Assembly (NCBI GenBank): GCA_044356825.1
Contig: JBIKVM010000001.1
Coordinates: 1 to 51,395, forward strand
Length of the DNA stretch: 51,395 bases
Reading direction: 5' to 3'
Source of the DNA: Limisphaerales bacterium
GTDB taxonomy: Bacteria > Pseudomonadota > Alphaproteobacteria > Rhodobacterales > Rhodobacteraceae
A model generated the notes under the pieces. That model made no database searches and had not been told where the DNA came from. It worked only from the letters and a program-made list of their open reading frames with translations. Position numbers and translations under genes: made by a program. Positions 1 to 51,395 of this stretch are shown one piece after another; within the stretch, counting starts at the first letter, position 1; every line of letters begins with the position of its first letter.

Positions 1-23
1 CCCCTTGCGGCCGCGCGCGCGCC

Positions 24-1526
24 TCAGCGCTGCAGGAGGCTCAGCACGCCCTGCTTCGAGGCATTCGCCTGCGCGAGCATCGCCATCGAGGCCTGCTGCA
101 GGATTTGCGACTTGGCGAGGTTCGTCGTTTCCGCCGCGAAGTCGGCGTCCTCAATCCGACCGCGACCGGCTTCGAGGTTCGTCGCGATGTTCGTGAGGTT
201 CTTCACCGTGCTGTCGAGGCGGTTCGAGATGGCGCCGAGATTTGCACGCTGATTGGCAATTTGACGGAGAGCGCCATCAATAACATCGATTGCAGCGGAT
301 GCTCCCGCGCGGGTTCCGATATCGATTGACGAAACCGATGTCAGACCGGAAGAAGCAGAAGCAGAGGTATTGAAGTACCCGGTGGTTGCAAGGACTGTTG
401 CAGCAGCCCCGTCCGACTGCCCCGAGACGGTGAACGCACCGTTCGCCGAAAGCCGGACAGTACCAGTTACGATAGAAGAGTCATTGCCGCCTGCAGTCAA
501 AGTCTCCGCAGCGGCTGCCGACACATCGCTGGCATCGAAGTTCATTGCCCGAAGGGTTGCCGTTCCCGTTCCTCCGTCAGAAAAGTTCTCGATCGAGATG
601 TTGTCGCCATCCGCTTCTGTCAGGATAAGCGCGGCCTTCGATGAGCCGTCGAAGGTTGCGGTGACACCTGTTGTACCCGACGCGCTGTTGATGGCCGTCA
701 GAAGATTTGTCAGGTCCGAAGCGGACTGGACAGTTGCGGATATAGCCACTGCACTTCCGCCACCTTGCAGCGTGAAGCTGATTGCACCTGTTGCAACGGA
801 AGATAGTTTGGCGTGGGTGACCGCAGTAGCCGTCACACCCGTGGTCGATGTGTCATCGTTGACACCAACCGCCACAGCCTTGGCGGAACTTGCTGCAGAA
901 AAGGTCGCCGCAGCGCTGCCCGTCGGACCCAAGACATTGAACGTCGTCGTGGTATGGGTAGCCGTCGCCGTTGCAGCAGCCGTATTGGCAACGGCGGTCG
1001 AGTCAATCTTGTTGATGCCGAGATTCCCGGAGGCCGTCGAAGTGACCGATGCGTTCAACACCTCACCCGACCGCGCGCCAATCTGGAAGGTCTTAGCGAG
1101 GAAAGAGCCGTCGAGCAGTTTCTGACCCGCCCAAGTCGTGGTCGATGAAATACGATCAATTTCAGCGGTCAGTTGCTTCATCTCTTGCGACAGATAGTTC
1201 CGGTCAATCGCGGAGTTCGTATCGTTGACAGCCTGAACAGAAAGTTCGCGCATGCGCTGGAGAATGAACTCTACCTCCTGATGCGCTCCCTCAGCACTGT
1301 CAATCAGCGCCTGGCCGTCCATCGCGTTGCGAATGGCCTGGTTCGTGCCGCGGATTTCGGCCGTGAGGCGCGAGGCGATGGCGACGCCGGCCGCGTCATC
1401 TGCCGCCGTGTTGATGCGCTTGCCGGTCGACAGGCGCTCCATCGACGTTTCCATCGACTTGTTGATCGCGCTGGCTGCGGCCGAGGCCGACAGCGCGCCG
1501 ACGTTGGTGTTGATCGAGATCCCCAT
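24..1526 (-). CDS. fliC: Flagellin, 500 aa
   Basis: ATG at 1526. Conserved flagellin N-terminus (MGISINTN, LSTGKRINTAADDAAG, AIASRLTAEIRG) and C-terminus (ANLGAISNRLDST, AAETTNLAKSQILQQASMAMLAQANASKQGVLSLLQR). The centre is variable and Thr/Ser/Ala-rich. Confidence 0.95.
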   Translation of the reverse strand: MGISINTNVGALSASAAASAINKSMETSMERLSTGKRINTAADDAAGVAIASRLTAEIRGTNQAIRNAMDGQALIDSAEGAHQEVEFILQRMRELSVQAVNDTNSAIDRNYLSQEMKQLTAEIDRISSTTTWAGQKLLDGSFLAKTFQIGARSGEVLNASVTSTASGNLGINKIDSTAVANTAAATATATHTTTTFNVLGPTGSAAATFSAASSAKAVAVGVNDDTSTTGVTATAVTHAKLSSVATGAISFTLQGGGSAVAISATVQSASDLTNLLTAINSASGTTGVTATFDGSSKAALILTEADGDNISIENFSDGGTGTATLRAMNFDASDVSAAAAETLTAGGNDSSIVTGTVRLSANGAFTVSGQSDGAAATVLATTGYFNTSASASSGLTSVSSIDIGTRAGASAAIDVIDGALRQIANQRANLGAISNRLDSTVKNLTNIATNLEAGRGRIEDADFAAETTNLAKSQILQQASMAMLAQANASKQGVLSLLQR

Positions 1527-1665
1527 CTCAGTCTCCTCTCATGCGCCGGTCCGGCGCGGTTCCAGTGCGGAGGCAGTCGTGCCCGGTTGGGCGGTTCGTC
1601 TTCCGATCCGGGCCTGACGGTCGATGCCTCCGCAGACATCCCGCGCCGTCAGGCGCCTGAGTTCG

Positions 1666-1692
1666 GAAACGACCGGATTGTGGATTGTTTAG
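1666..1692 (-). promoter_or_regulatory. Candidate sigma28 (FliA) promoter of fliC: CTAAA-N14-GTCGTTTC
   Basis: Minus strand reads CTCTAAACAATCCACAATCCGGTCGTTTCCGAAC. The same CTAA[A/C]-N14/15-GTCGTTTC element precedes fliD and flgM. It lies about 130 nt upstream of the fliC ATG. Confidence 0.45.
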
Positions 1693-1725
1693 AGGGGCAG
1701 ACGAAAAAAGCCGCGTCAGGCGCGC

Positions 1726-2211
1726 TCAGCGGTCGCGCACGAGGCGTACGGCGAGTTCCTGATAGGGGAAGAAGCGGCCGTAGCTGTGGCCGGTGCGGAA
1801 GTTCACGCTCCAGACGTGGCGGGGCGCGAGCCAGTTGCGATTCGCTGTCCAGAAGGAGTCGGCCGGGGTGTCGGGGAAGTTGACCGGGTCGATCTTGGTG
1901 CCCTCGCACTCGAGGCAGAGGAGGCTTTCGAGCTCCGCGCGCGAAGGCAAGCGCCAACCGGGGCCGAGTTGCGCCTCGGCCTGCGCGATGGCCTCGGCGG
2001 CCGCGTCGATGCTGAGCATGACGGCGGCGCCGTCGCAGCGCTCCGTCTCGGGGTTCCAGCGCTGGCCAACCGTGCAGCGCAGCCATTCGATCCCGCGCGA
2101 GAGGTCGGTGACATAGAGATCCTTGGCATAGAACTGCGCCGCCGCCCCGCCGGCCGAGGCAAGACCGATGACGAAGGCAGCGGGAGCGATCAGAGCGAGA
2201 GGAAATCCCAT
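1726..2211 (-). CDS. Secreted DUF1566 (Lcl C-terminal domain-like) protein, about 161 aa
   Basis: Internal ATG at 2211 gives a signal peptide (MGFPLALIAPAAFVIGLASAGGAAAQ). DUF1566-type motifs: GWRLPSRAELESLL, FWTAN, VWSVNFRTGHS. High GC3. The ORF-track start at 2256 would lie inside the motA promoter region. Confidence 0.6.
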   Translation of the reverse strand: MGFPLALIAPAAFVIGLASAGGAAAQFYAKDLYVTDLSRGIEWLRCTVGQRWNPETERCDGAAVMLSIDAAAEAIAQAEAQLGPGWRLPSRAELESLLCLECEGTKIDPVNFPDTPADSFWTANRNWLAPRHVWSVNFRTGHSYGRFFPYQELAVRLVRDR

Positions 2212-2250
2212 GTTCAGACCTTTGCAGCGCACCCTGAGCGCGTCAAGTGG

Positions 2251-2266
2251 GGGCATCCGGATTGCC
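2251..2266 (+). promoter_or_regulatory. Candidate sigma54 promoter upstream of motA: GGGCAT-ccgga-TTGCC
   Basis: GG-N10-GC spacing is correct and the -12 TTGC is intact. The first base of the -24 element is G rather than T. About 105 nt upstream of the motA ATG. Confidence 0.45.
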
Positions 2267-2267
2267 T

Positions 2268-2281
2268 GTCAAATTCCTGAC
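2268..2281. promoter_or_regulatory. GTCA-N6-TGAC palindrome (GTCAAATTCCTGAC), weaker member of the recurrent box
   Basis: Perfect 4+4 inverted arms nested in a larger imperfect palindrome (GCCTGTCA...TGACGCAGGC). Starts 2 nt after the candidate motA sigma54 promoter. Matches the TGTCGGAATTCCGACA consensus at 10/16 positions. Confidence 0.35.
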
Positions 2282-2381
2282 GCAGGCACCGGATGGCGAG
2301 TTCTATCGTCAATCTGCCCGAGATGGTATGAATCTTGGATGAACACCGGGCTAGGTGTGCCCCTCAACATGGGAGTCTGAA

Positions 2382-3146
2382 ATGGATCTCGCTACACTCA
2401 TCGGACTGACGGGTGCGTTGGCCTGTATCATCGGCTCGCTCTTCGCCGGGGGGGGGACACTCGGGCCTTTCATCGACATCCCGTCCATCTTGATCGTGGT
2501 CTTCGGAACCTTGTTCACGGCGATGTACACAAAGCCGCTGCCGATCTTCCTGTCGCACTTCGGAGCGATGGCGAAGGCCTTTCTGCCGCCGGTCAAGAAG
2601 ATGGACGTCATGATCAAGCGCATGGTCGAGTTGTCGGCGATAGCGCGCAAGGACGGGATGATGGCGCTCGAAGGACAGGCCGTGCCCGACAAGTTCTTCG
2701 AGAAGGGCCTGCAGATGCTGGTCGACGGCGCGGATGAAAAGAAGCTCGTCTCGCAGCTGACGGCCGAGATCAAGTCGATGAAGAGCCGCCACGCCGCCAA
2801 CCAGCAGTGCGTCAAGGCGTGGATCGACCTCGCACCCGCGATGGGGATGATCGGGACCCTGATCGGCCTCGTGCTGATGCTCGGCAACATGGGCGACCCG
2901 AAATCGATCGGCCCCGCCATGGCGGTGGCGCTGCTGACGACGCTTTACGGGGCGTTGCTAGCTAACGTGATGTTCATGCCGATGCTGACCAAGCTCGAGG
3001 GCTACACGGAATACGAGGTGACATACCGCGAAGCGGTTGTCGAAGGTCTGCGTGGCATCGCCCGCGGTGACAGCCCGCGCAACATCCAGGACGTTATGGC
3101 AACGAACCTGCCGCCCAAGATGCAGGCCAAGCTCGAAGCCGCGTGA
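2382..3146 (+). CDS. motA: Flagellar stator protein MotA, 254 aa
   Basis: ATG at 2382 with GGGAG six nt upstream; the ORF-track GTG at 2355 is less likely. Four TM segments. MotA/TolQ/ExbB signature: APAMGMIGTLIGLVLML, PAMAVALLTTLYGALLANV. Confidence 0.9.
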   Translation: MDLATLIGLTGALACIIGSLFAGGGTLGPFIDIPSILIVVFGTLFTAMYTKPLPIFLSHFGAMAKAFLPPVKKMDVMIKRMVELSAIARKDGMMALEGQAVPDKFFEKGLQMLVDGADEKKLVSQLTAEIKSMKSRHAANQQCVKAWIDLAPAMGMIGTLIGLVLMLGNMGDPKSIGPAMAVALLTTLYGALLANVMFMPMLTKLEGYTEYEVTYREAVVEGLRGIARGDSPRNIQDVMATNLPPKMQAKLEAA

Positions 3147-3179
3147 TAGCGGCGAGCGCCGGACCAGAAGGAACGCACC

Positions 3180-4418
3180 ATGGCCGCCAAGGCAGCCGAA
3201 GTCGAGGAAGTCGAGGAAGCCCCGGCAGAGGACTGCCCGAAGTGCCCGCCGGTCGGCGCACCGGCATGGATGGCGACTTTTGCCGACATGGCAACGTTGC
3301 TCATGGCATTCTTCGTGCTGATATTGTCCTTCGCCGAATTCAACGTTCCCAAGTTCAAGCAGATCTCGGGTTCGTTGCAGAACGCATTCGGTGTGCAGAA
3401 GATCGTGCCCGTGGTGGAACAACCACAGGGCACGACGCTCTTGCAGCTTGAGTTCAGCCCATCGCCCAGCCCATCGCTCACCAACGAGATGACGCAGCAG
3501 ACGACCGAACTGCAACAGCCCGAGCTTGAGCTTCAGACCAAGACCGAGGATGCCGTGGACGGCGACACGGCAAGCCGTGACGGCGAGGCTGAAGGAACTG
3601 GCGGCAAGGCCGGTCAGACCGGAGAAGCCGGCTCGGACGGCGAGATGGACGCTCAGGCGCTGGCCTCGGCGCTGCAGGAAGCCATCGAGAGCGGCGAAGT
3701 GCAGGTCGAAATGAACGGCGAGAATGTCGTCGTCAACTTCCCCTCCGAAGATACCGAATCCAAGGATCTGCCATCGCTCGTGAAAGAAACGCTCGCGGCT
3801 CTGGCCGAAGCGCGGCAGGCCTCTGGCCAGGCTGAGACCGAAGTTCTCTTCGGAGGACTGGAGCAGCAGTTGGCCCAACTCGCGGCTGCGGCCGACCAGG
3901 CCGCGAGCGGCCAGGGAGAAAGCCCGACGCCCGAGACAGCCGAGGCTGCGGCCCAGGCCGAAGCGGCGGCAGCACAGGCGAGCGCGGCGGTCGATCAGCT
4001 TCAGGTGGCGCTGCGCGAAGAGATCGCACAGGGGCTTGTCGAGGTCGAGCAGCGCGACGGCAAGGTCTATGTCACCGTCGGTGCAGGGGGCGCGTTTCCG
4101 TCCGGGTCGGCCGACCTCACCGCCGATGCCGTCAACATCATGAACCGCATCGCCTTCGCCTCGATGAGCAGCGAGAGCACGATCACCGTCGCGGGCCACA
4201 CCGACGACGTGCCGATCTCGACCTCGCTCTTCCGCGACAACTGGGATCTCGCAGCCGGGCGGGCGGCGAGCGTCGTGCAGGCGATCCAGGCCACGGGCCT
4301 TGTCGATGGCGGCCGGATGCGGGCTGTAAGCTATGGCGAGACGAAGCCCGTCGAGGACAACGCCACCCCCGAGGGTCGCGAACGCAACCGGCGGATCGAG
4401 ATCGAGATCGAATACTGA
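3180..4418 (+). CDS. motB: Flagellar stator protein MotB, 412 aa, with a long acidic/Ala-rich linker
   Basis: N-terminal TM segment with the conserved Asp (PAWMATFADMATLLMAFFVLILSF). C-terminal OmpA-like peptidoglycan-binding domain (ITVAGHTDDVPI, NWDLAAGRAASV, NRRIEIEIEY). AGAAGGAA Shine-Dalgarno sequence. Confidence 0.9.
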   Translation: MAAKAAEVEEVEEAPAEDCPKCPPVGAPAWMATFADMATLLMAFFVLILSFAEFNVPKFKQISGSLQNAFGVQKIVPVVEQPQGTTLLQLEFSPSPSPSLTNEMTQQTTELQQPELELQTKTEDAVDGDTASRDGEAEGTGGKAGQTGEAGSDGEMDAQALASALQEAIESGEVQVEMNGENVVVNFPSEDTESKDLPSLVKETLAALAEARQASGQAETEVLFGGLEQQLAQLAAAADQAASGQGESPTPETAEAAAQAEAAAAQASAAVDQLQVALREEIAQGLVEVEQRDGKVYVTVGAGGAFPSGSADLTADAVNIMNRIAFASMSSESTITVAGHTDDVPISTSLFRDNWDLAAGRAASVVQAIQATGLVDGGRMRAVSYGETKPVEDNATPEGRERNRRIEIEIEY

Positions 4419-4429
4419 GGCGCTGCGCG

Positions 4430-4457
4430 CTAACGCTTCGCGCCGCGCCGTCGTTTC
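4430..4457 (+). promoter_or_regulatory. Candidate sigma28 promoter of fliD: CTAAC-N15-GTCGTTTC
   Basis: GCTAACGCTTCGCGCCGCGCCGTCGTTTCAGACC. Identical -35/-10 words and spacing to the flgM element. Leaves a leader of about 25 nt containing GAAGGA before ATG 4488. Confidence 0.45.
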
Positions 4458-4487
4458 AGACCGAGAAGGACCAACAGGGCGGAACCG

Positions 4488-6062
4488 ATGGCTGTCGACT
4501 ATCTGAGCGCGCTGAACTCCCGCGGATCGGGCCTGAACATCACCCAGATCGTGGGCTCGCTCGTCGATGCCGAGATCGTTCCCAAGCGCTCGCAGATCGA
4601 GAAGCAGATCGAGGAAAACGACCTCTCGATCTCGGAACTTGGAAAGCTCAGGGCCGAACTCTCGTCGCTGTCGTCCTCGCTGGCCGTCACGGGTGCGGGC
4701 CAGGCCTATGACGCGCGCAGCGGCTCGAGCGCGATCGCGATCGCGATCACCGACGCGTCCAAAGCAACCGCCTTTGATTCCAGCCTGCGCGTCACCCAAC
4801 TCGCAGCAGCACAAGTGGTGGAGTATTCGGGCTTTGCCAGCGCCTTGGCGACAGTGACGGCCGGTACCCTTCAGGTCAGCGTCGGCGGCGGTGCCACGAC
4901 AACCCTGACGATCAGCGCGGGCGACACGATATCGGACGTCGCTGACGCGCTCGATGACCTCGACGGTGTCTCGGCGAGCGTGGTCGCAACCGGGACAAAC
5001 GCCTATTCCATCATCGTGAAGTCCGAGATCGGCGCGTCGAAGGCAGTCACGATCAACGCGACCGACGCAACCGCGATCGGACTCGGAACAGCGGTGGTAA
5101 AAGTACCGGCAACCGACGCGATCCTCACGCTCGATGGCATCACTGTCACCCGGGGCAGCAACGTGATCTCGGACCTCGTCCCGGGGGCGACGCTGACGCT
5201 GACCGACACGATGACATCCGCAACGCGCGTGCAACTCGAGGAACGTCAGGACATCGCACTGGCCGAGCTGAAGGCGCTTGTCGAGCGGTTGAACGAGACC
5301 AAGAGCCTCATCGCAGAGGCCACCAAGCGCGGTATCAACGGTGCGGCATCGGGGCCTTTGGTCGGCGATCCGACGATCATGGCAATCGGGCGTCGCCTTG
5401 CGGCGATCACGACGCAGCCGATCGTGGGCTTTGCGGCCGATCCCGTCTATCTCTCGCAAATCGGGGTGCGCACGCAGCGCGACGGCACGCTCGAGGTCGA
5501 CGAGGCGACGTTCAACGCCGCCTACGAGACCAACCGGCACATCTATCGAGCGGTGTTCCAGAGCCTGAACCAGACGACGACCAGCGGGATAACGGTGCGC
5601 ACGACGGCCAATGCCAAACCACCGGCCGGGGTCTATGCGTTCGACTACGTCAATTCCACTACGGCGACGCTGAACGGCACATCCCTGATCGTGCGCTCTG
5701 GAGTCTCGCCCGCCAAGGAATTCTACGCGGCAACCGGCACCTTCGCAGGTGTCACGATCCGGCTCGAAGACGGGATCGAGCAAGACACGACGGTGATGAT
5801 CGGCAAGAGCGTTCTCTCGCAGATCCGCGACTTTGCCGACACGCTGATTGCCAAGACGGGCGACATCACCCTGCGCGAGAAGAAGTTCACGGAAAAGGGG
5901 TTTGAACTCGGCGACGCGCTCACGGATCTCAAGGACCGCGAGGATACCGCCCGCCAGCGCTACTTCGCGCGCTTCACTGCGATGGAACAGATCGTGACCC
6001 GGGTCAAGGGGACGGGCGAATACATGCAATCCATCATGGATGCATGGAACAAGCAGGAGTGA
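4488..6062 (+). CDS. fliD: Flagellar filament cap protein FliD, 524 aa
   Basis: N-terminal FliD heptad region (MAVDYLSALNSRGSGLNITQIVGSLVDAE...IEENDLSISELGKLRAEL). C-terminal FliD region (RYFARFTAMEQIVTRVKGTGEYMQSIM). Confidence 0.9.
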   Translation: MAVDYLSALNSRGSGLNITQIVGSLVDAEIVPKRSQIEKQIEENDLSISELGKLRAELSSLSSSLAVTGAGQAYDARSGSSAIAIAITDASKATAFDSSLRVTQLAAAQVVEYSGFASALATVTAGTLQVSVGGGATTTLTISAGDTISDVADALDDLDGVSASVVATGTNAYSIIVKSEIGASKAVTINATDATAIGLGTAVVKVPATDAILTLDGITVTRGSNVISDLVPGATLTLTDTMTSATRVQLEERQDIALAELKALVERLNETKSLIAEATKRGINGAASGPLVGDPTIMAIGRRLAAITTQPIVGFAADPVYLSQIGVRTQRDGTLEVDEATFNAAYETNRHIYRAVFQSLNQTTTSGITVRTTANAKPPAGVYAFDYVNSTTATLNGTSLIVRSGVSPAKEFYAATGTFAGVTIRLEDGIEQDTTVMIGKSVLSQIRDFADTLIAKTGDITLREKKFTEKGFELGDALTDLKDREDTARQRYFARFTAMEQIVTRVKGTGEYMQSIMDAWNKQE

Positions 6063-6068
6063 CGGCGC

Positions 6069-6554
6069 TCAGAGCCCGTCGAACATCGAGACCTCGATCT
6101 CGGGAAGCTTGCACAGCCAGTCGCCATCCTCGACCCGTGCCCAGGTCCAGCCCGGCGGGGCTGCGAGCGCGGGCTTGAGCCGGAGGGAATAGACGTACGG
6201 CTTGAAGATCTTTACGCACTTCTCCGCGTCGTAGTTCAGTTGCTTGAGTCCATCGAGCTGGCTGGTGAACACGCGGCGGATCTTGCGCGGCGATCCGTTG
6301 TAGTGGGTGGTGATGCGGTGATGCGCATAGCCATGCAGGACCGAGACCGCATCCTCGACCTCGGCCTCGAGCATGATGCGCAGCATGCCCTCGGCGGTAA
6401 ATTCCAGTGCATCGGCCGGGACGGCGACATAGCGCTGGCTCAGCACCTCGGCATACTTGATCGCGAAAGCCCGCATGCCCAAGTTCGACACGAGGTAGCG
6501 CTGCGCGATAAGGGCGGCGACGACGGAATAGACCCATTCGGGACAGTAGCGCAC
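6069..6554 (-). CDS. Hypothetical protein, 161 aa, last gene of the fliS operon
   Basis: GTG start preceded by AGGAGG at 5-nt spacing. High GC3 throughout. Begins 54 nt downstream of the fliS stop. I recognise no domain. Confidence 0.6.
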   Translation of the reverse strand: MRYCPEWVYSVVAALIAQRYLVSNLGMRAFAIKYAEVLSQRYVAVPADALEFTAEGMLRIMLEAEVEDAVSVLHGYAHHRITTHYNGSPRKIRRVFTSQLDGLKQLNYDAEKCVKIFKPYVYSLRLKPALAAPPGWTWARVEDGDWLCKLPEIEVSMFDGL

Positions 6555-6608
6555 CGCAACCTCCTGCCGCAGACCCTTGGTCAGACATTAACCTCGGACG
6601 TGGCGGTT

Positions 6609-6995
6609 TCAACCTGCCTTGTTCGAAATGTCGCCCCATGCGGTCGTGATCTCGTCGATAAAGGCCACACATTTCTCGAGGTTCGCCGCCGGGTCGCGGC
6701 GGAAGGCAAGCGTCAGTTGGGTGCGGCAGTATTCGTAGATGCGGAAGAGGTTCACGGCGATCTCGCCGCCCGCGTCGAAATCGAGGCTCGACTGCAGGAT
6801 GTAAATCGCGGTGAAGGCCCGCGTCATATGCGAATTGCGCACATCCGACGCGACCACCTTGCCCTGCGCCAGCACCCCGAGGCTGCGACCGAGTTCGCGC
6901 AAGGTGACATGGATGATCTCATGCGGATCGGAAATCTCCTCGTAGCCCACGGCTCGGGTCTTGGCGTAGAGATCGCGCGCGACAGAAAAGTTCAT
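6609..6995 (-). CDS. fliS: Flagellin export chaperone FliS, 128 aa
   Basis: Internal ATG at 6995 with GGAG at 6-nt spacing. FliS core pattern: AFTAIYILQSSLDFDAGGEIAVNLFRIYEYCRTQL...ITTAWGDI. Confidence 0.85.
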   Translation of the reverse strand: MNFSVARDLYAKTRAVGYEEISDPHEIIHVTLRELGRSLGVLAQGKVVASDVRNSHMTRAFTAIYILQSSLDFDAGGEIAVNLFRIYEYCRTQLTLAFRRDPAANLEKCVAFIDEITTAWGDISNKAG

Positions 6996-7072
6996 CTTTC
7001 GCTCCAAAGGCTCTGAGGTCACCGTGGAAGATGAAACGTCGCGACGCACCAAAGTTTTACCCCCCTGCCCGC

Positions 7073-7468
7073 CTAATTCCCGAATGACTCGCGCATCGAA
7101 CGGTTGATCATCTGCTGGCGCGCGCTCGACTCGCAGTCTGCGATTAACTCCACATTCCGCGCCGCTGGTTCGTCATAGCCTGCATAGGTGACCGCGTCGA
7201 AGCCCGGCGCGATCCGCAGGCGCAAGGGCTCGCCCTCGGCCACCAAGATCTCTGCCACGCCGTCGACAAAGCGCGCGGTCCTGCCGGACTGGGGCGCTGC
7301 AACGACAAAGGCATCGTCACCGACAGGGCAGGTGTTGCGCAGCGTCACCCGGGCCTCGATCATTTCGGGTCGGCTATCGCGCTCAACCCCTGTCCAAAGG
7401 AAAAAGCCCCCGGCGGCGACCGACAGGATCACGGCAAGGATGATGCCGGCAGCAAGGAACGGATTCAT
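7073..7468 (-). CDS. Hypothetical membrane-anchored protein, 131 aa, first gene of the fliS operon
   Basis: ATG at 7468. N-terminal TM helix (NPFLAAGIILAVILSVAAGGFFLW) followed by a soluble domain. High GC3. No recognisable domain. Confidence 0.55.
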   Translation of the reverse strand: MNPFLAAGIILAVILSVAAGGFFLWTGVERDSRPEMIEARVTLRNTCPVGDDAFVVAAPQSGRTARFVDGVAEILVAEGEPLRLRIAPGFDAVTYAGYDEPAARNVELIADCESSARQQMINRSMRESFGN

Positions 7469-7531
7469 GGACCCAACCGATGAGCAATCATTGTGAGAGA
7501 ATATCTGTGCACGTTTCCAGCCGATGCAAGG

Positions 7532-7547
7532 GGCAACGCCGCCGCCA
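7532..7547 (-). promoter_or_regulatory. Candidate sigma54 promoter: TGGCGG-cggcg-TTGCC
   Basis: Correct GG-N10-GC spacing on the minus strand. About 50 nt upstream of ATG 7468. Back to back with the plus-strand promoter at 7557. Confidence 0.4.
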
Positions 7548-7556
7548 TGCCCGTCG

Positions 7557-7572
7557 TGGCACGCAAGTTGCT
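7557..7572 (+). promoter_or_regulatory. sigma54 promoter: TGGCAC-gcaag-TTGCT
   Basis: Full match to TGGCAC-N5-TTGCW. Followed by AGGAGA (7591-7596) and ATG 7603. Confidence 0.6.
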
Positions 7573-7602
7573 TGTGTCAGTCGACCGACGAGGAGACCTG
7601 CC

Positions 7603-7788
7603 ATGAATGCCCGCAGCCCGAAGATTTCTCCGGCACCGCACGCCCCCGAACGCACCCCTGACACCCGCATCTTTGTCGAAGTCGGGTTCTACGATCCCTC
7701 CGAGCGGATCGAACGCGTGCTGCATGCCGATCTCGACAGCTATCTCGCAGACCTCGTCCGCGTGAACGTGGCGCTGACTGCAGGCTGA
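7603..7788 (+). CDS. Small hypothetical protein, 61 aa, driven by a sigma54 promoter
   Basis: ATG 7603 with AGGAGA six nt upstream and a canonical sigma54 promoter about 30 nt further up. No recognisable domain. The 3' end overlaps the convergent ORF 7740-8045 by 49 nt. Confidence 0.45.
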   Translation: MNARSPKISPAPHAPERTPDTRIFVEVGFYDPSERIERVLHADLDSYLADLVRVNVALTAG

Positions 7789-8045
7789 TCTGCAGCATCA
7801 TCCGAAGTTTCGCTGGCGCGACGGTAACGGCGCCATTCGATCCATTTCAGGGACGCCACGAACACCGCCCATACCCCCATCGCCGCGACGAAGTGCCAGA
7901 CGGTCAGCTTGGCCAGCAGCGGGAGCGAGGGCCCGAAGATGGGCAGGGTGATCATGAGAAATGCCGCCACGATGAGAAAGTGGCGTATGCGCGCGCAACT
8001 CCGACAGGGACCGGACTGTGGCGCATTTGACCGATGATAGAACAT
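7740..8045 (-). CDS. Small membrane protein, 101 aa, last gene of the fliS-like/fliT-like operon
   Basis: Internal ATG at 8045. Two predicted TM helices (HFLIVAAFLMITLPIFGPSL, VWHFVAAMGVWAVFVASL). The N-terminal extension in the ORF track is Arg/Pro-rich and looks like junk. Confidence 0.5.
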   Translation of the reverse strand: MFYHRSNAPQSGPCRSCARIRHFLIVAAFLMITLPIFGPSLPLLAKLTVWHFVAAMGVWAVFVASLKWIEWRRYRRASETSDDAADQPAVSATFTRTRSAR

Positions 8046-8103
8046 GACGCCTCGCTTGCTCCTGCAATGATAGCACGTCGGACGGGACGCGGCCAGCAGC
8101 GGA

Positions 8104-8373
8104 TCAGGCCGGGCCGCCTTCGCCATAGCCGCGGCGGGCCTTGCGGGCACGGGCCAACTCCGACATCGCCGCCCGCAGCGCGGCCATGGCGCGAACATCG
8201 GCGGCCATTTCCTCGGCCAGCGTCGCGCGCAGTTCTGGCGTCGGGCGAGAGACACTCGCCAGAAGAACGCGCCGCTCGTCATCGATCCGCTCGACAGTGT
8301 CCGAATCGGCTTCGAGCATCGCGCGGCGCAATTCCGCGCCAAGCCCTGCGAGGCGGCCCGCCGCGTCATCCAT
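8104..8373 (-). CDS. Small helical protein, 89 aa, possible FliT-type export chaperone
   Basis: ATG 8373 overlaps the stop of the upstream fliS-like gene (ATGGATGA). Helical, Ala/Leu/Arg/Glu-rich. Called from position and size only; no diagnostic motif. Confidence 0.35.
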   Translation of the reverse strand: MDDAAGRLAGLGAELRRAMLEADSDTVERIDDERRVLLASVSRPTPELRATLAEEMAADVRAMAALRAAMSELARARKARRGYGEGGPA

Positions 8374-8761
8374 GATCGCGCTGCCCGGAAGCGTGAACGG
8401 CAAAGAGCACATGCAGATCGCGCAGGACGCCTGTCTCGGCCGCGAACTCGGACTGGCCCGAAGCGAAGCCCTCGACAAGACGCTCGCGCAGGTGGCGCAT
8501 CAAGAGGCAGATTAGGCCGGACGCCAGACCCCCCGCACGCAAGTCTATGCTTTCGAATATGAAATCCACTCCGCGCAGGATGCGCGTGCGTTCGACCTCT
8601 GCGTCGGAGGCCCGGCCGTCCACCTCGGCGCTCTCAAGCCGCGTCAGGCCCTTCAGGATACCGTCGAGGGCCACATAGATCGTGGTGACCGGATCGATGC
8701 GAAAGTCGCGATGCGGATAGCGCCGCAGACGATAGGACTGTAGCGAGGCCACGTCACTCAT
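8366..8761 (-). CDS. Second FliS-like chaperone, 131 aa
   Basis: ATG 8761. Weaker but recognisable FliS pattern: IDPVTTIYVALDGILKGL...RILRGVDFIFESIDLRAGGLASGLICLLMRHLRERL. Confidence 0.5.
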   Translation of the reverse strand: MSDVASLQSYRLRRYPHRDFRIDPVTTIYVALDGILKGLTRLESAEVDGRASDAEVERTRILRGVDFIFESIDLRAGGLASGLICLLMRHLRERLVEGFASGQSEFAAETGVLRDLHVLFAVHASGQRDHG

Positions 8762-8897
8762 GCTATCTTCCCCCTGCGGTCGATGGTCGGACCGTGGAAA
8801 ACCCGATGCTTGCAACCCCAGTCAGCGCCGCCCCGATGCTTCCACCCTCGATTTCGGGGCCGGAACGGGGCACGCTCGGCGGTCCGCTTCCCCAACT

Positions 8898-8913
8898 TGC
8901 AAGCGCTGTGCCA
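8898..8913 (-). promoter_or_regulatory. sigma54 promoter: TGGCAC-agcgc-TTGCA
   Basis: Full consensus match on the minus strand. About 125 nt upstream of ATG 8761. Confidence 0.6.
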
Positions 8914-8955
8914 GACCTGCGGCAGACGGTCTTTGGTCTTGAGCCGCCAAAGCCC

Positions 8956-9195
8956 ATGCACGCGGCGGGTGCGATGCGGTCCTACCGCGAAGCGTCGCTG
9001 GCAGAGGGGTTCGCGGGTCGCATCATCCACCCGGGTCAGGCACCGTCGGCAATCGCGACCGAGAACGCGCTCGTCGCGCGCAGCATCCTTGCGCCCGTCT
9101 ATGTGCACGACAGCGCGGCAAGCAAGATGGCGAGGCTGTCGAACCAGCACCGCGATGCGCCGCGCTACGGGAACCTCGTGAACCTGCTCGCCTGA
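8956..9195 (+). CDS. Possible small hypothetical protein, 79 aa
   Basis: High GC3 only from ATG 8956 onward. The ORF-track start (GTG 8794) would run through the sigma54 promoter and leader of the divergent operon, and that stretch has poor GC3. No clear Shine-Dalgarno sequence. Confidence 0.3.
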   Translation: MHAAGAMRSYREASLAEGFAGRIIHPGQAPSAIATENALVARSILAPVYVHDSAASKMARLSNQHRDAPRYGNLVNLLA

Positions 9196-9208
9196 GCGCA
9201 GAAGGTCC

Positions 9209-10051
9209 TCAGGCCTTGCCAGCCTCGGCTTCGTCCTCGCCCTTGCGACGCTTGCGCCGGCGCGACTTGACGCGCTCGGGCTCGTCATCGAAGCGCACTT
9301 CGGGGTCAAGAAGACGGTAGTTGGCGCGCGCGCGCACCTCGTCGGTCTCTGCCAGGATGTGCCAATAGAGCCGGTCACGATAGAGTTGGTAGGACCGCAG
9401 AAGGTTCAACTGCGCCCGCCGGGTATAGAGCGCGAGCAGCACATGCACGATCACCAGGATGGTCCAATGGGTCAGGAGTGTGACGCCATAGGCCACGAGC
9501 GCCCCGACCATCGGGAAGTAGAGCCGATGATTGAGCATCCACAGCGGGGGCAGCGTCGTCGCTAGCGGATCGGGCTGGGTCGGATGGATGGCTGCCACCT
9601 TGGCCTTGAGTTCGCGGAAGACCTCGTAGTTCTGATAGGCCGCGATTGGCCCGTAGGTGACGGACCTGAAGGCCGCGGCGATCTCGAGCGCGGTCTCGGG
9701 GGGGCAATGATCGAAGCTGCCGCGCAAGGGCGTCGTGTAGATCTGGTGAAAGAAGACCCCACCCCGGCAGAATGTCACAAGCCACCGCGGATCGATATCG
9801 GCCTCTTCGGCCGCCTTGTCTCCATCCTCGAAGAACCTCTGCAGCGCATCGACGTCGCCGCTGAACATCTGGCCGTCGATCGCCACCAGAATGTCACCGT
9901 CCTTGAGGCGCATCGACCGGCCAAGTTTCGAGACGCCGTCTTTCTCGATCCGCAGAAAGGTGGGGACCGTCGCAACGCCCTCGAGCGTGACGCCCCCTGA
10001 TCCCTGGGCACCGGGACGGGCGCGCGCGCCGGTCGTCTGGGGATCGGCCAT
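9209..10051 (-). CDS. Hypothetical membrane protein, 280 aa: N-terminal PDZ-like segment, C-terminal 2-TM region and basic tail
   Basis: Internal ATG 10051, 10 nt after the upstream stop. LKDGDILVAIDGQMF resembles a PDZ-type ligand-binding strand. TM region: LPPLWMLNHRLYFPMVGALVAYGVTLLTHWTILVIVHVLLAL. Tail: KSRRRKRRKGEDE. Confidence 0.55.
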   Translation of the reverse strand: MADPQTTGARARPGAQGSGGVTLEGVATVPTFLRIEKDGVSKLGRSMRLKDGDILVAIDGQMFSGDVDALQRFFEDGDKAAEEADIDPRWLVTFCRGGVFFHQIYTTPLRGSFDHCPPETALEIAAAFRSVTYGPIAAYQNYEVFRELKAKVAAIHPTQPDPLATTLPPLWMLNHRLYFPMVGALVAYGVTLLTHWTILVIVHVLLALYTRRAQLNLLRSYQLYRDRLYWHILAETDEVRARANYRLLDPEVRFDDEPERVKSRRRKRRKGEDEAEAGKA

Positions 10052-10061
10052 CGCGGTTCGC

Positions 10062-10889
10062 TCAGGGGAACTTGATGATGTCGCCGCCGCCCTGCGAGCC
10101 CGACGATGCGGCGGGCGCACGCGGCCGCGGTGCCGCGGGTGCGGCTGCGGGTGCCGGACGGTTTGCAACCGCCGTGATCTTGGCCGAGATTTCCTGCGAC
10201 AGCAGCGTCACCGCGTCCAGCTTGGCCATGATCTCGGTCAGCGCGGCAGCGGATCGGTCAACCGGCGGCTCCGCTGCCGCACCGGCTTCCGCGGCGCCCT
10301 CGGCCGGCACGGCAGGCGGTGCGACGCTCTCGAGTGCGGCCACCACGCGGCCGAGCGTTTCAGCCTGTTCGGCAAAACCCGCCGCCAGAGCGGATCCAAG
10401 CTCACCCGACATCAGGCCGAGCGGCCCCGGACTAGCCGGATCAGTGCCTGTCAGGGCGGTAGCGATCGACTGGGGCTGCGCGGCAAGGGCGGCTTCGATG
10501 CGGGCCATGGCCTCGGTGCTCTGGCCGATCGCACCCGCGATCTCGGCCTGAGCTTCGTCGAGCCCCTCGACGCTGCCGATTGCCCCCACGAGCTTGTCGA
10601 CGTTCTCGGCGAAGATGACGAGTGCCTCGAGCGATGTCTGGTTCGTCGTCTGCATCTCGCTCAGCGTACGGTAATACATGAGCGCGGCGAGGACGACCAC
10701 CGCCACCGCCCCGATCATCGAGCTGGCAAAGACAGCAATGGCATAGCGGTACACCTTCTTCACCTCGCGGGCTGAAGCTTCGTTCTGCTTGCGGATGGTC
10801 TCGAACTCGGCCGTGACGTTCGTGGCGGCGTCGGCCGCGTCGAGGGCGATCTTGATGCTTTCCTCGATGGCCCTTGTGTCCTCGCTCAT
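10062..10889 (-). CDS. Hypothetical bitopic membrane protein, 275 aa
   Basis: ATG 10889 shares an ATGA overlap with the upstream stop, and AGGAG is nearby. Short cytoplasmic N-terminus, one TM segment (YAIAVFASSMIGAVAVVVLAALMYY), then a long Ala/Glu-rich helical region and a Pro/Ala-rich tail. Confidence 0.6.
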   Translation of the reverse strand: MSEDTRAIEESIKIALDAADAATNVTAEFETIRKQNEASAREVKKVYRYAIAVFASSMIGAVAVVVLAALMYYRTLSEMQTTNQTSLEALVIFAENVDKLVGAIGSVEGLDEAQAEIAGAIGQSTEAMARIEAALAAQPQSIATALTGTDPASPGPLGLMSGELGSALAAGFAEQAETLGRVVAALESVAPPAVPAEGAAEAGAAAEPPVDRSAAALTEIMAKLDAVTLLSQEISAKITAVANRPAPAAAPAAPRPRAPAASSGSQGGGDIIKFP

Positions 10890-11101
10890 CGCGAACTCCT
10901 GACGGTGTGCGGACCGCGCGCGACGGTCGGTCTGGCTTCGAACCGAGCACAAACCGTGCCAGTTGCCACCAGAACTTCCTGCGACGGCAGGTTGGAGGAT
11001 TTGAACCCGAAGGACCGGCAGCCCCAAGGGCGCTGCGGCTCGTAGGTGACGAAGAAGTGCCTGCAGGTGCCGCATCGCACCTCGCGGGTGGGTGCCGTCA
11101 T
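10886..11101 (-). CDS. Small four-Cys protein, 71 aa (possible zinc ribbon)
   Basis: ATGA overlaps at both ends. Cys at positions 10, 13, 28 and 51 (RCGTCRHFFVTYEPQRPWGCRSFGFKS...VCARFE). Confidence 0.55.
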   Translation of the reverse strand: MTAPTREVRCGTCRHFFVTYEPQRPWGCRSFGFKSSNLPSQEVLVATGTVCARFEARPTVARGPHTVRSSR

Positions 11102-11319
11102 CTCCCGTCTCCGAACAATGCAAGCCAGATGGACGCAATCACGTGTCGCAGCGCGCCGAGGACGGACAAGAGCGCGCACACGCCAAGTCCGATGGCCTTC
11201 CAGCGTTCGCCCGCGTCAGAGGCAAGCAGTGCTTCGCCGCCGAGCCAGAGGCCCATGCCAAGAAAGACCGCCGTCGAAATCATGTCGCCCAGCGTGGCAT
11301 CGCGCTTCCGGATCCGCAT
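11098..11319 (-). CDS. Small 2-TM membrane protein, 73 aa
   Basis: ATG 11319, 6 nt after the flhB TAA stop. Two hydrophobic helices (ISTAVFLGMGLWLGGEALL, IGLGVCALLSVLGALRHVIASIWLALF). Confidence 0.5.
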   Translation of the reverse strand: MRIRKRDATLGDMISTAVFLGMGLWLGGEALLASDAGERWKAIGLGVCALLSVLGALRHVIASIWLALFGDGR

Positions 11320-11325
11320 GGCGCC

Positions 11326-12480
11326 TTACCCTCGTCCCTCGAGCGGTCGGCCATCCTCGCCAAACCGCAGTTCGGGCGGCAGATCCACCTCGGGCTGTTC
11401 GAGATCCTCGCCCCGGTCGATGCGATAGACATAGGCCAGCACCGCCGCTACCGCCGTGTAGAGCTTTTCCGAGATCTCCTGCCCGATCTCGCTCGTGAAG
11501 AAGAGCGCGCGCGCCAGAAGGGGGCTGCGCAGCACCGTGACGCCCGCCGCCTCGCCGCGCGCGATGATCATCTCGGCCATCCGCCCGCGACCCATCGCCA
11601 GAACGACAGGCGCGCCCGCCTCTCCTGCGTCGTATTTCAGCGCGACAGCGAAGTGCGTGGGGTTCGTCACGATCACACGGGCCTCGGCCACCTTGTCGAG
11701 TGCCTGCGCCGCTTGGGACGCGCGCCTCGTCGCCTCCATCTGCAGCCGCCGGATGCGCGACTTGATCTCGGGCGAGCCTTCGGTCTCCTTGTTCTCGTCA
11801 CGAAGATCCTGGCGGCTCATGCGCAGCTTTTCGATATGCTGATGGCGCGACCACAGGAAGTCGAGCGCCGCAGTCACCGCCAGCACCACGAGCGTTGCTG
11901 CGATGAGCAGCAGGAAGTCGCGGAAGAGCTTTTCGGATGCGCTTGCGAGCCCGGCAGAGGAAAGCGAGAGCAGCGACGGCAGCAGATGCCACAACGTCAG
12001 GATCGTGGCGCCACCGAGCAGACTGACCTTCACGACCGCCTTGATGAGTTCCATCAACCCGTGGATCGAGAAGATGCGGCCGAGCCCCGCGATGGGATTG
12101 ATGCGGGATCCCTTGAAGGCCATCGCGGCGGCAGCGAAATGAAGCCCCCCGACCAGAGACTGCGTGATGAGAGACACGACGAGCAGCGGCAACCCGACCA
12201 GCACCGAAGCGATCACGAAGACCCAGACCGCACTGGCAAGGTTCGTGCGAATCTGGTCGATCAGCGCCTCGGAGGGGTCCAGACGGAACCAAGACTGCCA
12301 GCCGCTCAGGACCTGCGGCATGATCGTCGCCGCCCCGAACATCACGATCACCCCCGCAAAGAGTGTCGCAAACACCATGACATCCTTGGCGCTGAGGATC
12401 TGGCCTTCCTCGATCGCCTTCTCAAGACGTCGTTGGGAGGGGTCTTCGGTCTTTTCCTGACCCTCGTCGCTTTCAGCCAT
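11326..12480 (-). CDS. flhB: Flagellar export apparatus protein FlhB, 384 aa
   Basis: MAESDEGQEKTEDPSQRRLEKAIEEGQ N-terminus. NPTH autocleavage site (VIVTNPTHFAVALKY). ATG 12480 overlaps the fliR stop. Confidence 0.92.
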   Translation of the reverse strand: MAESDEGQEKTEDPSQRRLEKAIEEGQILSAKDVMVFATLFAGVIVMFGAATIMPQVLSGWQSWFRLDPSEALIDQIRTNLASAVWVFVIASVLVGLPLLVVSLITQSLVGGLHFAAAAMAFKGSRINPIAGLGRIFSIHGLMELIKAVVKVSLLGGATILTLWHLLPSLLSLSSAGLASASEKLFRDFLLLIAATLVVLAVTAALDFLWSRHQHIEKLRMSRQDLRDENKETEGSPEIKSRIRRLQMEATRRASQAAQALDKVAEARVIVTNPTHFAVALKYDAGEAGAPVVLAMGRGRMAEMIIARGEAAGVTVLRSPLLARALFFTSEIGQEISEKLYTAVAAVLAYVYRIDRGEDLEQPEVDLPPELRFGEDGRPLEGRG

Positions 12481-13294
12481 CCGCAAGCCCCCTGAGCAAT
12501 CCGTCGAGGACGCCCAGCGCCTGACGGATGAGGTCCGTCAGCGCCGTGCCGAGCGTACCCGCCGACATGAACAGCAGCAGGAACGCAGCCATGAGGGTGA
12601 TCGGAAAGCCGAACGAGAAGAGGTTCAATTGCGGCGCCGACTTTGTGATGATCCCGATCGCGACGTTGATCAAGAAGAGGACTGCCGTCACGGGAAGCAT
12701 GATCGCCGCCGCCGCTGCGAACATCACCCCCATCGACTCAACGCCGATCGTTGCAAGCGGCATAAGCAGGATCGGCGTGCCGATGGGCAGGGCGCGGTAG
12801 CTCTCGAGCACCATGCCGATGGCGGCCAGATGACCGTTGAGCGACAGAAAGACTACGATCAGGAACAACATGAAGATCTGGCTGACGACAGGCGTCTGGC
12901 CCGTTCCGGCGGGATCGACCTGCGCCGCGAAGGACAGGCCCGCAGTCGAGGCGATCTTGTCGCCCGCGACGGCTGCAGCGGAGAAGATGATCGTGAGCAC
13001 AAGGCCAGCCGTCAGCCCGAGCGCGATCTCCTGCGCCACGATCGGCACGAGGCGGAAGCTTGTGAGCACATCGACCGGCGGCAGCGCCGCTTCGGTCATG
13101 ACAAAGGCCGCGAGCGCCACCCCGAAGACGATCCGGACCGGCAGTGGAACCATGCGCGACCCGAAAAACGGTGCAGCCAGCAGGAAGGCCCCGATCCTCA
13201 GCGAGGCGACCATCCCCAGCAGGAGCAGATCGAGCAGCCCCTGCATTCCGCTGCCGGGCAACCCGCCGAAATCGAGGGGGACGACTGGCAGCAT
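12473..13294 (-). CDS. fliR: Flagellar export apparatus protein FliR
   Basis: Polytopic membrane protein of 273 aa in the fliPQR-flhB position. ATG 13294 follows the fliQ stop. Confidence 0.9.
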   Translation of the reverse strand: MLPVVPLDFGGLPGSGMQGLLDLLLLGMVASLRIGAFLLAAPFFGSRMVPLPVRIVFGVALAAFVMTEAALPPVDVLTSFRLVPIVAQEIALGLTAGLVLTIIFSAAAVAGDKIASTAGLSFAAQVDPAGTGQTPVVSQIFMLFLIVVFLSLNGHLAAIGMVLESYRALPIGTPILLMPLATIGVESMGVMFAAAAAIMLPVTAVLFLINVAIGIITKSAPQLNLFSFGFPITLMAAFLLLFMSAGTLGTALTDLIRQALGVLDGLLRGLADG

Positions 13295-13295
13295 G

Positions 13296-13562
13296 TCAGC
13301 GCAGGTTCACGATTTCGTCGAAGATGAAGGCGAAATAGTCGGTCATCTGCGTCAGCGTGAAGCTCGACAGCAGCGCCATGGTCATAACGACGATCACGAG
13401 TTTGGGCACGAAGCTTAGCGTCATCTCGTTGATCGAGGTCGCCGCCTGCACGAGACCGATCGCCAGACCGACCGCCAGCGCCACCCCGAGGATCGGCCCA
13501 GCCATGATGACGATCTGCCAATAGGCAAGGCGGAGGTATTCCACGTTGCTGTCAAAATCCAT
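13296..13562 (-). CDS. fliQ: Flagellar export apparatus protein FliQ, 88 aa
   Basis: Typical FliQ sequence: IVIMAGPILGVALAVGLAIGLVQAATSINEMTLSFVPKL. Confidence 0.92.
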   Translation of the reverse strand: MDFDSNVEYLRLAYWQIVIMAGPILGVALAVGLAIGLVQAATSINEMTLSFVPKLVIVVMTMALLSSFTLTQMTDYFAFIFDEIVNLR

Positions 13563-13571
13563 CCTGTCCTC

Positions 13572-14339
13572 TCAACTCTGCACGAAGGTCGCGGCGAGCG
13601 ATCCGACCGTCATCGACCAGCCGTCGACCAGCACGAACAACAGAAGCTTGAAGGGAAGCGAGACGAGCATCGGCGAGAGCATCATCATCCCGAGCGACAT
13701 GAGGACCGAGGCGATCACCATGTCGATGACGAGAAACGGCAAGAACAGCAGGAAGCCGATCTGGAACGCCATCTTGAGTTCGGAGGTGATGAAGGCCGGC
13801 AAGAGAGTCGAGAAGGGGATGTCGGCCGTGCTCGCATAGGGCGGATCGCCCGCCATCTCGGCGAAGAGCAGAAGGGAATCTTCTTGCGTGTTCAGCACCA
13901 TGAACTGCTTCATCAGGGCGCTGGCGATACTGATGGCCTGTTCGGGCGTGATCTGCCCGTCAAGATAGGGCGAGAGCGCATCGTCGTAGATCGCGCCGAA
14001 GGTCGGCGCCATGATGAAGAAGGTCAGGAACAGCGCGATCGCGATCAGGACCTGGTTGGGGGGCGTCTGCTGCGTCCCGAGGGCCTGGCGCAGGATCGAC
14101 AGCACGATGATGATCCGCGTGAAGGCCGTCGCCCCGAGCACGATCGAGGGCAGGACCGTCAGCGCGGTCATCAGGGCAAGAATCTGGAGAGAAAGCGAAT
14201 AGGTCGTCGCGCCGTCCTCTCCAGTCTCGGAGGTCAGCGCGGGCAGGCCCGCGATGGCGTCGCCCAGCACGTTCTGCGCGGCGGCGGGGTGCGCCAGAGC
14301 GGCGGCGACCAGGGCAAGGGGCAGAAGGCGCGCGATCAT
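13572..14339 (-). CDS. fliP: Flagellar export apparatus protein FliP, 255 aa
   Basis: Internal ATG 14339 (ATGA overlap with fliO). Signal peptide, then the FliP core: TVLPSIVLGATAFTRIIIVLSILRQALGTQQTPPNQVLIAIALFLTFFIM. The ORF-track N-terminal extension is Arg-rich junk. Confidence 0.92.
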   Translation of the reverse strand: MIARLLPLALVAAALAHPAAAQNVLGDAIAGLPALTSETGEDGATTYSLSLQILALMTALTVLPSIVLGATAFTRIIIVLSILRQALGTQQTPPNQVLIAIALFLTFFIMAPTFGAIYDDALSPYLDGQITPEQAISIASALMKQFMVLNTQEDSLLLFAEMAGDPPYASTADIPFSTLLPAFITSELKMAFQIGFLLFLPFLVIDMVIASVLMSLGMMMLSPMLVSLPFKLLLFVLVDGWSMTVGSLAATFVQS

Positions 14340-14617
14340 TGCGTCCCCCCGGTCGGGGCATCGTCGCGCCCGAGATCGAGCAGCGCCCCCGCCGTCCCGC
14401 GCGCGGAATGCACAAGCACGCGGCGGTCGCCCACCCGCAGCAGCGTGACCCGCTCGGTCGGAGCAAGGTTCGCTTGTTCGACGACGACGATCTCGCGTCC
14501 CTGACGCAAGCGGGCGCCGATCCCCTCGCGGTTTCGGCGTACCCAGACCTGCACCCCGACCAGCAGCGCGAGGAACACGATCACGATCACGACTTGCGAT
14601 ATCGACACGCCCGGCAT
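14336..14617 (-). CDS. fliO: Flagellar protein FliO, 93 aa
   Basis: Single TM segment (VVIVIVFLALLVGVQVWV) and conserved tail (ERVTLLRVGDRRVLV). Sits immediately upstream of fliP. Confidence 0.75.
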   Translation of the reverse strand: MPGVSISQVVIVIVFLALLVGVQVWVRRNREGIGARLRQGREIVVVEQANLAPTERVTLLRVGDRRVLVHSARGTAGALLDLGRDDAPTGGTQ

Positions 14618-14653
14618 GGGTCAGGTCCGCTGTTGGACATCCTGACCTGACAA

Positions 14654-14669
14654 GGCAAGATTCGCGCCA
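14654..14669 (-). promoter_or_regulatory. Candidate internal sigma54 promoter in front of fliO: TGGCGC-gaatc-TTGCC
   Basis: Correct GG-N10-GC spacing. Lies in the unusual 172-nt fliN-fliO gap, about 26 nt upstream of ATG 14617. Confidence 0.5.
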
Positions 14670-14743
14670 ACTGCCCACGCAGGGCGCCAGCCACCGGGCG
14701 CAAGGGGGTCCGACCATCGCCGAGATCGATTCGCAACCCCGGC

Positions 14744-14759
14744 CGTCGGAGTTCCGACA
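14744..14759. promoter_or_regulatory. Palindromic box cGTCGGAGTTCCGACA (14/16 to consensus)
   Basis: Arms GTCGGA/TCCGAC are perfect. Centred about 108 bp upstream of the predicted fliO sigma54 transcription start, which is a typical enhancer distance. Confidence 0.45.
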
Positions 14760-14789
14760 GCCCCCGCTCCGGGGGGCGTCGGTGGGCCG

Positions 14790-15122
14790 TCAGATGCTTT
14801 CCATCCGCTTTTCGGGTTCGACGATCTCGCCCACCCGCACCCCGAAGCGTTCACCCACCATGACGATCTCGCCTTTGGCAACCATTGTGCCGTTGATGCG
14901 GATATCAAGCGGATCGCCCGCGAGGCGGTCGAGTTCGATCACCGATCCCTCGTTCAGGCGCAGCAGGTCGCGGATGGTGATTTCCGCGCGCCCCACCTCG
15001 ACGGTCATCTCGACCTCTATGCTTTCGAGCACCCGAAGGTTCTCGACCCCCGCGCGATCCGCCCGGCGTGCACCGCCGTCCGATGCCTCGCCTCCAAGGA
15101 TGTCGTCGTTCGACCCAGCCAT
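14790..15122 (-). CDS. fliN: Flagellar switch protein FliN, 110 aa
   Basis: SpoA/FliN domain: VEMTVEVGRAEITIRDLLRLNEGSVIELDRLAGDPLDIRINGTMVAKGEIV. Confidence 0.9.
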   Translation of the reverse strand: MAGSNDDILGGEASDGGARRADRAGVENLRVLESIEVEMTVEVGRAEITIRDLLRLNEGSVIELDRLAGDPLDIRINGTMVAKGEIVMVGERFGVRVGEIVEPEKRMESI

Positions 15123-15142
15123 GGCCCGTTCCTCCTGCGGCC

Positions 15143-16126
15143 TCAGTCGGCCGGTTTCTTGATCCGATTCTTCAGATTGAGTGCGGCCTGCCCGTTGATC
15201 TCGCCCAGCTCCGCCTCGAACATCGGCCGCCCCTCGAGCAGGACATCGATCTTGCCGCTGATCTGGATCGGGAACACGTCACCGCGCTGCATCTGGATCA
15301 GGCTGCGCATCGACACGCGCGGTTGCGCGAGCCTCGCTGTGATCGTGAGCGGGATGTTGAGGATCGCGCGCTCAAGCTTCTGGCGCCACGAGAGGTTGTC
15401 GCCCGACTTGTCCGATTGCACGCGCGAGCGGAGCTGCGAGGCGATGGGCTTGAGCGTCTGCAACGGATAGATGATGTCGAAGCTGACCGGATCGCCCTTT
15501 GGCAGCTGCACGAGGAAGGTGCAGACGATGACCGTGTCGCTGCCATCGACGAAGGAGGCGAACTGGATGTTCTCCTCGCGGCCCTGCACGGTGAAGTGCA
15601 CGGGCATGAGGTCGCGCCAGGCCATGAACAGCGCCTCGTTGAGGCCCTCGGTCACGATCTCGATCACGCGCTGCTCGGTCGCGGTGAACTCGCCCGACTT
15701 GCGCTTCATCGCCGTGACGGACCCGCCGTAATAGGAGTTCGTAAGCAGCGCGATGAAGTGCGGCGGCAGAACGGTCAACTGCGCGCCGCGCAATTCCTCC
15801 ATCCGGCTGTTCGTCAGGCTGACGAAGCTCTCGACCCCATGGGCGTATTCGTCGAAGGTCTTCACCTCGGGCGGAAAGGACGACATGCGCGGTTGAACGC
15901 GCAGCATGGGCAGGAAGACCGAACGCGCATAGCGGCAGAAGCGTTCGTTGATCATCCGCAGCGCGTAATAGTCGCCCAGCAGCGACAACTCATCCGTCCC
16001 GAACTGGAACGGACGCACTTCCGCGCCGGCGGAGATGATCGAGGTTGGGGCTGGTTCGGCGCCACCGCCAAGCCCCTCGATCAGAGCGTCGACCTCTTCG
16101 GTGGTCAGTCTGCGTGAAGACGGCAT
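15143..16126 (-). CDS. fliM: Flagellar switch protein FliM, 327 aa
   Basis: N-terminal LTTEEVDALIEGL peptide, FliM middle domain, and C-terminal SpoA-like domain. Confidence 0.9.
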   Translation of the reverse strand: MPSSRRLTTEEVDALIEGLGGGAEPAPTSIISAGAEVRPFQFGTDELSLLGDYYALRMINERFCRYARSVFLPMLRVQPRMSSFPPEVKTFDEYAHGVESFVSLTNSRMEELRGAQLTVLPPHFIALLTNSYYGGSVTAMKRKSGEFTATEQRVIEIVTEGLNEALFMAWRDLMPVHFTVQGREENIQFASFVDGSDTVIVCTFLVQLPKGDPVSFDIIYPLQTLKPIASQLRSRVQSDKSGDNLSWRQKLERAILNIPLTITARLAQPRVSMRSLIQMQRGDVFPIQISGKIDVLLEGRPMFEAELGEINGQAALNLKNRIKKPAD

Positions 16127-16144
16127 CCCGATGCGACCCTTGCC

Positions 16145-16774
16145 CTATTGCAGGATGAACGAGGTGAAGTAGAGCCCCTCCACCCCTCCGAAACCTTCGA
16201 GGGCTTCGAGCTTGGCATTGATGGCGCCGCGCATCCGCTCGGCCAGCGCATCCCGCCCCGCCTTGCCCTCGATGTCCTCTTCGGTGAACTCGCTGATGAT
16301 TCCGAGGATCTCGGAGCGCAGTGAAAGCTGATGCGTGTCGACATTGGTGATGACCGTCTGATCATACTGGGTCGACACCCCGATTCCGACCTGGAGGAAC
16401 TTGCGCGAGTTGCGCAGGTTGGTCGTGAATGTGCCCGGGAACTCGTAATAGGAGGTCACGAAGGTCTCGACCTCGGGCACCTCCTTGACGTTGAGTTGCG
16501 GCGCGCCAGCCTCGCCCTCGGCGCCTTCGGCGGCCTCCTCGCCTTCGGCGGGGGCTTCCTCCTCGGCAGGGGGTTCAAGCTGGCCGCTCTCCATCAGCTT
16601 GCGCTCGATGATGCTCTCGATTTCTTCCGACGGCGTCGGCGCGGCGCGACCGAAGACGACGTAGCCCGCCCCGAGGCCTACGCCGACAAGGCCCAGCCCT
16701 GCCCCGACGAGGCCGAGAACCTTGATGAGGCCACCCTTCTTCTTCTTGCCATCGTCTGCGGGTTGATCCGGCAT
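16145..16774 (-). CDS. fliL: Flagellar basal-body-associated protein FliL, 209 aa
   Basis: Lys-rich N-terminus, one TM segment, and a FliL domain ending EGLYFTSFILQ. Sits directly upstream of fliM. Confidence 0.85.
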   Translation of the reverse strand: MPDQPADDGKKKKGGLIKVLGLVGAGLGLVGVGLGAGYVVFGRAAPTPSEEIESIIERKLMESGQLEPPAEEEAPAEGEEAAEGAEGEAGAPQLNVKEVPEVETFVTSYYEFPGTFTTNLRNSRKFLQVGIGVSTQYDQTVITNVDTHQLSLRSEILGIISEFTEEDIEGKAGRDALAERMRGAINAKLEALEGFGGVEGLYFTSFILQ

Positions 16775-16797
16775 GATGCGTGTCCTTCTCGGCGTCG

Positions 16798-18807
16798 TCA
16801 GGCGATCAGATTAATCGACGATGAAGTTTCTTCAAGTTTACGCACGCGGGCGTCCGTCTCGGCCCCGCGCGCCGCAGTGGACTTGCGGTCGGACGCGGCA
16901 CCAAGAGCGCCGGCCTTCTGGCCGCGATCCCCGCCCCGTCCCCCGCCCGACGTGCCTTGCCCGGCGGCCTGCGCCACCATCGCCCCAAGGCGGATCCCCG
17001 CCTGATCGAGCATCTGCGACAGCCGTTCTTCGCCGCTGCCGATCAGCCGCGCCGCGGCGGCGGTTTCCGTCGTGATCTGCACCTGCGCGCGATCTTGCGC
17101 CAGCTCGATGCGGATCTTCAGCGTTCCGAGGTTCTTGGGTCTGAGCGATATCTCCAGCCCCCCGCGCAACTCGCGCACCGCGCCCGCGATCTCGCGCGTC
17201 AGACGGGCATCGAAATCGGCCGCGCGCGCATCGATGATCGCGCGCACGGCGGAGCGTGGCGCAGCTGTGGCACTCTGGGATTGCTGTGCTTGGGTCTGGC
17301 TCCCTTCGCCACCCTGCGCCGATCCGCCTTGCGCGCCAGCACCACCATCGGATGGGGTCGCTGCGGGGGCGCGAACGGGGGCCGAGGCATCGGGCGCGCT
17401 GGCAAAGCTGCGCTTCGATCCACCTGCCACATCGGGCTGGGGATCCGCCGCCGCGACAGGTTGACCGGCGGGGGGGGCGAGGCGGGCAGCATGGACCGCA
17501 ACCTCGCGCGCGCCACGGGCAACCATGGCGTCAGACGGCCTCGATACGGCCTGTGGCGTCGCAGCCTGTGGGCCGATCTGCTGCGCAACCTGGACCAGCG
17601 CGGCGGCTGACCCCTGCGAAACGGGTGTCGCCGCGCCATCTGCACGGGCGGGGCCGCGCACCGCGAGTAACTCGCCCGAAGCCGGATCCAGAGCGGGATC
17701 GACGGTCGCTGCGCCGCGTTCGGCCTGGCGCAGCGGGTCCGGCCCCGTGGCCGGCGCAGAGCCCGGCGGGGCAAGCGCAGCATCATCCGGGGCAGATGCG
17801 CCGGTGTCGGGTGACATTACGGGGACGCCCCCAGCAGGACGGCGAACATCCGCCGCAACGGGGCTTGGGCGGGGGTTGCGGGGGCTTGGTTCCGCCTGGA
17901 CGGAGATGTCGGGCCCGGACCCTCCGCCCGGTGCGACCTCGGTCGCCACGGATTCGCCCGGTGCCGGTTCTGGCTGGGCGGGGATGCCGACGGCTGGCGC
18001 CGCGACCGGCGCGGCAGATACCGCTGCCACGCCACCCGAAACCGGGATGGCCGGCGCAGGCGCGGCTGACTGGGCCCCGTCTGTCCGCGAGGCCCTGCGC
18101 TGGGCCGTGATGGGAACCCGACCCGCGGATGCGGCCAATCCGTCGGGCGCCGGCAGACCATCGGCAGAATCGGCAGGCGGCGCGGCGGCCGCCGCTATCG
18201 GGATCGGGACCAGGGGCAGGTCAGGCGCAGATTGGCCCGCAATCGCCTCGGGGTCATCGGCCGGAAGCGGCTCATCGGCCTCGGCGGCGGACTCGGGCGA
18301 CGTCACGGGGGAAGTCGTGGGTTCACCTGCCGGAACGACCGTGCCCAACTCGGGCTCAATCGGCAGGCCCTCAAATGGCGCATCGGCTTCGGAACCGACC
18401 TCGACGACGGCGGGCATAAGGGCACCGGCCAAAGCTTCGCCGTCGGGCGCTGCGTCGGACCCGATGGCGAGCACGGGCTCAGGCAGAGACCCAGGCAGAC
18501 TGTCGCCCGTCTCATCCTGGGGAAGAATCGGAAAGGCGAGGGGCGTAACCTCGAGCGCGACATCAACGGGCTCCACCTCGGCCGAAGGCAGCGCGACCGA
18601 CGCGACGGCTGTCTCGTCACCCGGATTCGCCTGGTGCGGCAGACCCGCTGCAGCGGCTGCTGCGGGATCGGTGGCAAGACCGAGGTTGAACAGCGCCGCG
18701 AACGGATCACCCGCCGGCGCGGCACGACCGGGCCCTGCGGTTCGCGCCACCGGATCATGCGGCGCCATATCCGAACCGATCGCCAGCGTGCTCATGGCCC
18801 TGTGCAT
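16798..18807 (-). CDS. fliK: Hook-length control protein FliK, about 669 aa
   Basis: Pro/Ala-rich central region. C-terminal Flg_hook domain: LRPKNLGTLKIRIELAQDRAQVQITTETAAAARL. The ORF-track TTG start (18846) lies inside the sigma54 promoter, so ATG 18807 (or 18795) is preferred. Confidence 0.8.
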   Translation of the reverse strand: MHRAMSTLAIGSDMAPHDPVARTAGPGRAAPAGDPFAALFNLGLATDPAAAAAAGLPHQANPGDETAVASVALPSAEVEPVDVALEVTPLAFPILPQDETGDSLPGSLPEPVLAIGSDAAPDGEALAGALMPAVVEVGSEADAPFEGLPIEPELGTVVPAGEPTTSPVTSPESAAEADEPLPADDPEAIAGQSAPDLPLVPIPIAAAAAPPADSADGLPAPDGLAASAGRVPITAQRRASRTDGAQSAAPAPAIPVSGGVAAVSAAPVAAPAVGIPAQPEPAPGESVATEVAPGGGSGPDISVQAEPSPRNPRPSPVAADVRRPAGGVPVMSPDTGASAPDDAALAPPGSAPATGPDPLRQAERGAATVDPALDPASGELLAVRGPARADGAATPVSQGSAAALVQVAQQIGPQAATPQAVSRPSDAMVARGAREVAVHAARLAPPAGQPVAAADPQPDVAGGSKRSFASAPDASAPVRAPAATPSDGGAGAQGGSAQGGEGSQTQAQQSQSATAAPRSAVRAIIDARAADFDARLTREIAGAVRELRGGLEISLRPKNLGTLKIRIELAQDRAQVQITTETAAAARLIGSGEERLSQMLDQAGIRLGAMVAQAAGQGTSGGGRGGDRGQKAGALGAASDRKSTAARGAETDARVRKLEETSSSINLIA

Positions 18808-18841
18808 CCCTGCCCCGGATGGGGCGCGTCCGAAGGTGTCT

Positions 18842-18857
18842 TGCAAGGATGATGCCA
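18842..18857 (-). promoter_or_regulatory. sigma54 promoter of fliK: TGGCAT-catcc-TTGCA
   Basis: Near-perfect consensus with correct spacing. Sits in the 62-nt gap between the fliJ stop (18870) and the fliK ATG. Confidence 0.65.
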
Positions 18858-18869
18858 GCCGTCCGCCAC

Positions 18870-19289
18870 TCAGGGCTTGCGACCCTTGCGGCCGGGCGGC
18901 AGCAGTTGTTCGGCTGCGGCCTCGCGGGCTGCTTCTGCGGCGTCGCGCTCGACGCTCGCCCGATCGCCATAGAGCGTCTCGCGCCGCTTCATCTGGGCGA
19001 GCTTCTTTCGGCTATGGTCTATCTCGGTGCGCAGGAATTCCGCCCGATTGGCGCTGATCTCGCGCTGGGCCTCGAGCTTCACGCCGATCCCGAGCCGTGC
19101 GCGGAGCGCGGGCGCAGACATCTCGCCTTCGCGGGGCCGATTTTCCTCGATCAGGGTCGACAGCTTGTCGGCCATCGTCGCGATCCGCGCATGTTCGGCA
19201 GAGGTGACGCCCAGATCGGCAGCGATACGCCGCATCCGGATCACCTCGCGCTTGCGCAGCAGTTCGATCAGTCGCGCCTTGTCCGACAC
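18870..19289 (-). CDS. fliJ: Flagellar export protein FliJ, 139 aa (GTG start)
   Basis: GTG at 19289, one nt after the fliI TGA. Helical and charged, with FliJ-like size. Called mainly from its fliI-downstream position. Confidence 0.6.
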   Translation of the reverse strand: MSDKARLIELLRKREVIRMRRIAADLGVTSAEHARIATMADKLSTLIEENRPREGEMSAPALRARLGIGVKLEAQREISANRAEFLRTEIDHSRKKLAQMKRRETLYGDRASVERDAAEAAREAAAEQLLPPGRKGRKP

Positions 19290-19290
19290 G

Positions 19291-20616
19291 TCAGCCTGCG
19301 ACCAACTCGTAGAGCGCGGCCTGCGTTTCGGCAAAGCGCGCGGCCTCGTCCGGGCCCTGCCCGACAAAGCCCGTGATCCGCGGCCAGAGCGCCACGGCAA
19401 GGTCGAGGTCGGGATCCTGCCCCGGCGAATAGCCCCCCATGAGCATCAGGTCGCGGTTCTCGAGATAGAGCGTCACCAGTCGGCGGAAGGTCGCGGCCGC
19501 CTTCATGTGCCGGGCGGGCATGATTTCGGACATCACGCGGCTCACCGACACGCCGATGTCCACCGCCGGATAGATGCCAAGCTGGGCCTGCTTGCGCGAC
19601 AGGACGATGTGGCCGTCAAGGATCGCGCGCGCGGTATCGACAACCGGGTCTGCCGTGGTGTCATCGCCATCCGCGAGCACGGTGTAGAGCGCCGTGATCG
19701 ATCCGCCGCCCGCCGGTCCCGTGCCCGAGCGTTCGACAAGGCAGGGGATCATCGAGACGACCGAGGGCGGATAGCCCTTGGCGGTCGGCTGCTCGCCGAG
19801 CGCAAGCCCCACCTCGCGCCGGGCATGGGCCACGCGGGTGAGCGAATCCATGATCAGCAGGACATGCTTGCCCTTCTCGCGGAAATATTCGGCAATCGCG
19901 GTCGCATAATTCGCGCCCCTGATCCGCAAGAGCGGCGAGCGATCGGCGGGCACCGCGACAATGCAGACCTTGCGCCGCGCCTCGCCGCGCATGACAGCCT
20001 CGTAAAAGCTGCCGACCTCGCGCCCGCGTTCACCGATCAGGCCGACGACGATCACGTCGGCCTGCGAAAAGCGCGTCATCATCGACAGCATCACGGATTT
20101 GCCCACGCCCGAGCCCGCGACGATGCCGACGCGCTGACCGCGCCCGATGGTCAGCAACGCATTGACGACGCGCACCCCGACATCGAGCGGCTCTGCCACC
20201 GGCGCGCGACCAAGCGGATTGGTGGGTCGGCCGAGCAGAGGCCAGGTTTCTCCAAGCTCGGGGGCGGGTTCGCCATCGAGCGGCTTGCCCTGCGCATCGA
20301 CGACCCGCCCGAGCAGCCCATCGCCCACCGCCACCTCGCGCCCGTCGTCGCGCGCGACCACCCGGGCGCCGACTTCGATCCGCGCCCCGAACTCATGCAA
20401 GAAGAGAAGGTTGCGCCCCTCGCGAAAGCCGATCACCTCGGCCTCGACCGTCGCGCCATCCGCACCTTCGACGGCGCAGATAGCACCCACCGAGATGGGA
20501 AATCCGTGACATTCGACGATCTGCCCATCGAACCGCGTGACACGGCCCGACGCGCGCAGGAACCGCTCGGCCGGAATCGCGGCCAACTCGGGCAGCAGGC
20601 GGTCAAGCACGCTCAT
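19291..20616 (-). CDS. fliI: Flagellum-specific ATPase FliI, 441 aa
   Basis: Walker A motif (GSGVGKSVMLSMM), Walker B region (VLLIMDSLTR), and F1-ATPase beta-like sequence throughout. Confidence 0.95.
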   Translation of the reverse strand: MSVLDRLLPELAAIPAERFLRASGRVTRFDGQIVECHGFPISVGAICAVEGADGATVEAEVIGFREGRNLLFLHEFGARIEVGARVVARDDGREVAVGDGLLGRVVDAQGKPLDGEPAPELGETWPLLGRPTNPLGRAPVAEPLDVGVRVVNALLTIGRGQRVGIVAGSGVGKSVMLSMMTRFSQADVIVVGLIGERGREVGSFYEAVMRGEARRKVCIVAVPADRSPLLRIRGANYATAIAEYFREKGKHVLLIMDSLTRVAHARREVGLALGEQPTAKGYPPSVVSMIPCLVERSGTGPAGGGSITALYTVLADGDDTTADPVVDTARAILDGHIVLSRKQAQLGIYPAVDIGVSVSRVMSEIMPARHMKAAATFRRLVTLYLENRDLMLMGGYSPGQDPDLDLAVALWPRITGFVGQGPDEAARFAETQAALYELVAG

Positions 20617-21491
20617 GCCCGATCCCCCTCGGCCACAACGGGCGGCGGCGTCACGACCGGCAGCGCATCGAGCAGCCGGACTCCGCCGATCGCGATATCG
20701 ACATCCCCCCGGTTCAGCGCCTCGCTCGGGATGATGCGGGCCTCGCCCAGCGTCTCGGAACGCCCGATGATGCTGCGCAGCGCCGCCGCATCGGCTGGAT
20801 GCAGGCGCAGCACGATGCCGCGAAGATCAGCCTGGACCTGCTCGACCATGGCCTCGATCCGCCGCAGGAAAGGCAGCGGCATCTCGTCGATGCGCGCCCC
20901 GGCACGGGCCGAGGCAAGGCCAAGAACCGCGTCACGAAGGACGGCTCCGAGATGGTCGAGGACGGCACTTCCAGGTTCGGTCAGCGCGCGCGTCGCACGA
21001 TCGAGCGCATCGAGCGCCGCGACCGTTTCGGCGTCGATCTCGCGGCGCGCCTGCGCCTCTCCAGCACGAAAGCCAGAGATGTAGGCCTCTTCCTTCTCGC
21101 GCGCGACAATCTCGGGATCGATCCCTCGCGGCGGCTCGGGCACAGGTGCGGGGGCGGGTGAAAGAGGAGCAGCATGCGGTTCGGGATGCGAGGGAACCGG
21201 GACCGCCTCGGGCGCCGGCGGCAGCACGAGTTCGGCATCCTCGACCAGCTCGCTGCGCGTCTCGGGCGCGGCAGGCGCCGGCGCAGGATCGGGGGCACGC
21301 CTCGGGGGTGGCTCCGGGCGCGCATCGCGGGCGATGTCGAGCAGGCTGCGGCTGCGGAAGGCCGAAGGCTTGCGCCCGGGGATCGATGCACCGGGCTGAT
21401 AGCTGCCCTGCCCCGCGAGACGCACGAGGGAAACGATCTCGGCTTCCTCGAGCGCGCGGGCCGTTTCGGAAACTGTCTGGGCAGGTTCCAT
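20613..21491 (-). CDS. fliH: Flagellar export protein FliH, 292 aa
   Basis: ATGA overlap with fliI. FliH-type helical segment (REKEEAYISGFRAGEAQARREI) and C-terminal domain. Pro-rich N-terminal half. Confidence 0.8.
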   Translation of the reverse strand: MEPAQTVSETARALEEAEIVSLVRLAGQGSYQPGASIPGRKPSAFRSRSLLDIARDARPEPPPRRAPDPAPAPAAPETRSELVEDAELVLPPAPEAVPVPSHPEPHAAPLSPAPAPVPEPPRGIDPEIVAREKEEAYISGFRAGEAQARREIDAETVAALDALDRATRALTEPGSAVLDHLGAVLRDAVLGLASARAGARIDEMPLPFLRRIEAMVEQVQADLRGIVLRLHPADAAALRSIIGRSETLGEARIIPSEALNRGDVDIAIGGVRLLDALPVVTPPPVVAEGDRA

Positions 21492-21503
21492 CTGCGTTCA
21501 ACC

Positions 21504-22541
21504 TCAGACCATCTCGTCGCCACCGCGGCCGGCAAGGACAATCGTGCCCTCGTCCGACAGCCTGCGCGCGACGTCGATGATCTGCTTCTGCGCCTCCTGG
21601 ACATCGGTCAGGCGGACAGGGCCGAGGGCCTCCATCTCGTCCTTGATGTTCGAGGCCGCGCGGGTGGACATGCAGCCGAAGAGCTTCTCGCGCAGCGCCT
21701 CGTCGGCGCCCTTGAGGGCGAGGGTCAACAGTTCGCTATCGACCGACCGCAGCAGCGTCTGGAGCGAGCGGTCGTCCGACATGATGAGGTTGTCGAAGAC
21801 GAACATGTTGTCCTGGATCGACTGCATGAGGTCTTTGCTGTCCTTCTTGATCTCCTTCATGATCCGCTGTTCCATCGCGGTCTTGGTGAAGTTCATGATC
21901 TTCGCCGCCGCCTTCACGCCGCCGATCTGCGAGGCGCGCAGCGTCGTGTTGGCCTTGAATTTCTGCTGCATCACGCGCTCGAGTTCGCGCACCGCGTCGG
22001 GCTGGACGGTCTCGAGCGTCGCGATCCGGCGCACCACGTCGGGCTGCATGTCCTGCGGCAGCAGCGTGAGGACATCGGCCGCGAGCGCATAGTCGAGATA
22101 CGAGATGATGAGGGCGATGATCTGCGGATGCTCGTCGAGGATGAGCTCGGAGATCGAGCGGGCGTCCATCCAGTCGAGGATCTCGATCGGGCGCTCCGAG
22201 GATGCGGGGGTGATGCGGCTCAGGACCGACTGGGCCTTGTCGACCCCGAGCGCCTTGGTCAGCACGTTGCGCACATAGTTGCCCGCGCCGAGGCCAAGGC
22301 TCGTCTGCTGCTTGATCACGGCCAGAAACTCGTCGAGGACGGCGTTCACCGTCTCCTGATCGACCCCCTGGACCGAATACATCGCCGTCCCGAGGTGCTG
22401 GACCTCGCGCGGGGTCAGGTTCTTGAGGATCTCGGCCGCCTCGTCCTCGCCCAGAAGCATCATCAGGATCGCCGACTTCTGCGTTCCGGTGAGCGTGTCG
22501 AAGAGCCGCTCCTCGCCCGTCTGCTGTGCAGGTTCCGCCAT
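21504..22541 (-). CDS. fliG: Flagellar motor switch protein FliG, 345 aa
   Basis: LTGTQKSAILMMLLGEDEAAEILKNL N-terminus. C-terminal torque-generating domain with MFVFDNL and the charged helix. Confidence 0.95.
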   Translation of the reverse strand: MAEPAQQTGEERLFDTLTGTQKSAILMMLLGEDEAAEILKNLTPREVQHLGTAMYSVQGVDQETVNAVLDEFLAVIKQQTSLGLGAGNYVRNVLTKALGVDKAQSVLSRITPASSERPIEILDWMDARSISELILDEHPQIIALIISYLDYALAADVLTLLPQDMQPDVVRRIATLETVQPDAVRELERVMQQKFKANTTLRASQIGGVKAAAKIMNFTKTAMEQRIMKEIKKDSKDLMQSIQDNMFVFDNLIMSDDRSLQTLLRSVDSELLTLALKGADEALREKLFGCMSTRAASNIKDEMEALGPVRLTDVQEAQKQIIDVARRLSDEGTIVLAGRGGDEMV

Positions 22542-22586
22542 TGCTCGCTCCGTCGCCGCGCCCCCGCTTCGGGGGGCGCCCCTGTG

Positions 22587-24341
22587 TCAGAGATACGACA
22601 TGTCCTTCTTCATCATCTGCTTGAACACGTTCGACACGCGCCCCGCCTCGTCCGAGACGATCATGCGGATGATGGCGACCTTGTCGTCGTAGGTGTTCGC
22701 CGTGTCGAGCATCTCGAGCGAGATGTTCGACTTCTTGGGCTTCAGCTTGGCCTTGATCTCGTCCAGCGTCTCGCCCTCCTTGACCACGACCGAGTCGAGC
22801 GCATCGACCTCGTCGTCGCTCAACCCGCCACGCGCCACCGCATCGCCGCCCGACGGTACGAGGACACGGTTCAAGAGCGGCCGGATGACCCCGAGCGCGA
22901 TGACCGCAAGCGTAAGGACTGTCAGGAACTGCTGCGCCGCAAGCTTGACCCAGCCGGTCTCGAACCATTCGACCTTCACCGATTCATCAAGCTGCTGCAC
23001 GAAGGGCTGCGCCATCACGGTCACGACATCGCCGCGCTCCTCGTCAAGTCCGACGACCCCGGCGACGAGGCTGCGGATCTCCTCTAGCGTTTCGGGCGCA
23101 AAGGGAACGGGTTCGACCAGGCCGGTCTCGGGATTGATCGCCTCGCGCTCGCGTACCAGTACCGCGACGGCAACGCGCGAGATCTTGGTCGCGGGGTCCA
23201 TCGTCGTCTCGACCTTGCGGCTGATCTCGTAGTTCTGCACCGAACTGGTGGACTCGCTCTCGACCGAGGGATCTGCTGCTCCGGCTTCGGATCCGGGCAG
23301 GTTGGACGTAAGTTCAGCCTCAGTGGGCGCGCGGTTCGATACCGCACCCGGGATGCCCTGGGCCTCGGGATTGCGGCTGACGTCGCGGGTGCTCTGGGCG
23401 CTGCGCAGAGCGTTGCCCTCGGGATCGACCCGCTCTTCGGTGACCTCCCGGCGCGTGAAATCGATATCGAGGTTGACCTGCGCGTTCACGTTGCCCGCAC
23501 CCACGATCGGCCCGACAAGCATCTCGATACGGCTGCGATAGATCGATTCAAGCCGCATCCGGTAGCGCAACTGGCTGTCCGACAGGATCGAGGACGGATC
23601 ATCGAGCGAGCGCGTCAGCATCCGGCCCTGCTGGTCCACGACAGTCACGCCCTCGCGCGCCATGTTGGGCACCGATGCCGCCACGAGGTTCACGATCGCC
23701 TCGACCTGATCCTCGTCCAGCTTCCGCCCGGCGGCGATCTGCAGAAATACCGACGCGGTCGGCGTCTCCTGCTCGCGCACGAACACGGATCTCTCGGGCA
23801 AGGCGAGATGGACGCGCGCTGACTGCACCGCGGCGATTTCGGTGATCGAGCGGGCAAGCTCGATTTCCTGTGTCTGCTTCAGGCGCATGATCTCGACGGA
23901 TCGCGACGTGCCCATCGGAATGTCGCCAAGCGCGGCATAGCCATCGGGAACCACGCTGGGCAGGCCCTGCGCCGCAAGGCTCATCCGCGAGCGGTGATAG
24001 TCCGCAACGGGAACGAGCACATCGCCCGTCGTCGGATCGACCGACACCTCGTAGCCCGAATTGGTCAGCGCCTCCACAACCCGGGCCTTCTCGGCTTCGG
24101 GCAGCGAGGCATAGAGGGTCGTCATCTTGGGTTGCTGAACCATGGCATAGAGCGCGATGCCCGCGATGGCGGCAATCACCGTGACGATGGTCGGCACGGC
24201 GCGTCGGAATCCGGGCTGCGCCGTCATCTCGCGCAGGTTTGCGAAGATATTGCCGCCCGATGACATGAGGCTGACCGCCCCGCCGGGTCGTCCGACGGCT
24301 GCGGCAACTTGGGTCGATCTCGCCTCGGGTGCTCTGGCCAT
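22587..24341 (-). CDS. fliF: MS-ring protein FliF, 584 aa (alternative ATG at 24266)
   Basis: N-terminal TM segment, YscJ/FliF ring domains (TLYASLPEAEKARVVEALTNSGYEV), second TM segment, and C-terminal FliG-binding tail. Confidence 0.92.
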   Translation of the reverse strand: MARAPEARSTQVAAAVGRPGGAVSLMSSGGNIFANLREMTAQPGFRRAVPTIVTVIAAIAGIALYAMVQQPKMTTLYASLPEAEKARVVEALTNSGYEVSVDPTTGDVLVPVADYHRSRMSLAAQGLPSVVPDGYAALGDIPMGTSRSVEIMRLKQTQEIELARSITEIAAVQSARVHLALPERSVFVREQETPTASVFLQIAAGRKLDEDQVEAIVNLVAASVPNMAREGVTVVDQQGRMLTRSLDDPSSILSDSQLRYRMRLESIYRSRIEMLVGPIVGAGNVNAQVNLDIDFTRREVTEERVDPEGNALRSAQSTRDVSRNPEAQGIPGAVSNRAPTEAELTSNLPGSEAGAADPSVESESTSSVQNYEISRKVETTMDPATKISRVAVAVLVREREAINPETGLVEPVPFAPETLEEIRSLVAGVVGLDEERGDVVTVMAQPFVQQLDESVKVEWFETGWVKLAAQQFLTVLTLAVIALGVIRPLLNRVLVPSGGDAVARGGLSDDEVDALDSVVVKEGETLDEIKAKLKPKKSNISLEMLDTANTYDDKVAIIRMIVSDEAGRVSNVFKQMMKKDMSYL

Positions 24342-24387
24342 TCTTCACTCTCGCGGTTCGGTCGTCTTCGGGGATGAGCGTGCCGGA

Positions 24388-24717
24388 TCAGACCGGCATG
24401 TTCATGATGTCCTTGTAGGCACTCAGCGCCTTGTTGCGCAGGCTCAGCGTCAGCTGGAACCCGAGCGATGAGACCTGCTGGCTGATCATCACCTTGGCCA
24501 GGTCGTTCTCGAGGCCGAGTTCGTAGTTGCGCGCCATCTCGCTTGCGCTGTTCTGCGCGTCGGCGACATCGCGCAGGCCGGCGCCGAGCCGCTCGGCAAA
24601 GCCCGGCGCGTCGGCTGCCGGGCGGATCGATGCTTCCGAGAATTTCTCGTGAATGCGCGCGGCCGTCTGCAGATGGGTCTGCCCGACCTCGAAGCGCAGC
24701 TTGGGGATCTGCGACAT
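24388..24717 (-). CDS. fliE: Basal-body protein FliE, 109 aa
   Basis: C-terminus ISQQVSSLGFQLTLSLRNKALSAYKDIMNMPV is typical FliE. Confidence 0.9.
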   Translation of the reverse strand: MSQIPKLRFEVGQTHLQTAARIHEKFSEASIRPAADAPGFAERLGAGLRDVADAQNSASEMARNYELGLENDLAKVMISQQVSSLGFQLTLSLRNKALSAYKDIMNMPV

Positions 24718-24728
24718 GCCTGCACCTC

Positions 24729-25916
24729 CTAATAGGCCATGCCGGCCACACGACGGCCGAAGGCGGTTTCATCGCGCCGCAGACGCAATCCGTCGGAGGG
24801 CGCATCGACGATGATGTCAGTTGCGGTTATGACCCCCTCGGCATGCAGCACGAGCGCCCGCTGCATCACGTTCTCGAGTTCGCGCACGTTGCCCGGCCAG
24901 TCATGGGCCAGCAACAGCGCGACCGCATCCTCGCCGAGCATCGGCATTGGCGTGCCGGGCGGGCAATGCTTGCGCAAGAGCGCGGCCGCGATCGCCACGA
25001 TATCGTCGCGCCGCTCCGCGAGCGCGCGCGTCGCCAGCGGAAAGACGTTCAAGCGATAGAAGAGATCCTCGCGGAAGCGGTTCTGGCGGACTTCTTCGTG
25101 GATGTCGCGGTTCGTCGTCGCGACGATGCGGACATCGACCTTGATCTCCGCCTGGCCGCCAAGCGGGGTCACGGTGCGCTCCTGCAGCACGCGCAAGAGC
25201 TTCGATTGCAGCCCGAGCGGCATCTCGGAAATCTCGTCCAGCAGCAGCGTGCCCCCCTCGGCGGCGCGGAAGATCCCCTTGTTGGCAAGCGACGCGCCGG
25301 TGAACGCACCCTTCTCGTGGCCAAACAGCACGGCCTCGAGCATGTTCTCGGGGATCGCGGCACAGTTGATCGCGACAAAGGGGTTGCCCCGGCGGACCGA
25401 GCGCAGATGGACATAGCGCGCGAGCACTTCCTTGCCGGTCCCCGTCGGTCCGTTGACGAAGACCGTCACGTCCGATCGCGCAACGCGGTCTGCAAGTTCC
25501 ATCAGCCGCGTCGTCGAGGGATCGGCCGCGATCATGTTCGAGGTTTCGGCACACAGGACGTCCGCGGCATGGAGCAGCGCGAAATCCTGCGCGAGCGGCA
25601 GGCCGGCGCGCGCAGTCGGCAGGCCCATCCGGATTACCCGGCCGCCCAGCTCGGTTTCGCAGACAAGGGTCGCGGCAGACTCGTCGAGGATCACGACAAG
25701 ACGAGGCCGCAGTGGCCGAAGCCGCTCAGTCAGCGCGCGCAACCCGCCGGCCGCGGCAACTGCGGCGGCCCCGCATGCATAGGCTGCCCCTGGTTGCACG
25801 CCGGGATCTCGGCCAGGATCGGCCGAAACCACCGCCCGGACCTTGCGGCGGGAAATCGCCTCGGCGAGCCGTTCGGCTGCAGCGAACCCGTTTGCATCGA
25901 TCACGACGTCGGACAT
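24729..25916 (-). CDS. fleT: sigma54 enhancer-binding protein without a DNA-binding domain (FleT-like), 395 aa
   Basis: Internal ATG 25916 with GGGAG at 8-nt spacing. AAA+ core: GPTGTGKE, GAFTGA (HEKGAFTGA), VRELEN. About 130 aa of N-terminal domain. Only about 45 aa follow the AAA+ core, with no Fis-type HTH. It is the first gene of the fliEFGHIJ operon, as described for R. sphaeroides fleT. Confidence 0.8.
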   Translation of the reverse strand: MSDVVIDANGFAAAERLAEAISRRKVRAVVSADPGRDPGVQPGAAYACGAAAVAAAGGLRALTERLRPLRPRLVVILDESAATLVCETELGGRVIRMGLPTARAGLPLAQDFALLHAADVLCAETSNMIAADPSTTRLMELADRVARSDVTVFVNGPTGTGKEVLARYVHLRSVRRGNPFVAINCAAIPENMLEAVLFGHEKGAFTGASLANKGIFRAAEGGTLLLDEISEMPLGLQSKLLRVLQERTVTPLGGQAEIKVDVRIVATTNRDIHEEVRQNRFREDLFYRLNVFPLATRALAERRDDIVAIAAALLRKHCPPGTPMPMLGEDAVALLLAHDWPGNVRELENVMQRALVLHAEGVITATDIIVDAPSDGLRLRRDETAFGRRVAGMAY

Positions 25917-25946
25917 CTTGCGCACTCCCTTGCGTCTCAAAGGAAA

Positions 25947-25962
25947 GGCAAGAAGCGGGCCA
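25947..25962 (-). promoter_or_regulatory. sigma54 promoter of fleT-fliE operon: TGGCCC-gcttc-TTGCC
   Basis: Correct GG-N10-GC spacing. The predicted transcription start is about 20 nt upstream of ATG 25916. Confidence 0.55.
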
Positions 25963-25976
25963 ACCCCCGCAGGGCC

Positions 25977-25992
25977 TGTCGGAATGCCCCGA
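25977..25992. promoter_or_regulatory. Palindromic box TGTCGGAATGCCCCGA (12/16; left half perfect)
   Basis: Immediately upstream of the fleT sigma54 promoter. Confidence 0.35.
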
Positions 25993-26002
25993 TCAAAGCA
26001 CA

Positions 26003-26015
26003 CAAATATCTGACT
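26003..26015 (-). promoter_or_regulatory. IHF-like site AGTCAGATATTTG within a 33-nt AT-rich island (26004-26036)
   Basis: One mismatch to WATCARNNNNTTR, with an A/T tract on its 5' side. Lies between the upstream boxes and the fleT sigma54 promoter, centred about -73. This is the only strongly AT-rich stretch in the region. Confidence 0.35.
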
Positions 26016-26077
26016 TATATAAATTATTCAGGATTTGTCTGGACTGCGGAACAGCGCCCGGAACGGGCTTTGATCGG

Positions 26078-26093
26078 TGTCGGAAACACGTCA
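26078..26093. promoter_or_regulatory. Palindromic box TGTCGGAAACACGTCA (12/16)
   Basis: About 150 bp upstream of the fleT transcription start. Embedded in the GGTGT...ACACC inverted repeat. Confidence 0.35.
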
Positions 26094-26129
26094 CACCGAG
26101 CAGGCGATCCGATCGGCCAACCATGCGGG

Positions 26130-26145
26130 CGTCGGGAATCCGCCG
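26130..26145. promoter_or_regulatory. Palindromic box cGTCGGGAATCCGCCg (11/16)
   Basis: About 200 bp upstream of the fleT transcription start, just downstream of the fliL-like stop codon. Confidence 0.3.
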
Positions 26146-26149
26146 CCCG

Positions 26150-26773
26150 TCAGGTCAGCACGAAAGAGGTGATGATGACTTCCTCGATGTCGGGTTCGAG
26201 GCCCTCGGACACCAGCCAGTCATTCAAAAGCGTGCGGATCCGTTCGGTCAGGGCGCGCCGAGCTTCGACCGTGCGCAGATCCTCGGCGGCAACGTCGGCG
26301 AGTGTGTCCATGATCAGGCCACGTACGACGGCTTCGCGTTCCTGAAGGCGCAATATGACCCCTTCGGAAAACATTGGCGGCAGGAAAACGCTGACGGACA
26401 GTTCGAGACTGAAAAGACCCGAGCCGTCGCGGGCATTTCCGGCAAAAGCCGACGCGAAGCTGAAGTAGCGATAGGAGGGGGGAATGATCTGGCCTTGCTC
26501 GTCGACCTGGACGCGCTCTTCGCCCGTGGCCGTGGCTTCGGCGCCCGCGGGCACGGCTTCGCCCTGGGCGGGTGCCTCACCCTCGGCGGGTGCCGCCGTC
26601 GCTTCGGCGGCGGGCGCATCCGTGTCGGCGGGCGCGGTGGCCTCGAAGCGGTCGCGATAGGGCTGGAGGTGTTCGGCGCGCGGCCCGACTGCGGCGTGGC
26701 CGCCGATGAAGGCCGCAAGCACGATGAAACCCGGCAGGATATAGACGATCCCCTGGAGGAGAAGAGCCTTCAT
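26150..26773 (-). CDS. Second FliL-like protein, 207 aa
   Basis: Internal ATG 26773. N-terminal TM segment (LLLQGIVYILPGFIVLAAFIGG), Ala/Glu/Pro-rich linker, and a FliL-type C-terminal domain (LFSLELSVSVFL...LRTVEARRALTERIRTLLNDWL...VIITSFVLT). Confidence 0.6.
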   Translation of the reverse strand: MKALLLQGIVYILPGFIVLAAFIGGHAAVGPRAEHLQPYRDRFEATAPADTDAPAAEATAAPAEGEAPAQGEAVPAGAEATATGEERVQVDEQGQIIPPSYRYFSFASAFAGNARDGSGLFSLELSVSVFLPPMFSEGVILRLQEREAVVRGLIMDTLADVAAEDLRTVEARRALTERIRTLLNDWLVSEGLEPDIEEVIITSFVLT

Positions 26774-26893
26774 CCGACAGACCCCGCACGCTTGCCCGGG
26801 GTCGTCCCCGAGCGAAAAATGCACCCGAGGTCCGGATGGCACCCGCCACCGGACCTGCTGACGCCAGACGGCGCCCCCTGCATCGCGCCGTTG

Positions 26894-27199
26894 TCAGCCG
26901 CGCGAGATGTCCGCCTTCAGATAGGATCCGAAGCCCGACAGGACCTGCACATGCGCGCGCAGCCGCAACTCGATCCGGCGCACGTCTTCGCGCAGCGCCT
27001 CGAGCGACAGCCGGTCAACCCCCTCGGTCTCGGGCCGCACCGCCATCGTCTCGGCGAGCGCGCTCGTGACCGTCTGGAGATCGGATGTCGCCGACGTCAG
27101 GGCCTCGGCATCATGCAGACTGCCCGCCACCCGTCCAAGGGTGTCGCGCAGGGCATCGAGGCGTCCGTTCAGGTCGGTCGGCATCGCGTCGTGGTCCAT
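26894..27199 (-). CDS. Small helical protein, 101 aa, FlgN-like by position
   Basis: Immediately downstream of flgM, in the flgA-flgM-flgN order. Helical and Leu/Ala/Asp-rich. No diagnostic motif. Confidence 0.45.
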   Translation of the reverse strand: MDHDAMPTDLNGRLDALRDTLGRVAGSLHDAEALTSATSDLQTVTSALAETMAVRPETEGVDRLSLEALREDVRRIELRLRAHVQVLSGFGSYLKADISRG

Positions 27200-27209
27200 C
27201 TTCAGGCCC

Positions 27210-27509
27210 TCAACCCTTGAGTTGAAGGTAGCTTTCCATCAGCCGGTCGGCCACCCGATCGAGATCGATCGGATAGTTCCCCTTGCGGATGGCGTCCTTG
27301 ATCCGTCCAACGGCTTCGATGTCGATGGGCGGTTCGCTCTTCATTGCCGCCACGGTCGCCTTCGACTGCAAGTCGCTGGTCGGGGCCGCAGGTGCTGTCG
27401 AAGCGGCTTTCGCCACCTCGGCCGCAGCCTTGCGGTCAGCCAGTTCCTTGGCAATCGATGCGCCAGGGACGGACACTCTGTGTGCCGTATGCTTGATGTG
27501 ATCAACCAT
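27210..27509 (-). CDS. flgM: Anti-sigma-28 factor FlgM, 99 aa
   Basis: C-terminal FlgM signature: PIDIEAVGRIKDAIRKGNYPIDLDRVADRLMESYL. AAGGAGG at 5-nt spacing from the start. Confidence 0.8.
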   Translation of the reverse strand: MVDHIKHTAHRVSVPGASIAKELADRKAAAEVAKAASTAPAAPTSDLQSKATVAAMKSEPPIDIEAVGRIKDAIRKGNYPIDLDRVADRLMESYLQLKG

Positions 27510-27530
27510 GACACCCTCCTTACGCGATGG

Positions 27531-27558
27531 GAAACGACCGCAGACTAGTTCATGTTAG
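27531..27558 (-). promoter_or_regulatory. Candidate sigma28 promoter of flgM: CTAAC-N15-GTCGTTTC
   Basis: Minus strand reads CGCTAACATGAACTAGTCTGCGGTCGTTTCCCATCGCGTAAGGAGG. Overlaps the 3' end of flgA, as the class 3 flgM promoter does in enterics. Confidence 0.5.
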
Positions 27559-29131
27559 CGATGGGACGTATTTTTTCCGAGCCTTCGACGACGCCCTGGA
27601 TGATCTCGCCGGAAGAAACGTTCTCGACCTCGATGATGTCACCCAGTTGGCCGTTGCCGACGGCGCGGCCGGGTGTCACGATCTCGAAGCCGCCGATCGC
27701 ATTCACGATCATGAGCGGATTGCCCTCGCGCACGAGCCAGTCGTAATCGAGGTGCCGGGCGTGGAGCGCGCGCCCCTCACCGAGCGTCTGGGTCAGCGTG
27801 CGCCCGATCACGTCGGATGCGTTCGTGAACAGCCCGGTAGAGGCCTTCTGCGGCGCCGGGATCATCATAACATCGTCCTCGGTCAGAACCGCCCCCTTGC
27901 GCAGGCTGCGCCGGAGCGCCGCGACGACGACACCCGAGCTGGCCGCGTCCGCAGCCTTCTCGCCGGTGTTGGCCTCAGCGGCAGGGGCCGGCATCGCTTC
28001 GGCCGCCTCGGCCTCTAGAGCCGCAACCGCCGTTGCATCGGGCAAGGGTGAGGACAGGTTCGTCCGCACGAGCAGCGACCACTCGAAGGGCGTCGTGCAG
28101 CGCACCGTGACCATGCTCCAGTCGGTTCCGTTGCGCGGTTCTGCACCGAGGGGTTCGGAGCAGGGATAGAAGCGCCGGGTCGCGGGGATCACGGGCTCGC
28201 CACGCAGGCCGGCAGCCTGCAGGAGGTCGATCACCGCCGCTTCGACATGTGCGGCCGTGACATCGAAGGCCCCGGTTGCATCGGCGGCCGTTGCGGCGTC
28301 CTCGACGGTGCGCACATAGACGGCCCATTCGAGCGGTTCGGAGCAACGCACCTCGACCGTCCGCCAGTCCGAGCCGAAGCGCGGCGCGGCCTTGAGTTCG
28401 CTCGAGCAGGGAAAGAAGCGGCGCAGGCGCGACACGAGCGGGGTCGCGGCGATCCCCTCTTCGCTCAGCGCACGCCTGACCGCGGCCTCGATGTCGGTGG
28501 CGGTCGCGCGCGGTGCCGAGTCAAGCGCGGTTGTGCTCGCGGGGCCCCGGCGGGCAACGGTTCGGACATTGAGCGACCAGCGCGCCGGGGCGGGGCAACT
28601 GACGGCAACCGTCCGCCAATCACCCTCGATCCGCGGCGCGACATCGAGCGGTGCCGCACAGGGGTAGAAGACGCGCGACTGGTTCACGACCGGCACGGCA
28701 TCAAGCGCCGCCGCATCGAGTTTGGCCTGAACCGCCGCGACGATCTCTGCTGCATCAACCTGCCGGACGGGATCGGGGACTCCCGCGGCATCGGCCGGCA
28801 GCGCAGCGCCGCTGCGGACCATCACCGACCAGCGGACAGGCGCCGGGCAGGTGACGTTGACAGTGCGCCAGTCGTCGCCATTGCGCGGCGTGACCTCGAG
28901 TGGCGCGCCGCAAGGATTGAACTGGCGCCCGGGCGGAATCACGGGGTCGGCCTCGTAGCCCTGCTCCTGAAGGACGCGGCGGACGCGCGCAGCTACCTCG
29001 GCACCCGAGACGACCTGTGCCCCGGCCATCTGCTCGGCCAGGGTGGGGGGCGGATCCTGTTCGGGCGCCGACACCGCGGGCCCTGCCGCGAGACAGGCCA
29101 TGAGCGCGAGGACGAAGCGGCGGATCGCCAT
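27545..29131 (-). CDS. flgA: P-ring assembly chaperone FlgA, expanded to 528 aa with a fourfold-repeated N-terminal domain
   Basis: Internal ATG 29131 with a signal peptide (MAIRRFVLALMACLAAGPAVSA). C-terminal SAF/FlgA region: LRKGAVLTEDDV...VREGNPLMIV...GDIIEVENVSSGEIIQGVV. Preceded by four modules that match the FlgA N-terminal domain pattern (PC..PL...W..V.V.C....W...VR). Confidence 0.85.
   Translation of the reverse strand: MAIRRFVLALMACLAAGPAVSAPEQDPPPTLAEQMAGAQVVSGAEVAARVRRVLQEQGYEADPVIPPGRQFNPCGAPLEVTPRNGDDWRTVNVTCPAPVRWSVMVRSGAALPADAAGVPDPVRQVDAAEIVAAVQAKLDAAALDAVPVVNQSRVFYPCAAPLDVAPRIEGDWRTVAVSCPAPARWSLNVRTVARRGPASTTALDSAPRATATDIEAAVRRALSEEGIAATPLVSRLRRFFPCSSELKAAPRFGSDWRTVEVRCSEPLEWAVYVRTVEDAATAADATGAFDVTAAHVEAAVIDLLQAAGLRGEPVIPATRRFYPCSEPLGAEPRNGTDWSMVTVRCTTPFEWSLLVRTNLSSPLPDATAVAALEAEAAEAMPAPAAEANTGEKAADAASSGVVVAALRRSLRKGAVLTEDDVMMIPAPQKASTGLFTNASDVIGRTLTQTLGEGRALHARHLDYDWLVREGNPLMIVNAIGGFEIVTPGRAVGNGQLGDIIEVENVSSGEIIQGVVEGSEKIRPIANMN
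28061..29014 (-). repeat. Four tandem coding repeats of about 82-84 codons inside flgA
   Basis: Cys pairs at residues 74/95, 158/179, 242/263 and 324/345. Shared pattern: V..V...L...G....PV....R.F.PC..PL...PR.G.DWRTV.V.C..P..WS..VRT. Confidence 0.7.
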
Positions 29132-30279
29132 CAGCGCACCTCCATGAAGCGCGCCTTGGCGCCGGCCAACGCGGCGGTGTCGCGCGTGCGATCGATGGGT
29201 CGCAGCCGGACCGAGGAGTCCTCGATCCCGATGATCTCGAGGATCGTGTAGGGCGTCGAACTGCCCTCGGTATAGGCGAGGTGGTTGCGCGTGAGGCCGT
29301 GGCGCCGCCCGAACGGCAGGCTGAGGGTTCCGTCCCCGGCAGCCGCGAGCATCCCCACGAGCGGGCGGCACACGATGTCGCGAACCAGCGCATCGACATG
29401 CGCCTCGAGCCCCGCCGTCAACTCGGCAACGACCGTGGCGCGGTCTCGGCGGGAGATCGGGTTCATAAGCGCGAGCGTCCCCGTTCCGGGCAGACGGACA
29501 CTGCGGCGCAAGACGGCCTGCGCGCCCTCCTCGGTTCCTCCGGAGAACAGGCGCGACGCGATCTCGAGTTCGATCTCTGGGCCTTCGATCAGCCCCACTG
29601 CGGTGGATCCCGCGCGGATCTCTACCATGGTGTCAAAACCGAAACCGTTCGAGGCGACACCCGCGGCGAGCGGCCGCATCCCCGTCAGGGTTGCGTAATC
29701 GAAGGCGGGGTTGGCCGTGGCGCTCGACATCACCTCCTGAGCCGATGAGCCGACGCTCCCCGCGAAGTCGACCGAACGATGCGCGCCGAGCTGTTCCATC
29801 AGCGCGGCCGCGACGTCCTGCACCACGGGCTGAAGCCATGCGGGGGCGCGCGGATCGAGCACAAGTGACGGCCGGAACGCCATGATCGAGACGCGCACCT
29901 CGCGCGGGCAATCGGCAATCGGCTGGATCTCGCCCAGCAGCGCACGGACGCGGATCCGCGTTGCCTCGCCGACGCGCTCCTCGGAGAGGATCGAATAGTC
30001 AAGGATGCGCGATGCGGGCCGCACGACAAGCTGATCGGTCACGATCTCGCTGCGCGAAAGGGCGGTGAAGCCAGTGACCTCCGCTCCCCCGATCATGGCT
30101 GCCTGATAGAGCGCCTCTTCGAGCGCGCGCCGCCGCGTAGCCGATGCGGCACCTTGGACCGTGTCGACGGCCTGCCCCTCGGCCTCAACCGTCATCACCT
30201 GCGCCGCAGCCGGCAGGGCATGCCCCGCCGCGGCGATGACCAGCGCAAGCAGCGCGGCAGGGATGATGGGCCGGCTCAC
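29131..30279 (-). CDS. flgT: FlgT-like flagellar outer-ring (H-ring) assembly protein, 382 aa (GTG start)
   Basis: GTG 30279 with GAGGGA at 6-nt spacing. Signal peptide. The N-terminal pattern VEAEGQAV...ATRRRALEEALYQAAMIGGAEVTG is like the FlgT/LPP20-type N-domain. Positioned between flgP and flgA. Confidence 0.6.
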   Translation of the reverse strand: MSRPIIPAALLALVIAAAGHALPAAAQVMTVEAEGQAVDTVQGAASATRRRALEEALYQAAMIGGAEVTGFTALSRSEIVTDQLVVRPASRILDYSILSEERVGEATRIRVRALLGEIQPIADCPREVRVSIMAFRPSLVLDPRAPAWLQPVVQDVAAALMEQLGAHRSVDFAGSVGSSAQEVMSSATANPAFDYATLTGMRPLAAGVASNGFGFDTMVEIRAGSTAVGLIEGPEIELEIASRLFSGGTEEGAQAVLRRSVRLPGTGTLALMNPISRRDRATVVAELTAGLEAHVDALVRDIVCRPLVGMLAAAGDGTLSLPFGRRHGLTRNHLAYTEGSSTPYTILEIIGIEDSSVRLRPIDRTRDTAALAGAKARFMEVR

Positions 30280-30289
30280 GGAAAATCCC

Positions 30290-30826
30290 TCAGCCGGCGC
30301 GACGGGCAGCGCGCAAAAGCTGATCGACCATCTCGCGGTCGATCTCGAGCAGCACCTCGTAGGTATCGCTGCCCTTGGGTTCGATGCGCACGGTGCGTGC
30401 GCCCCGGATGGTGCCCGCGACAGACGCGCGCAACGTATCGCTCTGGACCACCGCATCGGCAATCGAGGTCTGGCTGTCGATGCGCAGCCCGTGAATCTTT
30501 TCGGTCAGCTCGCGCATCGCCTCGAGCCGCGCGGCGCGGATCGCCATCAGCCGGCGATGGGTCTGCGACTTGCCATGCTGGGCAGAGACAACCGCATAAC
30601 CAACTCCACTGATCGTGGGGACCGTGCGCGCCGCCGTGTCGTTCACGTCAAGCACCTGCTGCGTGCGCAGGAGGTCCTGCGTGGCCGAAGGTCCCTGATC
30701 GGACGCCCCCGCGAAGGGAAGACTCAACGACCCGGTGCAGCCCGAGACGGCCAGCCCGAGGCCGAGCGCTAGCACCGTCGGCAGGACAGCCGGACGGGCG
30801 CGGTGGATCGTGAATTCATGTGCCAA
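30290..30826 (-). CDS. flgP: FlgP (LPP20-family) flagellar lipoprotein, 178 aa (TTG start)
   Basis: TTG 30826 preceded by GAAGGAG at 7-nt spacing, downstream of the sigma54 promoter. Lipobox LAVSGC. LPP20-like core: GVGYAVVSAQHGKSQTHRRLMAIRAARLEAMRELTEKIHG. Confidence 0.7.
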   Translation of the reverse strand: MAHEFTIHRARPAVLPTVLALGLGLAVSGCTGSLSLPFAGASDQGPSATQDLLRTQQVLDVNDTAARTVPTISGVGYAVVSAQHGKSQTHRRLMAIRAARLEAMRELTEKIHGLRIDSQTSIADAVVQSDTLRASVAGTIRGARTVRIEPKGSDTYEVLLEIDREMVDQLLRAARRAG

Positions 30827-30861
30827 GGTGCCGCTCCTTCGCAAGGGTTGCAAAGGACGGG

Positions 30862-30877
30862 TGCACGAACCGTGCCA
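30862..30877 (-). promoter_or_regulatory. sigma54 promoter of flgP operon: TGGCAC-ggttc-GTGCA
   Basis: Correct spacing. The predicted transcription start is about 25 nt upstream of TTG 30826. Confidence 0.6.
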
Positions 30878-30918
30878 GACGGCCCGGACGAGGTTGCCTG
30901 AGGCCGCAACCATGCGGG

Positions 30919-30934
30919 TGGCACAGGTTTTGCT
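30919..30934 (+). promoter_or_regulatory. sigma54 promoter of flhA operon: TGGCAC-aggtt-TTGCT
   Basis: Full consensus match. Divergent from the flgP promoter 42 nt away. About 140-nt leader to ATG 31086. Confidence 0.65.
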
Positions 30935-31056
30935 TTCATGGATCGGAGAGATCTCGTCCAAGTGCGGAAGGCGCGGCAGAGATGGCAGCGATGGCAGGAA
31001 AAACCAGGGGGAACGGGTTCGGAACGGGCCACGGCATGACCCTTGGCCGAGGAACC

Positions 31057-31072
31057 CGGCGGGATTCCGACA
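31057..31072. promoter_or_regulatory. Palindromic box cGGCGGGATTCCGACA (13/16)
   Basis: Lies in the flhA leader, about 213 bp upstream of the flgP transcription start. The right half-site is perfect and is followed by CCGACAGTCGG. Confidence 0.4.
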
Positions 31073-31085
31073 GTCGGTGCCTGTC

Positions 31086-33212
31086 ATGGAACTGACACGC
31101 GGCCGGATGGTCCCAGGCGATCTGCGCGGCGCCCTCGGAAGCGCGATCCTTCCGATCGGCATCCTCGCCGTCGTCGCGATGATGGTGCTGCCGCTGCCGG
31201 TCATGCTGCTCGACATGTTCTTCGTCGTGAACATCCTCGTTTCGCTGCTCATCCTGCTCGTGGCGATGCACACCTATCGTCCGGTCGATTTCTCGTCCTT
31301 CCCCACGGTGCTCCTGATCGCGACGATCCTCAGGCTCGCGCTCAACGTGGCCTCGACACGCATCGTGCTGGCCGAGGGGCACACGGGCGATGATGCGGCC
31401 GGACAGGTCATCAAGTCGTTCGGCGAGTTCGTGATCGCAGGCAACTACGTGGTCGGGATCTTCGTCTTCGCGATCCTCGTCATCATCAACCTCATCGTCA
31501 TCACCAAGGGCGCGGGGCGCGTGTCCGAAGTTTCGGCGCGCTTCACGCTCGATGCGTTGCCCGGCAAGCAGATGGCGATCGACGCCGACCTCAACGCAGG
31601 GCTCCTGACGGCCGAGGAGGCGACGAAGCGCCGCCAGGAAGTCGCGCAAGAGGCGGACTTCTACGGCTCGATGGATGGTGCATCGAAATTCGTGAAGGGC
31701 GACGCGATCGCAGGCCTTCTCATCCTTGCCATCAACATCGTCGGCGGTCTCATCATCGGGACTGTACAGCATGGGCTGGGCATCGGCGAAGCGGCCGAGA
31801 TCTACATCCTGCTCTCGATCGGCGACGGCCTCGTCGCGCAGATCCCCTCGCTCCTGCTCTCGATCGCGACCGCGATCATCGTGACGCGCGTCTCCTCGAC
31901 CGAGGACATGGCCGAGCACATTGGAAAACAGGTAAATCTCTCGCGCGCCTGGATCCCTTCGGCGTTGGTGATGTTCATTCTCGGCGTGACGCCGGGGATG
32001 CCCAACCAGCTCTTCCTGACCTTCGCGGCGCTGGCGGCGGGGGCAGGCTATCTGGCCCGCCGAGCCGAAATCGCGCGCGCCGAGGAACCCGAGGAAGAAC
32101 CCGAGGCCGCCGCTGGTGAAGGCCCGGCGAAAGAGGCGATCACGCTCGAGGATGTCACCGACTATTCTCCGGTCTCGCTCCAGCTCGGCTATGGCCTCAT
32201 CTCGATGGTGGATGGCGACGAGGGCAGCCCCCTTGTCACCCGTATCACCGGGATCCGGCGCGAGGTGTCGCGCGCGCTCGGTTTCGTCGTGCCCGGCGTG
32301 CGCATCCGCGACGACCTCGGGCTCGAGCCCAACCAGTACCGCATCCGCATCGGCCAGACGATCGTCGGCGAGGATCGAGTCTTTCCCGACCGCAAGCTCG
32401 CGCTCGCGGGGGATCGGACGGCGGTCAGGATCGACGGGGTCGAGGTCAAGGATCCGTCGTTCGGAATGGACGCGACCTGGATCCGCCCGCAGCAGCAGGC
32501 CGAGGCCGAGGCGAACGACTATGTCGTGATCGAGCCCGAGTCGGTCCTTGCGACGCACCTCAGCCAGCTTCTCTACAAGCACGCGGCCGAACTCGTGGGG
32601 CAGGACGATGTGCAGGCGCTGGTCGACAACCTCGCCAAGAACAGCCCCAACCTCGTGCAATCGGTCGTGCCGAAACTCGTGCCGCTGCATGTGCTGACGG
32701 CGGTGCTGCGCGCGCTCCTGCACGAGCGGATCCCGATCGCGGACCTGCGGCGGATCCTCGAGGGGCTCGCGAACCTCTCGAACCGCAATGCCCCGCCGAC
32801 AGAGATGGCCGAGGCACTGCGGCCCGCACTTGTGCCGCTCCTCATCCAGCAGGTGGCGCCGCTCGGTAAGCCGCTGCCCGTCATCACCCTGACGCCCGAC
32901 CTCGAGCAGCTCCTGCTGCGGACCCTGCGCCAGTCGAGCGAGGGCGAGCTCGTCCTCGAGGGCGAGCTTGCCCAGCAGCTCGTGACCTCGATCAACGAGA
33001 CATCCGAGCGGATGTCGGCCGAGGGAAAGCCCGGCGTCACCGTCGTCGCACCCCAGATCCGGCGCGCCTTCGCCGCCTTCCTGCGCGGCCACATGCCCGA
33101 CGCCATCGTGCTGAGCTATACTGAACTGCCCGAAAACCGCCGTGTCGAGGTCGCCGCGACCATCGGCGGGGCGGGTGCGCTGCCCCGCGAAACCGGCCCC
33201 AAGACCAGATGA
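31086..33212 (+). CDS. flhA: Flagellar export apparatus protein FlhA, 708 aa
   Basis: Internal ATG 31086. Conserved FlhA N-terminus (LPLPVMLLDMFFVVNILVSLLILLVAM, FPTVLLIATILRLALNVASTRIVL), FHIPEP region, and C-terminal cytoplasmic domain. Confidence 0.95.
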   Translation: MELTRGRMVPGDLRGALGSAILPIGILAVVAMMVLPLPVMLLDMFFVVNILVSLLILLVAMHTYRPVDFSSFPTVLLIATILRLALNVASTRIVLAEGHTGDDAAGQVIKSFGEFVIAGNYVVGIFVFAILVIINLIVITKGAGRVSEVSARFTLDALPGKQMAIDADLNAGLLTAEEATKRRQEVAQEADFYGSMDGASKFVKGDAIAGLLILAINIVGGLIIGTVQHGLGIGEAAEIYILLSIGDGLVAQIPSLLLSIATAIIVTRVSSTEDMAEHIGKQVNLSRAWIPSALVMFILGVTPGMPNQLFLTFAALAAGAGYLARRAEIARAEEPEEEPEAAAGEGPAKEAITLEDVTDYSPVSLQLGYGLISMVDGDEGSPLVTRITGIRREVSRALGFVVPGVRIRDDLGLEPNQYRIRIGQTIVGEDRVFPDRKLALAGDRTAVRIDGVEVKDPSFGMDATWIRPQQQAEAEANDYVVIEPESVLATHLSQLLYKHAAELVGQDDVQALVDNLAKNSPNLVQSVVPKLVPLHVLTAVLRALLHERIPIADLRRILEGLANLSNRNAPPTEMAEALRPALVPLLIQQVAPLGKPLPVITLTPDLEQLLLRTLRQSSEGELVLEGELAQQLVTSINETSERMSAEGKPGVTVVAPQIRRAFAAFLRGHMPDAIVLSYTELPENRRVEVAATIGGAGALPRETGPKTR

Positions 33213-33223
33213 GGTGAACGGCC

Positions 33224-34600
33224 ATGCCCACGCTCACAGTCCTTGCCCCCGACAGCTCTCTCGCGATGGACGAGATCGCGCGCCAGCTTGGCGACAACGC
33301 CTTCATCCTCTCGACCTCGAAACGCGACGGCATGATCGAGATCAAGGCCACCAACGACCCGATCCCCCCCGGCCCGCGCGAGACGAAGGCGCGATCGGCA
33401 TTCGCAGCGGCGCTGGCGGCGCACGGGGCGAATGAGGAGGTGATGGTCCTTCAGCGGCCGCGCGAGGCACATGAGGCGCAGGAGAACGCCGAAACGGCTG
33501 CTCCCACCGAGGCCAGACCCGAACCCGAGCGTCGCTCGGCCACCGTCGTTCGCATGCCCCAGCCGGCGACCGAGGCAGCCCGCGCCCCGCGCGCCCCAGC
33601 GTTCCGCCCCTCATTCCAGCCCGTCGCGCCGGCGGTGCCCCTGCCCGCGTCTGTCGAAGCCCTGACGGCGCACCGCAGCACGGCCGAGGTCCGCATCCCC
33701 GCCCCGCCGGCCCACGCGCCCGCCGAAGACGTGGTGGAGACTCTCTCGCGCCTGCACGGCGCGCTGTCGGCATTGCGCGAAAGCATCGCGCGCACCGATC
33801 TCGCAGTCACTGCAACGGCCGCTGCGCCGCAACCCGCGGCGCCGACCTCGCAGGCGCGCATCGTCGCCGCAGGCTTCGAGGCATCGCTCGTGTCCGAGAT
33901 CGTTGGGCAGACCGCGCGTACAGCAGAAGCCGCCGAGGCGGGCTTTGCCGAGGCACTGGCCGGGCGCATCATCGCCGCCGCGCCCGAGTCGATGCTTGCC
34001 CATGACGCAGTGCTGGTGCTCGGAGCGTCGGGATCGGGACGCTCGACCCTCGCGGCAAAGCTCGCGGCGGTCCTGCGCGACCTGCACCCGGACCGCCGCT
34101 GCCGCCTGGTCGAGATCTGCCCGCGCGGCATGACGGCGGGCGAATACCTGCGGGGATGTGCGCGGATGCTCAACAGCGCGCAGATGCTCGATATCGGGTT
34201 CGTTCTCTGGCACGAAGAGGATCTGGCCAGCCTGCCCCCGCTTGAGGCCGGCACCACCCACATCATCGACATGCCCTCGGATGGGGCGACATGCGCGCGC
34301 ATCCTCGCGGGCATGGGCGGGGCGGTTCCGGCCGACGCGCCGCGCCTGCTGGCACTTCCGGCCGGGGCCACGACCGGGATGATCGACCGCCAGATGGCGC
34401 GCCCGGAATGTGCCGGGGCGGTGGTCGCGCTGACCAAGCTTGACGAATGCGACGTGGCCGCACCCGAGCTTTCGACCCTCGCGCGGCATGACCTGCGGAT
34501 CGGCTGGCTGTCGGGGACGCGGGCACTGGTGGGCAATCTCTCGCCGGCGACGGCGCAGGTCATGCGCGACTACATCGCGGGCTATATCGAGCAGGCCTGA
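33224..34600 (+). CDS. flhF: FlhF-like SRP-type GTPase homologue with degenerate G motifs, 458 aa
   Basis: FlhF-type N-terminus (MDEIARQLGDNAFILSTSKRDGMIEIKA). G1 is GASGSGRST rather than GxxGxGKT. G3 is DMPS rather than DTAG. G4 TKLDE is intact. Confidence 0.75.
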   Translation: MPTLTVLAPDSSLAMDEIARQLGDNAFILSTSKRDGMIEIKATNDPIPPGPRETKARSAFAAALAAHGANEEVMVLQRPREAHEAQENAETAAPTEARPEPERRSATVVRMPQPATEAARAPRAPAFRPSFQPVAPAVPLPASVEALTAHRSTAEVRIPAPPAHAPAEDVVETLSRLHGALSALRESIARTDLAVTATAAAPQPAAPTSQARIVAAGFEASLVSEIVGQTARTAEAAEAGFAEALAGRIIAAAPESMLAHDAVLVLGASGSGRSTLAAKLAAVLRDLHPDRRCRLVEICPRGMTAGEYLRGCARMLNSAQMLDIGFVLWHEEDLASLPPLEAGTTHIIDMPSDGATCARILAGMGGAVPADAPRLLALPAGATTGMIDRQMARPECAGAVVALTKLDECDVAAPELSTLARHDLRIGWLSGTRALVGNLSPATAQVMRDYIAGYIEQA

Positions 34601-34628
34601 AGGGCCGCAAAGCGGAAAGGCAAGGGGG

Positions 34629-36344
34629 ATGCCCCAGTCGATCACCATAGCCAGCGGCAAGGGCGGCGTCGGCAAGACCTGCATCGCGGTCAACCTCGCG
34701 CTCACGCTCGCGGCGATGGGGCTGCGGGTGAAGTTGCTCGATGCCGATTTCGGGCTGGCCAATTCGCATGTGCTCATGGGGATCAACAGCACGAAGTCGA
34801 TCCGCGACGTCATCACCGGAGAGCGCTCGCTGGTCGAAATCGCCGAGCGGGTCGCGCCGCGGCTCGACTTGCTCGCGGGCGGCAGCGCGCTGTCGGAGTT
34901 GCTCAATGTCGATCCGACGGTCCGCTATCGGCTGATCCGCAACTTCGACGCGATGGCCGACGATACCGACGTGCTGCTCATCGATGCGCCGGCGGGAGCG
35001 TCGGACAATGCGCTGTCCTTCGTCGTCGCGGCGGACCGGGTCGTGGTCGTGATTGTGCCTGAACCGACAAGCTTCATGGACGCCTATGCCCTGATCAAGA
35101 CCGCAAACCTCGATCATGGGCTCGAGCGGTTCTCGATCGTCGTCAACATGGCCGCCAACGAGACCGAGGCGGCGCGCCATTTCGAGAAGTTCCGCGCGAT
35201 CGCGATGCGCTTTCTGGCGGTCGAATTGACCCATGTCGGGCATGTGCCGCTCTCGAACGCGCTCAGCCGGTCGGTTGTGGCCCTGAAGCCCATCATGCAG
35301 GGCGGCGGCAATCCGGCATCGCCCGAGGGGGCGGCGTTCCGCAAGCTTGCCAACGGCATCCTGCACGCGCCCGTGAACCCGCCCCGCGGCATCCGTTTCT
35401 TCGAAGGAACCGACGGCGCACCCGCTTTGCCGCGGCTCGTACCGGAGCCTGCGCAGGCGGCCGCACCCCAAGTGGCGGCGGCTGCCGATCCGGCGCCCGA
35501 AGTGCCGGGAGCCGCGCAGGGCGACACCGTGACGGGCATCCTCGTGCGGCTCCATGATGCGCTTGCCGGGTTGCGCCAGTCGATGGCAACCGAACCTGCG
35601 GCAGCTGCGGCCGCGCTTGAAACCAATCGGATCCTTGCCTCGGGCTTCGACCCCGACCTTGCGCGGACCCTCGCGCGGGTCGATGCCGGGGCGGCTCCGG
35701 CCCCCGCATTCGCACGCGCGCTTGCCACCCAACTTGCGCACGAGGCCCCCCTCGATCTGCTCGGCGCACCCGCAGTCATGGTGCTTGGGCCGTCGGGTGC
35801 CGGGCGGACGACGGTTGCGGCCAAGCTCGCGGCCTTCATGTCGGCGGCGATGCCGGGCCGGCGGGCGGCGCTCGTGAACGTGGTGGCGCGTGACGGCGGC
35901 GATGACGGCCGGCTGCGGATGCTCGCCACGCGTATTGGCGCGGCGGCGGATTTCACGGTCTGGACCGAGGACGATTCCGAGACTCTGCCGCTCGGTTCCG
36001 ACATCACCCATATCCTCGACATGCCGCCCGGCCCGAAGGACTGCGTGCGACTTGCCGGGCGCTTCGCGGCCGCGTTCGGTCCGGCGGCGGTGCTGCCGCT
36101 GCTGGTGCTGCCGGGCGGGTCGAGTGCCTCGCTCGTTTCGCGCCAGCTTGCCCGGATCGATCCCTCGCGTGGCGCAGTCATTCTCTCGAAACTCGACGAG
36201 TGTCCGGCCGATCCGGGCGAACTTCTGGCGCTCGCGCAGGCGGGGGCGCGGGTCGGGTGGCTGTCGCAGGGGCGGGCGGCTGGGCTTGGCATCGTGCCCG
36301 TGACGCCCGCCCTCATGCACGATCACATTGCAGGTGCATCATGA
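34629..36344 (+). CDS. flhG: FlhG/FleN MinD-type ATPase fused in frame to a second FlhF-like NG domain, 571 aa
   Basis: ATG 34629 with AAGGGGG upstream. Residues 1-260 are FleN-like: deviant Walker A SGKGGVGKT, LLDADFGLAN, EPTSFMDAYALIK. A Pro/Ala linker follows. Residues about 300-571 are paralogous to the C-terminal part of the preceding FlhF: VLGPSGAGRTT, HILDMPPGP, SKLDEC. Confidence 0.8.
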   Translation: MPQSITIASGKGGVGKTCIAVNLALTLAAMGLRVKLLDADFGLANSHVLMGINSTKSIRDVITGERSLVEIAERVAPRLDLLAGGSALSELLNVDPTVRYRLIRNFDAMADDTDVLLIDAPAGASDNALSFVVAADRVVVVIVPEPTSFMDAYALIKTANLDHGLERFSIVVNMAANETEAARHFEKFRAIAMRFLAVELTHVGHVPLSNALSRSVVALKPIMQGGGNPASPEGAAFRKLANGILHAPVNPPRGIRFFEGTDGAPALPRLVPEPAQAAAPQVAAAADPAPEVPGAAQGDTVTGILVRLHDALAGLRQSMATEPAAAAAALETNRILASGFDPDLARTLARVDAGAAPAPAFARALATQLAHEAPLDLLGAPAVMVLGPSGAGRTTVAAKLAAFMSAAMPGRRAALVNVVARDGGDDGRLRMLATRIGAAADFTVWTEDDSETLPLGSDITHILDMPPGPKDCVRLAGRFAAAFGPAAVLPLLVLPGGSSASLVSRQLARIDPSRGAVILSKLDECPADPGELLALAQAGARVGWLSQGRAAGLGIVPVTPALMHDHIAGAS

Positions 36345-37084
36345 TGATACGGCGCGGCTACCTCGAACAGAGCCTGCGGCCCGAGGATCTGGTCGCGACG
36401 CATCTTGAGATGGTGCGCCGGATCGCGCATCAGTTGCATGGCCGCGTCCGCGGAGCGGTCGAAGTCGAGGATCTGATCCAGGTGGGCTACATCGGCCTTG
36501 TGGACGCGAGCCGAAAATACGAAAAGCGCGAGGGCGTCAGCTTCGAAGCCTACGCGCTCATCCGCATCCGGGGCGCGATCCTCGACTTCCTGCGGCGCAA
36601 CTCGAACCTCTGCCGCACCACGATCCTGATGCGTCAGAAGATCGCAGCCGCGACCCTCGCGCTCGAGCGCAAGTTGCAGCGGTCGGCCACCGCGGCCGAG
36701 ATCGCCGAAGCGGCTGGCGTTTCGACGGTCGAACTCGATCAGTGGCAGCAGGCCTTTCAGGCCAACGTGCACCATTCGCTCGACGAAGCGTATGACGAAT
36801 TCTCGATCTGGTTCGCAGAAAGCTCAGACAACCCCGAAGAGGCGCTCTCTCAGTCCGAACTGCGCGGGGCGCTGCGCCGGGCCCTGACCACCCTGCCCGA
36901 GCGCGAGGCGCTGGTGCTGCAACTGTACTACGTCGAGGAACTGAACGTCTACGAGATCGCGGAGGTGCTCGAGGTCACGACCGGGCGCGTCTCTCAGATC
37001 AAGAAGGCCGCGATCGGCCGGATCAGGGCAACGCTTGCGACCATGCTGGGCGAGCCCTCGCTGGCCGGGGCCGGACCCGCATGA
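36341..37084 (+). CDS. fliA: Flagellar sigma factor sigma28 (FliA), 247 aa
   Basis: ATGA overlap with the upstream stop. Region 2 (DLIQVGYIGLVDASRKYE), region 3, and region 4 HTH (LNVYEIAEVLEVTTGRVSQIKKAAIGRIR). Confidence 0.9.
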   Translation: MMIRRGYLEQSLRPEDLVATHLEMVRRIAHQLHGRVRGAVEVEDLIQVGYIGLVDASRKYEKREGVSFEAYALIRIRGAILDFLRRNSNLCRTTILMRQKIAAATLALERKLQRSATAAEIAEAAGVSTVELDQWQQAFQANVHHSLDEAYDEFSIWFAESSDNPEEALSQSELRGALRRALTTLPEREALVLQLYYVEELNVYEIAEVLEVTTGRVSQIKKAAIGRIRATLATMLGEPSLAGAGPA

Positions 37085-37491
37085 GCGGTGGGTGGTTCCA
37101 GTCAAGCACGTTGCAGATGTTCCTGCAAAGCGCCGAGTTGCGCCTCATCGGCATCGAGTTGCGGCCCGAACTCGATCTCTCGTGCGGGCTCGCGAGCATC
37201 GCGCGAGGGACCTGCACGCTGCGGTTGCGCCCGGCCGATGTCGTGCGCCCGGGCGTGATGGGACAGATCGAGGTTCTGGCCGACCGCCCGATCATGCGCG
37301 GCGAGATCGTCGTGCCGCGCGCGAGCTTCCAGACGCTCGCGCAACATCTCGAGCGCGAGCCGCCACGCCCCGTCGCGGTCATCGTCGCGTTTGCCGAAAG
37401 CCTCGATGTGAACCTTCAGGGCGATCTGAAGATCAGCGAGAACCGCACCCTGTCGGTCACGAACATCTCGTTCAACGTCCCGCTTCAATAG
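37081..37491 (+). CDS. Hypothetical protein, 136 aa, translationally coupled to fliA
   Basis: ATGA overlap with the fliA stop. High GC3. No recognisable motif. Confidence 0.55.
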   Translation: MSGGWFQSSTLQMFLQSAELRLIGIELRPELDLSCGLASIARGTCTLRLRPADVVRPGVMGQIEVLADRPIMRGEIVVPRASFQTLAQHLEREPPRPVAVIVAFAESLDVNLQGDLKISENRTLSVTNISFNVPLQ

Positions 37492-37496
37492 TCCTG

Positions 37497-38996
37497 TCAG
37501 ACCTGACCGGCCATCACCGCCTTGCGCCTGCGCTCGAACGACGAGGGGATGTTGAGCATCTCGCGGTACTTCGCCGCCGTCCGCCGCGCGAGGTTCACCC
37601 CCTCGGCCTTCATCATCCGCACGATGGCGTCATCGCTGTAGGGGGCATCGGCGGGTTCGCCCTCGATCAGTTTGCGGATGCGGAACTTGACCGCCGAGGC
37701 GGCATCGGCCCCCTCGCCCGAGGTCGAGGACGGCAGTCCCACGCTGAAGAAGGTCTTGAGGCGGAAGGTCCCGAGCGGGGTCGCCATCATCAGGCCCGAG
37801 GTCACGCGGCTGACGGTGCTTTCGTGTACGCCGACGGCTTCGGCGACGTCGCGCAGCACGAGCGGGCGCAGATAGCCGAGGCCCTTTTCGAGGAATGCCT
37901 CCTGCTGGCGCACGATCTCAGCGCCGATGCGCAGGGTGGTGGCGTTGCGCTGCGCGATGGCGCGGCGCAGCCAGTTGGCATCCGCGACACGCTCGCGCGC
38001 AAAGCCGCGCGCGGCATCGGCTGCAGGGTTGGCGGCCTTGCCCGCAAGCACCGACTGGGCGAAGCCGCGGTTGACCTGCACCGACGGCAGGGTTGAGCGG
38101 TTGAGGTCCACGATCCAGCCATCCGGGCCGCGCCGCACGATCAGGTCGGGCGGCGTGATCGGATCGGCGACCTGCTCGAACTGCATCCCGGGTTTGGGGT
38201 CGAGGGTGCGCAGCGCGCGCAGCATCTCGCGCAGGGAATCGGCATCGACGCCGCAGGTGCGCGCGAGCGATTTCATGTTGCCCGAAGCGAGCAGCGGCAG
38301 GTTCTCGAGCAGCGCGGCGAAGGCGGGCGTCAGCATCCCCCGTTCAGCCGCCTGAAGGCGCAGGCATTCGGAAAGGCTGCGCGCGAAAATCCCGGCGGGC
38401 TCGATGCCCTGCAGCCGCTTCAGCACCGCCTCGACCTCGGCACCCGGCACGCCGAGCGCCATCGCGACCTCATCGACGGTCGGGCCGAGCCAGCCCGTGG
38501 GCTCCAGCCCGTCGGCCAGTGCAAGCGCGATGATGCGCTGTGCGGGGTGGGCGAAGATGAGGTCGATCTGCGTCGCGACATGATCGTAAAGCGAGCGTTC
38601 GCCCTGCGCCACGCTGCCCGAGATCGCGTCGAAATCGTCCCCCTCGTCGTCGCGCCGGCGCCCGCCGGTGCCGAGGTCGATCCGGTCGGTCTCGAAGGTG
38701 TTGGCATAGCCCTCGGCGCAGATCGGGCCGTCATCGGGGATCGCGGCCGCGCCGATCGGCGCGTCGATCGCCTCGGGGGCGGCCTCGGCCGTGGCCTGCG
38801 GCGCCTCGGGCGCAAGGATCGGCGCGTCGCGTTCGCCCTCGGCCACCTCGATGAAGGGGTTCTCCTCGGCCTGCTGGTCGAGGAAGGCGCGCAACTCGAG
38901 GTTCGACATCTGCAGAAGCCGGATCGCCTGCTGCAACTGCGTCGTGATGACGAGCGACTGCTTTTGCCGCAACTGCTGGGACGTGAAGATCTGCAT
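37497..38996 (-). CDS. rpoN: RNA polymerase sigma-54 factor, 499 aa
   Basis: Internal ATG 38996 with GGAGGT upstream. Region I (LRQKQSLVITTQLQQAIRLLQMSNLEL). C-terminal HTH and RpoN box (ARRTAAKYRE). Confidence 0.93.
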   Translation of the reverse strand: MQIFTSQQLRQKQSLVITTQLQQAIRLLQMSNLELRAFLDQQAEENPFIEVAEGERDAPILAPEAPQATAEAAPEAIDAPIGAAAIPDDGPICAEGYANTFETDRIDLGTGGRRRDDEGDDFDAISGSVAQGERSLYDHVATQIDLIFAHPAQRIIALALADGLEPTGWLGPTVDEVAMALGVPGAEVEAVLKRLQGIEPAGIFARSLSECLRLQAAERGMLTPAFAALLENLPLLASGNMKSLARTCGVDADSLREMLRALRTLDPKPGMQFEQVADPITPPDLIVRRGPDGWIVDLNRSTLPSVQVNRGFAQSVLAGKAANPAADAARGFARERVADANWLRRAIAQRNATTLRIGAEIVRQQEAFLEKGLGYLRPLVLRDVAEAVGVHESTVSRVTSGLMMATPLGTFRLKTFFSVGLPSSTSGEGADAASAVKFRIRKLIEGEPADAPYSDDAIVRMMKAEGVNLARRTAAKYREMLNIPSSFERRRKAVMAGQV

Positions 38997-39068
38997 GGGC
39001 CTACCTCCGGTTGCAGGCAGGATCGGCAATCGGCCCGGTTTTTGCAAACAATCAATTTGACAGGGCAA

Positions 39069-39084
39069 TGTCGGAATTCCGACA
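39069..39084. promoter_or_regulatory. Perfect 16-bp palindrome TGTCGGAATTCCGACA
   Basis: Lies in the fleQ-rpoN intergenic region, centred 80 bp upstream of the rpoN ATG. It is the best copy of the motif recurring in flagellar control regions. Confidence 0.5.
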
Positions 39085-39152
39085 ATTTAGCCTCATGTAA
39101 TCATTGAATTTTTTTTGGCACTGCCTGCAGTGGCGGGAATTTGACCCCGACT

Positions 39153-40262
39153 CTAGATGTCCTCGGTCGCCGCCATGGCGGGGCGCTCGATCATCAGCTT
39201 CTTCATCTTCTCGATCAGGGTCGTGCGCCGCAGCTTCAGCACTGCCGCCGCCCGGCTGACGAAACCGTTGTGCTTTTCGAGCGCGGCCTCGATCAGCACC
39301 ACTTCGATGTCGCGCACATGCCGGCGCAGGTCGATCTCGTCGTGGTGGTCGAACCAGCCGCGATAGGCGGTGACCTGCGCATCCTCGCTCGGGGCTCCGA
39401 GGTTGCGGCCCACCCCGCCGAGGTTCGTGAACTCCGACCAGACCTCGGCCTGCTCGGCGGCCTGCCGCGCCGCATCGGGCACCCGCAGCAGGAGGAGGTT
39501 CTCGCGCACGTTCTGCCCCGAGACAGGGCGGCCGGGAAAGAGGATGAAGGCGCGATCGACGACGTTGCGCAACTCGCGCACGTTGCCGGGCCAGGCGCAG
39601 GTCGCCAGCGTCTGCATCGCCGAGGCGTCGAACTCGGGCGCGACCGCGGCGGGATCCATGCGGCAGCGGTCGGCGATCATCGCGGCGACGATCTCGGGAA
39701 TGTCCGAGGCGCGCTCGGCCAGGCTCGGCACCTCGATCGGAAAGACGTTCAGTCGGTAATAGAGATCGGCACGGAACTCGCCCGAGGCGACCTTGGCATC
39801 GAGATTGCGGTGCGTCGCGCAGACGAGCCGGAGATCGAGCGCGATATCCTCGCGCCCGCCGATGCGCTGCAGCGCGCGCGTCTCGAGCACGCGCAGGAGC
39901 TTCGATTGCAGCGCCAGCGGCATGTCCCCGATCTCGTCGAGAAAGAGCGTCCCGCCCTGTGCCTGTTCGAAGCGGCCCTGCCGCTGACGGTCGGCGCCGG
40001 TAAAAGCGCCCTTTTCGTAGCCGAAGAGCTCGGACTCGAGCAACTCTGACGGGATCGCGGCACAATTGAGCGCGACGAGGCGCCCGCGCCGGCCGCTTTC
40101 GGCATGGATCGCCTGCGCCACGAGTTCCTTGCCCGCACCGGTCGGACCGAGCACGAGGACCGTACCGATCGACGGGGCGACGGTTGAAATGAGTTGACGC
40201 ACGCGCTCGATGGCGGGCGAGGAGCCGATGATCGGCGTCCGGCCTGTTCCTGCGTCGGTCAT
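39153..40262 (-). CDS. fleQ: sigma54 enhancer-binding protein FleQ-like (AAA+ plus Fis-type HTH, no N-terminal domain), 369 aa
   Basis: ATG 40262. The AAA+ core starts about 10 residues in (IIGSSPAIERV, GPTGAGKE, YEKGAFTGA, VRELRN). C-terminal HTH: FVSRAAAVLKLRRTTLIEKMKKL. Confidence 0.85.
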   Translation of the reverse strand: MTDAGTGRTPIIGSSPAIERVRQLISTVAPSIGTVLVLGPTGAGKELVAQAIHAESGRRGRLVALNCAAIPSELLESELFGYEKGAFTGADRQRQGRFEQAQGGTLFLDEIGDMPLALQSKLLRVLETRALQRIGGREDIALDLRLVCATHRNLDAKVASGEFRADLYYRLNVFPIEVPSLAERASDIPEIVAAMIADRCRMDPAAVAPEFDASAMQTLATCAWPGNVRELRNVVDRAFILFPGRPVSGQNVRENLLLLRVPDAARQAAEQAEVWSEFTNLGGVGRNLGAPSEDAQVTAYRGWFDHHDEIDLRRHVRDIEVVLIEAALEKHNGFVSRAAAVLKLRRTTLIEKMKKLMIERPAMAATEDI

Positions 40263-40332
40263 GCGTTCCGCCCTGGCACCCTGTCGCTACTGCTCTGGTA
40301 TCAACATGATTTCCCCGAGAGCAACGGGATTT

Positions 40333-40348
40333 CGTCGGTTTTCCGGCA
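40333..40348. promoter_or_regulatory. Palindromic box cGTCGGTTTTCCGGCa (12/16)
   Basis: About 78 bp upstream of the fleQ ATG. Preceded by ATTTC, as is the box at 40406. Confidence 0.35.
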
Positions 40349-40405
40349 GAGTGGCAGAAAAGTCGCGCAAATCGGGGGGGATTTGGGCCATCCACACCGC
40401 AATTT

Positions 40406-40421
40406 CGTCGGAATTCAGTCT
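40406..40421. promoter_or_regulatory. Palindromic box cGTCGGAATTCAGTCt (12/16)
   Basis: About 151 bp upstream of the fleQ ATG. Shares the direct repeat ATTTCGTCGG with the box at 40333. Confidence 0.35.
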
Positions 40422-40538
40422 GTTTTCAATCTGAATGAGAGTTTAATTCCGGTCACTCCACTCTCCGTGCCAACAGCCCGCTTGCGGCCGGCCTGCCCGA
40501 CCGATAGAGGGTGGTGCCAAAGACCCGCTGAGGTCAGG

Positions 40539-41549
40539 ATGCGCGCCGCCCGCCTTGCCCATGCCCTCGAGTCCGGTCAACTCGTACTGCCCGCCGAGGG
40601 CGCAGTCGGCGTGTTCCGCCCCGATGGCGCGGACGATCTTTCTGCCCTTCCGGCCGGTCGCGTGCGTGTCTTCACCGGCAACGCTCTTGCGCACCGTGCC
40701 TTTTCGGCACAGGGCCTGCCCGTTGCGCGCGCGCCCGCTGCCCCCCTTGCCGCCGCAATCGTCTGCCTGCCGCGCGCACGCGATCACGGCCGTGCTCTTG
40801 TGGCCGAGGCCATCGCATCGGTGGGGCACGGGGGCCTTCTGGTCGTGGATGGTCAGAAGCAGGACGGGATCGAGACGATGCAGCGCGACCTCGGCCGCGC
40901 GGGAATCACGCCCGAGGCGGTCGTCGCCAAGGCGCATGGGCGGCTTCTGACCCTCCGCGCCCCGGCTTCGGCCCCCGATGGCTGGGCGGCCGATTGGCGC
41001 GAAGTCGAACCGGGCGTGTTCACGCGGCCCGGCGTCTTTTCGGCGGATGGTCCCGACCCGGGCTCGGCCCTGCTTGCGGCGAACCTGCCCGAGGGGCTTG
41101 CGGGCCGCGTCGCGGATCTGGGCGCAGGCTGGGGTTGGCTTGCGCTTCAGGCGCTGCGGCACCCCGCTATCACGCAGTTGGACCTGATCGAGGCCGAGGC
41201 CGACGCGCTCGACTGCGCGCGACGCAACATCGCCGATCCGCGCGCGCAGTTCGTATGGGCCGACGCGCTGCGGCATCGGCCGGATGCGCTCTTCGATGCC
41301 GTCCTGTGCAACCCGCCCTTCCACGCGGGCCGGCCGGCCGAACCTGCGCTCGGTCAGGCGTTCATCCGCGCGGCCGCGGCCATGCTGAAGCCGCGCGGCA
41401 CGCTCTGGCTGGTCGGCAACCGGCATCTGCCCTATGAGGAGACGCTGCGGTCATCCTTCGTGACCGTCGCAGAGGTCGGCTCGAGCCCGGGCTTCAGGGT
41501 CTGGTCCGCGCAAGGCAAGCGCACCAGCCGCACACACGGGATGGGGTGA
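40539..41549 (+). CDS. Class I SAM-dependent methyltransferase, RsmC/RsmD-like, 336 aa
   Basis: Internal ATG 40539. SAM-binding motif (VADLGAGWGWL) and NPPFH catalytic motif. Confidence 0.7.
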   Translation: MRAARLAHALESGQLVLPAEGAVGVFRPDGADDLSALPAGRVRVFTGNALAHRAFSAQGLPVARAPAAPLAAAIVCLPRARDHGRALVAEAIASVGHGGLLVVDGQKQDGIETMQRDLGRAGITPEAVVAKAHGRLLTLRAPASAPDGWAADWREVEPGVFTRPGVFSADGPDPGSALLAANLPEGLAGRVADLGAGWGWLALQALRHPAITQLDLIEAEADALDCARRNIADPRAQFVWADALRHRPDALFDAVLCNPPFHAGRPAEPALGQAFIRAAAAMLKPRGTLWLVGNRHLPYEETLRSSFVTVAEVGSSPGFRVWSAQGKRTSRTHGMG

Positions 41550-41552
41550 GAG

Positions 41553-42368
41553 ATGTCCTATTCGGTTGCGGGCAAAGCCATCATCGTCACCGGCGCGGCA
41601 CGCGGGATTGGCCTTGCGCTCGCGCGGCATTTCGTCGACCGCGGCGCACGCGTCATGTTCGCCGATGCCGATGAGGCGGCGCTGTTGCACGAGGTCGGCG
41701 AGGACGCCCGCGCCGAGGGGCAGGTCCGTCATTTCGCCGGCGATCTGCGCGCGAAACTCGATGTCGCGAACCTCGTCTCCGCGACGATCGATGCCTTCGA
41801 CCGGATCGACGTGCTCGTGAACGCCTCGCGCCATGTCGCGATTTCAGACCCGCTCGGGATCGAGCGCGACGCTGTCGAGGACATGATCGGCCTCAATCTG
41901 ATGTCGAGCCTGCGACTGTCGCAGGCCGTGGCGCGCCGGATGATCGTGCAGTCTGGCCGCGAGGGGGGCGAGGATGCGACGACACCAGCGGGGTCGATCG
42001 TGAACATCTCGTCGATCGCGGCGCGGCGCGCGCAACCCGAACTGATGGCCTATTCGATCGCCTGCGCGGCCATCGACCAGATGACCCGCTCCATGGCTGT
42101 CGCCCTTGCGCCGCGGCGCATCCGGGTGAACGCCGTCGCCTTCGGCAGCGTCATGAGCGCCTCGCTCCAGGGTAGCCTGAAGGGCCATGCGGAGAAGCGC
42201 GCCGAGATCGTGCGCCACACGCCGCTCGGTCGCATCGCGGCACCCGACGAGTTGGCCGAGGCGGTTCAGTTCCTTGCCTCGGATGCCTCGGCGTTCGTCA
42301 CCGGTCAGGTGCTGACGGTGGATGGGGGGCGCACCCTCATTGATCCGGTGTGCCTGCCTGCCCACTGA
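41553..42368 (+). CDS. Short-chain dehydrogenase/reductase, 271 aa
   Basis: TGAARGIG cofactor motif. The SDR catalytic region includes YSIACAAI, a Tyr-x3-Ala variant of the YxxxK motif. Confidence 0.85.
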   Translation: MSYSVAGKAIIVTGAARGIGLALARHFVDRGARVMFADADEAALLHEVGEDARAEGQVRHFAGDLRAKLDVANLVSATIDAFDRIDVLVNASRHVAISDPLGIERDAVEDMIGLNLMSSLRLSQAVARRMIVQSGREGGEDATTPAGSIVNISSIAARRAQPELMAYSIACAAIDQMTRSMAVALAPRRIRVNAVAFGSVMSASLQGSLKGHAEKRAEIVRHTPLGRIAAPDELAEAVQFLASDASAFVTGQVLTVDGGRTLIDPVCLPAH

Positions 42369-43287
42369 CGGCGCCGGCGCGTGACCCCGCGCGGCCCGCG
42401 CCGGTGCTGTTGACAAAGACGAGCCCCACCACCACGAGAGCCCCCGCCCCGATCACCTCAGGCCCGACCGGATCGCCCAGAACCGCCCAGCCCAGCGCTA
42501 CCGCAAGGATGGGCGTGAGCAGGCTGAAGGCCGCGACGCTCGAGGCCGGATAGCGTGCCAGCAGGCGGAACCACATCACGAAGCCCGCCGCCGCAACCAC
42601 AACCGACTGATAGCCGAGCGCGGCCATCGCCCCCGGGCCAAGATCGCGCAGCGGCTCCCCGGCGATGATCGCGGCAAGCCCGAGGAAGGGGATCGAACCG
42701 CTCAGCATCCAGAAGAGCTGCACCTCGGCCGACATGCCGCCCGCCCCTGCCCGCCGCGCAAGAAACGTCAGCCCCGCCCAGCCGAGTGCCGCCGCCACCG
42801 CCAGAAGATCGCCCGCGAGGCTGCCGGGCACCGCGCTCCCGGGCTTTCCGGCCAGCGCGAGTGCCATGCCCGCGAAGGCCAGAGCCAGCCCGGCGGCCCG
42901 CCGCGGGGTGATCTTCTCGGCCGGAAGGGCGACATGGGCGATCAGGGCGAACCAGACGGGCATGGAATAGAGCATGATCGTCGCGCGCGGCACGGTCGTG
43001 CGGTCGAGCGCGAGGAAGAGGCAGAGGAACTCAGCCGCGAAACCCGCGCCGAGGCCAAAGGCCAGCATCCCCATGCCCGGGGGCGGCGCGATCCGCCCGC
43101 CACGGGCCACGATCCACAGCCCGACAAGAGCGGCGGCGAGGATCGATCGGATCGTCGCGGCGAAGGCAGGCTCGAAACCCTCGATTGCGAAGCTGATCGC
43201 GATCTGGTTCGTCGCGAAGAGCACTGCCAGCCCGCCGAGCCCCGCCGCGCCGGCGCCGTCGATCCGATCTCTCCGACCCGCCGCCAT
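42337..43287 (-). CDS. DMT-superfamily (EamA-like) transporter, 316 aa
   Basis: Internal ATG 43287. About ten hydrophobic helices in two similar halves. The 3' end overlaps the convergent SDR gene by 32 nt. Confidence 0.75.
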   Translation of the reverse strand: MAAGRRDRIDGAGAAGLGGLAVLFATNQIAISFAIEGFEPAFAATIRSILAAALVGLWIVARGGRIAPPPGMGMLAFGLGAGFAAEFLCLFLALDRTTVPRATIMLYSMPVWFALIAHVALPAEKITPRRAAGLALAFAGMALALAGKPGSAVPGSLAGDLLAVAAALGWAGLTFLARRAGAGGMSAEVQLFWMLSGSIPFLGLAAIIAGEPLRDLGPGAMAALGYQSVVVAAAGFVMWFRLLARYPASSVAAFSLLTPILAVALGWAVLGDPVGPEVIGAGALVVVGLVFVNSTGAGRAGSRAGAVSGQAGTPDQ

Positions 43288-43444
43288 GGCATCCCCGCGA
43301 GATTGCTTGTGAGCCTTCGGGCCGGGCGGGGGCGATGTCAAGGCGGGGGGCTTGACCCGAGGGGGGCGATGCAGGCCAATAGTGGGGGTGATTCCGCTTG
43401 GTCGGAAGGCTCGCCATGGGTGCGCGCGCGCACGGGAGGACTGG

Positions 43445-43867
43445 ATGTACGACAAGACACAGGGCGGGACGGGCAAACCGTCGGTGCTTGCGGCGGACCT
43501 CGTCGTGACAGGTGTCATCGCAACGGAGGGCGCGCTTGAGATCAACGGGCGTGTCGAGGGCGAAGTGGCGGCCGATGCGCTCATCGTCGGGCGTGGCGGG
43601 ACGATCGCGGGCAAGGTCCGGGCCGGCCGCGCCGACATTCACGGCATGCTCCAGGGTGATCTGGTGTGTAGCGCGCTCGTGCTGCGGTCGACAAGCCGGC
43701 TGCGCGCCGACATGACCTGCGCCTCGCTCACGGTCGAGACGGGCGCCGAGGTCGAGGGCAGCCTGCGCCGCCCCGCCCCCCCGGAACCGCCCGCCCCGAC
43801 AGCCGAGGCGGGCATCATTGCAGCCGAGAGCGACCTTGCAGGCGGCAGCGCGGATTCCGAGGGTTAG
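43445..43867 (+). CDS. Bactofilin-family protein, 140 aa
   Basis: Internal ATG 43445. Beta-helical repeat pattern (VVTGVIATEGALEINGRVEGEVAADALIVGRGGTIAGKVRAGRADIHGMLQGDL) followed by a Pro-rich tail. Confidence 0.8.
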   Translation: MYDKTQGGTGKPSVLAADLVVTGVIATEGALEINGRVEGEVAADALIVGRGGTIAGKVRAGRADIHGMLQGDLVCSALVLRSTSRLRADMTCASLTVETGAEVEGSLRRPAPPEPPAPTAEAGIIAAESDLAGGSADSEG

Positions 43868-43870
43868 ACG

Positions 43871-44386
43871 TCAGTCGAGCGAGACCTTGACGTCGATGCG
43901 GTCGCCGACGCGATATCGGCTGGTCGTTTCGGTGTGGCCCTCAAGGCCATTCCAGCTGTAGTGCACGAGCCATCCGCCGACCTCGCGGCTTTCGCGCGCC
44001 TCGAACACCGTCTCGCAGACGCGCGACGTGCGGTACCCGGTGACGACCTGCCGCGTCTGGCGGCTGGCCGCATCAGCACCCATGATGGCACCAAGAACCG
44101 TCATCGCGTCCTTGCCTGATCCGTTGCCGAACTGGTTGCCGATCGCCCCCCCGATCAGCGCGCCGGCAAGCGTGTCGCCGGTGCCGCCGCCCCGGACGGT
44201 GCCATAGACGGGCTCTTCCACATCACGGCAGCGGCGCACCGGCTCTTCAGCGCGGGTGGTGATGTAGACGGGTTCGACCGCCGTCACGCGGGCGCTGACG
44301 GTATAGCTGCCGGCTGTGGCGCTGGTCGCAGCAAGGCCGAGGGTCAGGGCGACGAGGAGGCGGCGGGAGTTTCGGATCGCGGTCAT
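43871..44386 (-). CDS. Glycine-zipper (17-kDa antigen/SlyB-like) outer-membrane protein, 171 aa
   Basis: Internal ATG 44386. Signal peptide. Glycine zipper: GDTLAGALIGGAIGNQFGNGSGKDAMTVLGAIMGA. Confidence 0.65.
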   Translation of the reverse strand: MTAIRNSRRLLVALTLGLAATSATAGSYTVSARVTAVEPVYITTRAEEPVRRCRDVEEPVYGTVRGGGTGDTLAGALIGGAIGNQFGNGSGKDAMTVLGAIMGADAASRQTRQVVTGYRTSRVCETVFEARESREVGGWLVHYSWNGLEGHTETTSRYRVGDRIDVKVSLD

Positions 44387-44496
44387 GGGCTGCTCCTTGG
44401 TGCGATTCGTGTTGCGGGCCGGGCGCACCGTCGTGGTGCGGGTCGGCGATGTCCCTCCTTGGTCGCACCCGGCCGGGCAATGCAATAGCGCGGCGA

Positions 44497-44543
44497 TGAT
44501 AGGCGATAACAACCCTCGCGAAGCTGGATGAAATCGCCTATCA
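44497..44543. promoter_or_regulatory. 11-bp perfect inverted repeat TGATAGGCGAT-N25-ATCGCCTATCA
   Basis: Lies in the divergent intergenic region, about 50 nt upstream of ATG 44591. Confidence 0.3.
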
Positions 44544-44590
44544 CTGCGTCTGGAACCATGGTCGGTCGATGTTGTCCGGCGGAGGGTGCC

Positions 44591-44887
44591 ATGGGTGTGC
44601 GTGGGCTTGGCGGAATCGCGGTTCTGGTTGGGCTGCTGCTGGCGGGGCAGGCCAGCGCGGCGTGCTATGCCGACTACAAGGCCAAGCAGGACGAACCGCT
44701 GCGGCTGCATTACGGCGTGATCGAACTGCCCGAGGCGGCCTGCACGGGCGGAACCGATCCGGCTGCTGCCGTATCGGAACGGATCGCGCCGGACGGGTGG
44801 ATCTTGCTGTCTGTGCTCGGTCTGTTCGGGTCCGAGGGGCTTGAGGCGCGGAGGGGCGATGCCGGGGAATATTTCCTCCGTTACTGA
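44591..44887 (+). CDS. Small secreted hypothetical protein, 98 aa
   Basis: ATG 44591 with GGAGGG upstream. Signal peptide (GIAVLVGLLLAGQASAA). Two Cys residues. Confidence 0.45.
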   Translation: MGVRGLGGIAVLVGLLLAGQASAACYADYKAKQDEPLRLHYGVIELPEAACTGGTDPAAAVSERIAPDGWILLSVLGLFGSEGLEARRGDAGEYFLRY

Positions 44888-45563
44888 GGCTGCCCGCCGC
44901 GCAGGTCGGGTGGTCGTGCTCGGCCTCGGGGCCGTGGTGGCAATCCTCGGCCTTGCGGCAGTCATGCTCTTTGCCGCGCTCCCTGACGCCAACCTCTTCA
45001 ATGAGCGGGTTGAGCGCATCTTCGTCGAAAGCTCCGAAATGACCGCACCGGGAGAGGTGCGCGCGCTCGAGATCCTCGCACAGTCCGGAACGGCCTTCGC
45101 CGAGGTGCTGGTTTCATACCGGATGGTCATCTTCGTGCTGTTCGTGGTGGCGGCGGCGCTGCTCGTGGCAGCGGCGGCGCTCGTGATCGCGATCCTCAGG
45201 TTGCGCGCGCGCCTCGGCGCAATCGAGCGCAGCGGAATGCAGGTTGTCTCGCTGACCGTGAGCCGGGATGAACGCTGCGTCTATCTCAACGATCTGGCAC
45301 TGCCGCTGACGGGTGCCGCGCTGGAGACGCTCGCCGTTCTGGTCGAGGCGCGACTCGACGACGAGGTTCTGAGCGGGGCCGAAATCGAGGCCGTGATCTC
45401 GGGCCGAACCGCGGCCGATTGCGACGAAGCCGCGGGCGCCACGCGCATCAAGCGGCTGCGCGATGCGCTCGGCAACCAGCTTGTGGGCGAGTTGCTGATC
45501 CGCACGGTGCCCAAGCGCGGCTACATGCTGGCCGTCGATCCGCGCGCGCTCCGCGTCGCCTGA
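44859..45563 (+). CDS. Membrane protein with C-terminal OmpR/PhoB-type winged-helix domain, 234 aa
   Basis: Two TM segments (VVVLGLGAVVAILGLAAVMLF, IFVLFVVAAALLVAAAALVIAIL), then LPLTGAALETLAVLVEA...RIKRLRDALG...IRTVPKRGYML. Confidence 0.6.
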   Translation: MPGNISSVTEAARRAGRVVVLGLGAVVAILGLAAVMLFAALPDANLFNERVERIFVESSEMTAPGEVRALEILAQSGTAFAEVLVSYRMVIFVLFVVAAALLVAAAALVIAILRLRARLGAIERSGMQVVSLTVSRDERCVYLNDLALPLTGAALETLAVLVEARLDDEVLSGAEIEAVISGRTAADCDEAAGATRIKRLRDALGNQLVGELLIRTVPKRGYMLAVDPRALRVA

Positions 45564-45585
45564 GGGCAGTTACAGAGGGAAAGCC

Positions 45586-45990
45586 ATGCCGCAGATGATC
45601 TTCGTCAACCTGCCCGTCAGCGATGTCGCGCGGGCGCGGGCCTTCTACGAAGGGGTGGGTTTCACCATCAACCCGCAGTTCTCGGACGAGAACGCCAATT
45701 GCGTCGTCGTCTCCGAGACGATCTACATCATGACGCTGCGGCGCGATTTCTTCGCGGGGTTCGCACCCCGCCCGGTTGCCGATCCGCGGACGACAACCGG
45801 GGCACTGATCGCCCTCTCGCGCCAGAGCCGCGACGAGGTCGATGCCTTTGTTGCTGCGGCCCTCATGCTTGGCGGGACAGAGCCCAAGCCAGCGGCGGAT
45901 CATGGATTCATGTACCAGCGCACCATCGCCGATCCCGACGGCAACATCTTCGAACCCTTCTGGATGGATCCGGCGGCAGTGGCGGGCTGA
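45586..45990 (+). CDS. VOC/glyoxalase-family protein, 134 aa
   Basis: MIFVNLPVSDVARARAFYEGVGF start and DPDGNIFE motif. Confidence 0.85.
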   Translation: MPQMIFVNLPVSDVARARAFYEGVGFTINPQFSDENANCVVVSETIYIMTLRRDFFAGFAPRPVADPRTTTGALIALSRQSRDEVDAFVAAALMLGGTEPKPAADHGFMYQRTIADPDGNIFEPFWMDPAAVAG

Positions 45991-45994
45991 TCGC

Positions 45995-48712
45995 TCAGCC
46001 ACCGCCGCGCAGCCGCCGCTCGAGGTCGAGCATGATCACGAACGCAACGCCCGCAGAAAGGATCACGAGCCCTTCGACGAGGGGGATGGGCTCGGTGCCG
46101 AGGATCGGTTGCAACCACGGCAGATAGGTGAGCGCGAGCTGCGCGCCGGCGACGAGGACGATGACCGAGCGGATCACCGGCGTGCCGAGCGGTGCCCCCC
46201 ACCCCCGGGATCGGCCGTTGATCGTGCGGATGAAGCACAGATGGAAGATCTCGAGCACGACCAGCGTGTTCATCGCCATCGTCTGCGCGAGGGCGATGGA
46301 ATGGCCGCGCCCGACCGCGAGGCCGAAGACTGCGAAGACGATCACGGCGAAGAGCGCAGCGACTAGAATGACATGCCAGATCAGCGCCCCGGGCAGGATC
46401 GGCGCATCACGCCGCCGTGGCGGGCGATCCATGATGCCGGGTTCGGCGGGCTCGAAGGCAAGCGCAAGGCCGAGCGTGATGCCGGTGATGAGGTTTACCC
46501 ACAGGATCTGTACCGGGGTGATCGGCAGGTGCAGCCCGAAGATCAGCGCAAGGACGACGACGATCGCCTCGCCCGCATTGGTCGGCAGTTCGAATCCGAT
46601 CACCTTGCGCAGATTGTCATGCACCCTGCGTCCTTCTCGTACCGCCGCGGCGATCGTGACGAAATTGTCATCTGCCAGCACGAGGTCGGCGGCCTGCTTC
46701 GCGGCCTCGGTACCCTTGCGCCCCATCGCGATGCCGGCATCCGCGCGCCGCAGCGCCGGCGCGTCGTTCACCCCGTCACCCGTCATAGCAACCGACGACC
46801 CGCAAGATTGGAGCGCATGCACGAGGCGCAGCTTGTGCTCGGGACTGGTGCGCGCAAAGACATCGACGCTTGCAACCTCGAGCGCGAGCGCCGCATCGTC
46901 GAGCCGATCCATCTCCGCGCCCGTCAGGACGCGGGCCGGGTTGCGCAAGCCGATCTCGCGCGCGATCGCTGCGGCCGTCCCGGCGTGATCCCCGGTGATC
47001 ATCTTCACCGCAATTCCCGCGCGCAGACATTCGGCGACGGCGGCGACCGCCTCAGGGCGGGGCGGGTCGATGAGGCCCACGATCCCGATCAGGTCGAGCC
47101 CGTGCGCAATCTCGTGGGCGTCGATGCGCCCATCGGCCGTGGTGCAGCCCGCGAAGGCAAGCACTCGCAGCCCGCGCTGCGCCAGCGCATCGGCGCGGGC
47201 GTGCCAGTGATGGCGGTCGATCCCGCGACACATGGCAAGGACGCGCTCGGGGGCGCCCTTGACATGGATCTGCCGTCCTCGTGTGTCCTCGGTCAGGACG
47301 GCCATGAAGCGGTGCTGGCTGTCGAAGGGAATCGCATCGAGGCGCCGCGCCTCGGGCATCGCCCCGACCTTGCCCGCGAAGGCGAGCAGCGCGCCCTCCA
47401 TCGGGTCGCCCTCGACCGCCCAGCCGGCACCCTCTGGGCGCAGGACGGCATCGTTGCACAGCGCCGCCGCGCGGCCGATCTCGGCAAGATCGCCCGCGGG
47501 CGTGATCGCGCCCTCGGGCGCATAGCCCACCCCGCCGATCCCGAAGCTGCCGGCGGGGGTCTCGGCGGCGGTGACGACCATCTCGGAGCGCGTCAGCGTG
47601 CCGGTCTTGTCGGTGCAAATGACCGAGACTGCGCCGATGGCCTCGATCGCGGGCAGGCGGCGGACGATGGCGTTGCGCCGCGCCATCGCCTGAACCCCGA
47701 GCGCGAGCGTGATCGTCATCACGGCCGGAAGACCTTCGGGGATTGCGGCCACCGCAAGGCCCACGACCGCCATGAACAGTTCACGCCCATCGCGCCCGCC
47801 GACGACATGGCCCCAGACAAGCAGCAGTGCGGCGCCGATCACGATGATGAGCGACAGCCGCCGCGCCATGCCATCCATCTGCGAGACGAGGGGCGTCCGC
47901 AGGCGGGTTGTGCGCTCCACAAGCCCGCCGATGCGGCCGAGTTCCGTCGCGAGGCCCGTCGCAACCACGACGCCTCGGGCGGTGCCGCGCACGATCATGG
48001 TTCCGGACCACAGCATCGGCGCGCGGTCTCCAAGGGGCGCATCAGCGGCAACCGGGGCAGGATCCTTGATGGCGGGCACGGACTCGCCCGTCAGCATCGA
48101 TTCGTCGACTGCAAGCTGGCGCGCTTCGAGCAGGCGCAGGTCGGCAGGCACCCTGTCGCCGGCCTCGAGCACAACGACATCGCCGGCAACGATCTCGGCA
48201 GCCGCGATCGCGATGCGCCGCCCGTCGCGCAGCACGGCAGACCTCGGGGCCAGCAGCCGCCGGATGTCTGCCATCGCAGCCTCCGCCCTGCCTTCGTGGA
48301 TGAAGCCGATCACCGCGTTCGCGATCACGACCGCGAGGATGACGCCCGTGTCGATCCAGCTTTGCATGAGGGCCGTGATCAGCGCGGCGCCGAGCAGGAT
48401 GCGGATCATCACGCTGTCGAACTGATTCAGGAATCGCGAGAACGGCCCGCGCACGGCGGTATCGGGCAGGCGGTTCGGGCCATACAGCAAGAGCCTGCGC
48501 GCGGCCTCTGCCCGATCGAGCCCGCTCTCAGACGATCCGAGCGCCTCGAGGCACGCGGTGGCGGTCAGGGCATGGGGTGAGGGCGGGGTTGGGGGCGCGC
48601 CCCTGGCCTGAGGCACTATGGAGAGGGAGCGCGATGGGCGCTGCACGCTGATCACCGACCTCCTCGGGACTGTCTTGGCGGCGACCGCAGCCGGAAGCCC
48701 TGCGCGATCCAT
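45995..48712 (-). CDS. Cation-transporting P-type ATPase (type II-like), 905 aa
   Basis: TGES (LTGESVP), phosphorylation site ICTDKTGTLT, hinge MTGDGVNDAPAL, and ten TM helices. Substrate specificity cannot be read from the sequence. Confidence 0.92.
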   Translation of the reverse strand: MDRAGLPAAVAAKTVPRRSVISVQRPSRSLSIVPQARGAPPTPPSPHALTATACLEALGSSESGLDRAEAARRLLLYGPNRLPDTAVRGPFSRFLNQFDSVMIRILLGAALITALMQSWIDTGVILAVVIANAVIGFIHEGRAEAAMADIRRLLAPRSAVLRDGRRIAIAAAEIVAGDVVVLEAGDRVPADLRLLEARQLAVDESMLTGESVPAIKDPAPVAADAPLGDRAPMLWSGTMIVRGTARGVVVATGLATELGRIGGLVERTTRLRTPLVSQMDGMARRLSLIIVIGAALLLVWGHVVGGRDGRELFMAVVGLAVAAIPEGLPAVMTITLALGVQAMARRNAIVRRLPAIEAIGAVSVICTDKTGTLTRSEMVVTAAETPAGSFGIGGVGYAPEGAITPAGDLAEIGRAAALCNDAVLRPEGAGWAVEGDPMEGALLAFAGKVGAMPEARRLDAIPFDSQHRFMAVLTEDTRGRQIHVKGAPERVLAMCRGIDRHHWHARADALAQRGLRVLAFAGCTTADGRIDAHEIAHGLDLIGIVGLIDPPRPEAVAAVAECLRAGIAVKMITGDHAGTAAAIAREIGLRNPARVLTGAEMDRLDDAALALEVASVDVFARTSPEHKLRLVHALQSCGSSVAMTGDGVNDAPALRRADAGIAMGRKGTEAAKQAADLVLADDNFVTIAAAVREGRRVHDNLRKVIGFELPTNAGEAIVVVLALIFGLHLPITPVQILWVNLITGITLGLALAFEPAEPGIMDRPPRRRDAPILPGALIWHVILVAALFAVIVFAVFGLAVGRGHSIALAQTMAMNTLVVLEIFHLCFIRTINGRSRGWGAPLGTPVIRSVIVLVAGAQLALTYLPWLQPILGTEPIPLVEGLVILSAGVAFVIMLDLERRLRGGG

Positions 48713-48813
48713 CCATGGCTTCGGAGGATTCGCGAATGATCCCGGTCAAACGACAGGCTGGAGGAGCCTCAACGCGTGCCCCCGGGCGGAAGGCGCGAGC
48801 GCTGATCGCGCCC

Positions 48814-50265
48814 TTAACCCCAGGGCAGCGAGAAGGTCTTGACGTTCGTGAAGCTCTTCATCGCCTCGATGACGCCTTCCTTGTAGCCGTTGCCGCTATC
48901 CTTGATGCCGCCGAAGGGCGACATCTCGATCCGATATCCCGGGACCTCCCAGATGTTCACCGTGCCGACGACGAGGCCGCGGATATAGGCCTGGATGCGC
49001 CCCCAGTCGTTGGTGCAGACCCCGGCCGAGAGGCCAAACGGCGTGCCGTTCGAGATCTCCATCGTCGCGGCATCGTCGTCGGGGACGCGGATCACGGGCA
49101 CGACGGGGCCGAAGGTTTCCTCCATCACGAGCGCGGAGCCGGGCGGGACGTGATCGACCACGATCGGCGGCAATAGCGCGCCGCGCCGGGGCGGGTGGTG
49201 AAGGATGCGTGCGCCCATCGCCTCGGCCTCGAGGACGCGGGCCTCGAAGGTCTCGGCGGCGCGCGCGCTGATGACGCAGCCCAGTTCGGTCGCGGGGTCC
49301 ATCGGGTCGCCGAAGCGCAGCGCCCGGGCGCGTTCGAGCACCATCGGCACGAAGCGGTCGGCGACGCTCTCCTGCACGAGGATGCGCTTGACGGCGGTGC
49401 AGCGCTGGCCCGAGTTCTTGGTGGCCCCCGCCACCGCCAGATCGGCCGCGCGCGCGAGGTCGGCGTCCGAGAGGTCGTTGCACACGATCAGCGGGTCGTT
49501 GCCGCCCAGTTCGAGGACCTGCCGCTTGTAGACGGCCTTGGCCGCGATCATCTTGCCGACCGGCACCCCGCCCGTGAAGGTGATGAGGTCGAAGTCGGGG
49601 TTGGTGACCATCTCCTCGCCGATCTCGGCCGGCCAGCCGGTCACGACCGAGAGCATCTCGGGCGGCAGCCCCGCCTCATAGAGCGCATCGGCCAGCCAGA
49701 TCGCGGTCAGGGGCGTGAGGTCGGTCGGCTTGACGACGATGCAGTTGTTCGTCGCGATCGCCGGCGCGATCTTGTGGCTGACCATGTTGAGCGGGTGGTT
49801 GAACGGCGTGATGGCAGAGATCGCGCGCAACGGCTCGCGCGTCGTGAAGATCTTGCGCGCCTTGCCGTGCGGGGTGAGGTCGCACGAGAAGATCTCGCCG
49901 TCGTCGTGGATGCAGAGCTGGCCCGCGAGCGAATAGACATCATAGGCCCGCCCGCATTCATAGAGGCTGTCGGCGAGCGAGATGCCAAGCTCGGCCGTGA
50001 TGATGGGCGCGAGCTCGGCCTTGCGCTCGGCGATGATGCGGGCGGTGGCAAAGAGGATCTGCTGGCGCTGAAACCGCGTCAGGCGCGGGGTGTAGGCGCG
50101 CGCGATGGCGAAGGCCTCGGCCGCGTGCTCGGCCCGGCCGGCGGGCACCGAGCCCACGACCTCGCCGGTGAAGGGGTAGCGCACGGGGATGCGCTCGGGC
50201 AGATCCACCTTGCGGCCGGCGATGCGCATCGCCTCGTGGCGGGGTTCGATCGGGGGGCTGGGCAT
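48814..50265 (-). CDS. phnY: Aldehyde dehydrogenase, probably phosphonoacetaldehyde dehydrogenase (PhnY-like), 483 aa
   Basis: Internal ATG 50265. ELGGNDP motif, catalytic Cys (GQRCTAVKR), and EETFGPV. Sits directly downstream of phnA. Confidence 0.75.
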
Positions 50266-50273
50266 GGCGGACC

Positions 50274-51374
50274 TCAGAGCGCGGCGGCGGTGGTGGCGTA
50301 GAGGAAGGCGTCGAAGTTGCGCAAGGCGGGTGCATCCGGCAGATCGAGCCGGCGGTTGAGGATGAAGGGCACCGCCTGCTCGGTCAGCCCCCCGTGCGAG
50401 CGCAGCGGCTCGGTCAGCGCGGCGAGGTCGTGGCGGTGCGCCGAGGTGCCGATCGTCATCCCCCCGGTCGAGGTCAGTACGATGTCGCCGATCCGGTCGG
50501 TGGGCAGCTCGAAGCGGGCGGCGGCCTCTTCGCGGCCGATCGCGACCTCGATCCCGGGTTCGGCCAGAAGCCGGGCGAGGATCGCGGCGCGGTCGGCGCC
50601 CTCGGGCAGATAGGCCGTCGCGAAGGAGCCGAGCGCGCCGTGGTGGACCACATAGGGGTCGGTGATGGGCAGGATCACCCGCGCCGCACCCGCCCCCAGC
50701 CAGCCGTCGAGCAGATCCTGCGCATAGAGGACGGCGGGCGTGCCGTCGGGGTGGTGCTTGGGCTTCATCCCGTGGTCGGCCGTCAGCACGACGGCCGCGC
50801 CCATCGCGTCGAGTTCCGCCAGATAGCCGTCCACCATCGCGCAGAAGGCATCCGCCACCGGGTCGCCCGGCGCGTGCTTGTGCTGGATGTAGTCGGTGGT
50901 CGAGAGATACATGAGGTCGGGGCGCCACTCGGCCAGAAGCTTCACCCCGGCGGCAAGGACGAATTCCGACAGCTCCGCCGAATAGACGGGTGGCACCGGG
51001 CGGCCGAGCCAGCGGCTCGCATCCGCGATCCCGTTCGCGCTCGCCGTCGTCTGATCGGCGCGCTCGGACGAAAGGCAGACCGCGCGGCCGTCCTCGAACG
51101 AAAGCCCCGCGCCCAGAAGCGCGCGCAGCTTGTCCTTGGCCGTCAGCACCGCGACGCGCGCGCCTGCCGCGTGAAAGGCCGAAAAGATCGTCGGCGCGCG
51201 CAGGAAGCGGACATCGTTCATCATCACCTCCTGCCCGGTCTCGGGTTCATAGAGGTAGTTGCCGCAGATCCCGTGCACCGCGGGCGGGCGGCCCGTCGCG
51301 ATCGAGAGGTTGTTGGGGTTGGTGAAGGAAGGGATGACCGAATGCGCGGTGCGAAAGGTGCCGCGCGCGCGCAT
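50274..51374 (-). CDS. phnA: Phosphonoacetate hydrolase (alkaline-phosphatase superfamily), 5'-truncated at the contig end
   Basis: Nucleophile motif [14 protein letters not shown]. Metal ligands are present in DYIQHKH and ADHGM. About 50 N-terminal residues expected for this family are missing. The apparent ATG 51374 lies in the loop of the terminal fold-back repeat. Confidence 0.8.
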
Positions 51375-51395
51375 TCGGTCATCCCTTCCTTCACC
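51321..51395. repeat. Terminal 28-bp perfect inverted repeat (fold-back) ending exactly at the last base
   Basis: 51321-51348 (GGTGAAGGAAGGGATGACCGAATGCGCG) is the exact reverse complement of 51368-51395. The loop is 19 nt and rich in GCGC. Confidence 0.9.

What the first reader, a model, noticed from the sequence alone, without database searches (positions are those of the whole stretch)
9209..11319. Four uncharacterised, translationally coupled ORFs appended to the fliOPQR-flhB export-gate operon
Directly after flhB come four ORFs:
- a 73-aa 2-TM protein, 6 nt after the flhB stop
- a 71-aa four-Cys protein, joined by an ATGA overlap
- a 275-aa bitopic membrane protein with a long Ala/Glu-rich helical ectodomain, joined by an ATGA overlap
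- a 280-aa protein with a PDZ-like N-terminal segment, a 2-TM region and a poly-basic tail, after a 10-nt gap

All have genome-typical GC3. No promoter-sized gap separates them from flhB. The nearest promoter I can read is the sigma54 element upstream of fliO at 14654. Co-transcription and coupling with the type III export gate genes suggest they are flagellar components or assembly factors. None matches a flagellar protein I recognise. This is the best candidate in the window for an undescribed functional module.
Basis: partly seen in the sequence, partly recalled or inferred. Interest (0 to 1): 0.7.

Follow-up and report, generated by a model that had tools for sequence, protein, structure and literature searches.

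The report
Conserved four-gene flagellar add-on after flhB
Four small genes behind the flagellar export gene flhB are real and kept together in over 80 alphaproteobacterial genomes; one looks like the known motor-activating protein MotF, it and its partner gene have their own hidden promoter, and the other three proteins are uncharacterised.

Summary
On the minus strand flhB is followed by orfA (73 aa, 2 TM), orfB (71 aa, four invariant Cys), orfC (275 aa, bitopic, helical) and orfD (280 aa, PDZ-like domain, TM hairpin, basic tail), with the stated 6-nt gap, two ATGA overlaps and 10-nt gap.

The order fliR-flhB-A-B-C-D recurs in nearly all 80 related loci from Rhodobacterales and SAR116. All four ORFs show coding-type divergence.

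- orfC most likely belongs to the family of Rhodobacter sphaeroides MotF (RSP_0067), the bitopic protein encoded right after flhB that is needed, with FliL, for Fla1 motor rotation. This rests on position, size, topology and operon structure. I could not obtain the RSP_0067 sequence.
- The four genes are not simply one flhB-driven unit. A sigma54 promoter motif (TGGCAC-N5-GTGCT, 10961..10947) lies inside orfB, 58 nt upstream of orfC. It is present in 76 of 77 loci, freezes synonymous codon positions, and survives where orfB is lost.

orfD is a PDZ plus DUF2628-like protein that always accompanies orfC. orfA and orfB match no known family.

Verdict: a partly known, MotF-type, stator-associated module with three undescribed conserved partners. 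Interest is moderate.

The parts
11326..12486 (-). flhB, the last classical gene of the fliOPQR-flhB string (context)
   Evidence: TIGR00328 FlhB, E 6.7e-101. Pfam Bac_export_2 on identical metagenome contigs.
11098..11319 (-). orfA: 73-aa, basic (pI 9.3) protein with two hydrophobic segments. Starts 6 nt after the flhB stop. Conserved G-x-x-I-S-T-x-x-F and L-x-G-x-R-F-x-I-A motifs; F19 and R58 are invariant.
   Evidence: An ORF of 68-86 aa starts within -23..+2 nt of the flhB stop in almost all loci. Alignment. Also present after flhB in the MotF-type loci L085/L086 (blastp E 3e-11). No Pfam, NCBIfam or PDB family.
10886..11101 (-). orfB: 71-aa, very basic (pI 10.7) soluble protein with four invariant Cys (C10, C13, C28, C51). 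Core motif CxxC-x14-GC-x2-FGF-x7-P-x8-G-x2-CA. ATGA overlaps on both sides.
   Evidence: Alignments. Invariant Cys and Gly codons vary synonymously outside the promoter, so selection acts on the protein. Only sub-threshold zinc-ribbon hits and an insignificant GATA-finger hit (E 0.04). Absent in L005/L006 and in L085/L086.
10947..10961 (-). sigma54-type promoter motif TGGCAC-GGTTT-GTGC(T), embedded in orfB codons 48-52 (T-G-T-V-C-A). GG at 10960-10959 and GC at 10948-10947. The motif ends 58 nt upstream of the orfC ATG. Inferred start site near 10935.
   Evidence: Found. Present 55-86 nt upstream of orfC in 67 of 68 loci and 76 of 77 loci. Synonymous sites are frozen: Cys TGT 66/66, against 116 TGT: 82 TGC at the other three invariant Cys; in high-GC loci TGT 11/11 here against TGC 26/33 elsewhere; Gly GGC or GGT only; Thr/Ser always NCT; Ala GCT or GCA only. 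Kept in L005/L006, where orfB is lost. Equivalent intergenic TGGCAC-AAAAA-ATGCA and TGGCAT-GAAAC-ATGCA lie upstream of the motF-like genes in L085/L086.
10062..10889 (-). orfC: 275-aa acidic bitopic protein, candidate MotF-family member. N-terminal cytoplasmic helix with near-invariant SIKIALDAADAAT (nt 10821-10859). TM at residues ~50-73 (nt 10671-10742). Conserved periplasmic juxtamembrane LEALVIFAENVD (nt 10596-10631). Variable helical region, Pro/Ala-rich linker and invariant C-terminal I-K-F-P (nt 10065-10076).
   Evidence: Alignments A1 and A7. The profile search finds 337 cluster representatives. AF2 gives pLDDT 79 with a continuous helix over residues 2-136. Same position as RSP_0067 after flhB. 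MotF descriptors from PMC7277832 match the sister subfamily: 23.9-25.6 kDa, TM 53/54-73/74. No Pfam, NCBIfam or PDB family.
9209..10051 (-). orfD: 280-aa protein. Disordered N-terminus; PDZ-fold domain at residues ~33-115 (nt 9707-9955); alpha/beta extension to ~157; DUF2628-like TM hairpin at residues ~168-224 (nt 9380-9550); C-terminal strand and helix 229-248; poly-basic tail KSRRRKRRK (nt 9242-9268).
   Evidence: AF2 pLDDT 84, pTM 0.77. All top Foldseek PDB hits are PDZ domains: RseP, GRASP55/65, MamP (probability up to 0.99, E 7e-3). Of 50 homologues, 30 hit PDZ_6 and 33 hit DUF2628, all weakly. Always follows orfC, including in L085/L086 (blastp E 5e-14).
   Evidence: A site matching the strict pattern lies 3.7-4.0 kb upstream of orfC in about 21 related loci.

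Best explanation
The four ORFs are genuine accessory genes of a gamma-type, sigma54-controlled flagellar locus. The locus resembles R. sphaeroides Fla1 and belongs to an uncultured Gemmobacter-like alphaproteobacterium.

The four genes form two functional units.

Unit 1: orfA and orfB.
- orfA is a 2-TM protein and orfB is a 4-Cys protein.
- Both are translationally coupled to flhB and ride on the fliO-flhB transcript.

Unit 2: orfC and orfD.
- They have their own sigma54 promoter, written into the 3' part of the orfB coding sequence.
- orfC is the counterpart of MotF, the bitopic inner-membrane protein that R. sphaeroides needs, together with FliL, to start rotation by relieving the MotB plug.

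Proposed mechanism (inferred):
- OrfC spans the membrane as one long helix and probably oligomerises.
- Its conserved periplasmic juxtamembrane segment (LEALVIFAENVD) lies at the level of the MotB plug and FliL.
- Its variable helical region and IKFP tail reach periplasmic ring components of the FlgT type.
- Its near-invariant cytoplasmic N-terminal helix is held by OrfD. OrfD is a cytoplasmic PDZ-like scaffold tethered by a DUF2628-like hairpin, and it positions or stabilises OrfC at the motor.
- orfA, and where present orfB, are low-copy partners made in step with FlhB. Their role is open: export-gate accessory or regulator.

Shown here: the genes, their conservation, coupling, folds, and the conserved promoter motif.

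Inferred: family identity with RSP_0067, topology, all protein contacts, and promoter activity.
For: Genes and junctions.

Synteny of fliR-flhB-A-B-C-D in nearly all 80 loci, from Gemmobacter, Nereida, Sulfitobacter, Planktomarina, Lentibacter, Roseicyclus and many SAR116/Puniceispirillales.

Coding-type divergence.

MotF link:
- RSP_0067 lies directly after flhB RSP_0066 and is co-regulated with fla1 genes.
- Published MotF is 24 kDa, has a TM at residues 54-74 and a periplasmic C-terminal part, and occurs in some Rhodobacteraceae.
- The orfC profile retrieves a sister subfamily at E 1e-15 to 1e-25. Its members are 23.9-25.6 kDa with a TM at 53/54-73/74.
- That subfamily sits as flhB-orfA-[opposite-strand gene]-motF-like-orfD-like-rpoN-fliC. 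It therefore forms a two-gene unit of hypothetical genes, as I recall the MotF paper describing for motF.

Promoter:
- Motif and conservation.
- Frozen synonymous sites.
- Retained without orfB.
- Intergenic equivalents in L085/L086.
- rpoN and a sigma54 activator lie in the window.

orfD fold. orfC helix.

Stator genes motB-motA lie convergently just after orfD in 48 loci.
Against: - The RSP_0067 sequence could not be obtained, so homology to MotF is not demonstrated.
- No hit named Cereibacter appeared in any search.
- The Dreyfus/Camarena group calls MotF 'Cereibacter-specific'. This could mean that RSP_0067 is too divergent to belong, or is unrelated.
- The window protein is 27.7 kDa, not 24 kDa.
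- The -12 element is GTGCT rather than TTGCW, and no transcript data exist.
- The PDZ assignment rests on a predicted model, with Foldseek E only ~1e-2 and sub-threshold Pfam scores.
- No evidence for an OrfC-OrfD contact exists beyond strict co-occurrence.
- The predicted cytoplasmic PDZ cannot bind the (presumably periplasmic) IKFP C-terminus.
- No function can be assigned to orfA or orfB.
Confidence: 0.65

Rival explanations
1. First reader's view. All four proteins are accessory subunits or assembly factors of the flagellar type III export gate. They are co-transcribed and translationally coupled with fliOPQR-flhB from the fliO sigma54 promoter.
For: Tight or overlapping junctions from flhB through orfD occur in the window and in most loci. 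orfA always directly follows flhB, even where the rest is rearranged. All four are membrane or small cytoplasmic proteins, as expected for gate partners.
Against: A conserved sigma54 promoter separates orfC-orfD from flhB-orfA-orfB. In L085/L086 an opposite-strand gene and a 160-nt gap separate motF-like/orfD-like from flhB-orfA. The positional counterpart MotF acts on the stator, not on export; delta-motF cells are Mot- and are rescued by MotB plug mutations. No similarity to FliO, FliP, FliQ, FliR or FlhA/B was found.
Confidence: 0.2
2. Regulatory module. orfB is a small, basic zinc-finger regulator. orfD is a PDZ sensor or scaffold that couples completion of the export gate to sigma54-dependent late gene expression. 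orfC and orfD would be regulators rather than motor parts.
For: orfB is very basic (pI 10.7) and has four invariant Cys. Its coding sequence overlaps a promoter. PDZ domains are common in membrane-tethered signalling proteins such as RseP, which gave the top structural hits. rpoN lies just downstream of orfD in 12 loci.
Against: orfB is dispensable in several lineages that keep A, C and D. No DNA-binding family is matched. orfD has no protease or kinase domain. The MotF precedent gives a structural, motor-localised role.
Confidence: 0.1
3. Hitch-hiking or spurious ORFs. High-GC DNA yields long chance ORFs, and the four have no role in the flagellum.
For: High-GC DNA in this window yields many overlapping chance ORFs. 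No database family matches.
Against: The ORFs are conserved in AT-rich SAR116 genomes with the same order and junctions. Divergence is biased to third codon positions. Residues are invariant while their codons vary. The AF2 model of orfD is confident.
Confidence: 0.02

Closest known systems
MotF of Rhodobacter (Cereibacter) sphaeroides Fla1 (RSP_0067; Ramirez-Cabrera et al. 2012, J Bacteriol 194:6174, as summarised in PMC7277832)
   Same: - Encoded immediately downstream of flhB in a sigma54-dependent, gamma-type flagellar cluster of a Rhodobacteraceae member.
[quoted passage not shown]
- First gene of a two-gene unit of hypothetical genes.
- Restricted to alphaproteobacteria of this group.
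   Different: - The window protein is longer: 275 aa and 27.7 kDa, against 24 kDa.
- It belongs to an 'IKFP' subfamily. The subfamily that fits MotF's size and gene order best ends in NPFSYP (L085/L086).
- Here the gene is preceded by orfA and orfB with overlapping junctions, and its promoter lies inside orfB.
- The family is far wider (Rhodobacterales plus SAR116) than the 'Cereibacter-specific' label used in PMC10954123.
FliL and the Sinorhizobium meliloti FliL paralog also named MotF (PMC9541039)
   Same: Single-pass inner-membrane proteins with periplasmic domains. They act on the MotB plug and on stator activation. orfC is predicted to work in the same place.
   Different: No FliL (PF03748) domain is present in orfC. 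orfC's periplasmic part is predicted to be all-helical and extended, not an SPFH-like globule. Two FliL-domain genes exist elsewhere in the window (16145-16774 and 26150-26842). S. meliloti MotF shares only the name.
Membrane-tethered PDZ proteins (RseP PDZ tandem, GRASP55/65) and Pfam DUF2628
   Same: orfD's N-terminal domain superposes on PDZ domains. Its TM hairpin resembles DUF2628 in 33 of 50 homologues.
   Different: There is no protease or other catalytic domain. The PDZ is predicted to be cytoplasmic, not periplasmic. Sequence scores stay below Pfam thresholds. No PDZ-DUF2628 protein has, to my knowledge, been tied to a flagellum.
sigma54 (RpoN) -24/-12 promoters of flagellar class II/III operons (consensus TGGCAC-N5-TTGCW)
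   Same: The GG-N10-GC spacing, the TGGCAY -24 box and the W after GC all match. The motif lies about 45-70 nt from the start codon. rpoN and a sigma54 activator are encoded in the same locus.
   Different: The first base of the -12 box is G (or A in L085/L086) instead of T. The element lies inside a protein-coding gene, where it fixes the codons of a Thr-Gly-x-x-Cys-Ala stretch. Activity is untested.

Membership tests
MotF (R. sphaeroides RSP_0067) | Detectable sequence homology to RSP_0067 | not testable with these tools
The papers are not held. No hit named Cereibacter appeared.
MotF (R. sphaeroides RSP_0067) | Encoded directly downstream of flhB in a Fla1-type, sigma54-dependent cluster | tested here: met
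   Window order is fliM-fliN-fliO-fliP-fliQ-fliR-flhB-A-B-C-D. In R. sphaeroides, RSP_0066 is flhB and RSP_0067 is the hypothetical gene later named motF.
MotF (R. sphaeroides RSP_0067) | Bitopic; TM at about residues 54-74; N-terminus in, large C-terminal part periplasmic | tested here: met
   The best 21-residue hydrophobic window in orfC is residues 51-71. It is a single continuous helix, with Lys/Arg before the TM. This topology is a prediction only.
MotF (R. sphaeroides RSP_0067) | About 24 kDa | tested here: inconclusive
   orfC is 27.7 kDa. Sister-subfamily proteins retrieved by the orfC profile are 23.9-25.6 kDa.
MotF (R. sphaeroides RSP_0067) | First gene of its own two-gene transcription unit | tested here: inconclusive
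   A conserved sigma54 motif lies upstream of orfC, and orfD follows after 10 nt. L085/L086 show a separate motF-like plus orfD-like pair. There are no transcript data. The two-gene-unit statement for motF is recalled from the paper's abstract, not read here.
MotF (R. sphaeroides RSP_0067) | Required for rotation; Mot- phenotype suppressed by MotB plug mutations; localisation depends on FliL, MotB and FlgT | not testable with these tools
   These are experimental properties (PMC7277832).
PDZ domain (orfD N-terminal domain) | PDZ fold | tested here: met
   AF2 model with pLDDT above 90 over residues 31-150. The top 30 or so Foldseek PDB hits are PDZ domains, with probability up to 0.99.
PDZ domain (orfD N-terminal domain) | Pfam PDZ model above the gathering threshold | tested here: not met
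   The window protein scores 16.2 bits on PDZ_6 against a cut-off of 27. Of 50 homologues, 30 hit weakly, best E 1.8e-5.
DUF2628 (orfD TM hairpin) | Match to PF10947 | tested here: inconclusive
   33 of 50 homologues match weakly, best E 6.2e-5. The window protein itself does not match.
sigma54-dependent promoter | -24 GG and -12 GC spaced by 10 nt within TGGCAC-N5-TTGCW, on the strand of the gene and upstream of it | tested here: met
   TGGCACGGTTTGTGCT lies on the minus strand at 10961..10946 and matches 14 of the 15 specified or degenerate consensus positions. The same holds in 76 of 77 loci.
sigma54-dependent promoter | Conservation beyond what the overlapping coding sequence requires | tested here: met
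   Synonymous sites are frozen. The motif is kept where orfB is lost and in intergenic DNA of L085/L086.
sigma54-dependent promoter | RpoN- and activator-dependent transcription start | not testable with these tools
   Needs 5'-RACE or RNA-seq in rpoN or fleQ mutants. rpoN (37497-39068) and a sigma54 activator (24729-26003) are present.
Zinc-ribbon / zinc-finger proteins (orfB) | Match to a defined zinc-binding family | tested here: not met
   Four Cys are invariant. Only sub-threshold Zn_ribbon_4/5 and MJ0042 hits were found, and the PDB profile's best hit is E 0.04.
Known export-gate components (FliO/P/Q/R, FlhA/B) for orfA-orfD | Sequence similarity to any of them | tested here: not met
   There are no Pfam or NCBIfam hits. 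FliO, FliP, FliQ, FliR and FlhB are already encoded upstream.

The most novel reading that the evidence does not exclude
orfA and orfB would be previously unknown, lineage-specific partners of the FlhB export-gate subunit. OrfC (MotF-like) and OrfD (PDZ-DUF2628) would form a transmembrane complex that physically couples the cytoplasmic face of the motor or export apparatus to stator activation in the periplasm. That would make 'MotF' the visible tip of a widespread four-protein system in Rhodobacterales and SAR116, not a Cereibacter-specific oddity. Its own sigma54 promoter would have been co-opted into, and would now dictate, part of the orfB protein sequence.
Probability: 0.2. Interest if true: 0.75.

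Novelty: new variant of a known kind. Interest (0 to 1): 0.55.

Why it matters
MotF is one of the few lineage-specific proteins shown to be essential for stator activation. It has been treated as a curiosity of Cereibacter.

If orfC is its homologue:
- The MotF family extends to at least 337 sequence clusters (representatives at 50% identity).
- It includes abundant marine groups: SAR116, Planktomarina, Nereida, Lentibacter, Sulfitobacter.
- It always travels with a PDZ-DUF2628 partner that nobody has studied.
- This gives concrete, testable candidates for how MotF is recruited and how the MotB plug is released.

orfA is a universally flhB-coupled 2-TM protein. It is worth testing as an export-gate accessory.

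The promoter embedded in orfB is a clean natural example of a DNA signal constraining codon choice, and possibly an invariant Cys, across two orders with very different GC content. It also warns annotators that tight ATGA-coupled gene strings are not necessarily single transcription units.

Tried and rejected
- Pfam and NCBIfam scans of the four proteins gave nothing above threshold.
- PDB sequence-profile searches were uninformative. orfC gave only compositional coiled-coil and apolipoprotein matches. orfD gave PDZ at E ~0.6-0.9. orfB gave a GATA finger at E 0.04, judged chance.
- Foldseek on the orfC model gave no meaningful match.
- Rfam over 8500-12600 gave no hit, so a known RNA element does not explain the frozen nucleotides.
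- The sigma70 and terminator scan found no sigma70-like promoter in 8500-15500, and its only terminator-like site (15138-15153, + strand) lies outside the module.
- The MotF, FlgT and Fla1/Fla2 papers (PMC3486363, PMC3837945, PMC1855832) are not held.
- Looking for a protein named Cereibacter failed: two homologue searches and all three cluster look-ups.
- tblastn of a MotF-type protein against plasmids gave no match.
- PDZ binding of the orfC IKFP C-terminus was considered and set aside. The PDZ is predicted to be cytoplasmic and the orfC C-terminus periplasmic.
- The idea that orfB is not a gene but only a promoter region was rejected on codon evidence.
- The genes downstream of orfD (79-aa convergent ORF, 131-aa, 124-aa, 131-aa and 161-aa ORFs) are conserved only in the close Gemmobacter MAG. 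They are not part of the module.


Full report
**1. Observation**

- flhB runs 12486..11326 and matches TIGR00328 at E 7e-101. Its stop is followed after 6 nt by orfA.
- orfA is 11319..11098, 73 aa.
- The orfA stop overlaps the orfB start as ATGA. orfB is 11101..10886, 71 aa.
- The orfB stop overlaps the orfC start as ATGA. orfC is 10889..10062, 275 aa.
- orfD (10051..9209, 280 aa) starts 10 nt after the orfC stop.
- A convergent + strand ORF ends at 9195, so the string ends with orfD.
- GC3 is 0.76-0.81.
- Gene calls on four independent metagenome contigs that encode the identical OrfD give products of 73, 71, 275 and 280 aa.

The window's organism is uncultured. Its closest genomes are two Gemmobacter MAGs, with 69-87% amino-acid identity across the four proteins.

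**2. Are they real genes, and are they tied to flhB?**

A pattern scan of 185,579 species genomes with the orfC family alignment returned 211 confirmed relatives. The best 80 loci were kept.
- In nearly all of them tblastn finds fliR, flhB, orfB, orfC and orfD in the same order and strand.
- Where tblastn missed orfA, an ORF of 68-86 aa still fills the ~230 nt between flhB and orfB.
- Junctions are as tight as in the window. flhB-A is -23 to +2 nt in most loci. A-B and B-C are mostly -4 or -1. C-D is usually 3-30 nt.
- The loci come from Rhodobacterales (Gemmobacter, Nereida ignava, Sulfitobacter, Planktomarina, Lentibacter, Roseicyclus, freshwater Paracoccaceae) and from dozens of AT-rich SAR116/Puniceispirillales genomes.
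- Window versus L002 differences fall mainly on third codon positions in all four genes.
- Invariant residues of orfB are encoded by varying codons.

These are protein-coding genes under purifying selection, and the module is a stable part of this flagellar gene-cluster type. The refutation criterion 'no conservation next to flhB' is clearly not met.

**3. What kind of flagellar locus is this?**

The window carries:
- motA, motB, fliD and fliS;
- fliL, fliM, fliN, fliO-R, fliE, fliF and fliG;
- a sigma54 activator, a second FliL-domain gene, flgA, flhA and a ParA/SRP54-type region that resembles FlhG/FlhF;
- rpoN.

This is the gamma-proteobacterial-type, sigma54-driven system known from R. sphaeroides as Fla1 (PMC7277832).

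**4. orfC is most likely a MotF-family protein**

Evidence from R. sphaeroides 2.4.1:
- The genes run fliO RSP_0062, fliP 0063, fliQ 0064, fliR 0065, flhB 0066, then RSP_0067, a 'hypothetical' gene co-regulated with the flagellar genes (PMC9779115).
- RSP_0067 is motF (from my recollection of the Ramirez-Cabrera 2012 abstract; the paper itself is not held).
- MotF is present in some Rhodobacteraceae and is essential for rotation.
- It is localised in a MotB-, FliL- and FlgT-dependent way, and it is bypassed by MotB plug mutations.

Evidence from orfC:
- It is bitopic, with its hydrophobic segment at ~50-73.
- AF2 predicts one uninterrupted helix from residue 2 to 136, then three more helices and a disordered Pro/Ala tail.

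Evidence from the wider family:
- An exhaustive profile search with the orfC family finds 337 cluster representatives at E ≤ 1e-3.
- These include a high-GC sister subfamily from Marivita, Pelagibaca, Roseovarius, Pseudoprimorskyibacter and Thalassococcus.
- Its members are 23.9-25.6 kDa with the TM at 53/54-73/74, which matches the published MotF numbers exactly.
- Two such loci read fliL-M-N-O-P-Q-R-flhB, orfA homologue, an opposite-strand gene, a 160-nt gap, the motF-like gene, an orfD homologue, then rpoN and fliC on the other strand.
- The motF-like gene there heads a separate two-gene unit of hypothetical genes. This is how I recall the MotF abstract describing motF. The rpoN-fliC neighbourhood also matches my recollection of RSP_0068 and RSP_0069.

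I could not obtain the RSP_0067 sequence. No hit carried a Cereibacter name. The same laboratory has called MotF 'Cereibacter-specific' (PMC10954123). Family membership is therefore an inference, which I put at about 0.8, not a demonstrated fact.

The family's conserved parts are:
- a cytoplasmic N-terminal helix, S-I-K-I-A-L-D-A-A-D-A-A, with A15 and A18 invariant in 111 sequences;
- the TM segment;
- a periplasmic juxtamembrane stretch, L-E-A-L-V-I-F-A-E-N-V;
- a C-terminal I-K-F-P, which is N-P-F-S-Y-P in the sister subfamily.

The long middle region is variable and compositionally coiled-coil-like.

**5. orfD**

- With a 35-sequence alignment AF2 gives a confident model: pLDDT 84, pTM 0.77.
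- Foldseek against the PDB returns PDZ domains almost exclusively: RseP PDZ tandem, GRASP55/65, MamP and DegS/DegP PDZs, with probability up to 0.99 and E from 7e-3.
- Scanning 50 homologues one by one, 30 hit PDZ_6, 18 hit PDZ_2 and 33 hit DUF2628, all below curated thresholds.
- The architecture is a PDZ-like domain (~33-115), an alpha/beta extension, a two-helix membrane hairpin (~168-224, DUF2628-like), a short strand-helix, and a poly-basic tail.
- There is no signal peptide. Arg and Lys cluster after TM2, and the inter-TM loop is only about 3 residues long. I therefore infer that both soluble parts are cytoplasmic.
- orfD follows orfC in every locus where the contig allows it, including the rearranged L085/L086 (blastp E 5e-14 and 7e-11).

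**6. orfA and orfB**

orfA:
- It is a basic 2-TM protein with an invariant Phe and an invariant Arg in or near TM2.
- It is the one gene that always stays glued to flhB.

orfB:
- It is a very basic 8-kDa protein with the invariant pattern CxxC-x14-GC-x22-CA.
- It matches no defined family.
- It is missing in freshwater Paracoccaceae L005/L006.
- In L085/L086 it is replaced by an unrelated opposite-strand gene.
- It is therefore dispensable in some lineages.

**7. A sigma54 promoter inside orfB**

A loose sigma54 pattern search found TGGCACGGTTTGTGC on the minus strand at 10961..10947. It lies inside orfB, and its 3' end is 58 nt upstream of the orfC ATG.
- The same element, CTGGCAY-N5-GTGCW, occurs 55-86 nt upstream of orfC in 67 of 68 loci with an orfB.
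- It falls in the -100..-1 bin in 76 of 77 loci. This makes it by far the most conserved sigma54-like site anywhere in the 16-kb loci.
- It overlaps orfB codons Thr/Ser-Gly-Thr/Met-x-Cys-Ala and freezes their synonymous positions.

| orfB codon within the motif | Observed here | Comparison at other sites in orfB |
|---|---|---|
| Cys | TGT 66/66 | The other three invariant Cys use 116 TGT : 82 TGC |
| Cys, 11 high-GC loci | TGT 11/11 | TGC 26/33 at the other Cys |
| Gly | GGC or GGT only | Other invariant Gly use all four codons |
| Gly, low-GC genomes | GGC 32/45 | GGC 3/45 and 6/45 at the other invariant Gly |
| Thr/Ser | always NCT | In high-GC loci ACT 11/11, against 1/11 at another Thr |
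| Ala | GCT or GCA only | This is the W of TTGCW |

- In L005/L006 orfB has decayed, but TTGGCACGAATTGTGCTGCA and TTGGCACGGTTTGTGCTGCA persist 78 nt upstream of orfC.
- In L085/L086 the intergenic DNA carries TGGCAC-AAAAA-ATGCA and TGGCAT-GAAAC-ATGCA about 50 nt upstream of the motF-like start.
- No Rfam family matches the region.

I conclude that orfC-orfD have their own RpoN-dependent promoter. This agrees with motF heading its own unit in R. sphaeroides. Read-through from the fliO promoter (TGGCGCGAATCTTGC, 14669..14655) may add to it. Activity itself is untested.

A corollary follows. Part of the 'protein' conservation of orfB, including its fourth Cys, may be imposed by the promoter.

**8. 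Mechanism proposed (inferred)**

- OrfC/MotF stands beside the MotAB stator.
- Its conserved juxtamembrane periplasmic helix is at the right depth to act, with FliL, on the MotB plug.
- The variable helices and the C-terminal motif reach periplasmic ring components.
- The invariant cytoplasmic helix needs a conserved partner. The always co-encoded, membrane-tethered, cytoplasmic PDZ-like OrfD is the obvious candidate.
- Stator genes motB-motA lie convergently right after orfD in 48 of the loci. This is weak supporting context.
- orfA, and orfB where present, are made in step with FlhB. They may serve the export gate or regulation. The data do not decide.

**9. Novelty and score**

- The MotF part is known biology. 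The new points are listed below.
  - The apparent breadth of the family.
  - The obligatory PDZ-DUF2628 partner.
  - The flhB-coupled orfA.
  - The 4-Cys orfB.
  - The coding-embedded sigma54 promoter.
- I found none of these described in the searchable literature.
- I classify the finding as a new variant of a known kind.
- Interest is 0.55. It is useful and testable for flagellar-motor specialists, but it does not overturn current views.

Noticed in passing
L005:7740-8004 and L006:7740-8004: In two freshwater Paracoccaceae genomes orfB has decayed: there is no CxxC ORF. The sigma54 motif TTGGCACGAATTGTGCTGCA / TTGGCACGGTTTGTGCTGCA still sits 78 nt upstream of orfC. This is a natural experiment that separates the promoter from the gene.
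   Followed up: yes
L085:5259-5840 and L086:5281-5832: In the MotF-type loci (Pseudoprimorskyibacter, Roseovarius) an unrelated 183-193-aa gene on the opposite strand occupies the place of orfB, between orfA and the motF-like gene. It has no Pfam family.
   Followed up: partly
window 26150-26842 (-): A second FliL-domain protein (PF03748, E 9e-8, 230 aa). It is additional to the fliL at 16145-16774 and lies next to the sigma54 activator gene.
   Followed up: no
window 8899-8913 (-): A perfect sigma54 consensus, TGGCACAGCGCTTGC, just downstream of orfD. It lies ~85-140 nt upstream of a string of small minus-strand ORFs (131, ~90-100, 71 and 131 aa) that leads to fliS. The ORFs that were tested are conserved only in the close Gemmobacter MAG L002.
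   Followed up: partly
window 8956-9195 (+): A 79-aa ORF convergent with orfD. It is called as a gene on the metagenome contigs and is 93% identical in L002. It has no family match and is absent from the other loci.
   Followed up: partly
window 30863-30877 (-) and 30919-30933 (+): Two back-to-back sigma54-like sites (TGGCACGGTTCGTGC and TGGCACAGGTTTTGC) in the region ahead of flhA, which suggests divergent promoters. The first has the same GTGC -12 variant as the orfB-internal site.
   Followed up: no
L021-L080 (SAR116 loci), about 0.6-1.5 kb after orfD: In 48 loci motB-motA lie convergently right after orfD. In 12 marine Rhodobacterales loci rpoN follows instead. In the window motA-motB-fliD are about 3-7 kb away on the other strand.
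   Followed up: partly
orfB homologues of SAR116 loci (e.g. L015, L021, L036): Many SAR116 OrfB proteins end in a conserved ...NGRLA or ...KGRIA C-terminus, which is absent from the Rhodobacterales proteins. A hydrophobic C-terminus of this kind could be a ligand for the cytoplasmic PDZ-like domain of OrfD.
   Followed up: no
window 34440-36344 (+): One long ORF combines ParA/MinD-type hits (residues ~66-307) with weak, sub-threshold SRP54/AAA_22 matches (residues ~444-512). It may be flhG/flhF-like genes merged by my ORF choice, or a fused protein.
   Followed up: no
window 1726-2256 (-): A protein with an Lcl C-terminal domain (PF07603, E 7e-20) sits directly upstream of motA, at the edge of the flagellar locus.
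   Followed up: no

Follow-up and report, generated by a model that had tools for sequence, protein, structure and literature searches.

A flgA gene with four tandem copies of the D1-type N-terminal domain in an uncultured Gemmobacter relative

The window, that is, the whole 51,395-nucleotide stretch of DNA analysed here, carries a flgA gene whose product has four N-terminal D1-type domains. The ORF is an intact flgA of a Fla1-type cluster (Rhodobacter/Cereibacter-like, gamma-proteobacterial-type) from an uncultured relative of Gemmobacter. With a probability that we put at about 80%, the protein consists of four D1 domains, a tether and D2–D3, and the amplification is old, with all copies under selection. 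The original prediction was of a FlgA in which a D1-type N-terminal module occurs four times ahead of one normal SAF/C-terminal region, and this core reading is upheld.

The flgA coding sequence lies on the minus strand at 27545..29131 and specifies 528 aa plus the stop codon. It is defined by its translation, by ChapFlgA, SAF and TIGR03170 matches, and by orthologues of 525–536 aa. The ATG start overlaps the TGA of an upstream flgT-like ORF as TGATG. Residues 1–22 (MAIRRFVLALMACLAAGPAVSA; 29066..29131, minus strand) look on inspection like a Sec-type signal peptide, with a basic n-region, a hydrophobic core and an AxA site, and cleavage after AVSA22 would give the mature length of 506 aa that had been predicted. 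Equivalent leaders are present in the orthologues but are poorly conserved, at 27% identity. The leader suggests export to the periplasm. Cys13, in the motif LMAC, was considered as a lipoprotein site and rejected: the Cys is absent from orthologues, so the protein is not taken to be a lipoprotein, and the h-region is too short.

The C-terminal part, residues 401–528 (27548..27931, minus strand), is a canonical FlgA D2–D3, i.e., a SAF domain and a ChapFlgA β domain. Residues 401–522 match ChapFlgA PF13144 with 77.5 bits (cutoff 23.8), and the region also matches SAF PF08666 (36.8 bits; cutoff 21) and TIGR03170 flgA_cterm (92.5 bits; cutoff 54.65). A phmmer search finds the Thermotoga maritima FlgA, 3frn, as a match to this region. 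D2–D3 is 83% identical to the orthologues. Between the last repeat and SAF is an Ala/Pro/Glu-rich linker, residues 361–400 (27932..28051, minus strand), in which A, P, E, D, T, S and G make up 0.85 of the composition. Its length differs between orthologues, to which it is 35% identical.

The four repeats, all on the minus strand, are as follows. Repeat 1 comprises residues 38–110 with Cys74/Cys95 (28802..29020), repeat 2 residues 122–194 with Cys158/Cys179 (28550..28768), repeat 3 residues 206–278 with Cys242/Cys263 (28298..28516), and repeat 4, which adjoins the C-terminal region, residues 288–360 with Cys324/Cys345 (28052..28270). Besides Cys13, these four pairs are the Cys residues of the protein. 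Each repeat of about 73 aa has one Cys pair and two Trp residues (88/101, 172/185, 256/269 and 338/351), and Ala/Pro-rich linkers separate the repeats. The predicted Cys positions and the period of 82–84 residues are reproduced, the successive periods being 84, 84 and 82. The repeats align without gaps, with pairwise identities of 44–51% and 20 invariant columns, and BLASTP comparisons of repeat against repeat give E values of 1e-20 to 5e-23. A tblastn search of the whole window with repeat 4 recovers the other three copies (E 2e-12 to 2e-18) and no further copy, the next matches having E>1. MAFFT places the single D1 of canonical relatives on repeat 4.

Structure prediction is consistent with this layout. 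The full-length AF2 model has a pLDDT of 83.6, high in the repeats and low in the linkers; repeat 1 is at about 88–95, while block means in the residue 361–400 linker are 51–70, which is low confidence. Repeat 2 modelled alone reaches pLDDT 93.2 and pTM 0.82; the model contains one helix and five to six strands, and a helix plus antiparallel sheet is in keeping with the D1 described in the literature. Each D1 copy is thus predicted to be an independent helix-plus-β-sheet domain joined to its neighbours by flexible Ala/Pro-rich linkers. Foldseek with the full model returns FlgA structures as its three best matches (E ~1e-8), in alignments of 237–244 columns that would correspond to repeat 4, a linker gap and D2–D3. 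However, Foldseek with the confident single-repeat model failed to retrieve FlgA among the 50 PDB matches shown, none of which has E<1. The best of these matches are PTB/PH-like, with E>1, and are not accepted as a fold assignment.

The repeat module is found elsewhere as an ordinary part of FlgA. A profile of the repeats, searched against 1.84 billion representative proteins, gave 166 matches, and in more than 140 FlgA proteins of ordinary length the module is a single N-terminal copy. Most of these single stretches lie near residues 25–100 of 230–290-aa proteins; some matches are shorter fragments. Among the matches listed, the exceptions to a single stretch are P0008, P0132, P0016, P0134 and the window protein's own cluster. 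The first two are spurious repeat proteins; in P0016 and P0134 HMMER had split one domain, which proved single on re-examination. All ten of the single-copy matches tested for domains are ChapFlgA+SAF proteins, and both Cys residues are kept in 143 of 143 single-copy domains. Against the best single-copy D1s the repeats show 42–51% identity, and so differ from them about as much as from one another.

The link from this family to enteric FlgA rests chiefly on profile comparison. In hhalign, the full-length profile of the single-copy relatives aligns with the enteric FlgA profile at E 6e-16 and colinearly, 36–253 on 22–217 of enteric FlgA, with both Cys and a Trp in register with the E. coli equivalents of Salmonella C36 and C59. 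When D1 alone is compared with E. coli FlgA or with a narrow enteric profile, the register is unchanged but the statistics are weak (P 0.0045 and 0.05); the narrow enteric set is too uniform (Neff 1.9). Among 70 related D1 segments, 14 match PF17656 ChapFlgA_N at E≤0.1 (best E 3e-4), and every other family is matched by at most one segment. In a Pfam scan of single repeats none reaches the gathering score of PF17656: repeat 1 alone is matched (17.1 bits against 27; E 0.007), repeats 2–4 not at all. Profiles of 4 and of 70 repeat sequences, searched against PDB sequences, did not retrieve FlgA, including that of Salmonella, and we ascribe this to HMMER profile-to-sequence search being too insensitive for the D1 link. 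By analogy with the C36–C59 disulfide of Salmonella FlgA D1 (Matsunami et al. 2016, PMC4895218), the four Cys pairs are likely to form disulfides.

The copies are old. Nucleotide identity between them is 52–57% and the longest exact matches are 8–11 nt; together with the same architecture in independent assemblies, this bears out the prediction of diverged copies rather than a recent or assembly duplication. Repeats 2, 3 and 4 each group with the orthologous position in 100% of bootstraps. Neighbour joining of the repeats with single-copy D1s uses 71 columns, too few to give the order of duplication or to decide whether the four repeat classes are monophyletic. The known carriers are about 64% identical to the window FlgA, and the amplification is older than their divergence. 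Each of the seven 90%-identity clusters has exactly four copies and has lost no Cys or Trp from them. Purifying selection acts on all four copies and is weakest in the distal ones: dN/dS is 0.19–0.30 over the repeats, ranging from 0.29–0.59 in repeat 1, the least constrained copy (54% identity to orthologues), to 0.07–0.16 in repeat 4, the most constrained (77%). Repeat 4 is constrained as much as D2–D3. The domains are much better conserved among orthologues than the linkers, which, with the dN/dS values, agrees with the earlier proposal that the repeats are under selection.

The four-D1 arrangement is old and conserved, but in our searches it is confined to a few uncultured relatives of Gemmobacter. 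In the search of 1.84 billion representatives, four copies occur only in the cluster of the window protein itself, which derives from Gemmobacter MAGs. Neither the repeat-profile search nor the full-length search found forms with two or three copies. The full-length search scored the 8000 candidates sharing most words and returned its own family alone; Ala-rich linkers may have crowded its candidate list. A contig scan with very specific peptide patterns, blind to distant multi-D1 FlgAs, found two Gemmobacter MAGs in GTDB. The four-copy protein occurs in assemblies from NCBI, JGI, ENA and Logan, besides the two GTDB MAGs.

The gene sits in a flagellar neighbourhood that includes a FliL-family gene, fliE, fliF, fliG, fliI, flhA, fliA and rpoN; flgI is not in the window. 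Immediately upstream is a flgT-like gene (longest ORF 29131..30462, minus strand) with a FlgT_N PF16548 match of 30.5 bits (cutoff 28.8). Its true start is probably the GTG before a signal-like stretch, RPIIPAALLALVIAAAG, and its position is conserved in four related loci (L001, L002, L004 and L005). Next comes a flgP-like lipoprotein gene of the LPP20 family (longest ORF 30290..31273, minus strand), whose PF02169 match (E 2e-5, 25.4 bits) is just below the cutoff of 25.9; translation probably begins inside this ORF, ahead of the lipobox LAVSGC, and the position is again conserved in related loci. Immediately downstream of flgA is flgM, encoding anti-sigma-28 (27210..27509, minus strand; PF04316, 36.2 bits). 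The flgA–flgM order is that of E. coli and is kept in all related loci. A 101-aa ORF without a Pfam match is flgN-like by position, so that the order flgA–flgM–flgN also matches E. coli. The synteny of the locus is kept in two Gemmobacter MAGs, and the flhA/flgP/flgT/flgA/flgM arrangement is unchanged in three single-D1 relatives. FlgT and FlgP therefore fail to predict the extension. The earlier suggestion was right in placing their genes immediately upstream, but a specific tie between them and the extra domains does not hold, as single-D1 relatives share flgP-flgT-flgA-flgM.

Three readings would deny the protein its four D1 domains. Least credible, and next to inconceivable in our judgement, is that the repeats are an artefact of assembly or collapse; the window is a metagenomic contig, and beyond that nothing specific points this way, while the low DNA identity of the copies, with exact matches of at most 11 nt, and the recurrence of the same protein in independent assemblies speak against it. 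It is also extremely improbable that the ORF is two genes, or is read from an internal start near residue 380–400 that leaves the repeats outside FlgA. There is an in-frame ATG at codon 380, and on one ENA contig the gene has been called in two parts, of 272 and 230 aa. That split, however, falls between repeats 3 and 4 and not at residue 380–400, and the two calls match P0005 on both sides of the break. M380 lies in the variable, gapped linker, is not conserved, and is followed by an acidic Ala/Pro-rich stretch without signal-peptide character, so that its product would be unable to reach the periplasm; a start there is rejected, and the sole leader peptide of the ORF is at residue 1. In addition, independent assemblies show an uninterrupted frame through all repeats, with purifying selection along it, and the start is translationally coupled to flgT. 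A third reading, that the module is not homologous to FlgA D1 but is some other small periplasmic domain, acquired in the Rhodobacterales FlgA lineage and then amplified, is somewhat less remote, though we consider it very unlikely. The failure to reach the Pfam gathering score, to find FlgA in the PDB by HMMER or by single-repeat Foldseek (best matches PTB/PH-like, E>1), and the weak D1-only hhalign values speak for it. Against this stand the colinear alignment with enteric FlgA from the first mature residue to D3, the Cys-Trp-Cys framework in register with D1-only runs agreeing, PF17656 as the sole recurrent family, the position of the module directly after the signal peptide, as for D1, and a predicted fold in which a helix precedes an antiparallel sheet, as described for D1. 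D1 is, moreover, the FlgA domain that diverges most between solved structures, at 2.8 Å RMSD (PMC4895218).

Granted four D1 domains, their role can be approached from Salmonella, in which D3 is the FlgI-binding domain and has to move towards D1 in an open/closed motion (PMC4895218). D2–D3 of the window protein would bind FlgI and chaperone P-ring polymerisation in the same way. We tentatively suggest, conceding that the odds lie against it, that repeat 4 keeps the ancestral D1 role and that repeats 1–3 are a flexible multivalent arm rather than a new activity. Repeat 4 would be the domain that closes onto D3 in a Salmonella-type cycle, and the arm would add reach or avidity for the normal partner of D1 during ring assembly. 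A bolder reading, which we regard as unlikely, is that the array makes FlgA a flexible, multivalent scaffold instead of a one-to-one chaperone. Every D1 would then bind a FlgI subunit or some other partner in the basal body or cell wall, and one FlgA might serve as nucleus or template for several adjacent P-ring subunits, or stay tethered across the periplasm until ring closure. It is possible, if doubtful, that repeats 1–3 are instead a tolerated, largely functionless spacer in a protein that works like single-D1 FlgA. The constraint falls away from the C-terminal region, in dN/dS and in orthologue identity alike, and the architecture is limited to one small clade. The D1 disulfide is dispensable for motility in Salmonella (PMC4895218) and flgA of the nearest relatives with one D1 lies in the same flgP-flgT-flgA-flgM neighbourhood, so the extra copies may add little. 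A mere spacer is harder to reconcile with exactly four copies and all Cys and Trp in seven of seven clusters, with dN/dS well below 1 in every repeat, with linkers that diverge freely while domains do not, and with the failure to find two- or three-copy forms.

Four selected D1 copies on flexible linkers argue for D1 as a functional unit in its own right, more than a structural cap. The protein is a ready-made truncation series for the question of what D1 binds and, were the scaffold reading true, the clade would be a natural experiment on it. More broadly, amplification of an internal domain is a route by which periplasmic flagellar assembly factors can evolve. Its practical importance is limited, as the arrangement belongs to few uncultured Gemmobacter genomes and single-copy relatives have the same gene context.

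Among known systems, the Salmonella FlgA structures, 3TEE (open) and 3VJP (closed), define the canonical form (PMC4895218). Enteric FlgA and the window protein share a Sec-type leader, a D1 with a Cys pair, for which a helix plus antiparallel sheet is predicted in the window protein, a SAF-like D2, and the β domain D3, which binds FlgI in Salmonella and would do so here, and enteric FlgA structures are the best Foldseek matches of the full model. In contrast, enteric FlgA has one D1, from which strand β4 runs straight into D2 (PMC4895218), whereas the window protein has four and a flexible linker of about 40 aa between the last D1 and D2. Sequence identity is about 14–22%. Closer are the single-D1 Fla1-type FlgAs of Paracoccaceae and relatives, such as P0009 (258 aa), P0011 (280 aa) and P0216 (239 aa). 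They share with the window FlgA the D1 sequence type, D2–D3 and a long D1–D2 linker, an insertion of about 26–30 aa relative to enteric FlgA between D1 and SAF, as well as flhA/flgP/flgT/flgA/flgM/flgN-like synteny, but have one D1, not four. P0009 and P0016 also share the C-terminal motif EKIRPIANxx. T. maritima FlgA (3FRN) alone among the solved structures has an N-terminal D0 (residues 17–84) beside D1–D3 (PMC4895218), so that N-terminal elaboration of FlgA has a precedent. It matches the C-terminal region of the window protein and is among the best Foldseek matches of the full model; it has one extra domain, against three here, and was not retrieved by the single-repeat model. CpaB/RcpC of Tad pili (PDB 9GZR) has a periplasmic SAF plus β-clip architecture like that of the C-terminal region of the window protein (TIGR03177 E 1e-6, below cutoff; 9GZR Foldseek E 6.6e-4). 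It belongs to a different machine and is without the D1 module, whereas the window gene is part of a flagellar cluster and its product has much higher scores on FlgA models.

The flgA ORF lies on the minus strand at 27545–29131 and encodes a 528-aa product. The stop of the upstream ORF, TGA, and the flgA ATG overlap as TGATG, an arrangement suggestive of translational coupling. The longest ORF in the flgA frame, from an upstream GTG, is 608 aa. The ATG is still the credible start because a typical leader, MAIRRFVLALMACLAAGPAVSA, directly follows it and the orthologues start at the same site. A lipoprotein reading of the protein was discarded, as Cys13 is not conserved.

The product is an FlgA with four N-terminal domains, as the original prediction accurately described. 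The four tandem copies of D1, here R1–R4, occupy residues 38–110, 122–194, 206–278, and 288–360 and align without a gap. Pairwise identities are 44–51% (BLASTP E 1e-20 to 5e-23), and the 20 invariant columns include P-C, P-R, D-W, the second Cys, and the second Trp. The Cys pairs (74/95, 158/179, 242/263, and 324/345) and the Trp positions are exactly as had been stated. Residues 401–522 form a standard FlgA C-terminal region, D2–D3, with ChapFlgA, SAF, and TIGR03170 all above cutoff (77.5, 36.8, and 92.5 bits, respectively). Ala, Pro, Glu, Asp, Thr, Ser, and Gly make up 73–100% of the four linkers and a 15-residue lead-in. A tblastn search of the whole window with R4 returned only the other three repeats (E 2e-12 to 2e-18), with all else at E>1. 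At the DNA level the copies are just 52–57% identical, with third codon positions matching at 32–44% and no exact match longer than 11 nt. Recent duplication and assembly artefact are thus excluded, in line with the claim that the copies had diverged.

The repeats were also held to be the FlgA N-terminal module, and database searches bear this out. A profile was built from 14 repeat sequences; run over 1.84 billion representative proteins, it gave 166 matches at E≤0.001. Four matched stretches were found in one cluster only, the window protein's own. Two multi-stretch matches, P0008 and P0132, are unrelated repetitive proteins, while P0016 and P0134, each assigned two stretches, are in fact ordinary single-D1 FlgAs. 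The remaining listed matches have one stretch each, mostly near residues 25–100 of proteins of ~230–290 aa; some are shorter fragments. In 10 of 10 single-stretch proteins tested, ChapFlgA and SAF domains were present and the matched stretch was N-terminal to them. Both Cys are invariant in 143 single-copy domains, of which 116 and 132 have Trp at the two respective Trp positions. The repeated module is therefore the domain found at the N-terminus in a large subfamily of FlgA.

In the AlphaFold2 model of the full-length protein (mean pLDDT 83.6, pTM 0.48), each repeat is confidently given a helix and then four to five strands, and the linkers have low confidence, consistent with beads on a string that lack any set arrangement. 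R2 modeled alone from a 70-sequence alignment reached pLDDT 93.2 and pTM 0.82. The top Foldseek hits of the full model are three FlgA structures, 3vjp, 3tee, and 3frn (E about 1e-8), in alignments spanning 237–244 columns. Judged by length, this span fits R4 (73 residues), a 40-residue linker gap, and D2–D3 (128 residues). The single-repeat model retrieved no FlgA structure among the 50 Foldseek PDB hits listed, and nothing below E=1. That miss is mitigated, not explained away, by the domain being small and by D1 being the most divergent domain between the two solved FlgAs (2.8 Å RMSD; PMC4895218).

Could the ORF instead be two genes, or be translated from an internal start at M380? Such a product would have no signal peptide, M380 sits within a non-conserved linker, and selection acts on the flgA frame along its whole length. 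Between orthologues, domain identity is 54% for R1, 67% for R2, 68% for R3, 77% for R4, and 83% for D2–D3, whereas three of the four linkers are only 18–36% identical (linker 3, 58%). Across the four repeats, dN/dS (Nei–Gojobori) is 0.19–0.30. By domain it is 0.29–0.59 for R1, 0.19–0.39 for R2 and R3, 0.07–0.16 for R4, and 0.09–0.15 for D2–D3, values that are approximate because dS is near saturation in the window-to-MAG pairs. Domain conservation and dN/dS together indicate that the repeat region is translated and constrained, as predicted. R4, beside D2–D3, is as constrained as D2–D3; the distal copies are more relaxed. On one 21.8-kb ENA contig from a related organism, a four-repeat flgA is annotated as a pair of proteins of 272 and 230 aa (P0170 and P0171), the break falling between R3 and R4. 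These are the two halves of one gene. They match P0005, another protein from the searches, to both sides of the break, which makes a frameshift, an assembly error, or a gene-calling split the most likely cause; a natural pseudogene could also account for it.

Seven 90%-identity clusters (525–536 aa) were found in a 5.8-billion-protein collection, all with four repeats and 64–66% identity to the window protein. Sources that name a genus are Gemmobacter sp. MAGs (Paracoccaceae, Rhodobacterales), and two members carry just the label Pseudomonadota bacterium. The gene is in identical synteny in two GTDB MAGs. R2, R3, and R4 each cluster with their own orthologues at 100% bootstrap support, so four copies were already present before these genomes diverged; the same tree does not separate the order of duplications. 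No two- or three-copy FlgA was seen in that collection or among the representatives. As the profile reaches only 166 representative clusters, other phyla may contain multi-D1 FlgAs whose D1 sequences are very different.

The window holds a Fla1-type flagellar cluster: motA, motB, fliD, fliS, flhB, fliR, fliM, fliL, fliI, fliG, fliF, and fliE; a sigma-54 activator, a FliL-family gene, a 101-aa flgN-like ORF, flgM, flgA, flgT-like, and flgP-like genes; and flhA, a MinD/FlhG-like gene, fliA, rpoN, and a second sigma-54 activator. The genes flgB–L, including flgH and flgI, are absent from the window. Compared with the Gemmobacter loci L001 and L002, the block at 24729–33212 has FlgA at 64% identity and the flgN-like ORF at 58%, against 92% for FlhA, 85% for FlgM, 82% for the sigma-54 activator, 76–85% for FlgP, and 71–74% for FlgT. 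FlgA thus ranks with the fastest-evolving proteins in this block, only the flgN-like ORF being lower. The flgT-like and flgP-like genes are directly upstream of flgA, as noted originally. Their presence does not account for the extension, because the genes of three ordinary single-D1 FlgAs (P0009, 258 aa; P0011, 280 aa; P0216, 239 aa) are likewise arranged flgP-flgT-flgA-flgM. In each of the two contigs long enough to show it, a divergent flhA lies upstream.

Several neighbors deserve mention. Of two FliL-family genes, one (209 aa; 16145–16774, minus) is beside fliM. The other (230 aa; 26150–26842, minus), beside the flgA-flgM block, encodes a long Ala/Pro/Glu-rich segment before its FliL domain (residues 133–228) and is only 56–70% identical to its Gemmobacter counterparts. 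MotB (412 aa; 3180–4418, plus), with ~235 residues between plug (22–70) and OmpA domain (306–404), offers a further case of a long linker in a periplasmic flagellar protein. A small Lcl_C-domain protein (PF07603, 72 bits; 1726–2256, minus) adjoins motA, as does one of the same family in L005, a single-D1 relative's locus (7016–7519, minus); it may be a conserved, uncharacterised neighbor of stator genes in Fla1-type clusters. Where flhF is expected, between flhA and the MinD/FlhG-like gene, an ORF (33224–34600, plus) has no Pfam match. The next, listed as 634 aa (34440–36344, plus), has a ParA/MinD domain (residues 66–307) and a second, weak P-loop/SRP54-like match near 446–479, and it overlaps the fliA ORF; gene boundaries across 33224–36344 are provisional. 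The flagellar cluster stops at about 41 kb, and unrelated genes follow (41553–51374, including 43352–43867, plus): an SDR reductase, bactofilin, response-regulator-like protein, glyoxalase, P-type cation ATPase, aldehyde dehydrogenase, and phosphodiesterase.

FlgA itself is a known protein; a full-text literature search found no earlier description of amplified N-domains. The architecture of the window protein, its conservation, and its FlgA identity are shown by the data above. In Salmonella work (PMC4895218), FlgA is exported by Sec, binds FlgI through its C-terminal domain, and cycles between open and closed forms with D1 taking part; by analogy the window FlgA would do the same. We tentatively suggest, at a probability of roughly 0.3, that R4 keeps the ancestral D1 role and that R1–R3 form a flexible, disulfide-stabilised arm adding reach or avidity for a partner of D1. 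The main rival, about equally probable, sees the extra copies as a spacer that is tolerated and does little.

The repeat is tied less firmly to enteric D1 than to the N-domain of the FlgA subfamily, and the link matters because enteric D1 has been characterised structurally. Against Pfam ChapFlgA_N (PF17656), R1 alone matches, below threshold; among D1 segments, PF17656 is the sole recurrent Pfam family (14 of 70, best E 3e-4). Repeat profiles found nothing relevant among PDB sequences, and D1-only hhalign gave P=0.0045 against E. coli FlgA and 0.05 against a narrow enteric profile. Aligning a full-length profile built from 102 single-copy relatives with the enteric FlgA profile gave E=6e-16 and a colinear match that begins at the first residue of the mature protein and runs through to the C-terminus. 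The register holds for the first Trp and for both Cys, the latter corresponding to E. coli C57 and C80 (C36 and C59 in the mature protein). C36–C59 form a disulfide in both Salmonella FlgA crystal structures, and strand β4 there passes straight from D1 into D2 (PMC4895218). The full-length profile alignment shows that the FlgA subfamily already carries an insertion of ~26–30 residues between D1 and D2, and a D1 already tethered and autonomous may have been easier to amplify.

Follow-up and report, generated by a model that had tools for sequence, protein, structure and literature searches.

The window, here the whole 51,395-nucleotide stretch of DNA that was analyzed, carries on its forward (+) strand a flagellar gene block in the order flhA, flhF, flhG, fliA and a conserved ORF of 136 aa. 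The flhA gene (31086..33212), assigned by tblastn and by synteny with 70+ loci, has an approximate start at the Met of MELTRG within a frame open from 30735; FHIPEP was called for flhA in the relatives L080 and L082. Its stop lies 11 nt before the ATG of the gene for a free FlhF-like protein of 458 aa (33224..34600), which is followed by an flhG fusion gene encoding 571 aa from its ATG (34629..36344), both ORFs having the coordinates given in an earlier note on this DNA. The ATG of fliA (sigma-28; 36341..37084; Pfam Sigma70 regions r2, r3 and r4) overlaps the TGA of the fusion gene as ATGA. The 136-aa ORF (37081..37491), the final gene of the block, is kept 3' of fliA in >60 loci and had no family or PDB match. 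On the reverse (-) strand, rpoN (37497-39068) and the gene for a sigma-54 enhancer-binding protein (39153-40262), both assigned by Pfam, form the regulatory context of the flagellar cluster. The window shares the flhA-flhF-flhG-fliA order with 70+ related loci, with flhF between flhA and flhG, and flhG directly 3' of flhF and 5' of fliA.

The free FlhF-like protein, which matches TIGR03499 and PDB profiles, comprises an N-terminal domain of the putative FliG-interaction-domain (FID) type, a Pro/Ala linker and an NG domain with degenerate motifs. The N-terminal domain, ~45 aa in length (MPTLTVLAPDSSLAMDEI...KATND; 33224..33358), is where the family is best conserved (dN/dS 0.10-0.12), aligns from TIGR03499 position 5 and gave a weak profile match to 9en1_A, an FlhF N-terminal fragment (E 0.0094). 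The function of the FID in FlhF has been described previously (PMC11236974). The NG-like domain, NG1 (33716..34597), contains a P-loop (GASGSGRST, 34022-34048), a G3 remnant (HIIDMPSDG, 34259-34285) and a G4 motif (TKLDEC, 34433-34450). The FlhF family profile matched FlhF 8r9r (E 3.7e-20) and 2px0 (E 1.2e-11) in PDB, and the protein itself scored 61.3 bits against TIGR03499 (E 1.4e-16), under the curated cutoff of 174.15, and 11.8 bits against PF00448 (cutoff 22.7). This FlhF family escapes automated annotation: the majority of its proteins have no Pfam hit and are named 'hypothetical protein'. A tblastn search of PLSDB plasmids with the FlhF-like query yielded no match.

The fusion gene is a single frame, with neither a stop nor a frame change between its MinD part and its C-terminal part. 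An AAGGGGG Shine-Dalgarno sequence lies 5' of the ATG, and the resulting N-terminus, MPQSITIASGKGGVGKT, is kept in 70+ loci. A longer version starting at a TTG at 34440 was rejected: it would run over 160 nt of flhF, and 70+ loci keep the MPQSITIASGKGG N-terminus. Likewise rejected was an internal start that would give a free copy of the C-terminal domain: the candidate GTG (Val in TVTG) reads GTC in L001 and is therefore not conserved. Fusion residues 3-244 match ParA/MinD, and the MinD/FlhG ATPase domain (34629..35384; Pfam ParA, E 1.9e-21; TIGR01969, E 7.3e-32) contains LLDADFG, LLIDAPAGAS and an intact deviant Walker A (SGKGGVGKT, 34653-34679); the motifs SGKGGVGKT, DAD and DAPAG are invariant in relatives, and dN/dS of the domain is 0.09-0.17. 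It is followed by RGIRFFEG (35385..35408), the conserved C-terminal motif of FlhG in this family, which may be a short membrane-targeting element and which is internal in the fusion; in 74 unfused FlhGs, GIRFF lies 2-14 residues before the stop. As the earlier note described, the ATPase domain is MinD-like, its Walker A is intact and the GIRFF element stands at its end. The Pro/Ala-rich linker beyond (35409..35525, ~39 aa) varies in length through in-frame indels in the DNA alignment with L001 and L002, has a dN/dS of 0.29-0.75 and is of low pLDDT in the full-length model (single-sequence AF2, 571 aa), a model that is unusable at an overall pLDDT of 41.8.

The remainder of the fusion protein, NG2 (35526..36341, + strand), is a duplicated FlhF-type NG domain according to profile searches, AF2 modeling with Foldseek, and hhalign, with a P-loop (GPSGAGRTT, 35787-35813), a G3 remnant (HILDMPPGP, 36009-36035) and a G4 motif (SKLDEC, 36186-36203). 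Residues 165-453 of the FlhF-like protein and 296-569 of the fusion share 37% identity (BLASTP, E 2e-35), and profile-profile alignment of NG1 with NG2 gave 100% probability (hhalign, E 8e-51), a similarity that, on sequence comparison, is far above chance. The NG2 profile matched FlhF 8r9r (E 5e-9), the AF2 model of NG2 had a pLDDT of 90.3 and a pTM of 0.84, and Foldseek with this model returned 8r9r as the best match (E 3e-10, TM 0.71/0.76), followed by Ffh, SRP54 and FtsY. These results bear out the SRP-GTPase fold previously proposed for the C-terminal half. Against family models, the fusion scored 30.3 bits for TIGR03499, under the cutoff of 174.15, and 23.3 bits for PF00448 (cutoff 22.7), the latter spanning a 34-residue P-loop stretch only. 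Homology begins at FlhF residue 165, and since the N-terminal FID-type domain is absent, the second FlhF is a partial paralogue (NG domain only); of the two FlhF paralogues originally claimed, the NG copy stands and a full second FlhF does not. NG2 therefore copies only part of FlhF, namely the N-domain helices and the G domain without the FID-type domain and most of the linker, and is placed right after GIRFF.

The most likely source of NG2 is the resident flhF. The NG2 copies form a single group (100%), whose sister is the FlhF of their own clade (68% NJ bootstrap; alternatives <=9%), with 35-43% identity between NG1 and NG2. A 4-5 residue insertion in the NSAQM region, present in the FlhF of the clade and in R-type relatives, is missing from NG2; together with the 68% bootstrap value, this makes a duplication within the lineage, and its timing, tentative.

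The locus sample consisted of the 79 loci returned, Cereibacter sphaeroides fla1 not being among them. The fusion was found in the window and in two Gemmobacter MAG loci, while FlhG is unfused (256-272 aa) in 74 related alphaproteobacterial loci and in L080/L081 (P0127) and L083 (P0128), the loci around two closer relatives. Furthermore, the fusion frame is kept in 14 clusters (90% identity) of 564-571 aa from independent NCBI, JGI, ENA and Logan assemblies, at 57-72% identity; the L001 and L002 fusions are 569 and 564 aa in length, and linker indels are multiples of three. Values of dN/dS were 0.18-0.38 for NG2 and 0.16-0.38 for NG1, and the P-loop and KLDEC are invariant among NG2 copies. 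The rarity of the arrangement is apparent from the best 150 matches among 1.84 billion representative proteins, in which a full-length match was confined to one 50%-identity cluster. Among the matches listed, an SRP-type NG domain at the C-terminus of a MinD/ParA protein was not found outside the clade, and the long FlhG homologues P0033, P0040, P0042, P0053, P0069 and P0083 have unrelated extensions and no NG domain. The in-frame joining of FlhG to an NG domain that the earlier note reported is a genuine, selected gene fusion of a Gemmobacter-like lineage of Paracoccaceae, real and conserved in frame across relatives, and is limited to a small uncultured Gemmobacter-like group.

In both NG1 and NG2, the P-loop Lys position is Arg, DTAG is absent and (T/S)KLDEC is present. 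The replacement of both P-loop lysines and the loss of DTAG were correctly noted from the outset but are not special to the locus: neither DTAG nor DTPG occurs in any of the 77 related alphaproteobacterial loci, and the FlhF P-loop residue is Lys in 53 and Arg in 24 of these 77, the Arg group including many SAR116 loci with unfused FlhG. Comparison with relatives therefore supports a fusion kept only in the clade and not a K->R change peculiar to it; the nearest relatives that have this Arg P-loop do without the fusion, so the K->R change does not make it necessary. On alignment to 8r9r, TTDHYR stands opposite 'elaeeg' and IDTAGMG opposite 'iDlpads', so that the G3-position Asp alone is kept, and the D and E of G4 are invariant in the 69-sequence alignment. 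As judged from these sequences, G1, the G3-position Asp and G4 (T/S)KLDE of both NG domains are held by purifying selection. In characterized systems, an N-terminal DQAxxLR enhancer helix of FlhG activates FlhF (PMC12826062, PMC7226244). The enhancer motif [DE]Q[AS]xxL[RK] is absent from every frame of the window and the helix is absent from FlhG family-wide; its Walker A begins at residue 9-10, and in most loci the frame extends a further 0-20 codons upstream. The loss of these motifs speaks against canonical GTP hydrolysis by FlhF, and the combination of no DTAG, Arg in the P-loop in 24 of 77 loci and no enhancer helix suggests that FlhG-stimulated GTP hydrolysis probably does not drive this system. 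Stimulation of the FlhF GTPase by FlhG, assumed at the outset, thus probably does not take place in this family, where FlhG starts just before its Walker A.

The closest known system is canonical FlhF-FlhG (FleN/YlxH) of Vibrio, Shewanella, Pseudomonas, Campylobacter and Bacillus, in which the roles of both proteins have been described (PMC7226244, PMC12826062, PMC11236974). Shared features are the flhA-flhF-flhG-fliA order, clustering with RpoN and a sigma-54 activator, an FlhF with putative FID-type domain, linker and NG fold, and a MinD-type FlhG with deviant Walker A. In contrast to the canonical proteins, the FlhF here lacks G2 (TDxxR) and G3 (DTAG) and has Arg in its P-loop, as does its subclade, and the FlhG lacks the DQAxxLR helix, gains an NG domain and, in place of the C-terminal amphipathic helix, has no more than a short GIRFF motif; both score under the TIGR03499 cutoff (61 and 30 vs 174 bits). 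Ffh (SRP54)-FtsY likewise involves two paralogous SRP-type NG domains encoded together and is the precedent for an NG heterodimer, and the Foldseek matches of NG2 to Ffh, SRP54 and FtsY NG domains had E values of 1e-9 to 1e-8. However, Ffh and FtsY have a full set of G motifs and reciprocal GTP hydrolysis, whereas NG1 and NG2 have lost catalytic motifs, one of the two is joined to a MinD ATPase, and their heterodimer is putative. With MinD/ParA ATPases the N-terminal 250 residues of the fusion share the fold family (TIGR01969, 7e-32; TIGR01968, 1.5e-25), the signature lysine, the switch motifs and, at the C-terminal end, a hydrophobic motif, but the fusion scores under the MinD equivalog cutoffs and has a flagellar context. 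Finally, P0080 (locus L082, an uncharacterised metagenome contig) also combines an FlhF NG and an FlhG MinD domain in one polypeptide, with a Pro-rich linker and a position right after flhA. It differs in having the NG domain before MinD, the order expected from stop-codon loss between neighbouring genes, as well as a GKT P-loop, a DTPG G3 and no separate FlhF gene; only a single contig shows it, so that an artefact is possible.

Taken as a whole, a selected fusion in a degenerate FlhF/FlhG variant, with NG2 pairing with NG1, is an explanation for which the chances appear about even. The NG domains would be modules that bind nucleotide and hydrolyse it poorly, which would leave the FlhG ATPase as the sole working NTPase switch. 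Since SRP-type NG domains act as dimers, NG2 would most likely pair with NG1 of the free FlhF, forming a pseudo-heterodimer resembling Ffh-FtsY. This pairing would either hold FlhG on FlhF where a new basal body forms, or cap FlhF and prevent its self-dimerisation. Such a stoichiometric off-step would replace the lost one in which FlhG stimulates GTP hydrolysis. The pseudo-FlhF domains and the different wiring suggested in the earlier note are likewise putative. The canonical SRP-GTPase dimer interface is formed by the G motifs and two nucleotides and is partly lost in NG1 and NG2, which makes NG1-NG2 dimerisation itself uncertain. A bolder extension, possible but tentative, is a single-switch circuit in the Gemmobacter clade: an obligate, hydrolysis-independent FlhF-NG2 pseudo-heterodimer would replay the evolution of Ffh-FtsY from a homodimeric ancestor, the MinD ATPase cycle of FlhG alone would set when FlhF, with the FliG it carries, engages and releases, and flagellar positioning in the whole alphaproteobacterial family (Paracoccaceae, SAR116 and others) would involve neither an FlhF GTPase cycle nor an enhancer helix.

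It is also conceivable, if somewhat unlikely, that NG2 does not bind FlhF at all and instead self-associates, NG2-NG2 contacts stabilising the FlhG dimer, or binds a landmark or membrane partner, so that FlhG would be placed independently of FlhF. MinD-type ATPases work as dimers, and a dimerising domain fused to one would work in cis; the marked divergence of NG2 from NG1 (35-43% identity) fits a new partner. In addition, FlhF NG domains homodimerise and the GTPase domain of Shewanella FlhF binds HubP (PMC11236974). Against this, NG2 has the same motif set as NG1, and homo-pairing and hetero-pairing of NG2 fit the data equally well.

A decidedly less probable reading keeps both NG domains as active NTPases with a non-canonical mechanism, using the P-loop Arg and other residues in place of G2 and G3, which would hard-wire a two-NTPase switch by giving FlhG a second catalytic subunit in cis. 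The selective conservation of G1, the G3-position Asp and G4 (the guanine-specificity TKxD) is consistent with activity, as are the P-loop Lys kept by about two thirds of the family and the existence among ParA-like ATPases of a natural Walker-A Arg family (NCBIfam NF047398, 'KGGVGR-motif variant AAA ATPase'). Yet hydrolysis is usually impaired when the Walker-A Lys is replaced by Arg, all 77 loci lack the G2 Asp/Arg and the gamma-phosphate-contacting TAG of G3, and FlhG has no enhancer helix. That the long ORF is an artefact of a missed stop or frameshift, or NG2 a decaying, functionless duplication remnant, is highly improbable. NG2 and the linker do evolve faster than the MinD domain, and the database single-ORF calls P0015, P0016 and P0018 look chimeric; against these stand the frame shared by the 14 independent-assembly clusters with linker indels in multiples of three, the dN/dS and invariant motifs of NG2, its confident AF2 fold and the coupling of the fusion stop to the fliA start.

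Literature searches on FlhF/FlhG returned nothing on this FlhF family or on the fusion, and the words fusion, fused, alphaproteobacteria and Rhodobacter are all absent from a December 2025 review of FlhF-FlhG diversification (PMC12826062). The fusion is thus apparently undescribed, and the locus apparently represents a known type of system that has been rewired, with FlhG carrying a catalytically degenerate copy of the GTPase domain of its partner FlhF. No switch for the number and position of flagella is better studied than FlhF/FlhG, and in current models the enhancer helix of FlhG turns off the FlhF GTP cycle. Both elements appear to be gone throughout an alphaproteobacterial family that is widespread, and one of its lineages then joined a copy of the FlhF NG domain to FlhG. 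If NG2 pairs with FlhF, the fusion would offer a genetic handle for separating the functions of FlhF that need GTP hydrolysis from those that need NG-NG contact only, and would be a second case, after Ffh-FtsY, of a homodimeric SRP-type GTPase becoming a heterodimer.

A complete flagellar gene cluster surrounds the fusion region, comprising fliC, motB, fliD, flhB, fliR, fliM, fliL, fliK and fliI among others, together with flgA, flgT, an LPP20-type flgP, rpoN, and a sigma-54 activator. Five genes on the + strand are tightly packed as one block. flhA (about 31086-33212) stops 11 nt 5' of the ATG of the FlhF-like gene (33224-34600; 458 aa), which is followed by the flhG fusion (34629-36344; 571 aa) with a Shine-Dalgarno sequence, AAGGGGG, ahead of its ATG. 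The ATG of fliA (36341-37084) overlaps the flhG stop (ATGA), and the start of a conserved 136-aa ORF (37081-37491) overlaps the fliA stop. This last ORF had no match in Pfam, NCBIfam or PDB, yet over 60 related alphaproteobacterial loci keep it immediately 3' of fliA, as a conserved but unannotated member of the flhA-flhF-flhG-fliA operon. On the - strand upstream of flhA, genes of the FlgT_N and LPP20 (FlgP) types occupy 29131-31273, as in the H-ring-bearing motors of Vibrio and of the Cereibacter fla1 type. Their ORFs (29131-30462 and 30290-31273) overlap, so the true starts give genes shorter than the maximal ORFs. Two high-GC3 ORFs in or beside the cluster, 40443-41426 (-; 327 aa) and 9209-10168 (-; 319 aa), had no match in Pfam or NCBIfam.

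The anatomy of the fusion is solid. As the earlier note had read it, the 571-aa ORF contains no stop or change of frame between its halves. A MinD/ParA ATPase occupies residues 3-244 (Pfam ParA 1.9e-21; TIGR01969 7.3e-32), with the deviant Walker A intact (SGKGGVGKT). The stretch 296-569 shares 37% identity (E 2e-35) with positions 165-453 of the preceding FlhF-like protein, and profile-profile comparison of this fused NG domain (NG2) with the FlhF-like protein gave 100% probability (E 8e-51, 269 columns). The FlhF-like family profile matched solved FlhF structures (8r9r, E 3.7e-20; 2px0, 1.2e-11) and, weakly, an FlhF N-terminal fragment (9en1, E 0.0094), while a profile restricted to the fused C-terminal domains matched 8r9r over the entire NG domain (E 5e-9). 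A confident AF2 model of NG2 from a 69-sequence alignment (pLDDT 90.3, pTM 0.84) had FlhF 8r9r as its top PDB match (E 3e-10, TM 0.71/0.76), followed by the NG domains of Ffh, SRP54 and FtsY and by FlhF 2px0/2px3. Profile matches, model and structural match thus place an SRP-GTPase fold in residues 300-571, on whose presence the proposed fusion depended. The motif changes described in the earlier note were also borne out: both P-loops carry Arg at the Lys position (GASGSGRST in the FlhF-like protein, GPSGAGRTT in NG2), DTAG is replaced by HIIDMPSDG and HILDMPPGP, respectively, and both domains retain (T/S)KLDEC.

Full-length fusions of 564-571 aa form 14 clusters at the 90% level, drawn from NCBI MAGs and from JGI, ENA and Logan assemblies, with 70-72% identity to the window protein; two Gemmobacter MAG loci (L001 and L002) encode fusions of 569 and 564 aa. 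Linker length differences are in-frame indels, and the P-loop and SKLDEC are invariant among NG2 copies despite 57-60% overall identity. Nei-Gojobori dN/dS was 0.18-0.38 for NG2, similar ranges being obtained for the NG domain of the free FlhF (NG1; 0.16-0.38), compared with 0.29-0.75 for the linker, 0.09-0.17 for the MinD domain and 0.07-0.16 for FliA. Together, these observations make an artefact or relic very unlikely.

Several database ORF calls join other neighbours, namely FlhG with FliA (P0015), the FlhF C-terminus with the FlhG N-terminus (P0016) and the FlhA N-terminus with MinD (P0018). These are probably frameshifts or assembly chimeras, and calls of this type counsel caution over counts of "fusions" among metagenome proteins. 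P0080, known from one ENA metagenome contig only (L082, 5001-6878), is one 625-aa ORF whose domain order is reversed relative to the window fusion: an FlhF-type NG domain (GKT P-loop, DTPG), a Pro-rich linker, then an FlhG MinD domain. It adjoins flhA directly, and no separate flhF gene was called at that locus. Three further FlhG/MinD-like ATPases (P0033, P0042 and P0053; 575-605 aa) have a common C-terminal extension of ~330 aa (motif ...RATPIDALQLRRVVGRML...) with no Pfam match and no NG-domain similarity.

The phylogenetic range of the fusion is narrow. The comparison with relatives proposed in the earlier note was made by scanning one genome per GTDB species, which yielded 79 loci with the flhA-flhF-flhG-fliA order (Paracoccaceae, SAR116/Puniceispirillaceae, Parvibaculales, and others); in this set the fusion is confined to the window, L001 and L002. 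FlhG is unfused (256-271 aa) in 74 loci, where the FlhG match ends 15-72 nt short of the fliA match. Among the best 150 hits of an exhaustive HMMER search against 1.84 billion representative proteins, a single 50%-identity cluster (P0008) spanned the entire fusion; the hit ranked next (54% identity, 267 aa) and every other one covered the MinD half only. The P-loop change is wider: among 77 FlhF-like proteins at the scanned loci, the residue is Lys in 53 and Arg in 24, DTAG occurs in none, and TKLDE is kept in nearly all. Besides the Gemmobacter group, Arg occurs in a large and, on the neighbour-joining (NJ) tree, distinct group of SAR116/Puniceispirillaceae loci (within L011-L076), in each of which FlhG is unfused. 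Since the closest Arg-type outgroups (P0127 and P0128; 42-44% identity) also have unfused FlhG (269-272 aa), the Lys-to-Arg change predates the fusion and does not depend on it.

Canonical FlhG stimulates the GTPase of FlhF through an enhancer helix (DQAxxLR) at its N-terminus and is directed to the membrane by an amphipathic helix at its C-terminus (PMC7226244; PMC12826062). The window FlhG begins MPQSITIASGKGGVGKT, and no DQAxxLR-like motif was found in any frame of the window; most relatives have just 0-20 in-frame codons upstream of the FlhG start. Unfused relatives end in a short, conserved C-terminus of GIRFF plus 2-14 residues. Alignment of the FlhF-like family to 8r9r indicated loss of TDxxR (G2) and the TAG of G3, with G1, the G3-position Asp and G4 kept. 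The proteins miss several defining FlhF/FlhG features (scores above the curated model cutoffs, the Lys of G1, the G2 and G3 motifs, and the enhancer helix); they are descendants of FlhF and FlhG and are predicted to work like them. Alphaproteobacterial polar flagellates have been reported to largely lack FlhF/FlhG (PMC7064773), and no description of the FlhF-like family or of an FlhG-NG fusion was found in the searchable literature.

Fused copies were monophyletic on the NJ tree of NG domains (100% bootstrap) and sister to the free FlhF of the same clade (68%; alternatives at most 9%). The best reading is that NG2 arose when part of the resident flhF was duplicated, the copy starting within the Pro/Ala linker immediately before the first N-domain helix and joining flhG 3' of the GIRFF motif. 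The timing of duplication is uncertain because NG2 lacks a short insertion in the NSAQM region that the free FlhF has in common with Arg-type relatives. The earlier description of two tandem FlhF paralogues holds for the NG region but not for the 45-residue FlhF N-terminus, which is strongly conserved in the free protein (dN/dS about 0.1), matches in position the FliG-interaction domain of Shewanella FlhF (PMC11236974), and is missing from NG2.

The intact MinD motifs suggest that the FlhG ATPase is the working switch. From their motifs, the NG domains look like nucleotide-binding, hydrolysis-poor modules, the alternative being that they are active NTPases of a non-canonical kind. NG2 might also serve as a module for self-association or landmark binding. 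SRP-type NG domains work as dimers, and by this analogy pairing of NG2 with NG1 of FlhF is considered most likely. Through such NG2-NG1 pairing, FlhG would be tethered to FlhF, or the dimer surface of FlhF would be capped, giving a stoichiometric stand-in for the lost GTPase-activation step.

Follow-up and report, generated by a model that had tools for sequence, protein, structure and literature searches.

In C. sphaeroides, FleQ and RpoN2 together are direct activators of the fleT operon, FleQ/FleT activates the later classes (PMC7277832; PMC11999139), and motAB lies outside the fla1 cluster (PMC7277832). The fla1 system combines a FleQ with a helix-turn-helix (HTH), a FleT that lacks one, a dedicated rpoN and divergent flhA and flgA promoters about 40-55 bp apart, all of which recur in the locus described here. 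Poggio in 2005 and Pena-Sanchez in 2009 reportedly dealt with the FleQ and FleQ/FleT upstream activating sequences (UAS) of the fla1 regulon, which according to the latter are said to lie about 100 bp upstream at most promoters, a downstream UAS serving the closely spaced divergent flhAp/flgAp.

In Pseudomonas, FleQ boxes lie on either the upstream or the downstream side of sigma-54 promoters. They are also found at sigma-70 promoters. NifA, another sigma-54 activator, uses a UAS of the form TGT-N10-ACA that lies 80-150 bp upstream of the sigma-54 nif promoter. For the FleQ box, the sequences GTCaNTAAAtTGAC in P. aeruginosa and GTCAaAAAAtTGAC in P. putida have been given, a consensus that is considered unreliable genome-wide and that genome-wide studies have left unsettled (PMC6120874).

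The window, that is the whole stretch of 51,395 nucleotides that was analysed (66.8% G+C), contains a fla1-type flagellar island whose organisation matches the FleQ/FleT/RpoN2 system of C. sphaeroides (PMC7277832; PMC11999139). It starts with fliC, an Lcl-like gene, motA, motB, fliD, fliS and several small unknown genes, with motAB inside the island in contrast to C. sphaeroides, and continues with flhB-fliRQPO, fliNMLKJIHGFE and the gene of a FleT-like sigma-54 activator. The flgA-flgM operon on the minus strand is divergent from flhA-flhF-fleN-fliA on the plus strand, and the island ends with rpoN and the gene of a FleQ-like activator, unrelated genes being found from 40539 on. By Pfam, the FleQ-like protein comprises Sigma54_activat from residue 11, AAA_lid_14 and HTH_8 at residues 316-356, without an N-terminal regulatory domain. 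Across seven homologues (62-95% identity) its HTH segment RRTTLIEKMKKL (…VSRAA.VLKLRRTTLIEKMKKL…) does not vary (alignment A5), which fits a conserved motif or operator. No HTH is present in the FleT-like protein, whose closest named relative comes from a Gemmobacter MAG (84% identity; 61% to C. sphaeroides FleT), and domain searches found no DNA-binding domain in the island's proteins of unknown kind. No regulator with an HTH other than the FleQ-like protein was thus found in the island; a previous reading of the sequence alone had held it to be the only HTH-bearing sigma-54 activator encoded here.

Between fleQ and rpoN lies a perfect 16-bp palindrome (site B in Table 1), 68 nt past the fleQ stop codon and with its centre 80 nt ahead of the rpoN ATG. 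Its dyad can also be written YGTCRRAAWWTTYYGACR, and copies of the main class have GGAATTCC or GGAGTTCC as inner octamer. The palindrome is probably the strongest copy of a predicted operator to which the FleQ-like sigma-54 activator from the neighbouring gene would bind. The sequence-only reading had reported the palindrome and a series of related copies, all of which are present with the scores it gave, those at 2268 and 7576 scoring 10/16 when registered at 2267 and 7575.

Table 1. Coordinates of the palindrome, its copies and the neighbouring genes and promoters in the window. Scores are matches to the 16-bp palindrome.
Feature	Coordinates	Strand	Sequence (score)	Context
Weak variant, GTC-N8-GAC frame kept	2267-2282	.	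TGTCAAATTCCTGACG (10/16)	Overlaps the weak candidate motA sigma-54 promoter region
Second 10/16 copy, GTC-N8-GAC frame kept	7575 (motif register)		(10/16)	
Candidate fliO sigma-54 promoter (fliOp)	14654-14669	-	TGGCGCGAATCTTGCC	
Copy	14744-14759	.	CGTCGGAGTTCCGACA (14/16)	fliN-fliO spacer, ~-108 from fliOp
FleT-like sigma-54 activator gene	24729-25925	-		
Candidate sigma-54 promoter of the fleT-fliE... operon (fleTp)	25947-25962	-	TGGCCCGCTTCTTGCC	Identical sequence in L172
Copy	25977-25992	.	TGTCGGAATGCCCCGA (12/16)	~-48 from fleTp
Copy	26078-26093	.	TGTCGGAAACACGTCA (12/16)	~-150 from fleTp
Copy	26130-26145	.	CGTCGGGAATCCGCCG (11/16)	~-202 from fleTp
Divergent candidate sigma-54 promoters	30862-30934			flgAp 30862-30877 (minus), flhAp 30919-30934 (plus); both conserved in L172
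Copy	31057-31072	.	CGGCGGGATTCCGACA (13/16)	flhA leader, 14 bp ahead of the flhA ATG (31086; conserved)
rpoN, flagellar sigma-54 paralogue	37497-38996	-		Directly downstream of the palindrome; NCBIfam sigma-54 models, E=2e-148
Putative sigma-70-like rpoN promoter	39019-39047	-		-35 TTGCAA (39042-39047), 17-bp spacer, -10 GATCCT (39019-39024)
Near-invariant block	39045-39062	-	TGTCAAATTGATTGTTTG	Between palindrome and rpoN
Site B, perfect palindrome	39069-39084	.	TGTCGGAATTCCGACA (16/16)	Between fleQ and rpoN
Site A, degenerate second copy	39131-39146	-	GGTCAAATTCCCGCCA	Just downstream of the fleQ stop
FleQ-like enhancer-binding protein gene, candidate binder	39153-40262	-		AAA+ domain and Fis-type HTH
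Copy	40333-40348	.	CGTCGGTTTTCCGGCA (12/16)	~78 bp upstream of the fleQ start
Copy	40406-40421	.	CGTCGGAATTCAGTCT (12/16)	~151 bp upstream of fleQ

Matches of at least 12/16 are strongly concentrated in flagellar intergenic DNA, where seven occur in 3,017 bp against three in the other 48,378 bp (Fisher p=2.5e-7), and none was found in the window's 0.7 kb of non-flagellar intergenic DNA. The claim that every copy found lies in an intergenic or leader region of the flagellar island holds as an enrichment but not without exception, since a scan that takes in coding sequence adds three 12/16 matches, which fall at the fliF/fliG junction (22585), within flhF (33765) and within a non-flagellar gene (50956). 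Intergenic DNA itself, which had been put at about 5% of the window, amounts to 7.3% on the present gene map. An excess over chance was likewise borne out for copies of at least 12/16, whereas those at 10/16 cannot be told from chance by score, 69 such matches being present across the window, and the further 11/16 matches (about 15 in the window) are coding for the most part. The variant at 2267, which scores as background, belongs to a class TGTCAAATTCCCG.CA that recurs at site A and upstream of fleQ in Plastorhodobacter.

A word count blind to the sequence of the palindrome leads to the same element. GTCGGA heads the 6-mers of the flagellar intergenic regions (13 observed, 2.1 expected) and the half-site TGTCGGAA heads their 8-mers (6 observed, 0.10 expected), and the count evidently picks up genuine signals, since the sigma-54 -24 word GTGCCA ranks second among the 6-mers, below GTCGGA and outranked by TGTCGGAA as well. 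The bare GTC-N8-GAC frame is enriched only weakly in the window (7 of 35 intergenic, p=0.012), so that the signal resides in the half-site word and not in the frame. A position weight matrix built from the listed sites gave 17 hits of at least 8 bits against 12.7 +/- 3.2 in Markov simulations, and weak matches are therefore uninformative.

The comparison was extended to nine related loci (~135 kb) gathered via FleQ, FleT and RpoN homologues: L081, L082 and L166/L167 (FleQ 95%, 77% and 74% identical, respectively), L172 (FleT 84% identical, syntenic with the window), L173 (C. sphaeroides WS8N), L174 and L177 (Plastorhodobacter daqingensis), L175 (Paragemmobacter straminiformis) and L176 (RpoN 65% identical). 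All 11 matches of at least 12/16 to the window's palindrome in these loci fall in flagellar intergenic regions, at places orthologous to those in the window (upstream of rpoN, fleT, fleQ and fliO), with none in 5.9 kb of non-flagellar intergenic DNA and none in coding DNA; flagellar specificity was assessed against ~45 kb of non-flagellar sequence in total. A de novo word count over the relatives' 43 intergenic regions ranked TCCGACA, GTCGGAAA and TGTCGGAA at the top, followed by TGTCAAA(T) and CCTGAC/GTCAGG(A), and the half-site is therefore best given as YGTCRRAAW. These data support the motif as a genuine cis-element that is specific to flagellar control regions and kept at orthologous positions in relatives. 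Further afield, the motif was not recognisable in distant relatives found by an FlhA scan of a genome collection (at most 65% identity), a metagenome scan with FleQ returned generic activators only (at most 52% identity), and sphingomonad and other loci contain sporadic look-alikes that are uninterpretable.

The positions of the copies can be compared with those of ten candidate sigma-54 promoters. A copy of at least 12/16 within ~320 bp is found at fliOp, at fleTp and at the flgAp/flhAp pair only. The other six (motA, 7532, 7557, 8898, 10946 and fliK) have none in that range and may use weaker or different sites. Upstream of fleT, the copy nearest the promoter (25977) is doubtful because it is not conserved in L172 (alignment A2), and the two more distant ones have orthologues there, CGACGGATATCCGACA at ~-161 and CGCCGGAAATCCGACA at ~-215. 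The half-site is present in the fleT upstream region of C. sphaeroides WS8N as well, where TGTCGGAAAGCCGCCC (~-192), TGACGGTTCTTCGACA (~-153) and GGTCAATATCCCGACA (~-128) score 12/16, 11/16 and 11/16; in the 21 kb of C. sphaeroides examined clear copies are confined to this region, with none near fliKp or fliOp, in which it differs from the window. In the flhA-flgA spacer, alignment with L172 (A3) leaves just four conserved blocks, namely the two divergent sigma-54 promoters, the ribosome-binding region on the flgA side and the motif copy in the flhA leader, which lies at ~+120 relative to flhAp and ~-214 relative to flgAp and has a weaker counterpart, TGTCAAAATCCCGGCC, in L172. Paragemmobacter has CGCCGGAATCCGACG at ~-121 from its own fliOp and TGCCGGAGTGCCGACA beside the promoter.

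As in C. sphaeroides, some sites are found ~100-200 bp upstream of sigma-54 promoters and downstream of flhAp, and the positions at fliOp, fleTp and flhAp agree with those that Pena-Sanchez reportedly described. The ~100-bp placement fails, however, for the perfect copy, the copies upstream of fleQ and the six other candidate promoters. The label of enhancer box given in the sequence-only reading therefore suits the copies at fliO (~-108), fleT (~-150 and ~-200) and flhA (~+120) but not the perfect copy, which lacks a sigma-54 promoter. The motif would work like the Pseudomonas FleQ boxes and the C. sphaeroides FleQ and FleQ/FleT UAS, and it is probably the counterpart of the latter in the Gemmobacter lineage.

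Upstream of fleQ, the copies at 40333 and 40406 form a direct repeat ATTTCGTCGG, and the promoter scan found no sigma-54 promoter nearby. The half-site AAACCGAC of the copy at 40333 is conserved in L081 (alignment A4), the copy at 40406 is poorly conserved there, and the region upstream of Plastorhodobacter fleQ holds TGTCGGAAAACCGACT and TGTCAAATTCCCGTCA.

Among described operators, the Pseudomonas FleQ box shares the GTC-N8-GAC dyad, as had been proposed and as the published P. aeruginosa consensus bears out (PMC6120874), and the frame is kept here at 39070, 14745, 2268 and 7576. Most other copies, in contrast, retain one half only, and the inner octamer of the Pseudomonas box is A/T-rich (aNTAAAtT or AaAAAAtT) and differs from the main-class octamer here, an A-rich inner sequence being approached by the variant copies TGTCAAAT..., TGTCAAATTCC... 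and TGTCAAAATCC... only. Pseudomonas FleQ has an N-terminal FleQ/REC-like domain, whereas the protein here starts with the AAA+ domain, and its consensus is disputed genome-wide, whereas the motif here is sharply enriched. A further similarity is that the gammaproteobacterial FleQ-type HTHs in the fetched loci share RRTTL.EK. A strict Pseudomonas-type FleQ box was rejected on the inner octamer and the domain architecture of the protein. The NifA UAS is likewise a dyad for the Fis-type HTH of a sigma-54 activator, as would be the case here, and the perfect copy fits TGT-N10-ACA exactly; most copies, however, begin with CGT or end with ACG, and the conserved core is GTCGG/CCGAC and not the outer TGT/ACA. 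An assignment as NifA UAS was rejected, since the frame is found in the perfect copy only, no GG-N10-GC follows downstream and no nif genes are present in the window.

The distribution of the copies also bears on the most serious alternative to FleQ as binder, according to which the dyad is the operator of another protein, a global or class-0 regulator encoded outside the window that controls fleQ, rpoN, fleT and a few operons, with FleQ acting on more degenerate sites. The best and most numerous copies are found at fleQ, rpoN and fleT and not at the bulk of sigma-54 promoters, the perfect copy and those upstream of fleQ have no sigma-54 promoter nearby, and the class III promoter regions of C. 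sphaeroides are without clear copies. Several of these observations are points against the FleQ reading in their own right: six of the ten candidate sigma-54 promoters have no strong copy; the perfect copy serves no sigma-54 promoter and the putative rpoN promoter is weak (-10 GATCCT); and the copies gather at fleQ, rpoN and fleT, the top tier of the hierarchy, a pattern that a separate regulator upstream of it would also produce. In contrast, two copies at class III promoters, ~-108 from fliOp and within the flhA leader, occupy enhancer-like positions, the motif accompanies fla1-type clusters across genera and is absent from the 5.9 kb of non-flagellar intergenic DNA, and the GTC-N8-GAC frame is common to Pseudomonas FleQ boxes. 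Moreover, FleQ acts directly on fleTp of C. sphaeroides, where the motif is also present, and no further HTH protein was found in the island. An outside regulator is regarded as unlikely.

The perfect copy is part of a larger conserved arrangement upstream of rpoN. Site A lies 62 bp from site B, about six helical turns, and aligns with good copies in L082 (TGTCGGAAATCAGACA) and L167 (CGTCGGAAATCAGACG) (alignment A1). In the four fleQ-rpoN loci of the same alignment the right half TTCCGAC of site B is invariant, the left arm is decayed to GTCAT and GCCAA in L082 and L167, and the flanks diverge. Between the palindrome and rpoN, the near-invariant block, which can also be written GTCAAATTGAT, keeps its core GTCAAATWGAT..TTG in six rpoN-upstream regions whose RpoN proteins are 56-98% identical to that of the window (alignment A6); the block could represent a variant half-site, belong to the rpoN promoter, or do both. 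A weak sigma-70-like rpoN promoter is suggested by the sequence at 39019-39047, where the window, L081, L082 and L167 agree in GATCCT, in the -35 TTG and in a spacing of 17 bp (A1), the site being under the threshold of the consensus scan. Relative to this putative promoter the centre of the palindrome would lie at ~-64 and site A at ~-126, and a Shine-Dalgarno sequence and the ATG come after GATCCT and complete the layout. In the stretch from the palindrome to the start of rpoN, neither the promoter scan nor direct reading found a GG-N10-GC site oriented towards that gene. The footprint upstream of rpoN is seen in six loci, in one of which, Plastorhodobacter, rpoN follows fliC instead of fleQ and is preceded by a copy TGTCGGTTTTCCGGCA and then GTCAAATAGAT; the module therefore belongs to rpoN and not to the 3' end of fleQ. 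Two plus-strand hits in this region were rejected in alignment A1: a sigma-70-like promoter TTGACA-18-GACAAT at 39057-39086, whose -10 hexamer is not conserved in L082/L167, and a sigma-54-like hit CGGCCCGGTTTTTGCA at 39031-39046, whose -24 GG is not conserved in the same two loci.

The position of the palindrome between two co-oriented genes, together with a 6-bp stem that the intergenic RNA can form in its predicted fold, would also suit a hairpin in the fleQ 3' UTR or the 5' region of rpoN, with a function in termination, attenuation, processing or stability. Nonetheless, no U-run follows the palindrome and the terminator scan calls none there, the z-score of the fold is just -1.57, and a search of Rfam gave no family match. 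The pairing is not maintained, since the left arm is lost in L082/L167 while the right arm is invariant, with no compensatory changes, and most other copies are half-sites unable to fold, which makes a role as RNA very improbable. Least credible of all is a chance palindrome or a generic REP- or MITE-like intergenic repeat without specific flagellar role, for although only ~45 kb of non-flagellar DNA were checked and isolated look-alikes exist in unrelated loci, such as one inside the stem of a terminator stem-loop in L023, the window holds three matches with at most 3 mismatches where 0.24 are expected, the enrichment in the window and the 11 of 11 flagellar intergenic matches in the relatives are as given above, and the copies are conserved at orthologous positions amid unrelated flanks with no longer repeated unit.

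If the FleQ-like protein is the binder, as we infer, the Fis-type HTHs of its dimer would read two inverted 5'-YGTCRRAAW-3' half-sites in the GTC-N8-GAC frame. The copies near the fleT, fliO and flhA/flgA promoters could then serve as upstream or downstream activating sequences, from which FleQ or, as in C. sphaeroides, a FleQ/FleT hetero-oligomer would reach the sigma-54 holoenzyme via DNA looping. Because no sigma-54 promoter is found at the perfect copy, FleQ would there most likely modulate the gene of its own sigma factor, acting from ~-64 on rpoN transcription or on read-through from fleQ, and the copies upstream of fleQ would lead to autoregulation of fleQ. The position of the perfect copy ~64 bp upstream of the putative rpoN promoter suggests feedback of FleQ on its own sigma factor, whichever direction such an effect may take. 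A more far-reaching reading is possible but doubtful: that the enhancer-binding protein, in the way of a classical operator-bound regulator, controls its own dedicated sigma-54 paralogue at a promoter that is not of the sigma-54 type, which with the fleQ sites would make a closed activator/sigma loop setting the on/off state of fla1, and that the motif represents the first clean recognition code of the FleQ family.

We know of no rpoN-upstream module and no fleQ-upstream copies in the described C. sphaeroides hierarchy, and what seems to be new here is only the conserved operator module upstream of a flagellar rpoN paralogue and of fleQ. Apart from the points that follow, the result is a regulon-motif prediction of a routine kind, made for an uncharacterised bacterium related to Gemmobacter and Cereibacter. 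If FleQ binds the dyad, the motif would provide a clean operator for a minimal FleQ that consists of the AAA+ domain and the HTH only, and, if true, the arrangement would add a regulatory link to the hierarchy, from FleQ to the rpoN paralogue and to its own gene.

The fleQ-rpoN spacer with the 16-bp palindrome also holds a near-invariant block that lies directly upstream of rpoN, and its conservation greatly exceeds that of the palindrome itself. Its core, GTCAAATWGAT..TTG, is common to six loci whose encoded RpoN proteins are 56-98% identical to that of the window. The block starts with a variant half-site, TGTCAAAT, and contains a 9-bp palindrome, TCAAATTGA; no match to a known motif was recognised for the block. 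It also supplies the -35 element of a good antisense sigma-70 match whose spacer holds the 16-bp palindrome, while the -10 element of this match is conserved in neither L082 nor L167, two related fleQ-rpoN loci. The FleQ-like protein encoded next to this spacer (39153-40262) lacks an N-terminal domain and has a PspF-like architecture, unlike Pseudomonas FleQ.

Coordinates of the elements described (window positions unless a relative is named)
Element	Positions	Strand	Sequence	Location
Near-invariant block	39045-39062	minus	TGTCAAATTGATTGTTTG	directly 5' of rpoN
Sigma-70 consensus match (10/12)	39057-39086	plus	TTGACA-18-GACAAT	antisense, towards fleQ
Element with perfect TGTC-N8-GACA frame	31082-31097		TGTCATGGAACTGACA	overlaps flhA start codon
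Perfect 11-bp inverted repeat	25989-25999 and 26067-26077		CCGATCAAAGC / GCTTTGATCGG	5' of fleT
Candidate sigma-54 promoters, back to back	7532-7572	minus; plus	TGGCGGCGGCGTTGCC; TGGCACGCAAGTTGCT	intergenic
Motif copies in relatives	L177 9825-9840; L002 12739-12754		TGACGGAATCCTGACG; CGTCGAAAATCCGACA	overlapping or abutting fliC stop codon

Further elements accompany motif copies elsewhere in the flagellar island. The one at the flhA start begins 10 bp past the motif copy at 31057 and has a counterpart at the same position in L172, the relative sharing the synteny of the window (CGTCATGGATCTGACA); it could be a second operator, or it could reflect coding conservation and nothing more. Upstream of fleT, the inverted repeat, which is not conserved in L172, encloses a stretch rich in A and T (…ctgacttatataaattattcagg…) that lies between the copies of the motif at about -48 and about -150. 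The FleT-like protein itself (24729-25925) has no Pfam match in its N-terminal ~130 residues. The two candidate sigma-54 promoters, only 9 bp apart, share the 134-bp spacer of two small unknown genes, and the plus-strand candidate is immediately followed by a 10/16 motif copy, TGTCAGTCGACCGACG.

In Plastorhodobacter (L177) and a Paracoccaceae MAG (L002), rpoN comes after fliC, and the intrinsic terminator of fliC directly follows the motif copy at its stop codon. The word CCTGAC/GTCAGG(A) ranks third by enrichment among 6-mers of the flagellar intergenic DNA of the window (9 observed against 1.5 expected) and first in the relatives L081-L177 (16 against 2.9). It may be a half-site variant longer by one base, examples being TGTCAAATTCCTGACG at 2267 and, in L176, CGTCAGGATTCTGGCA, or may represent a signal separate from the half-site.

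Two proteins of the island are unusually long, namely the FlgA homologue (27545-29131; 528 aa, against 529 aa in L172), with the FlgA domain confined to its C-terminal part, and the MinD/FleN-like protein (34629-36344; 571 aa), whose C-terminal half has a weak FlhF-like match. Adjoining fliC, the genes motA, motB and fliD (2382-6062) lie within the island, whereas motAB of C. sphaeroides has been reported outside the fla1 cluster (PMC7277832). The fliC, Lcl-like, motAB and fliD block of the window is also present in L083 and in L177.
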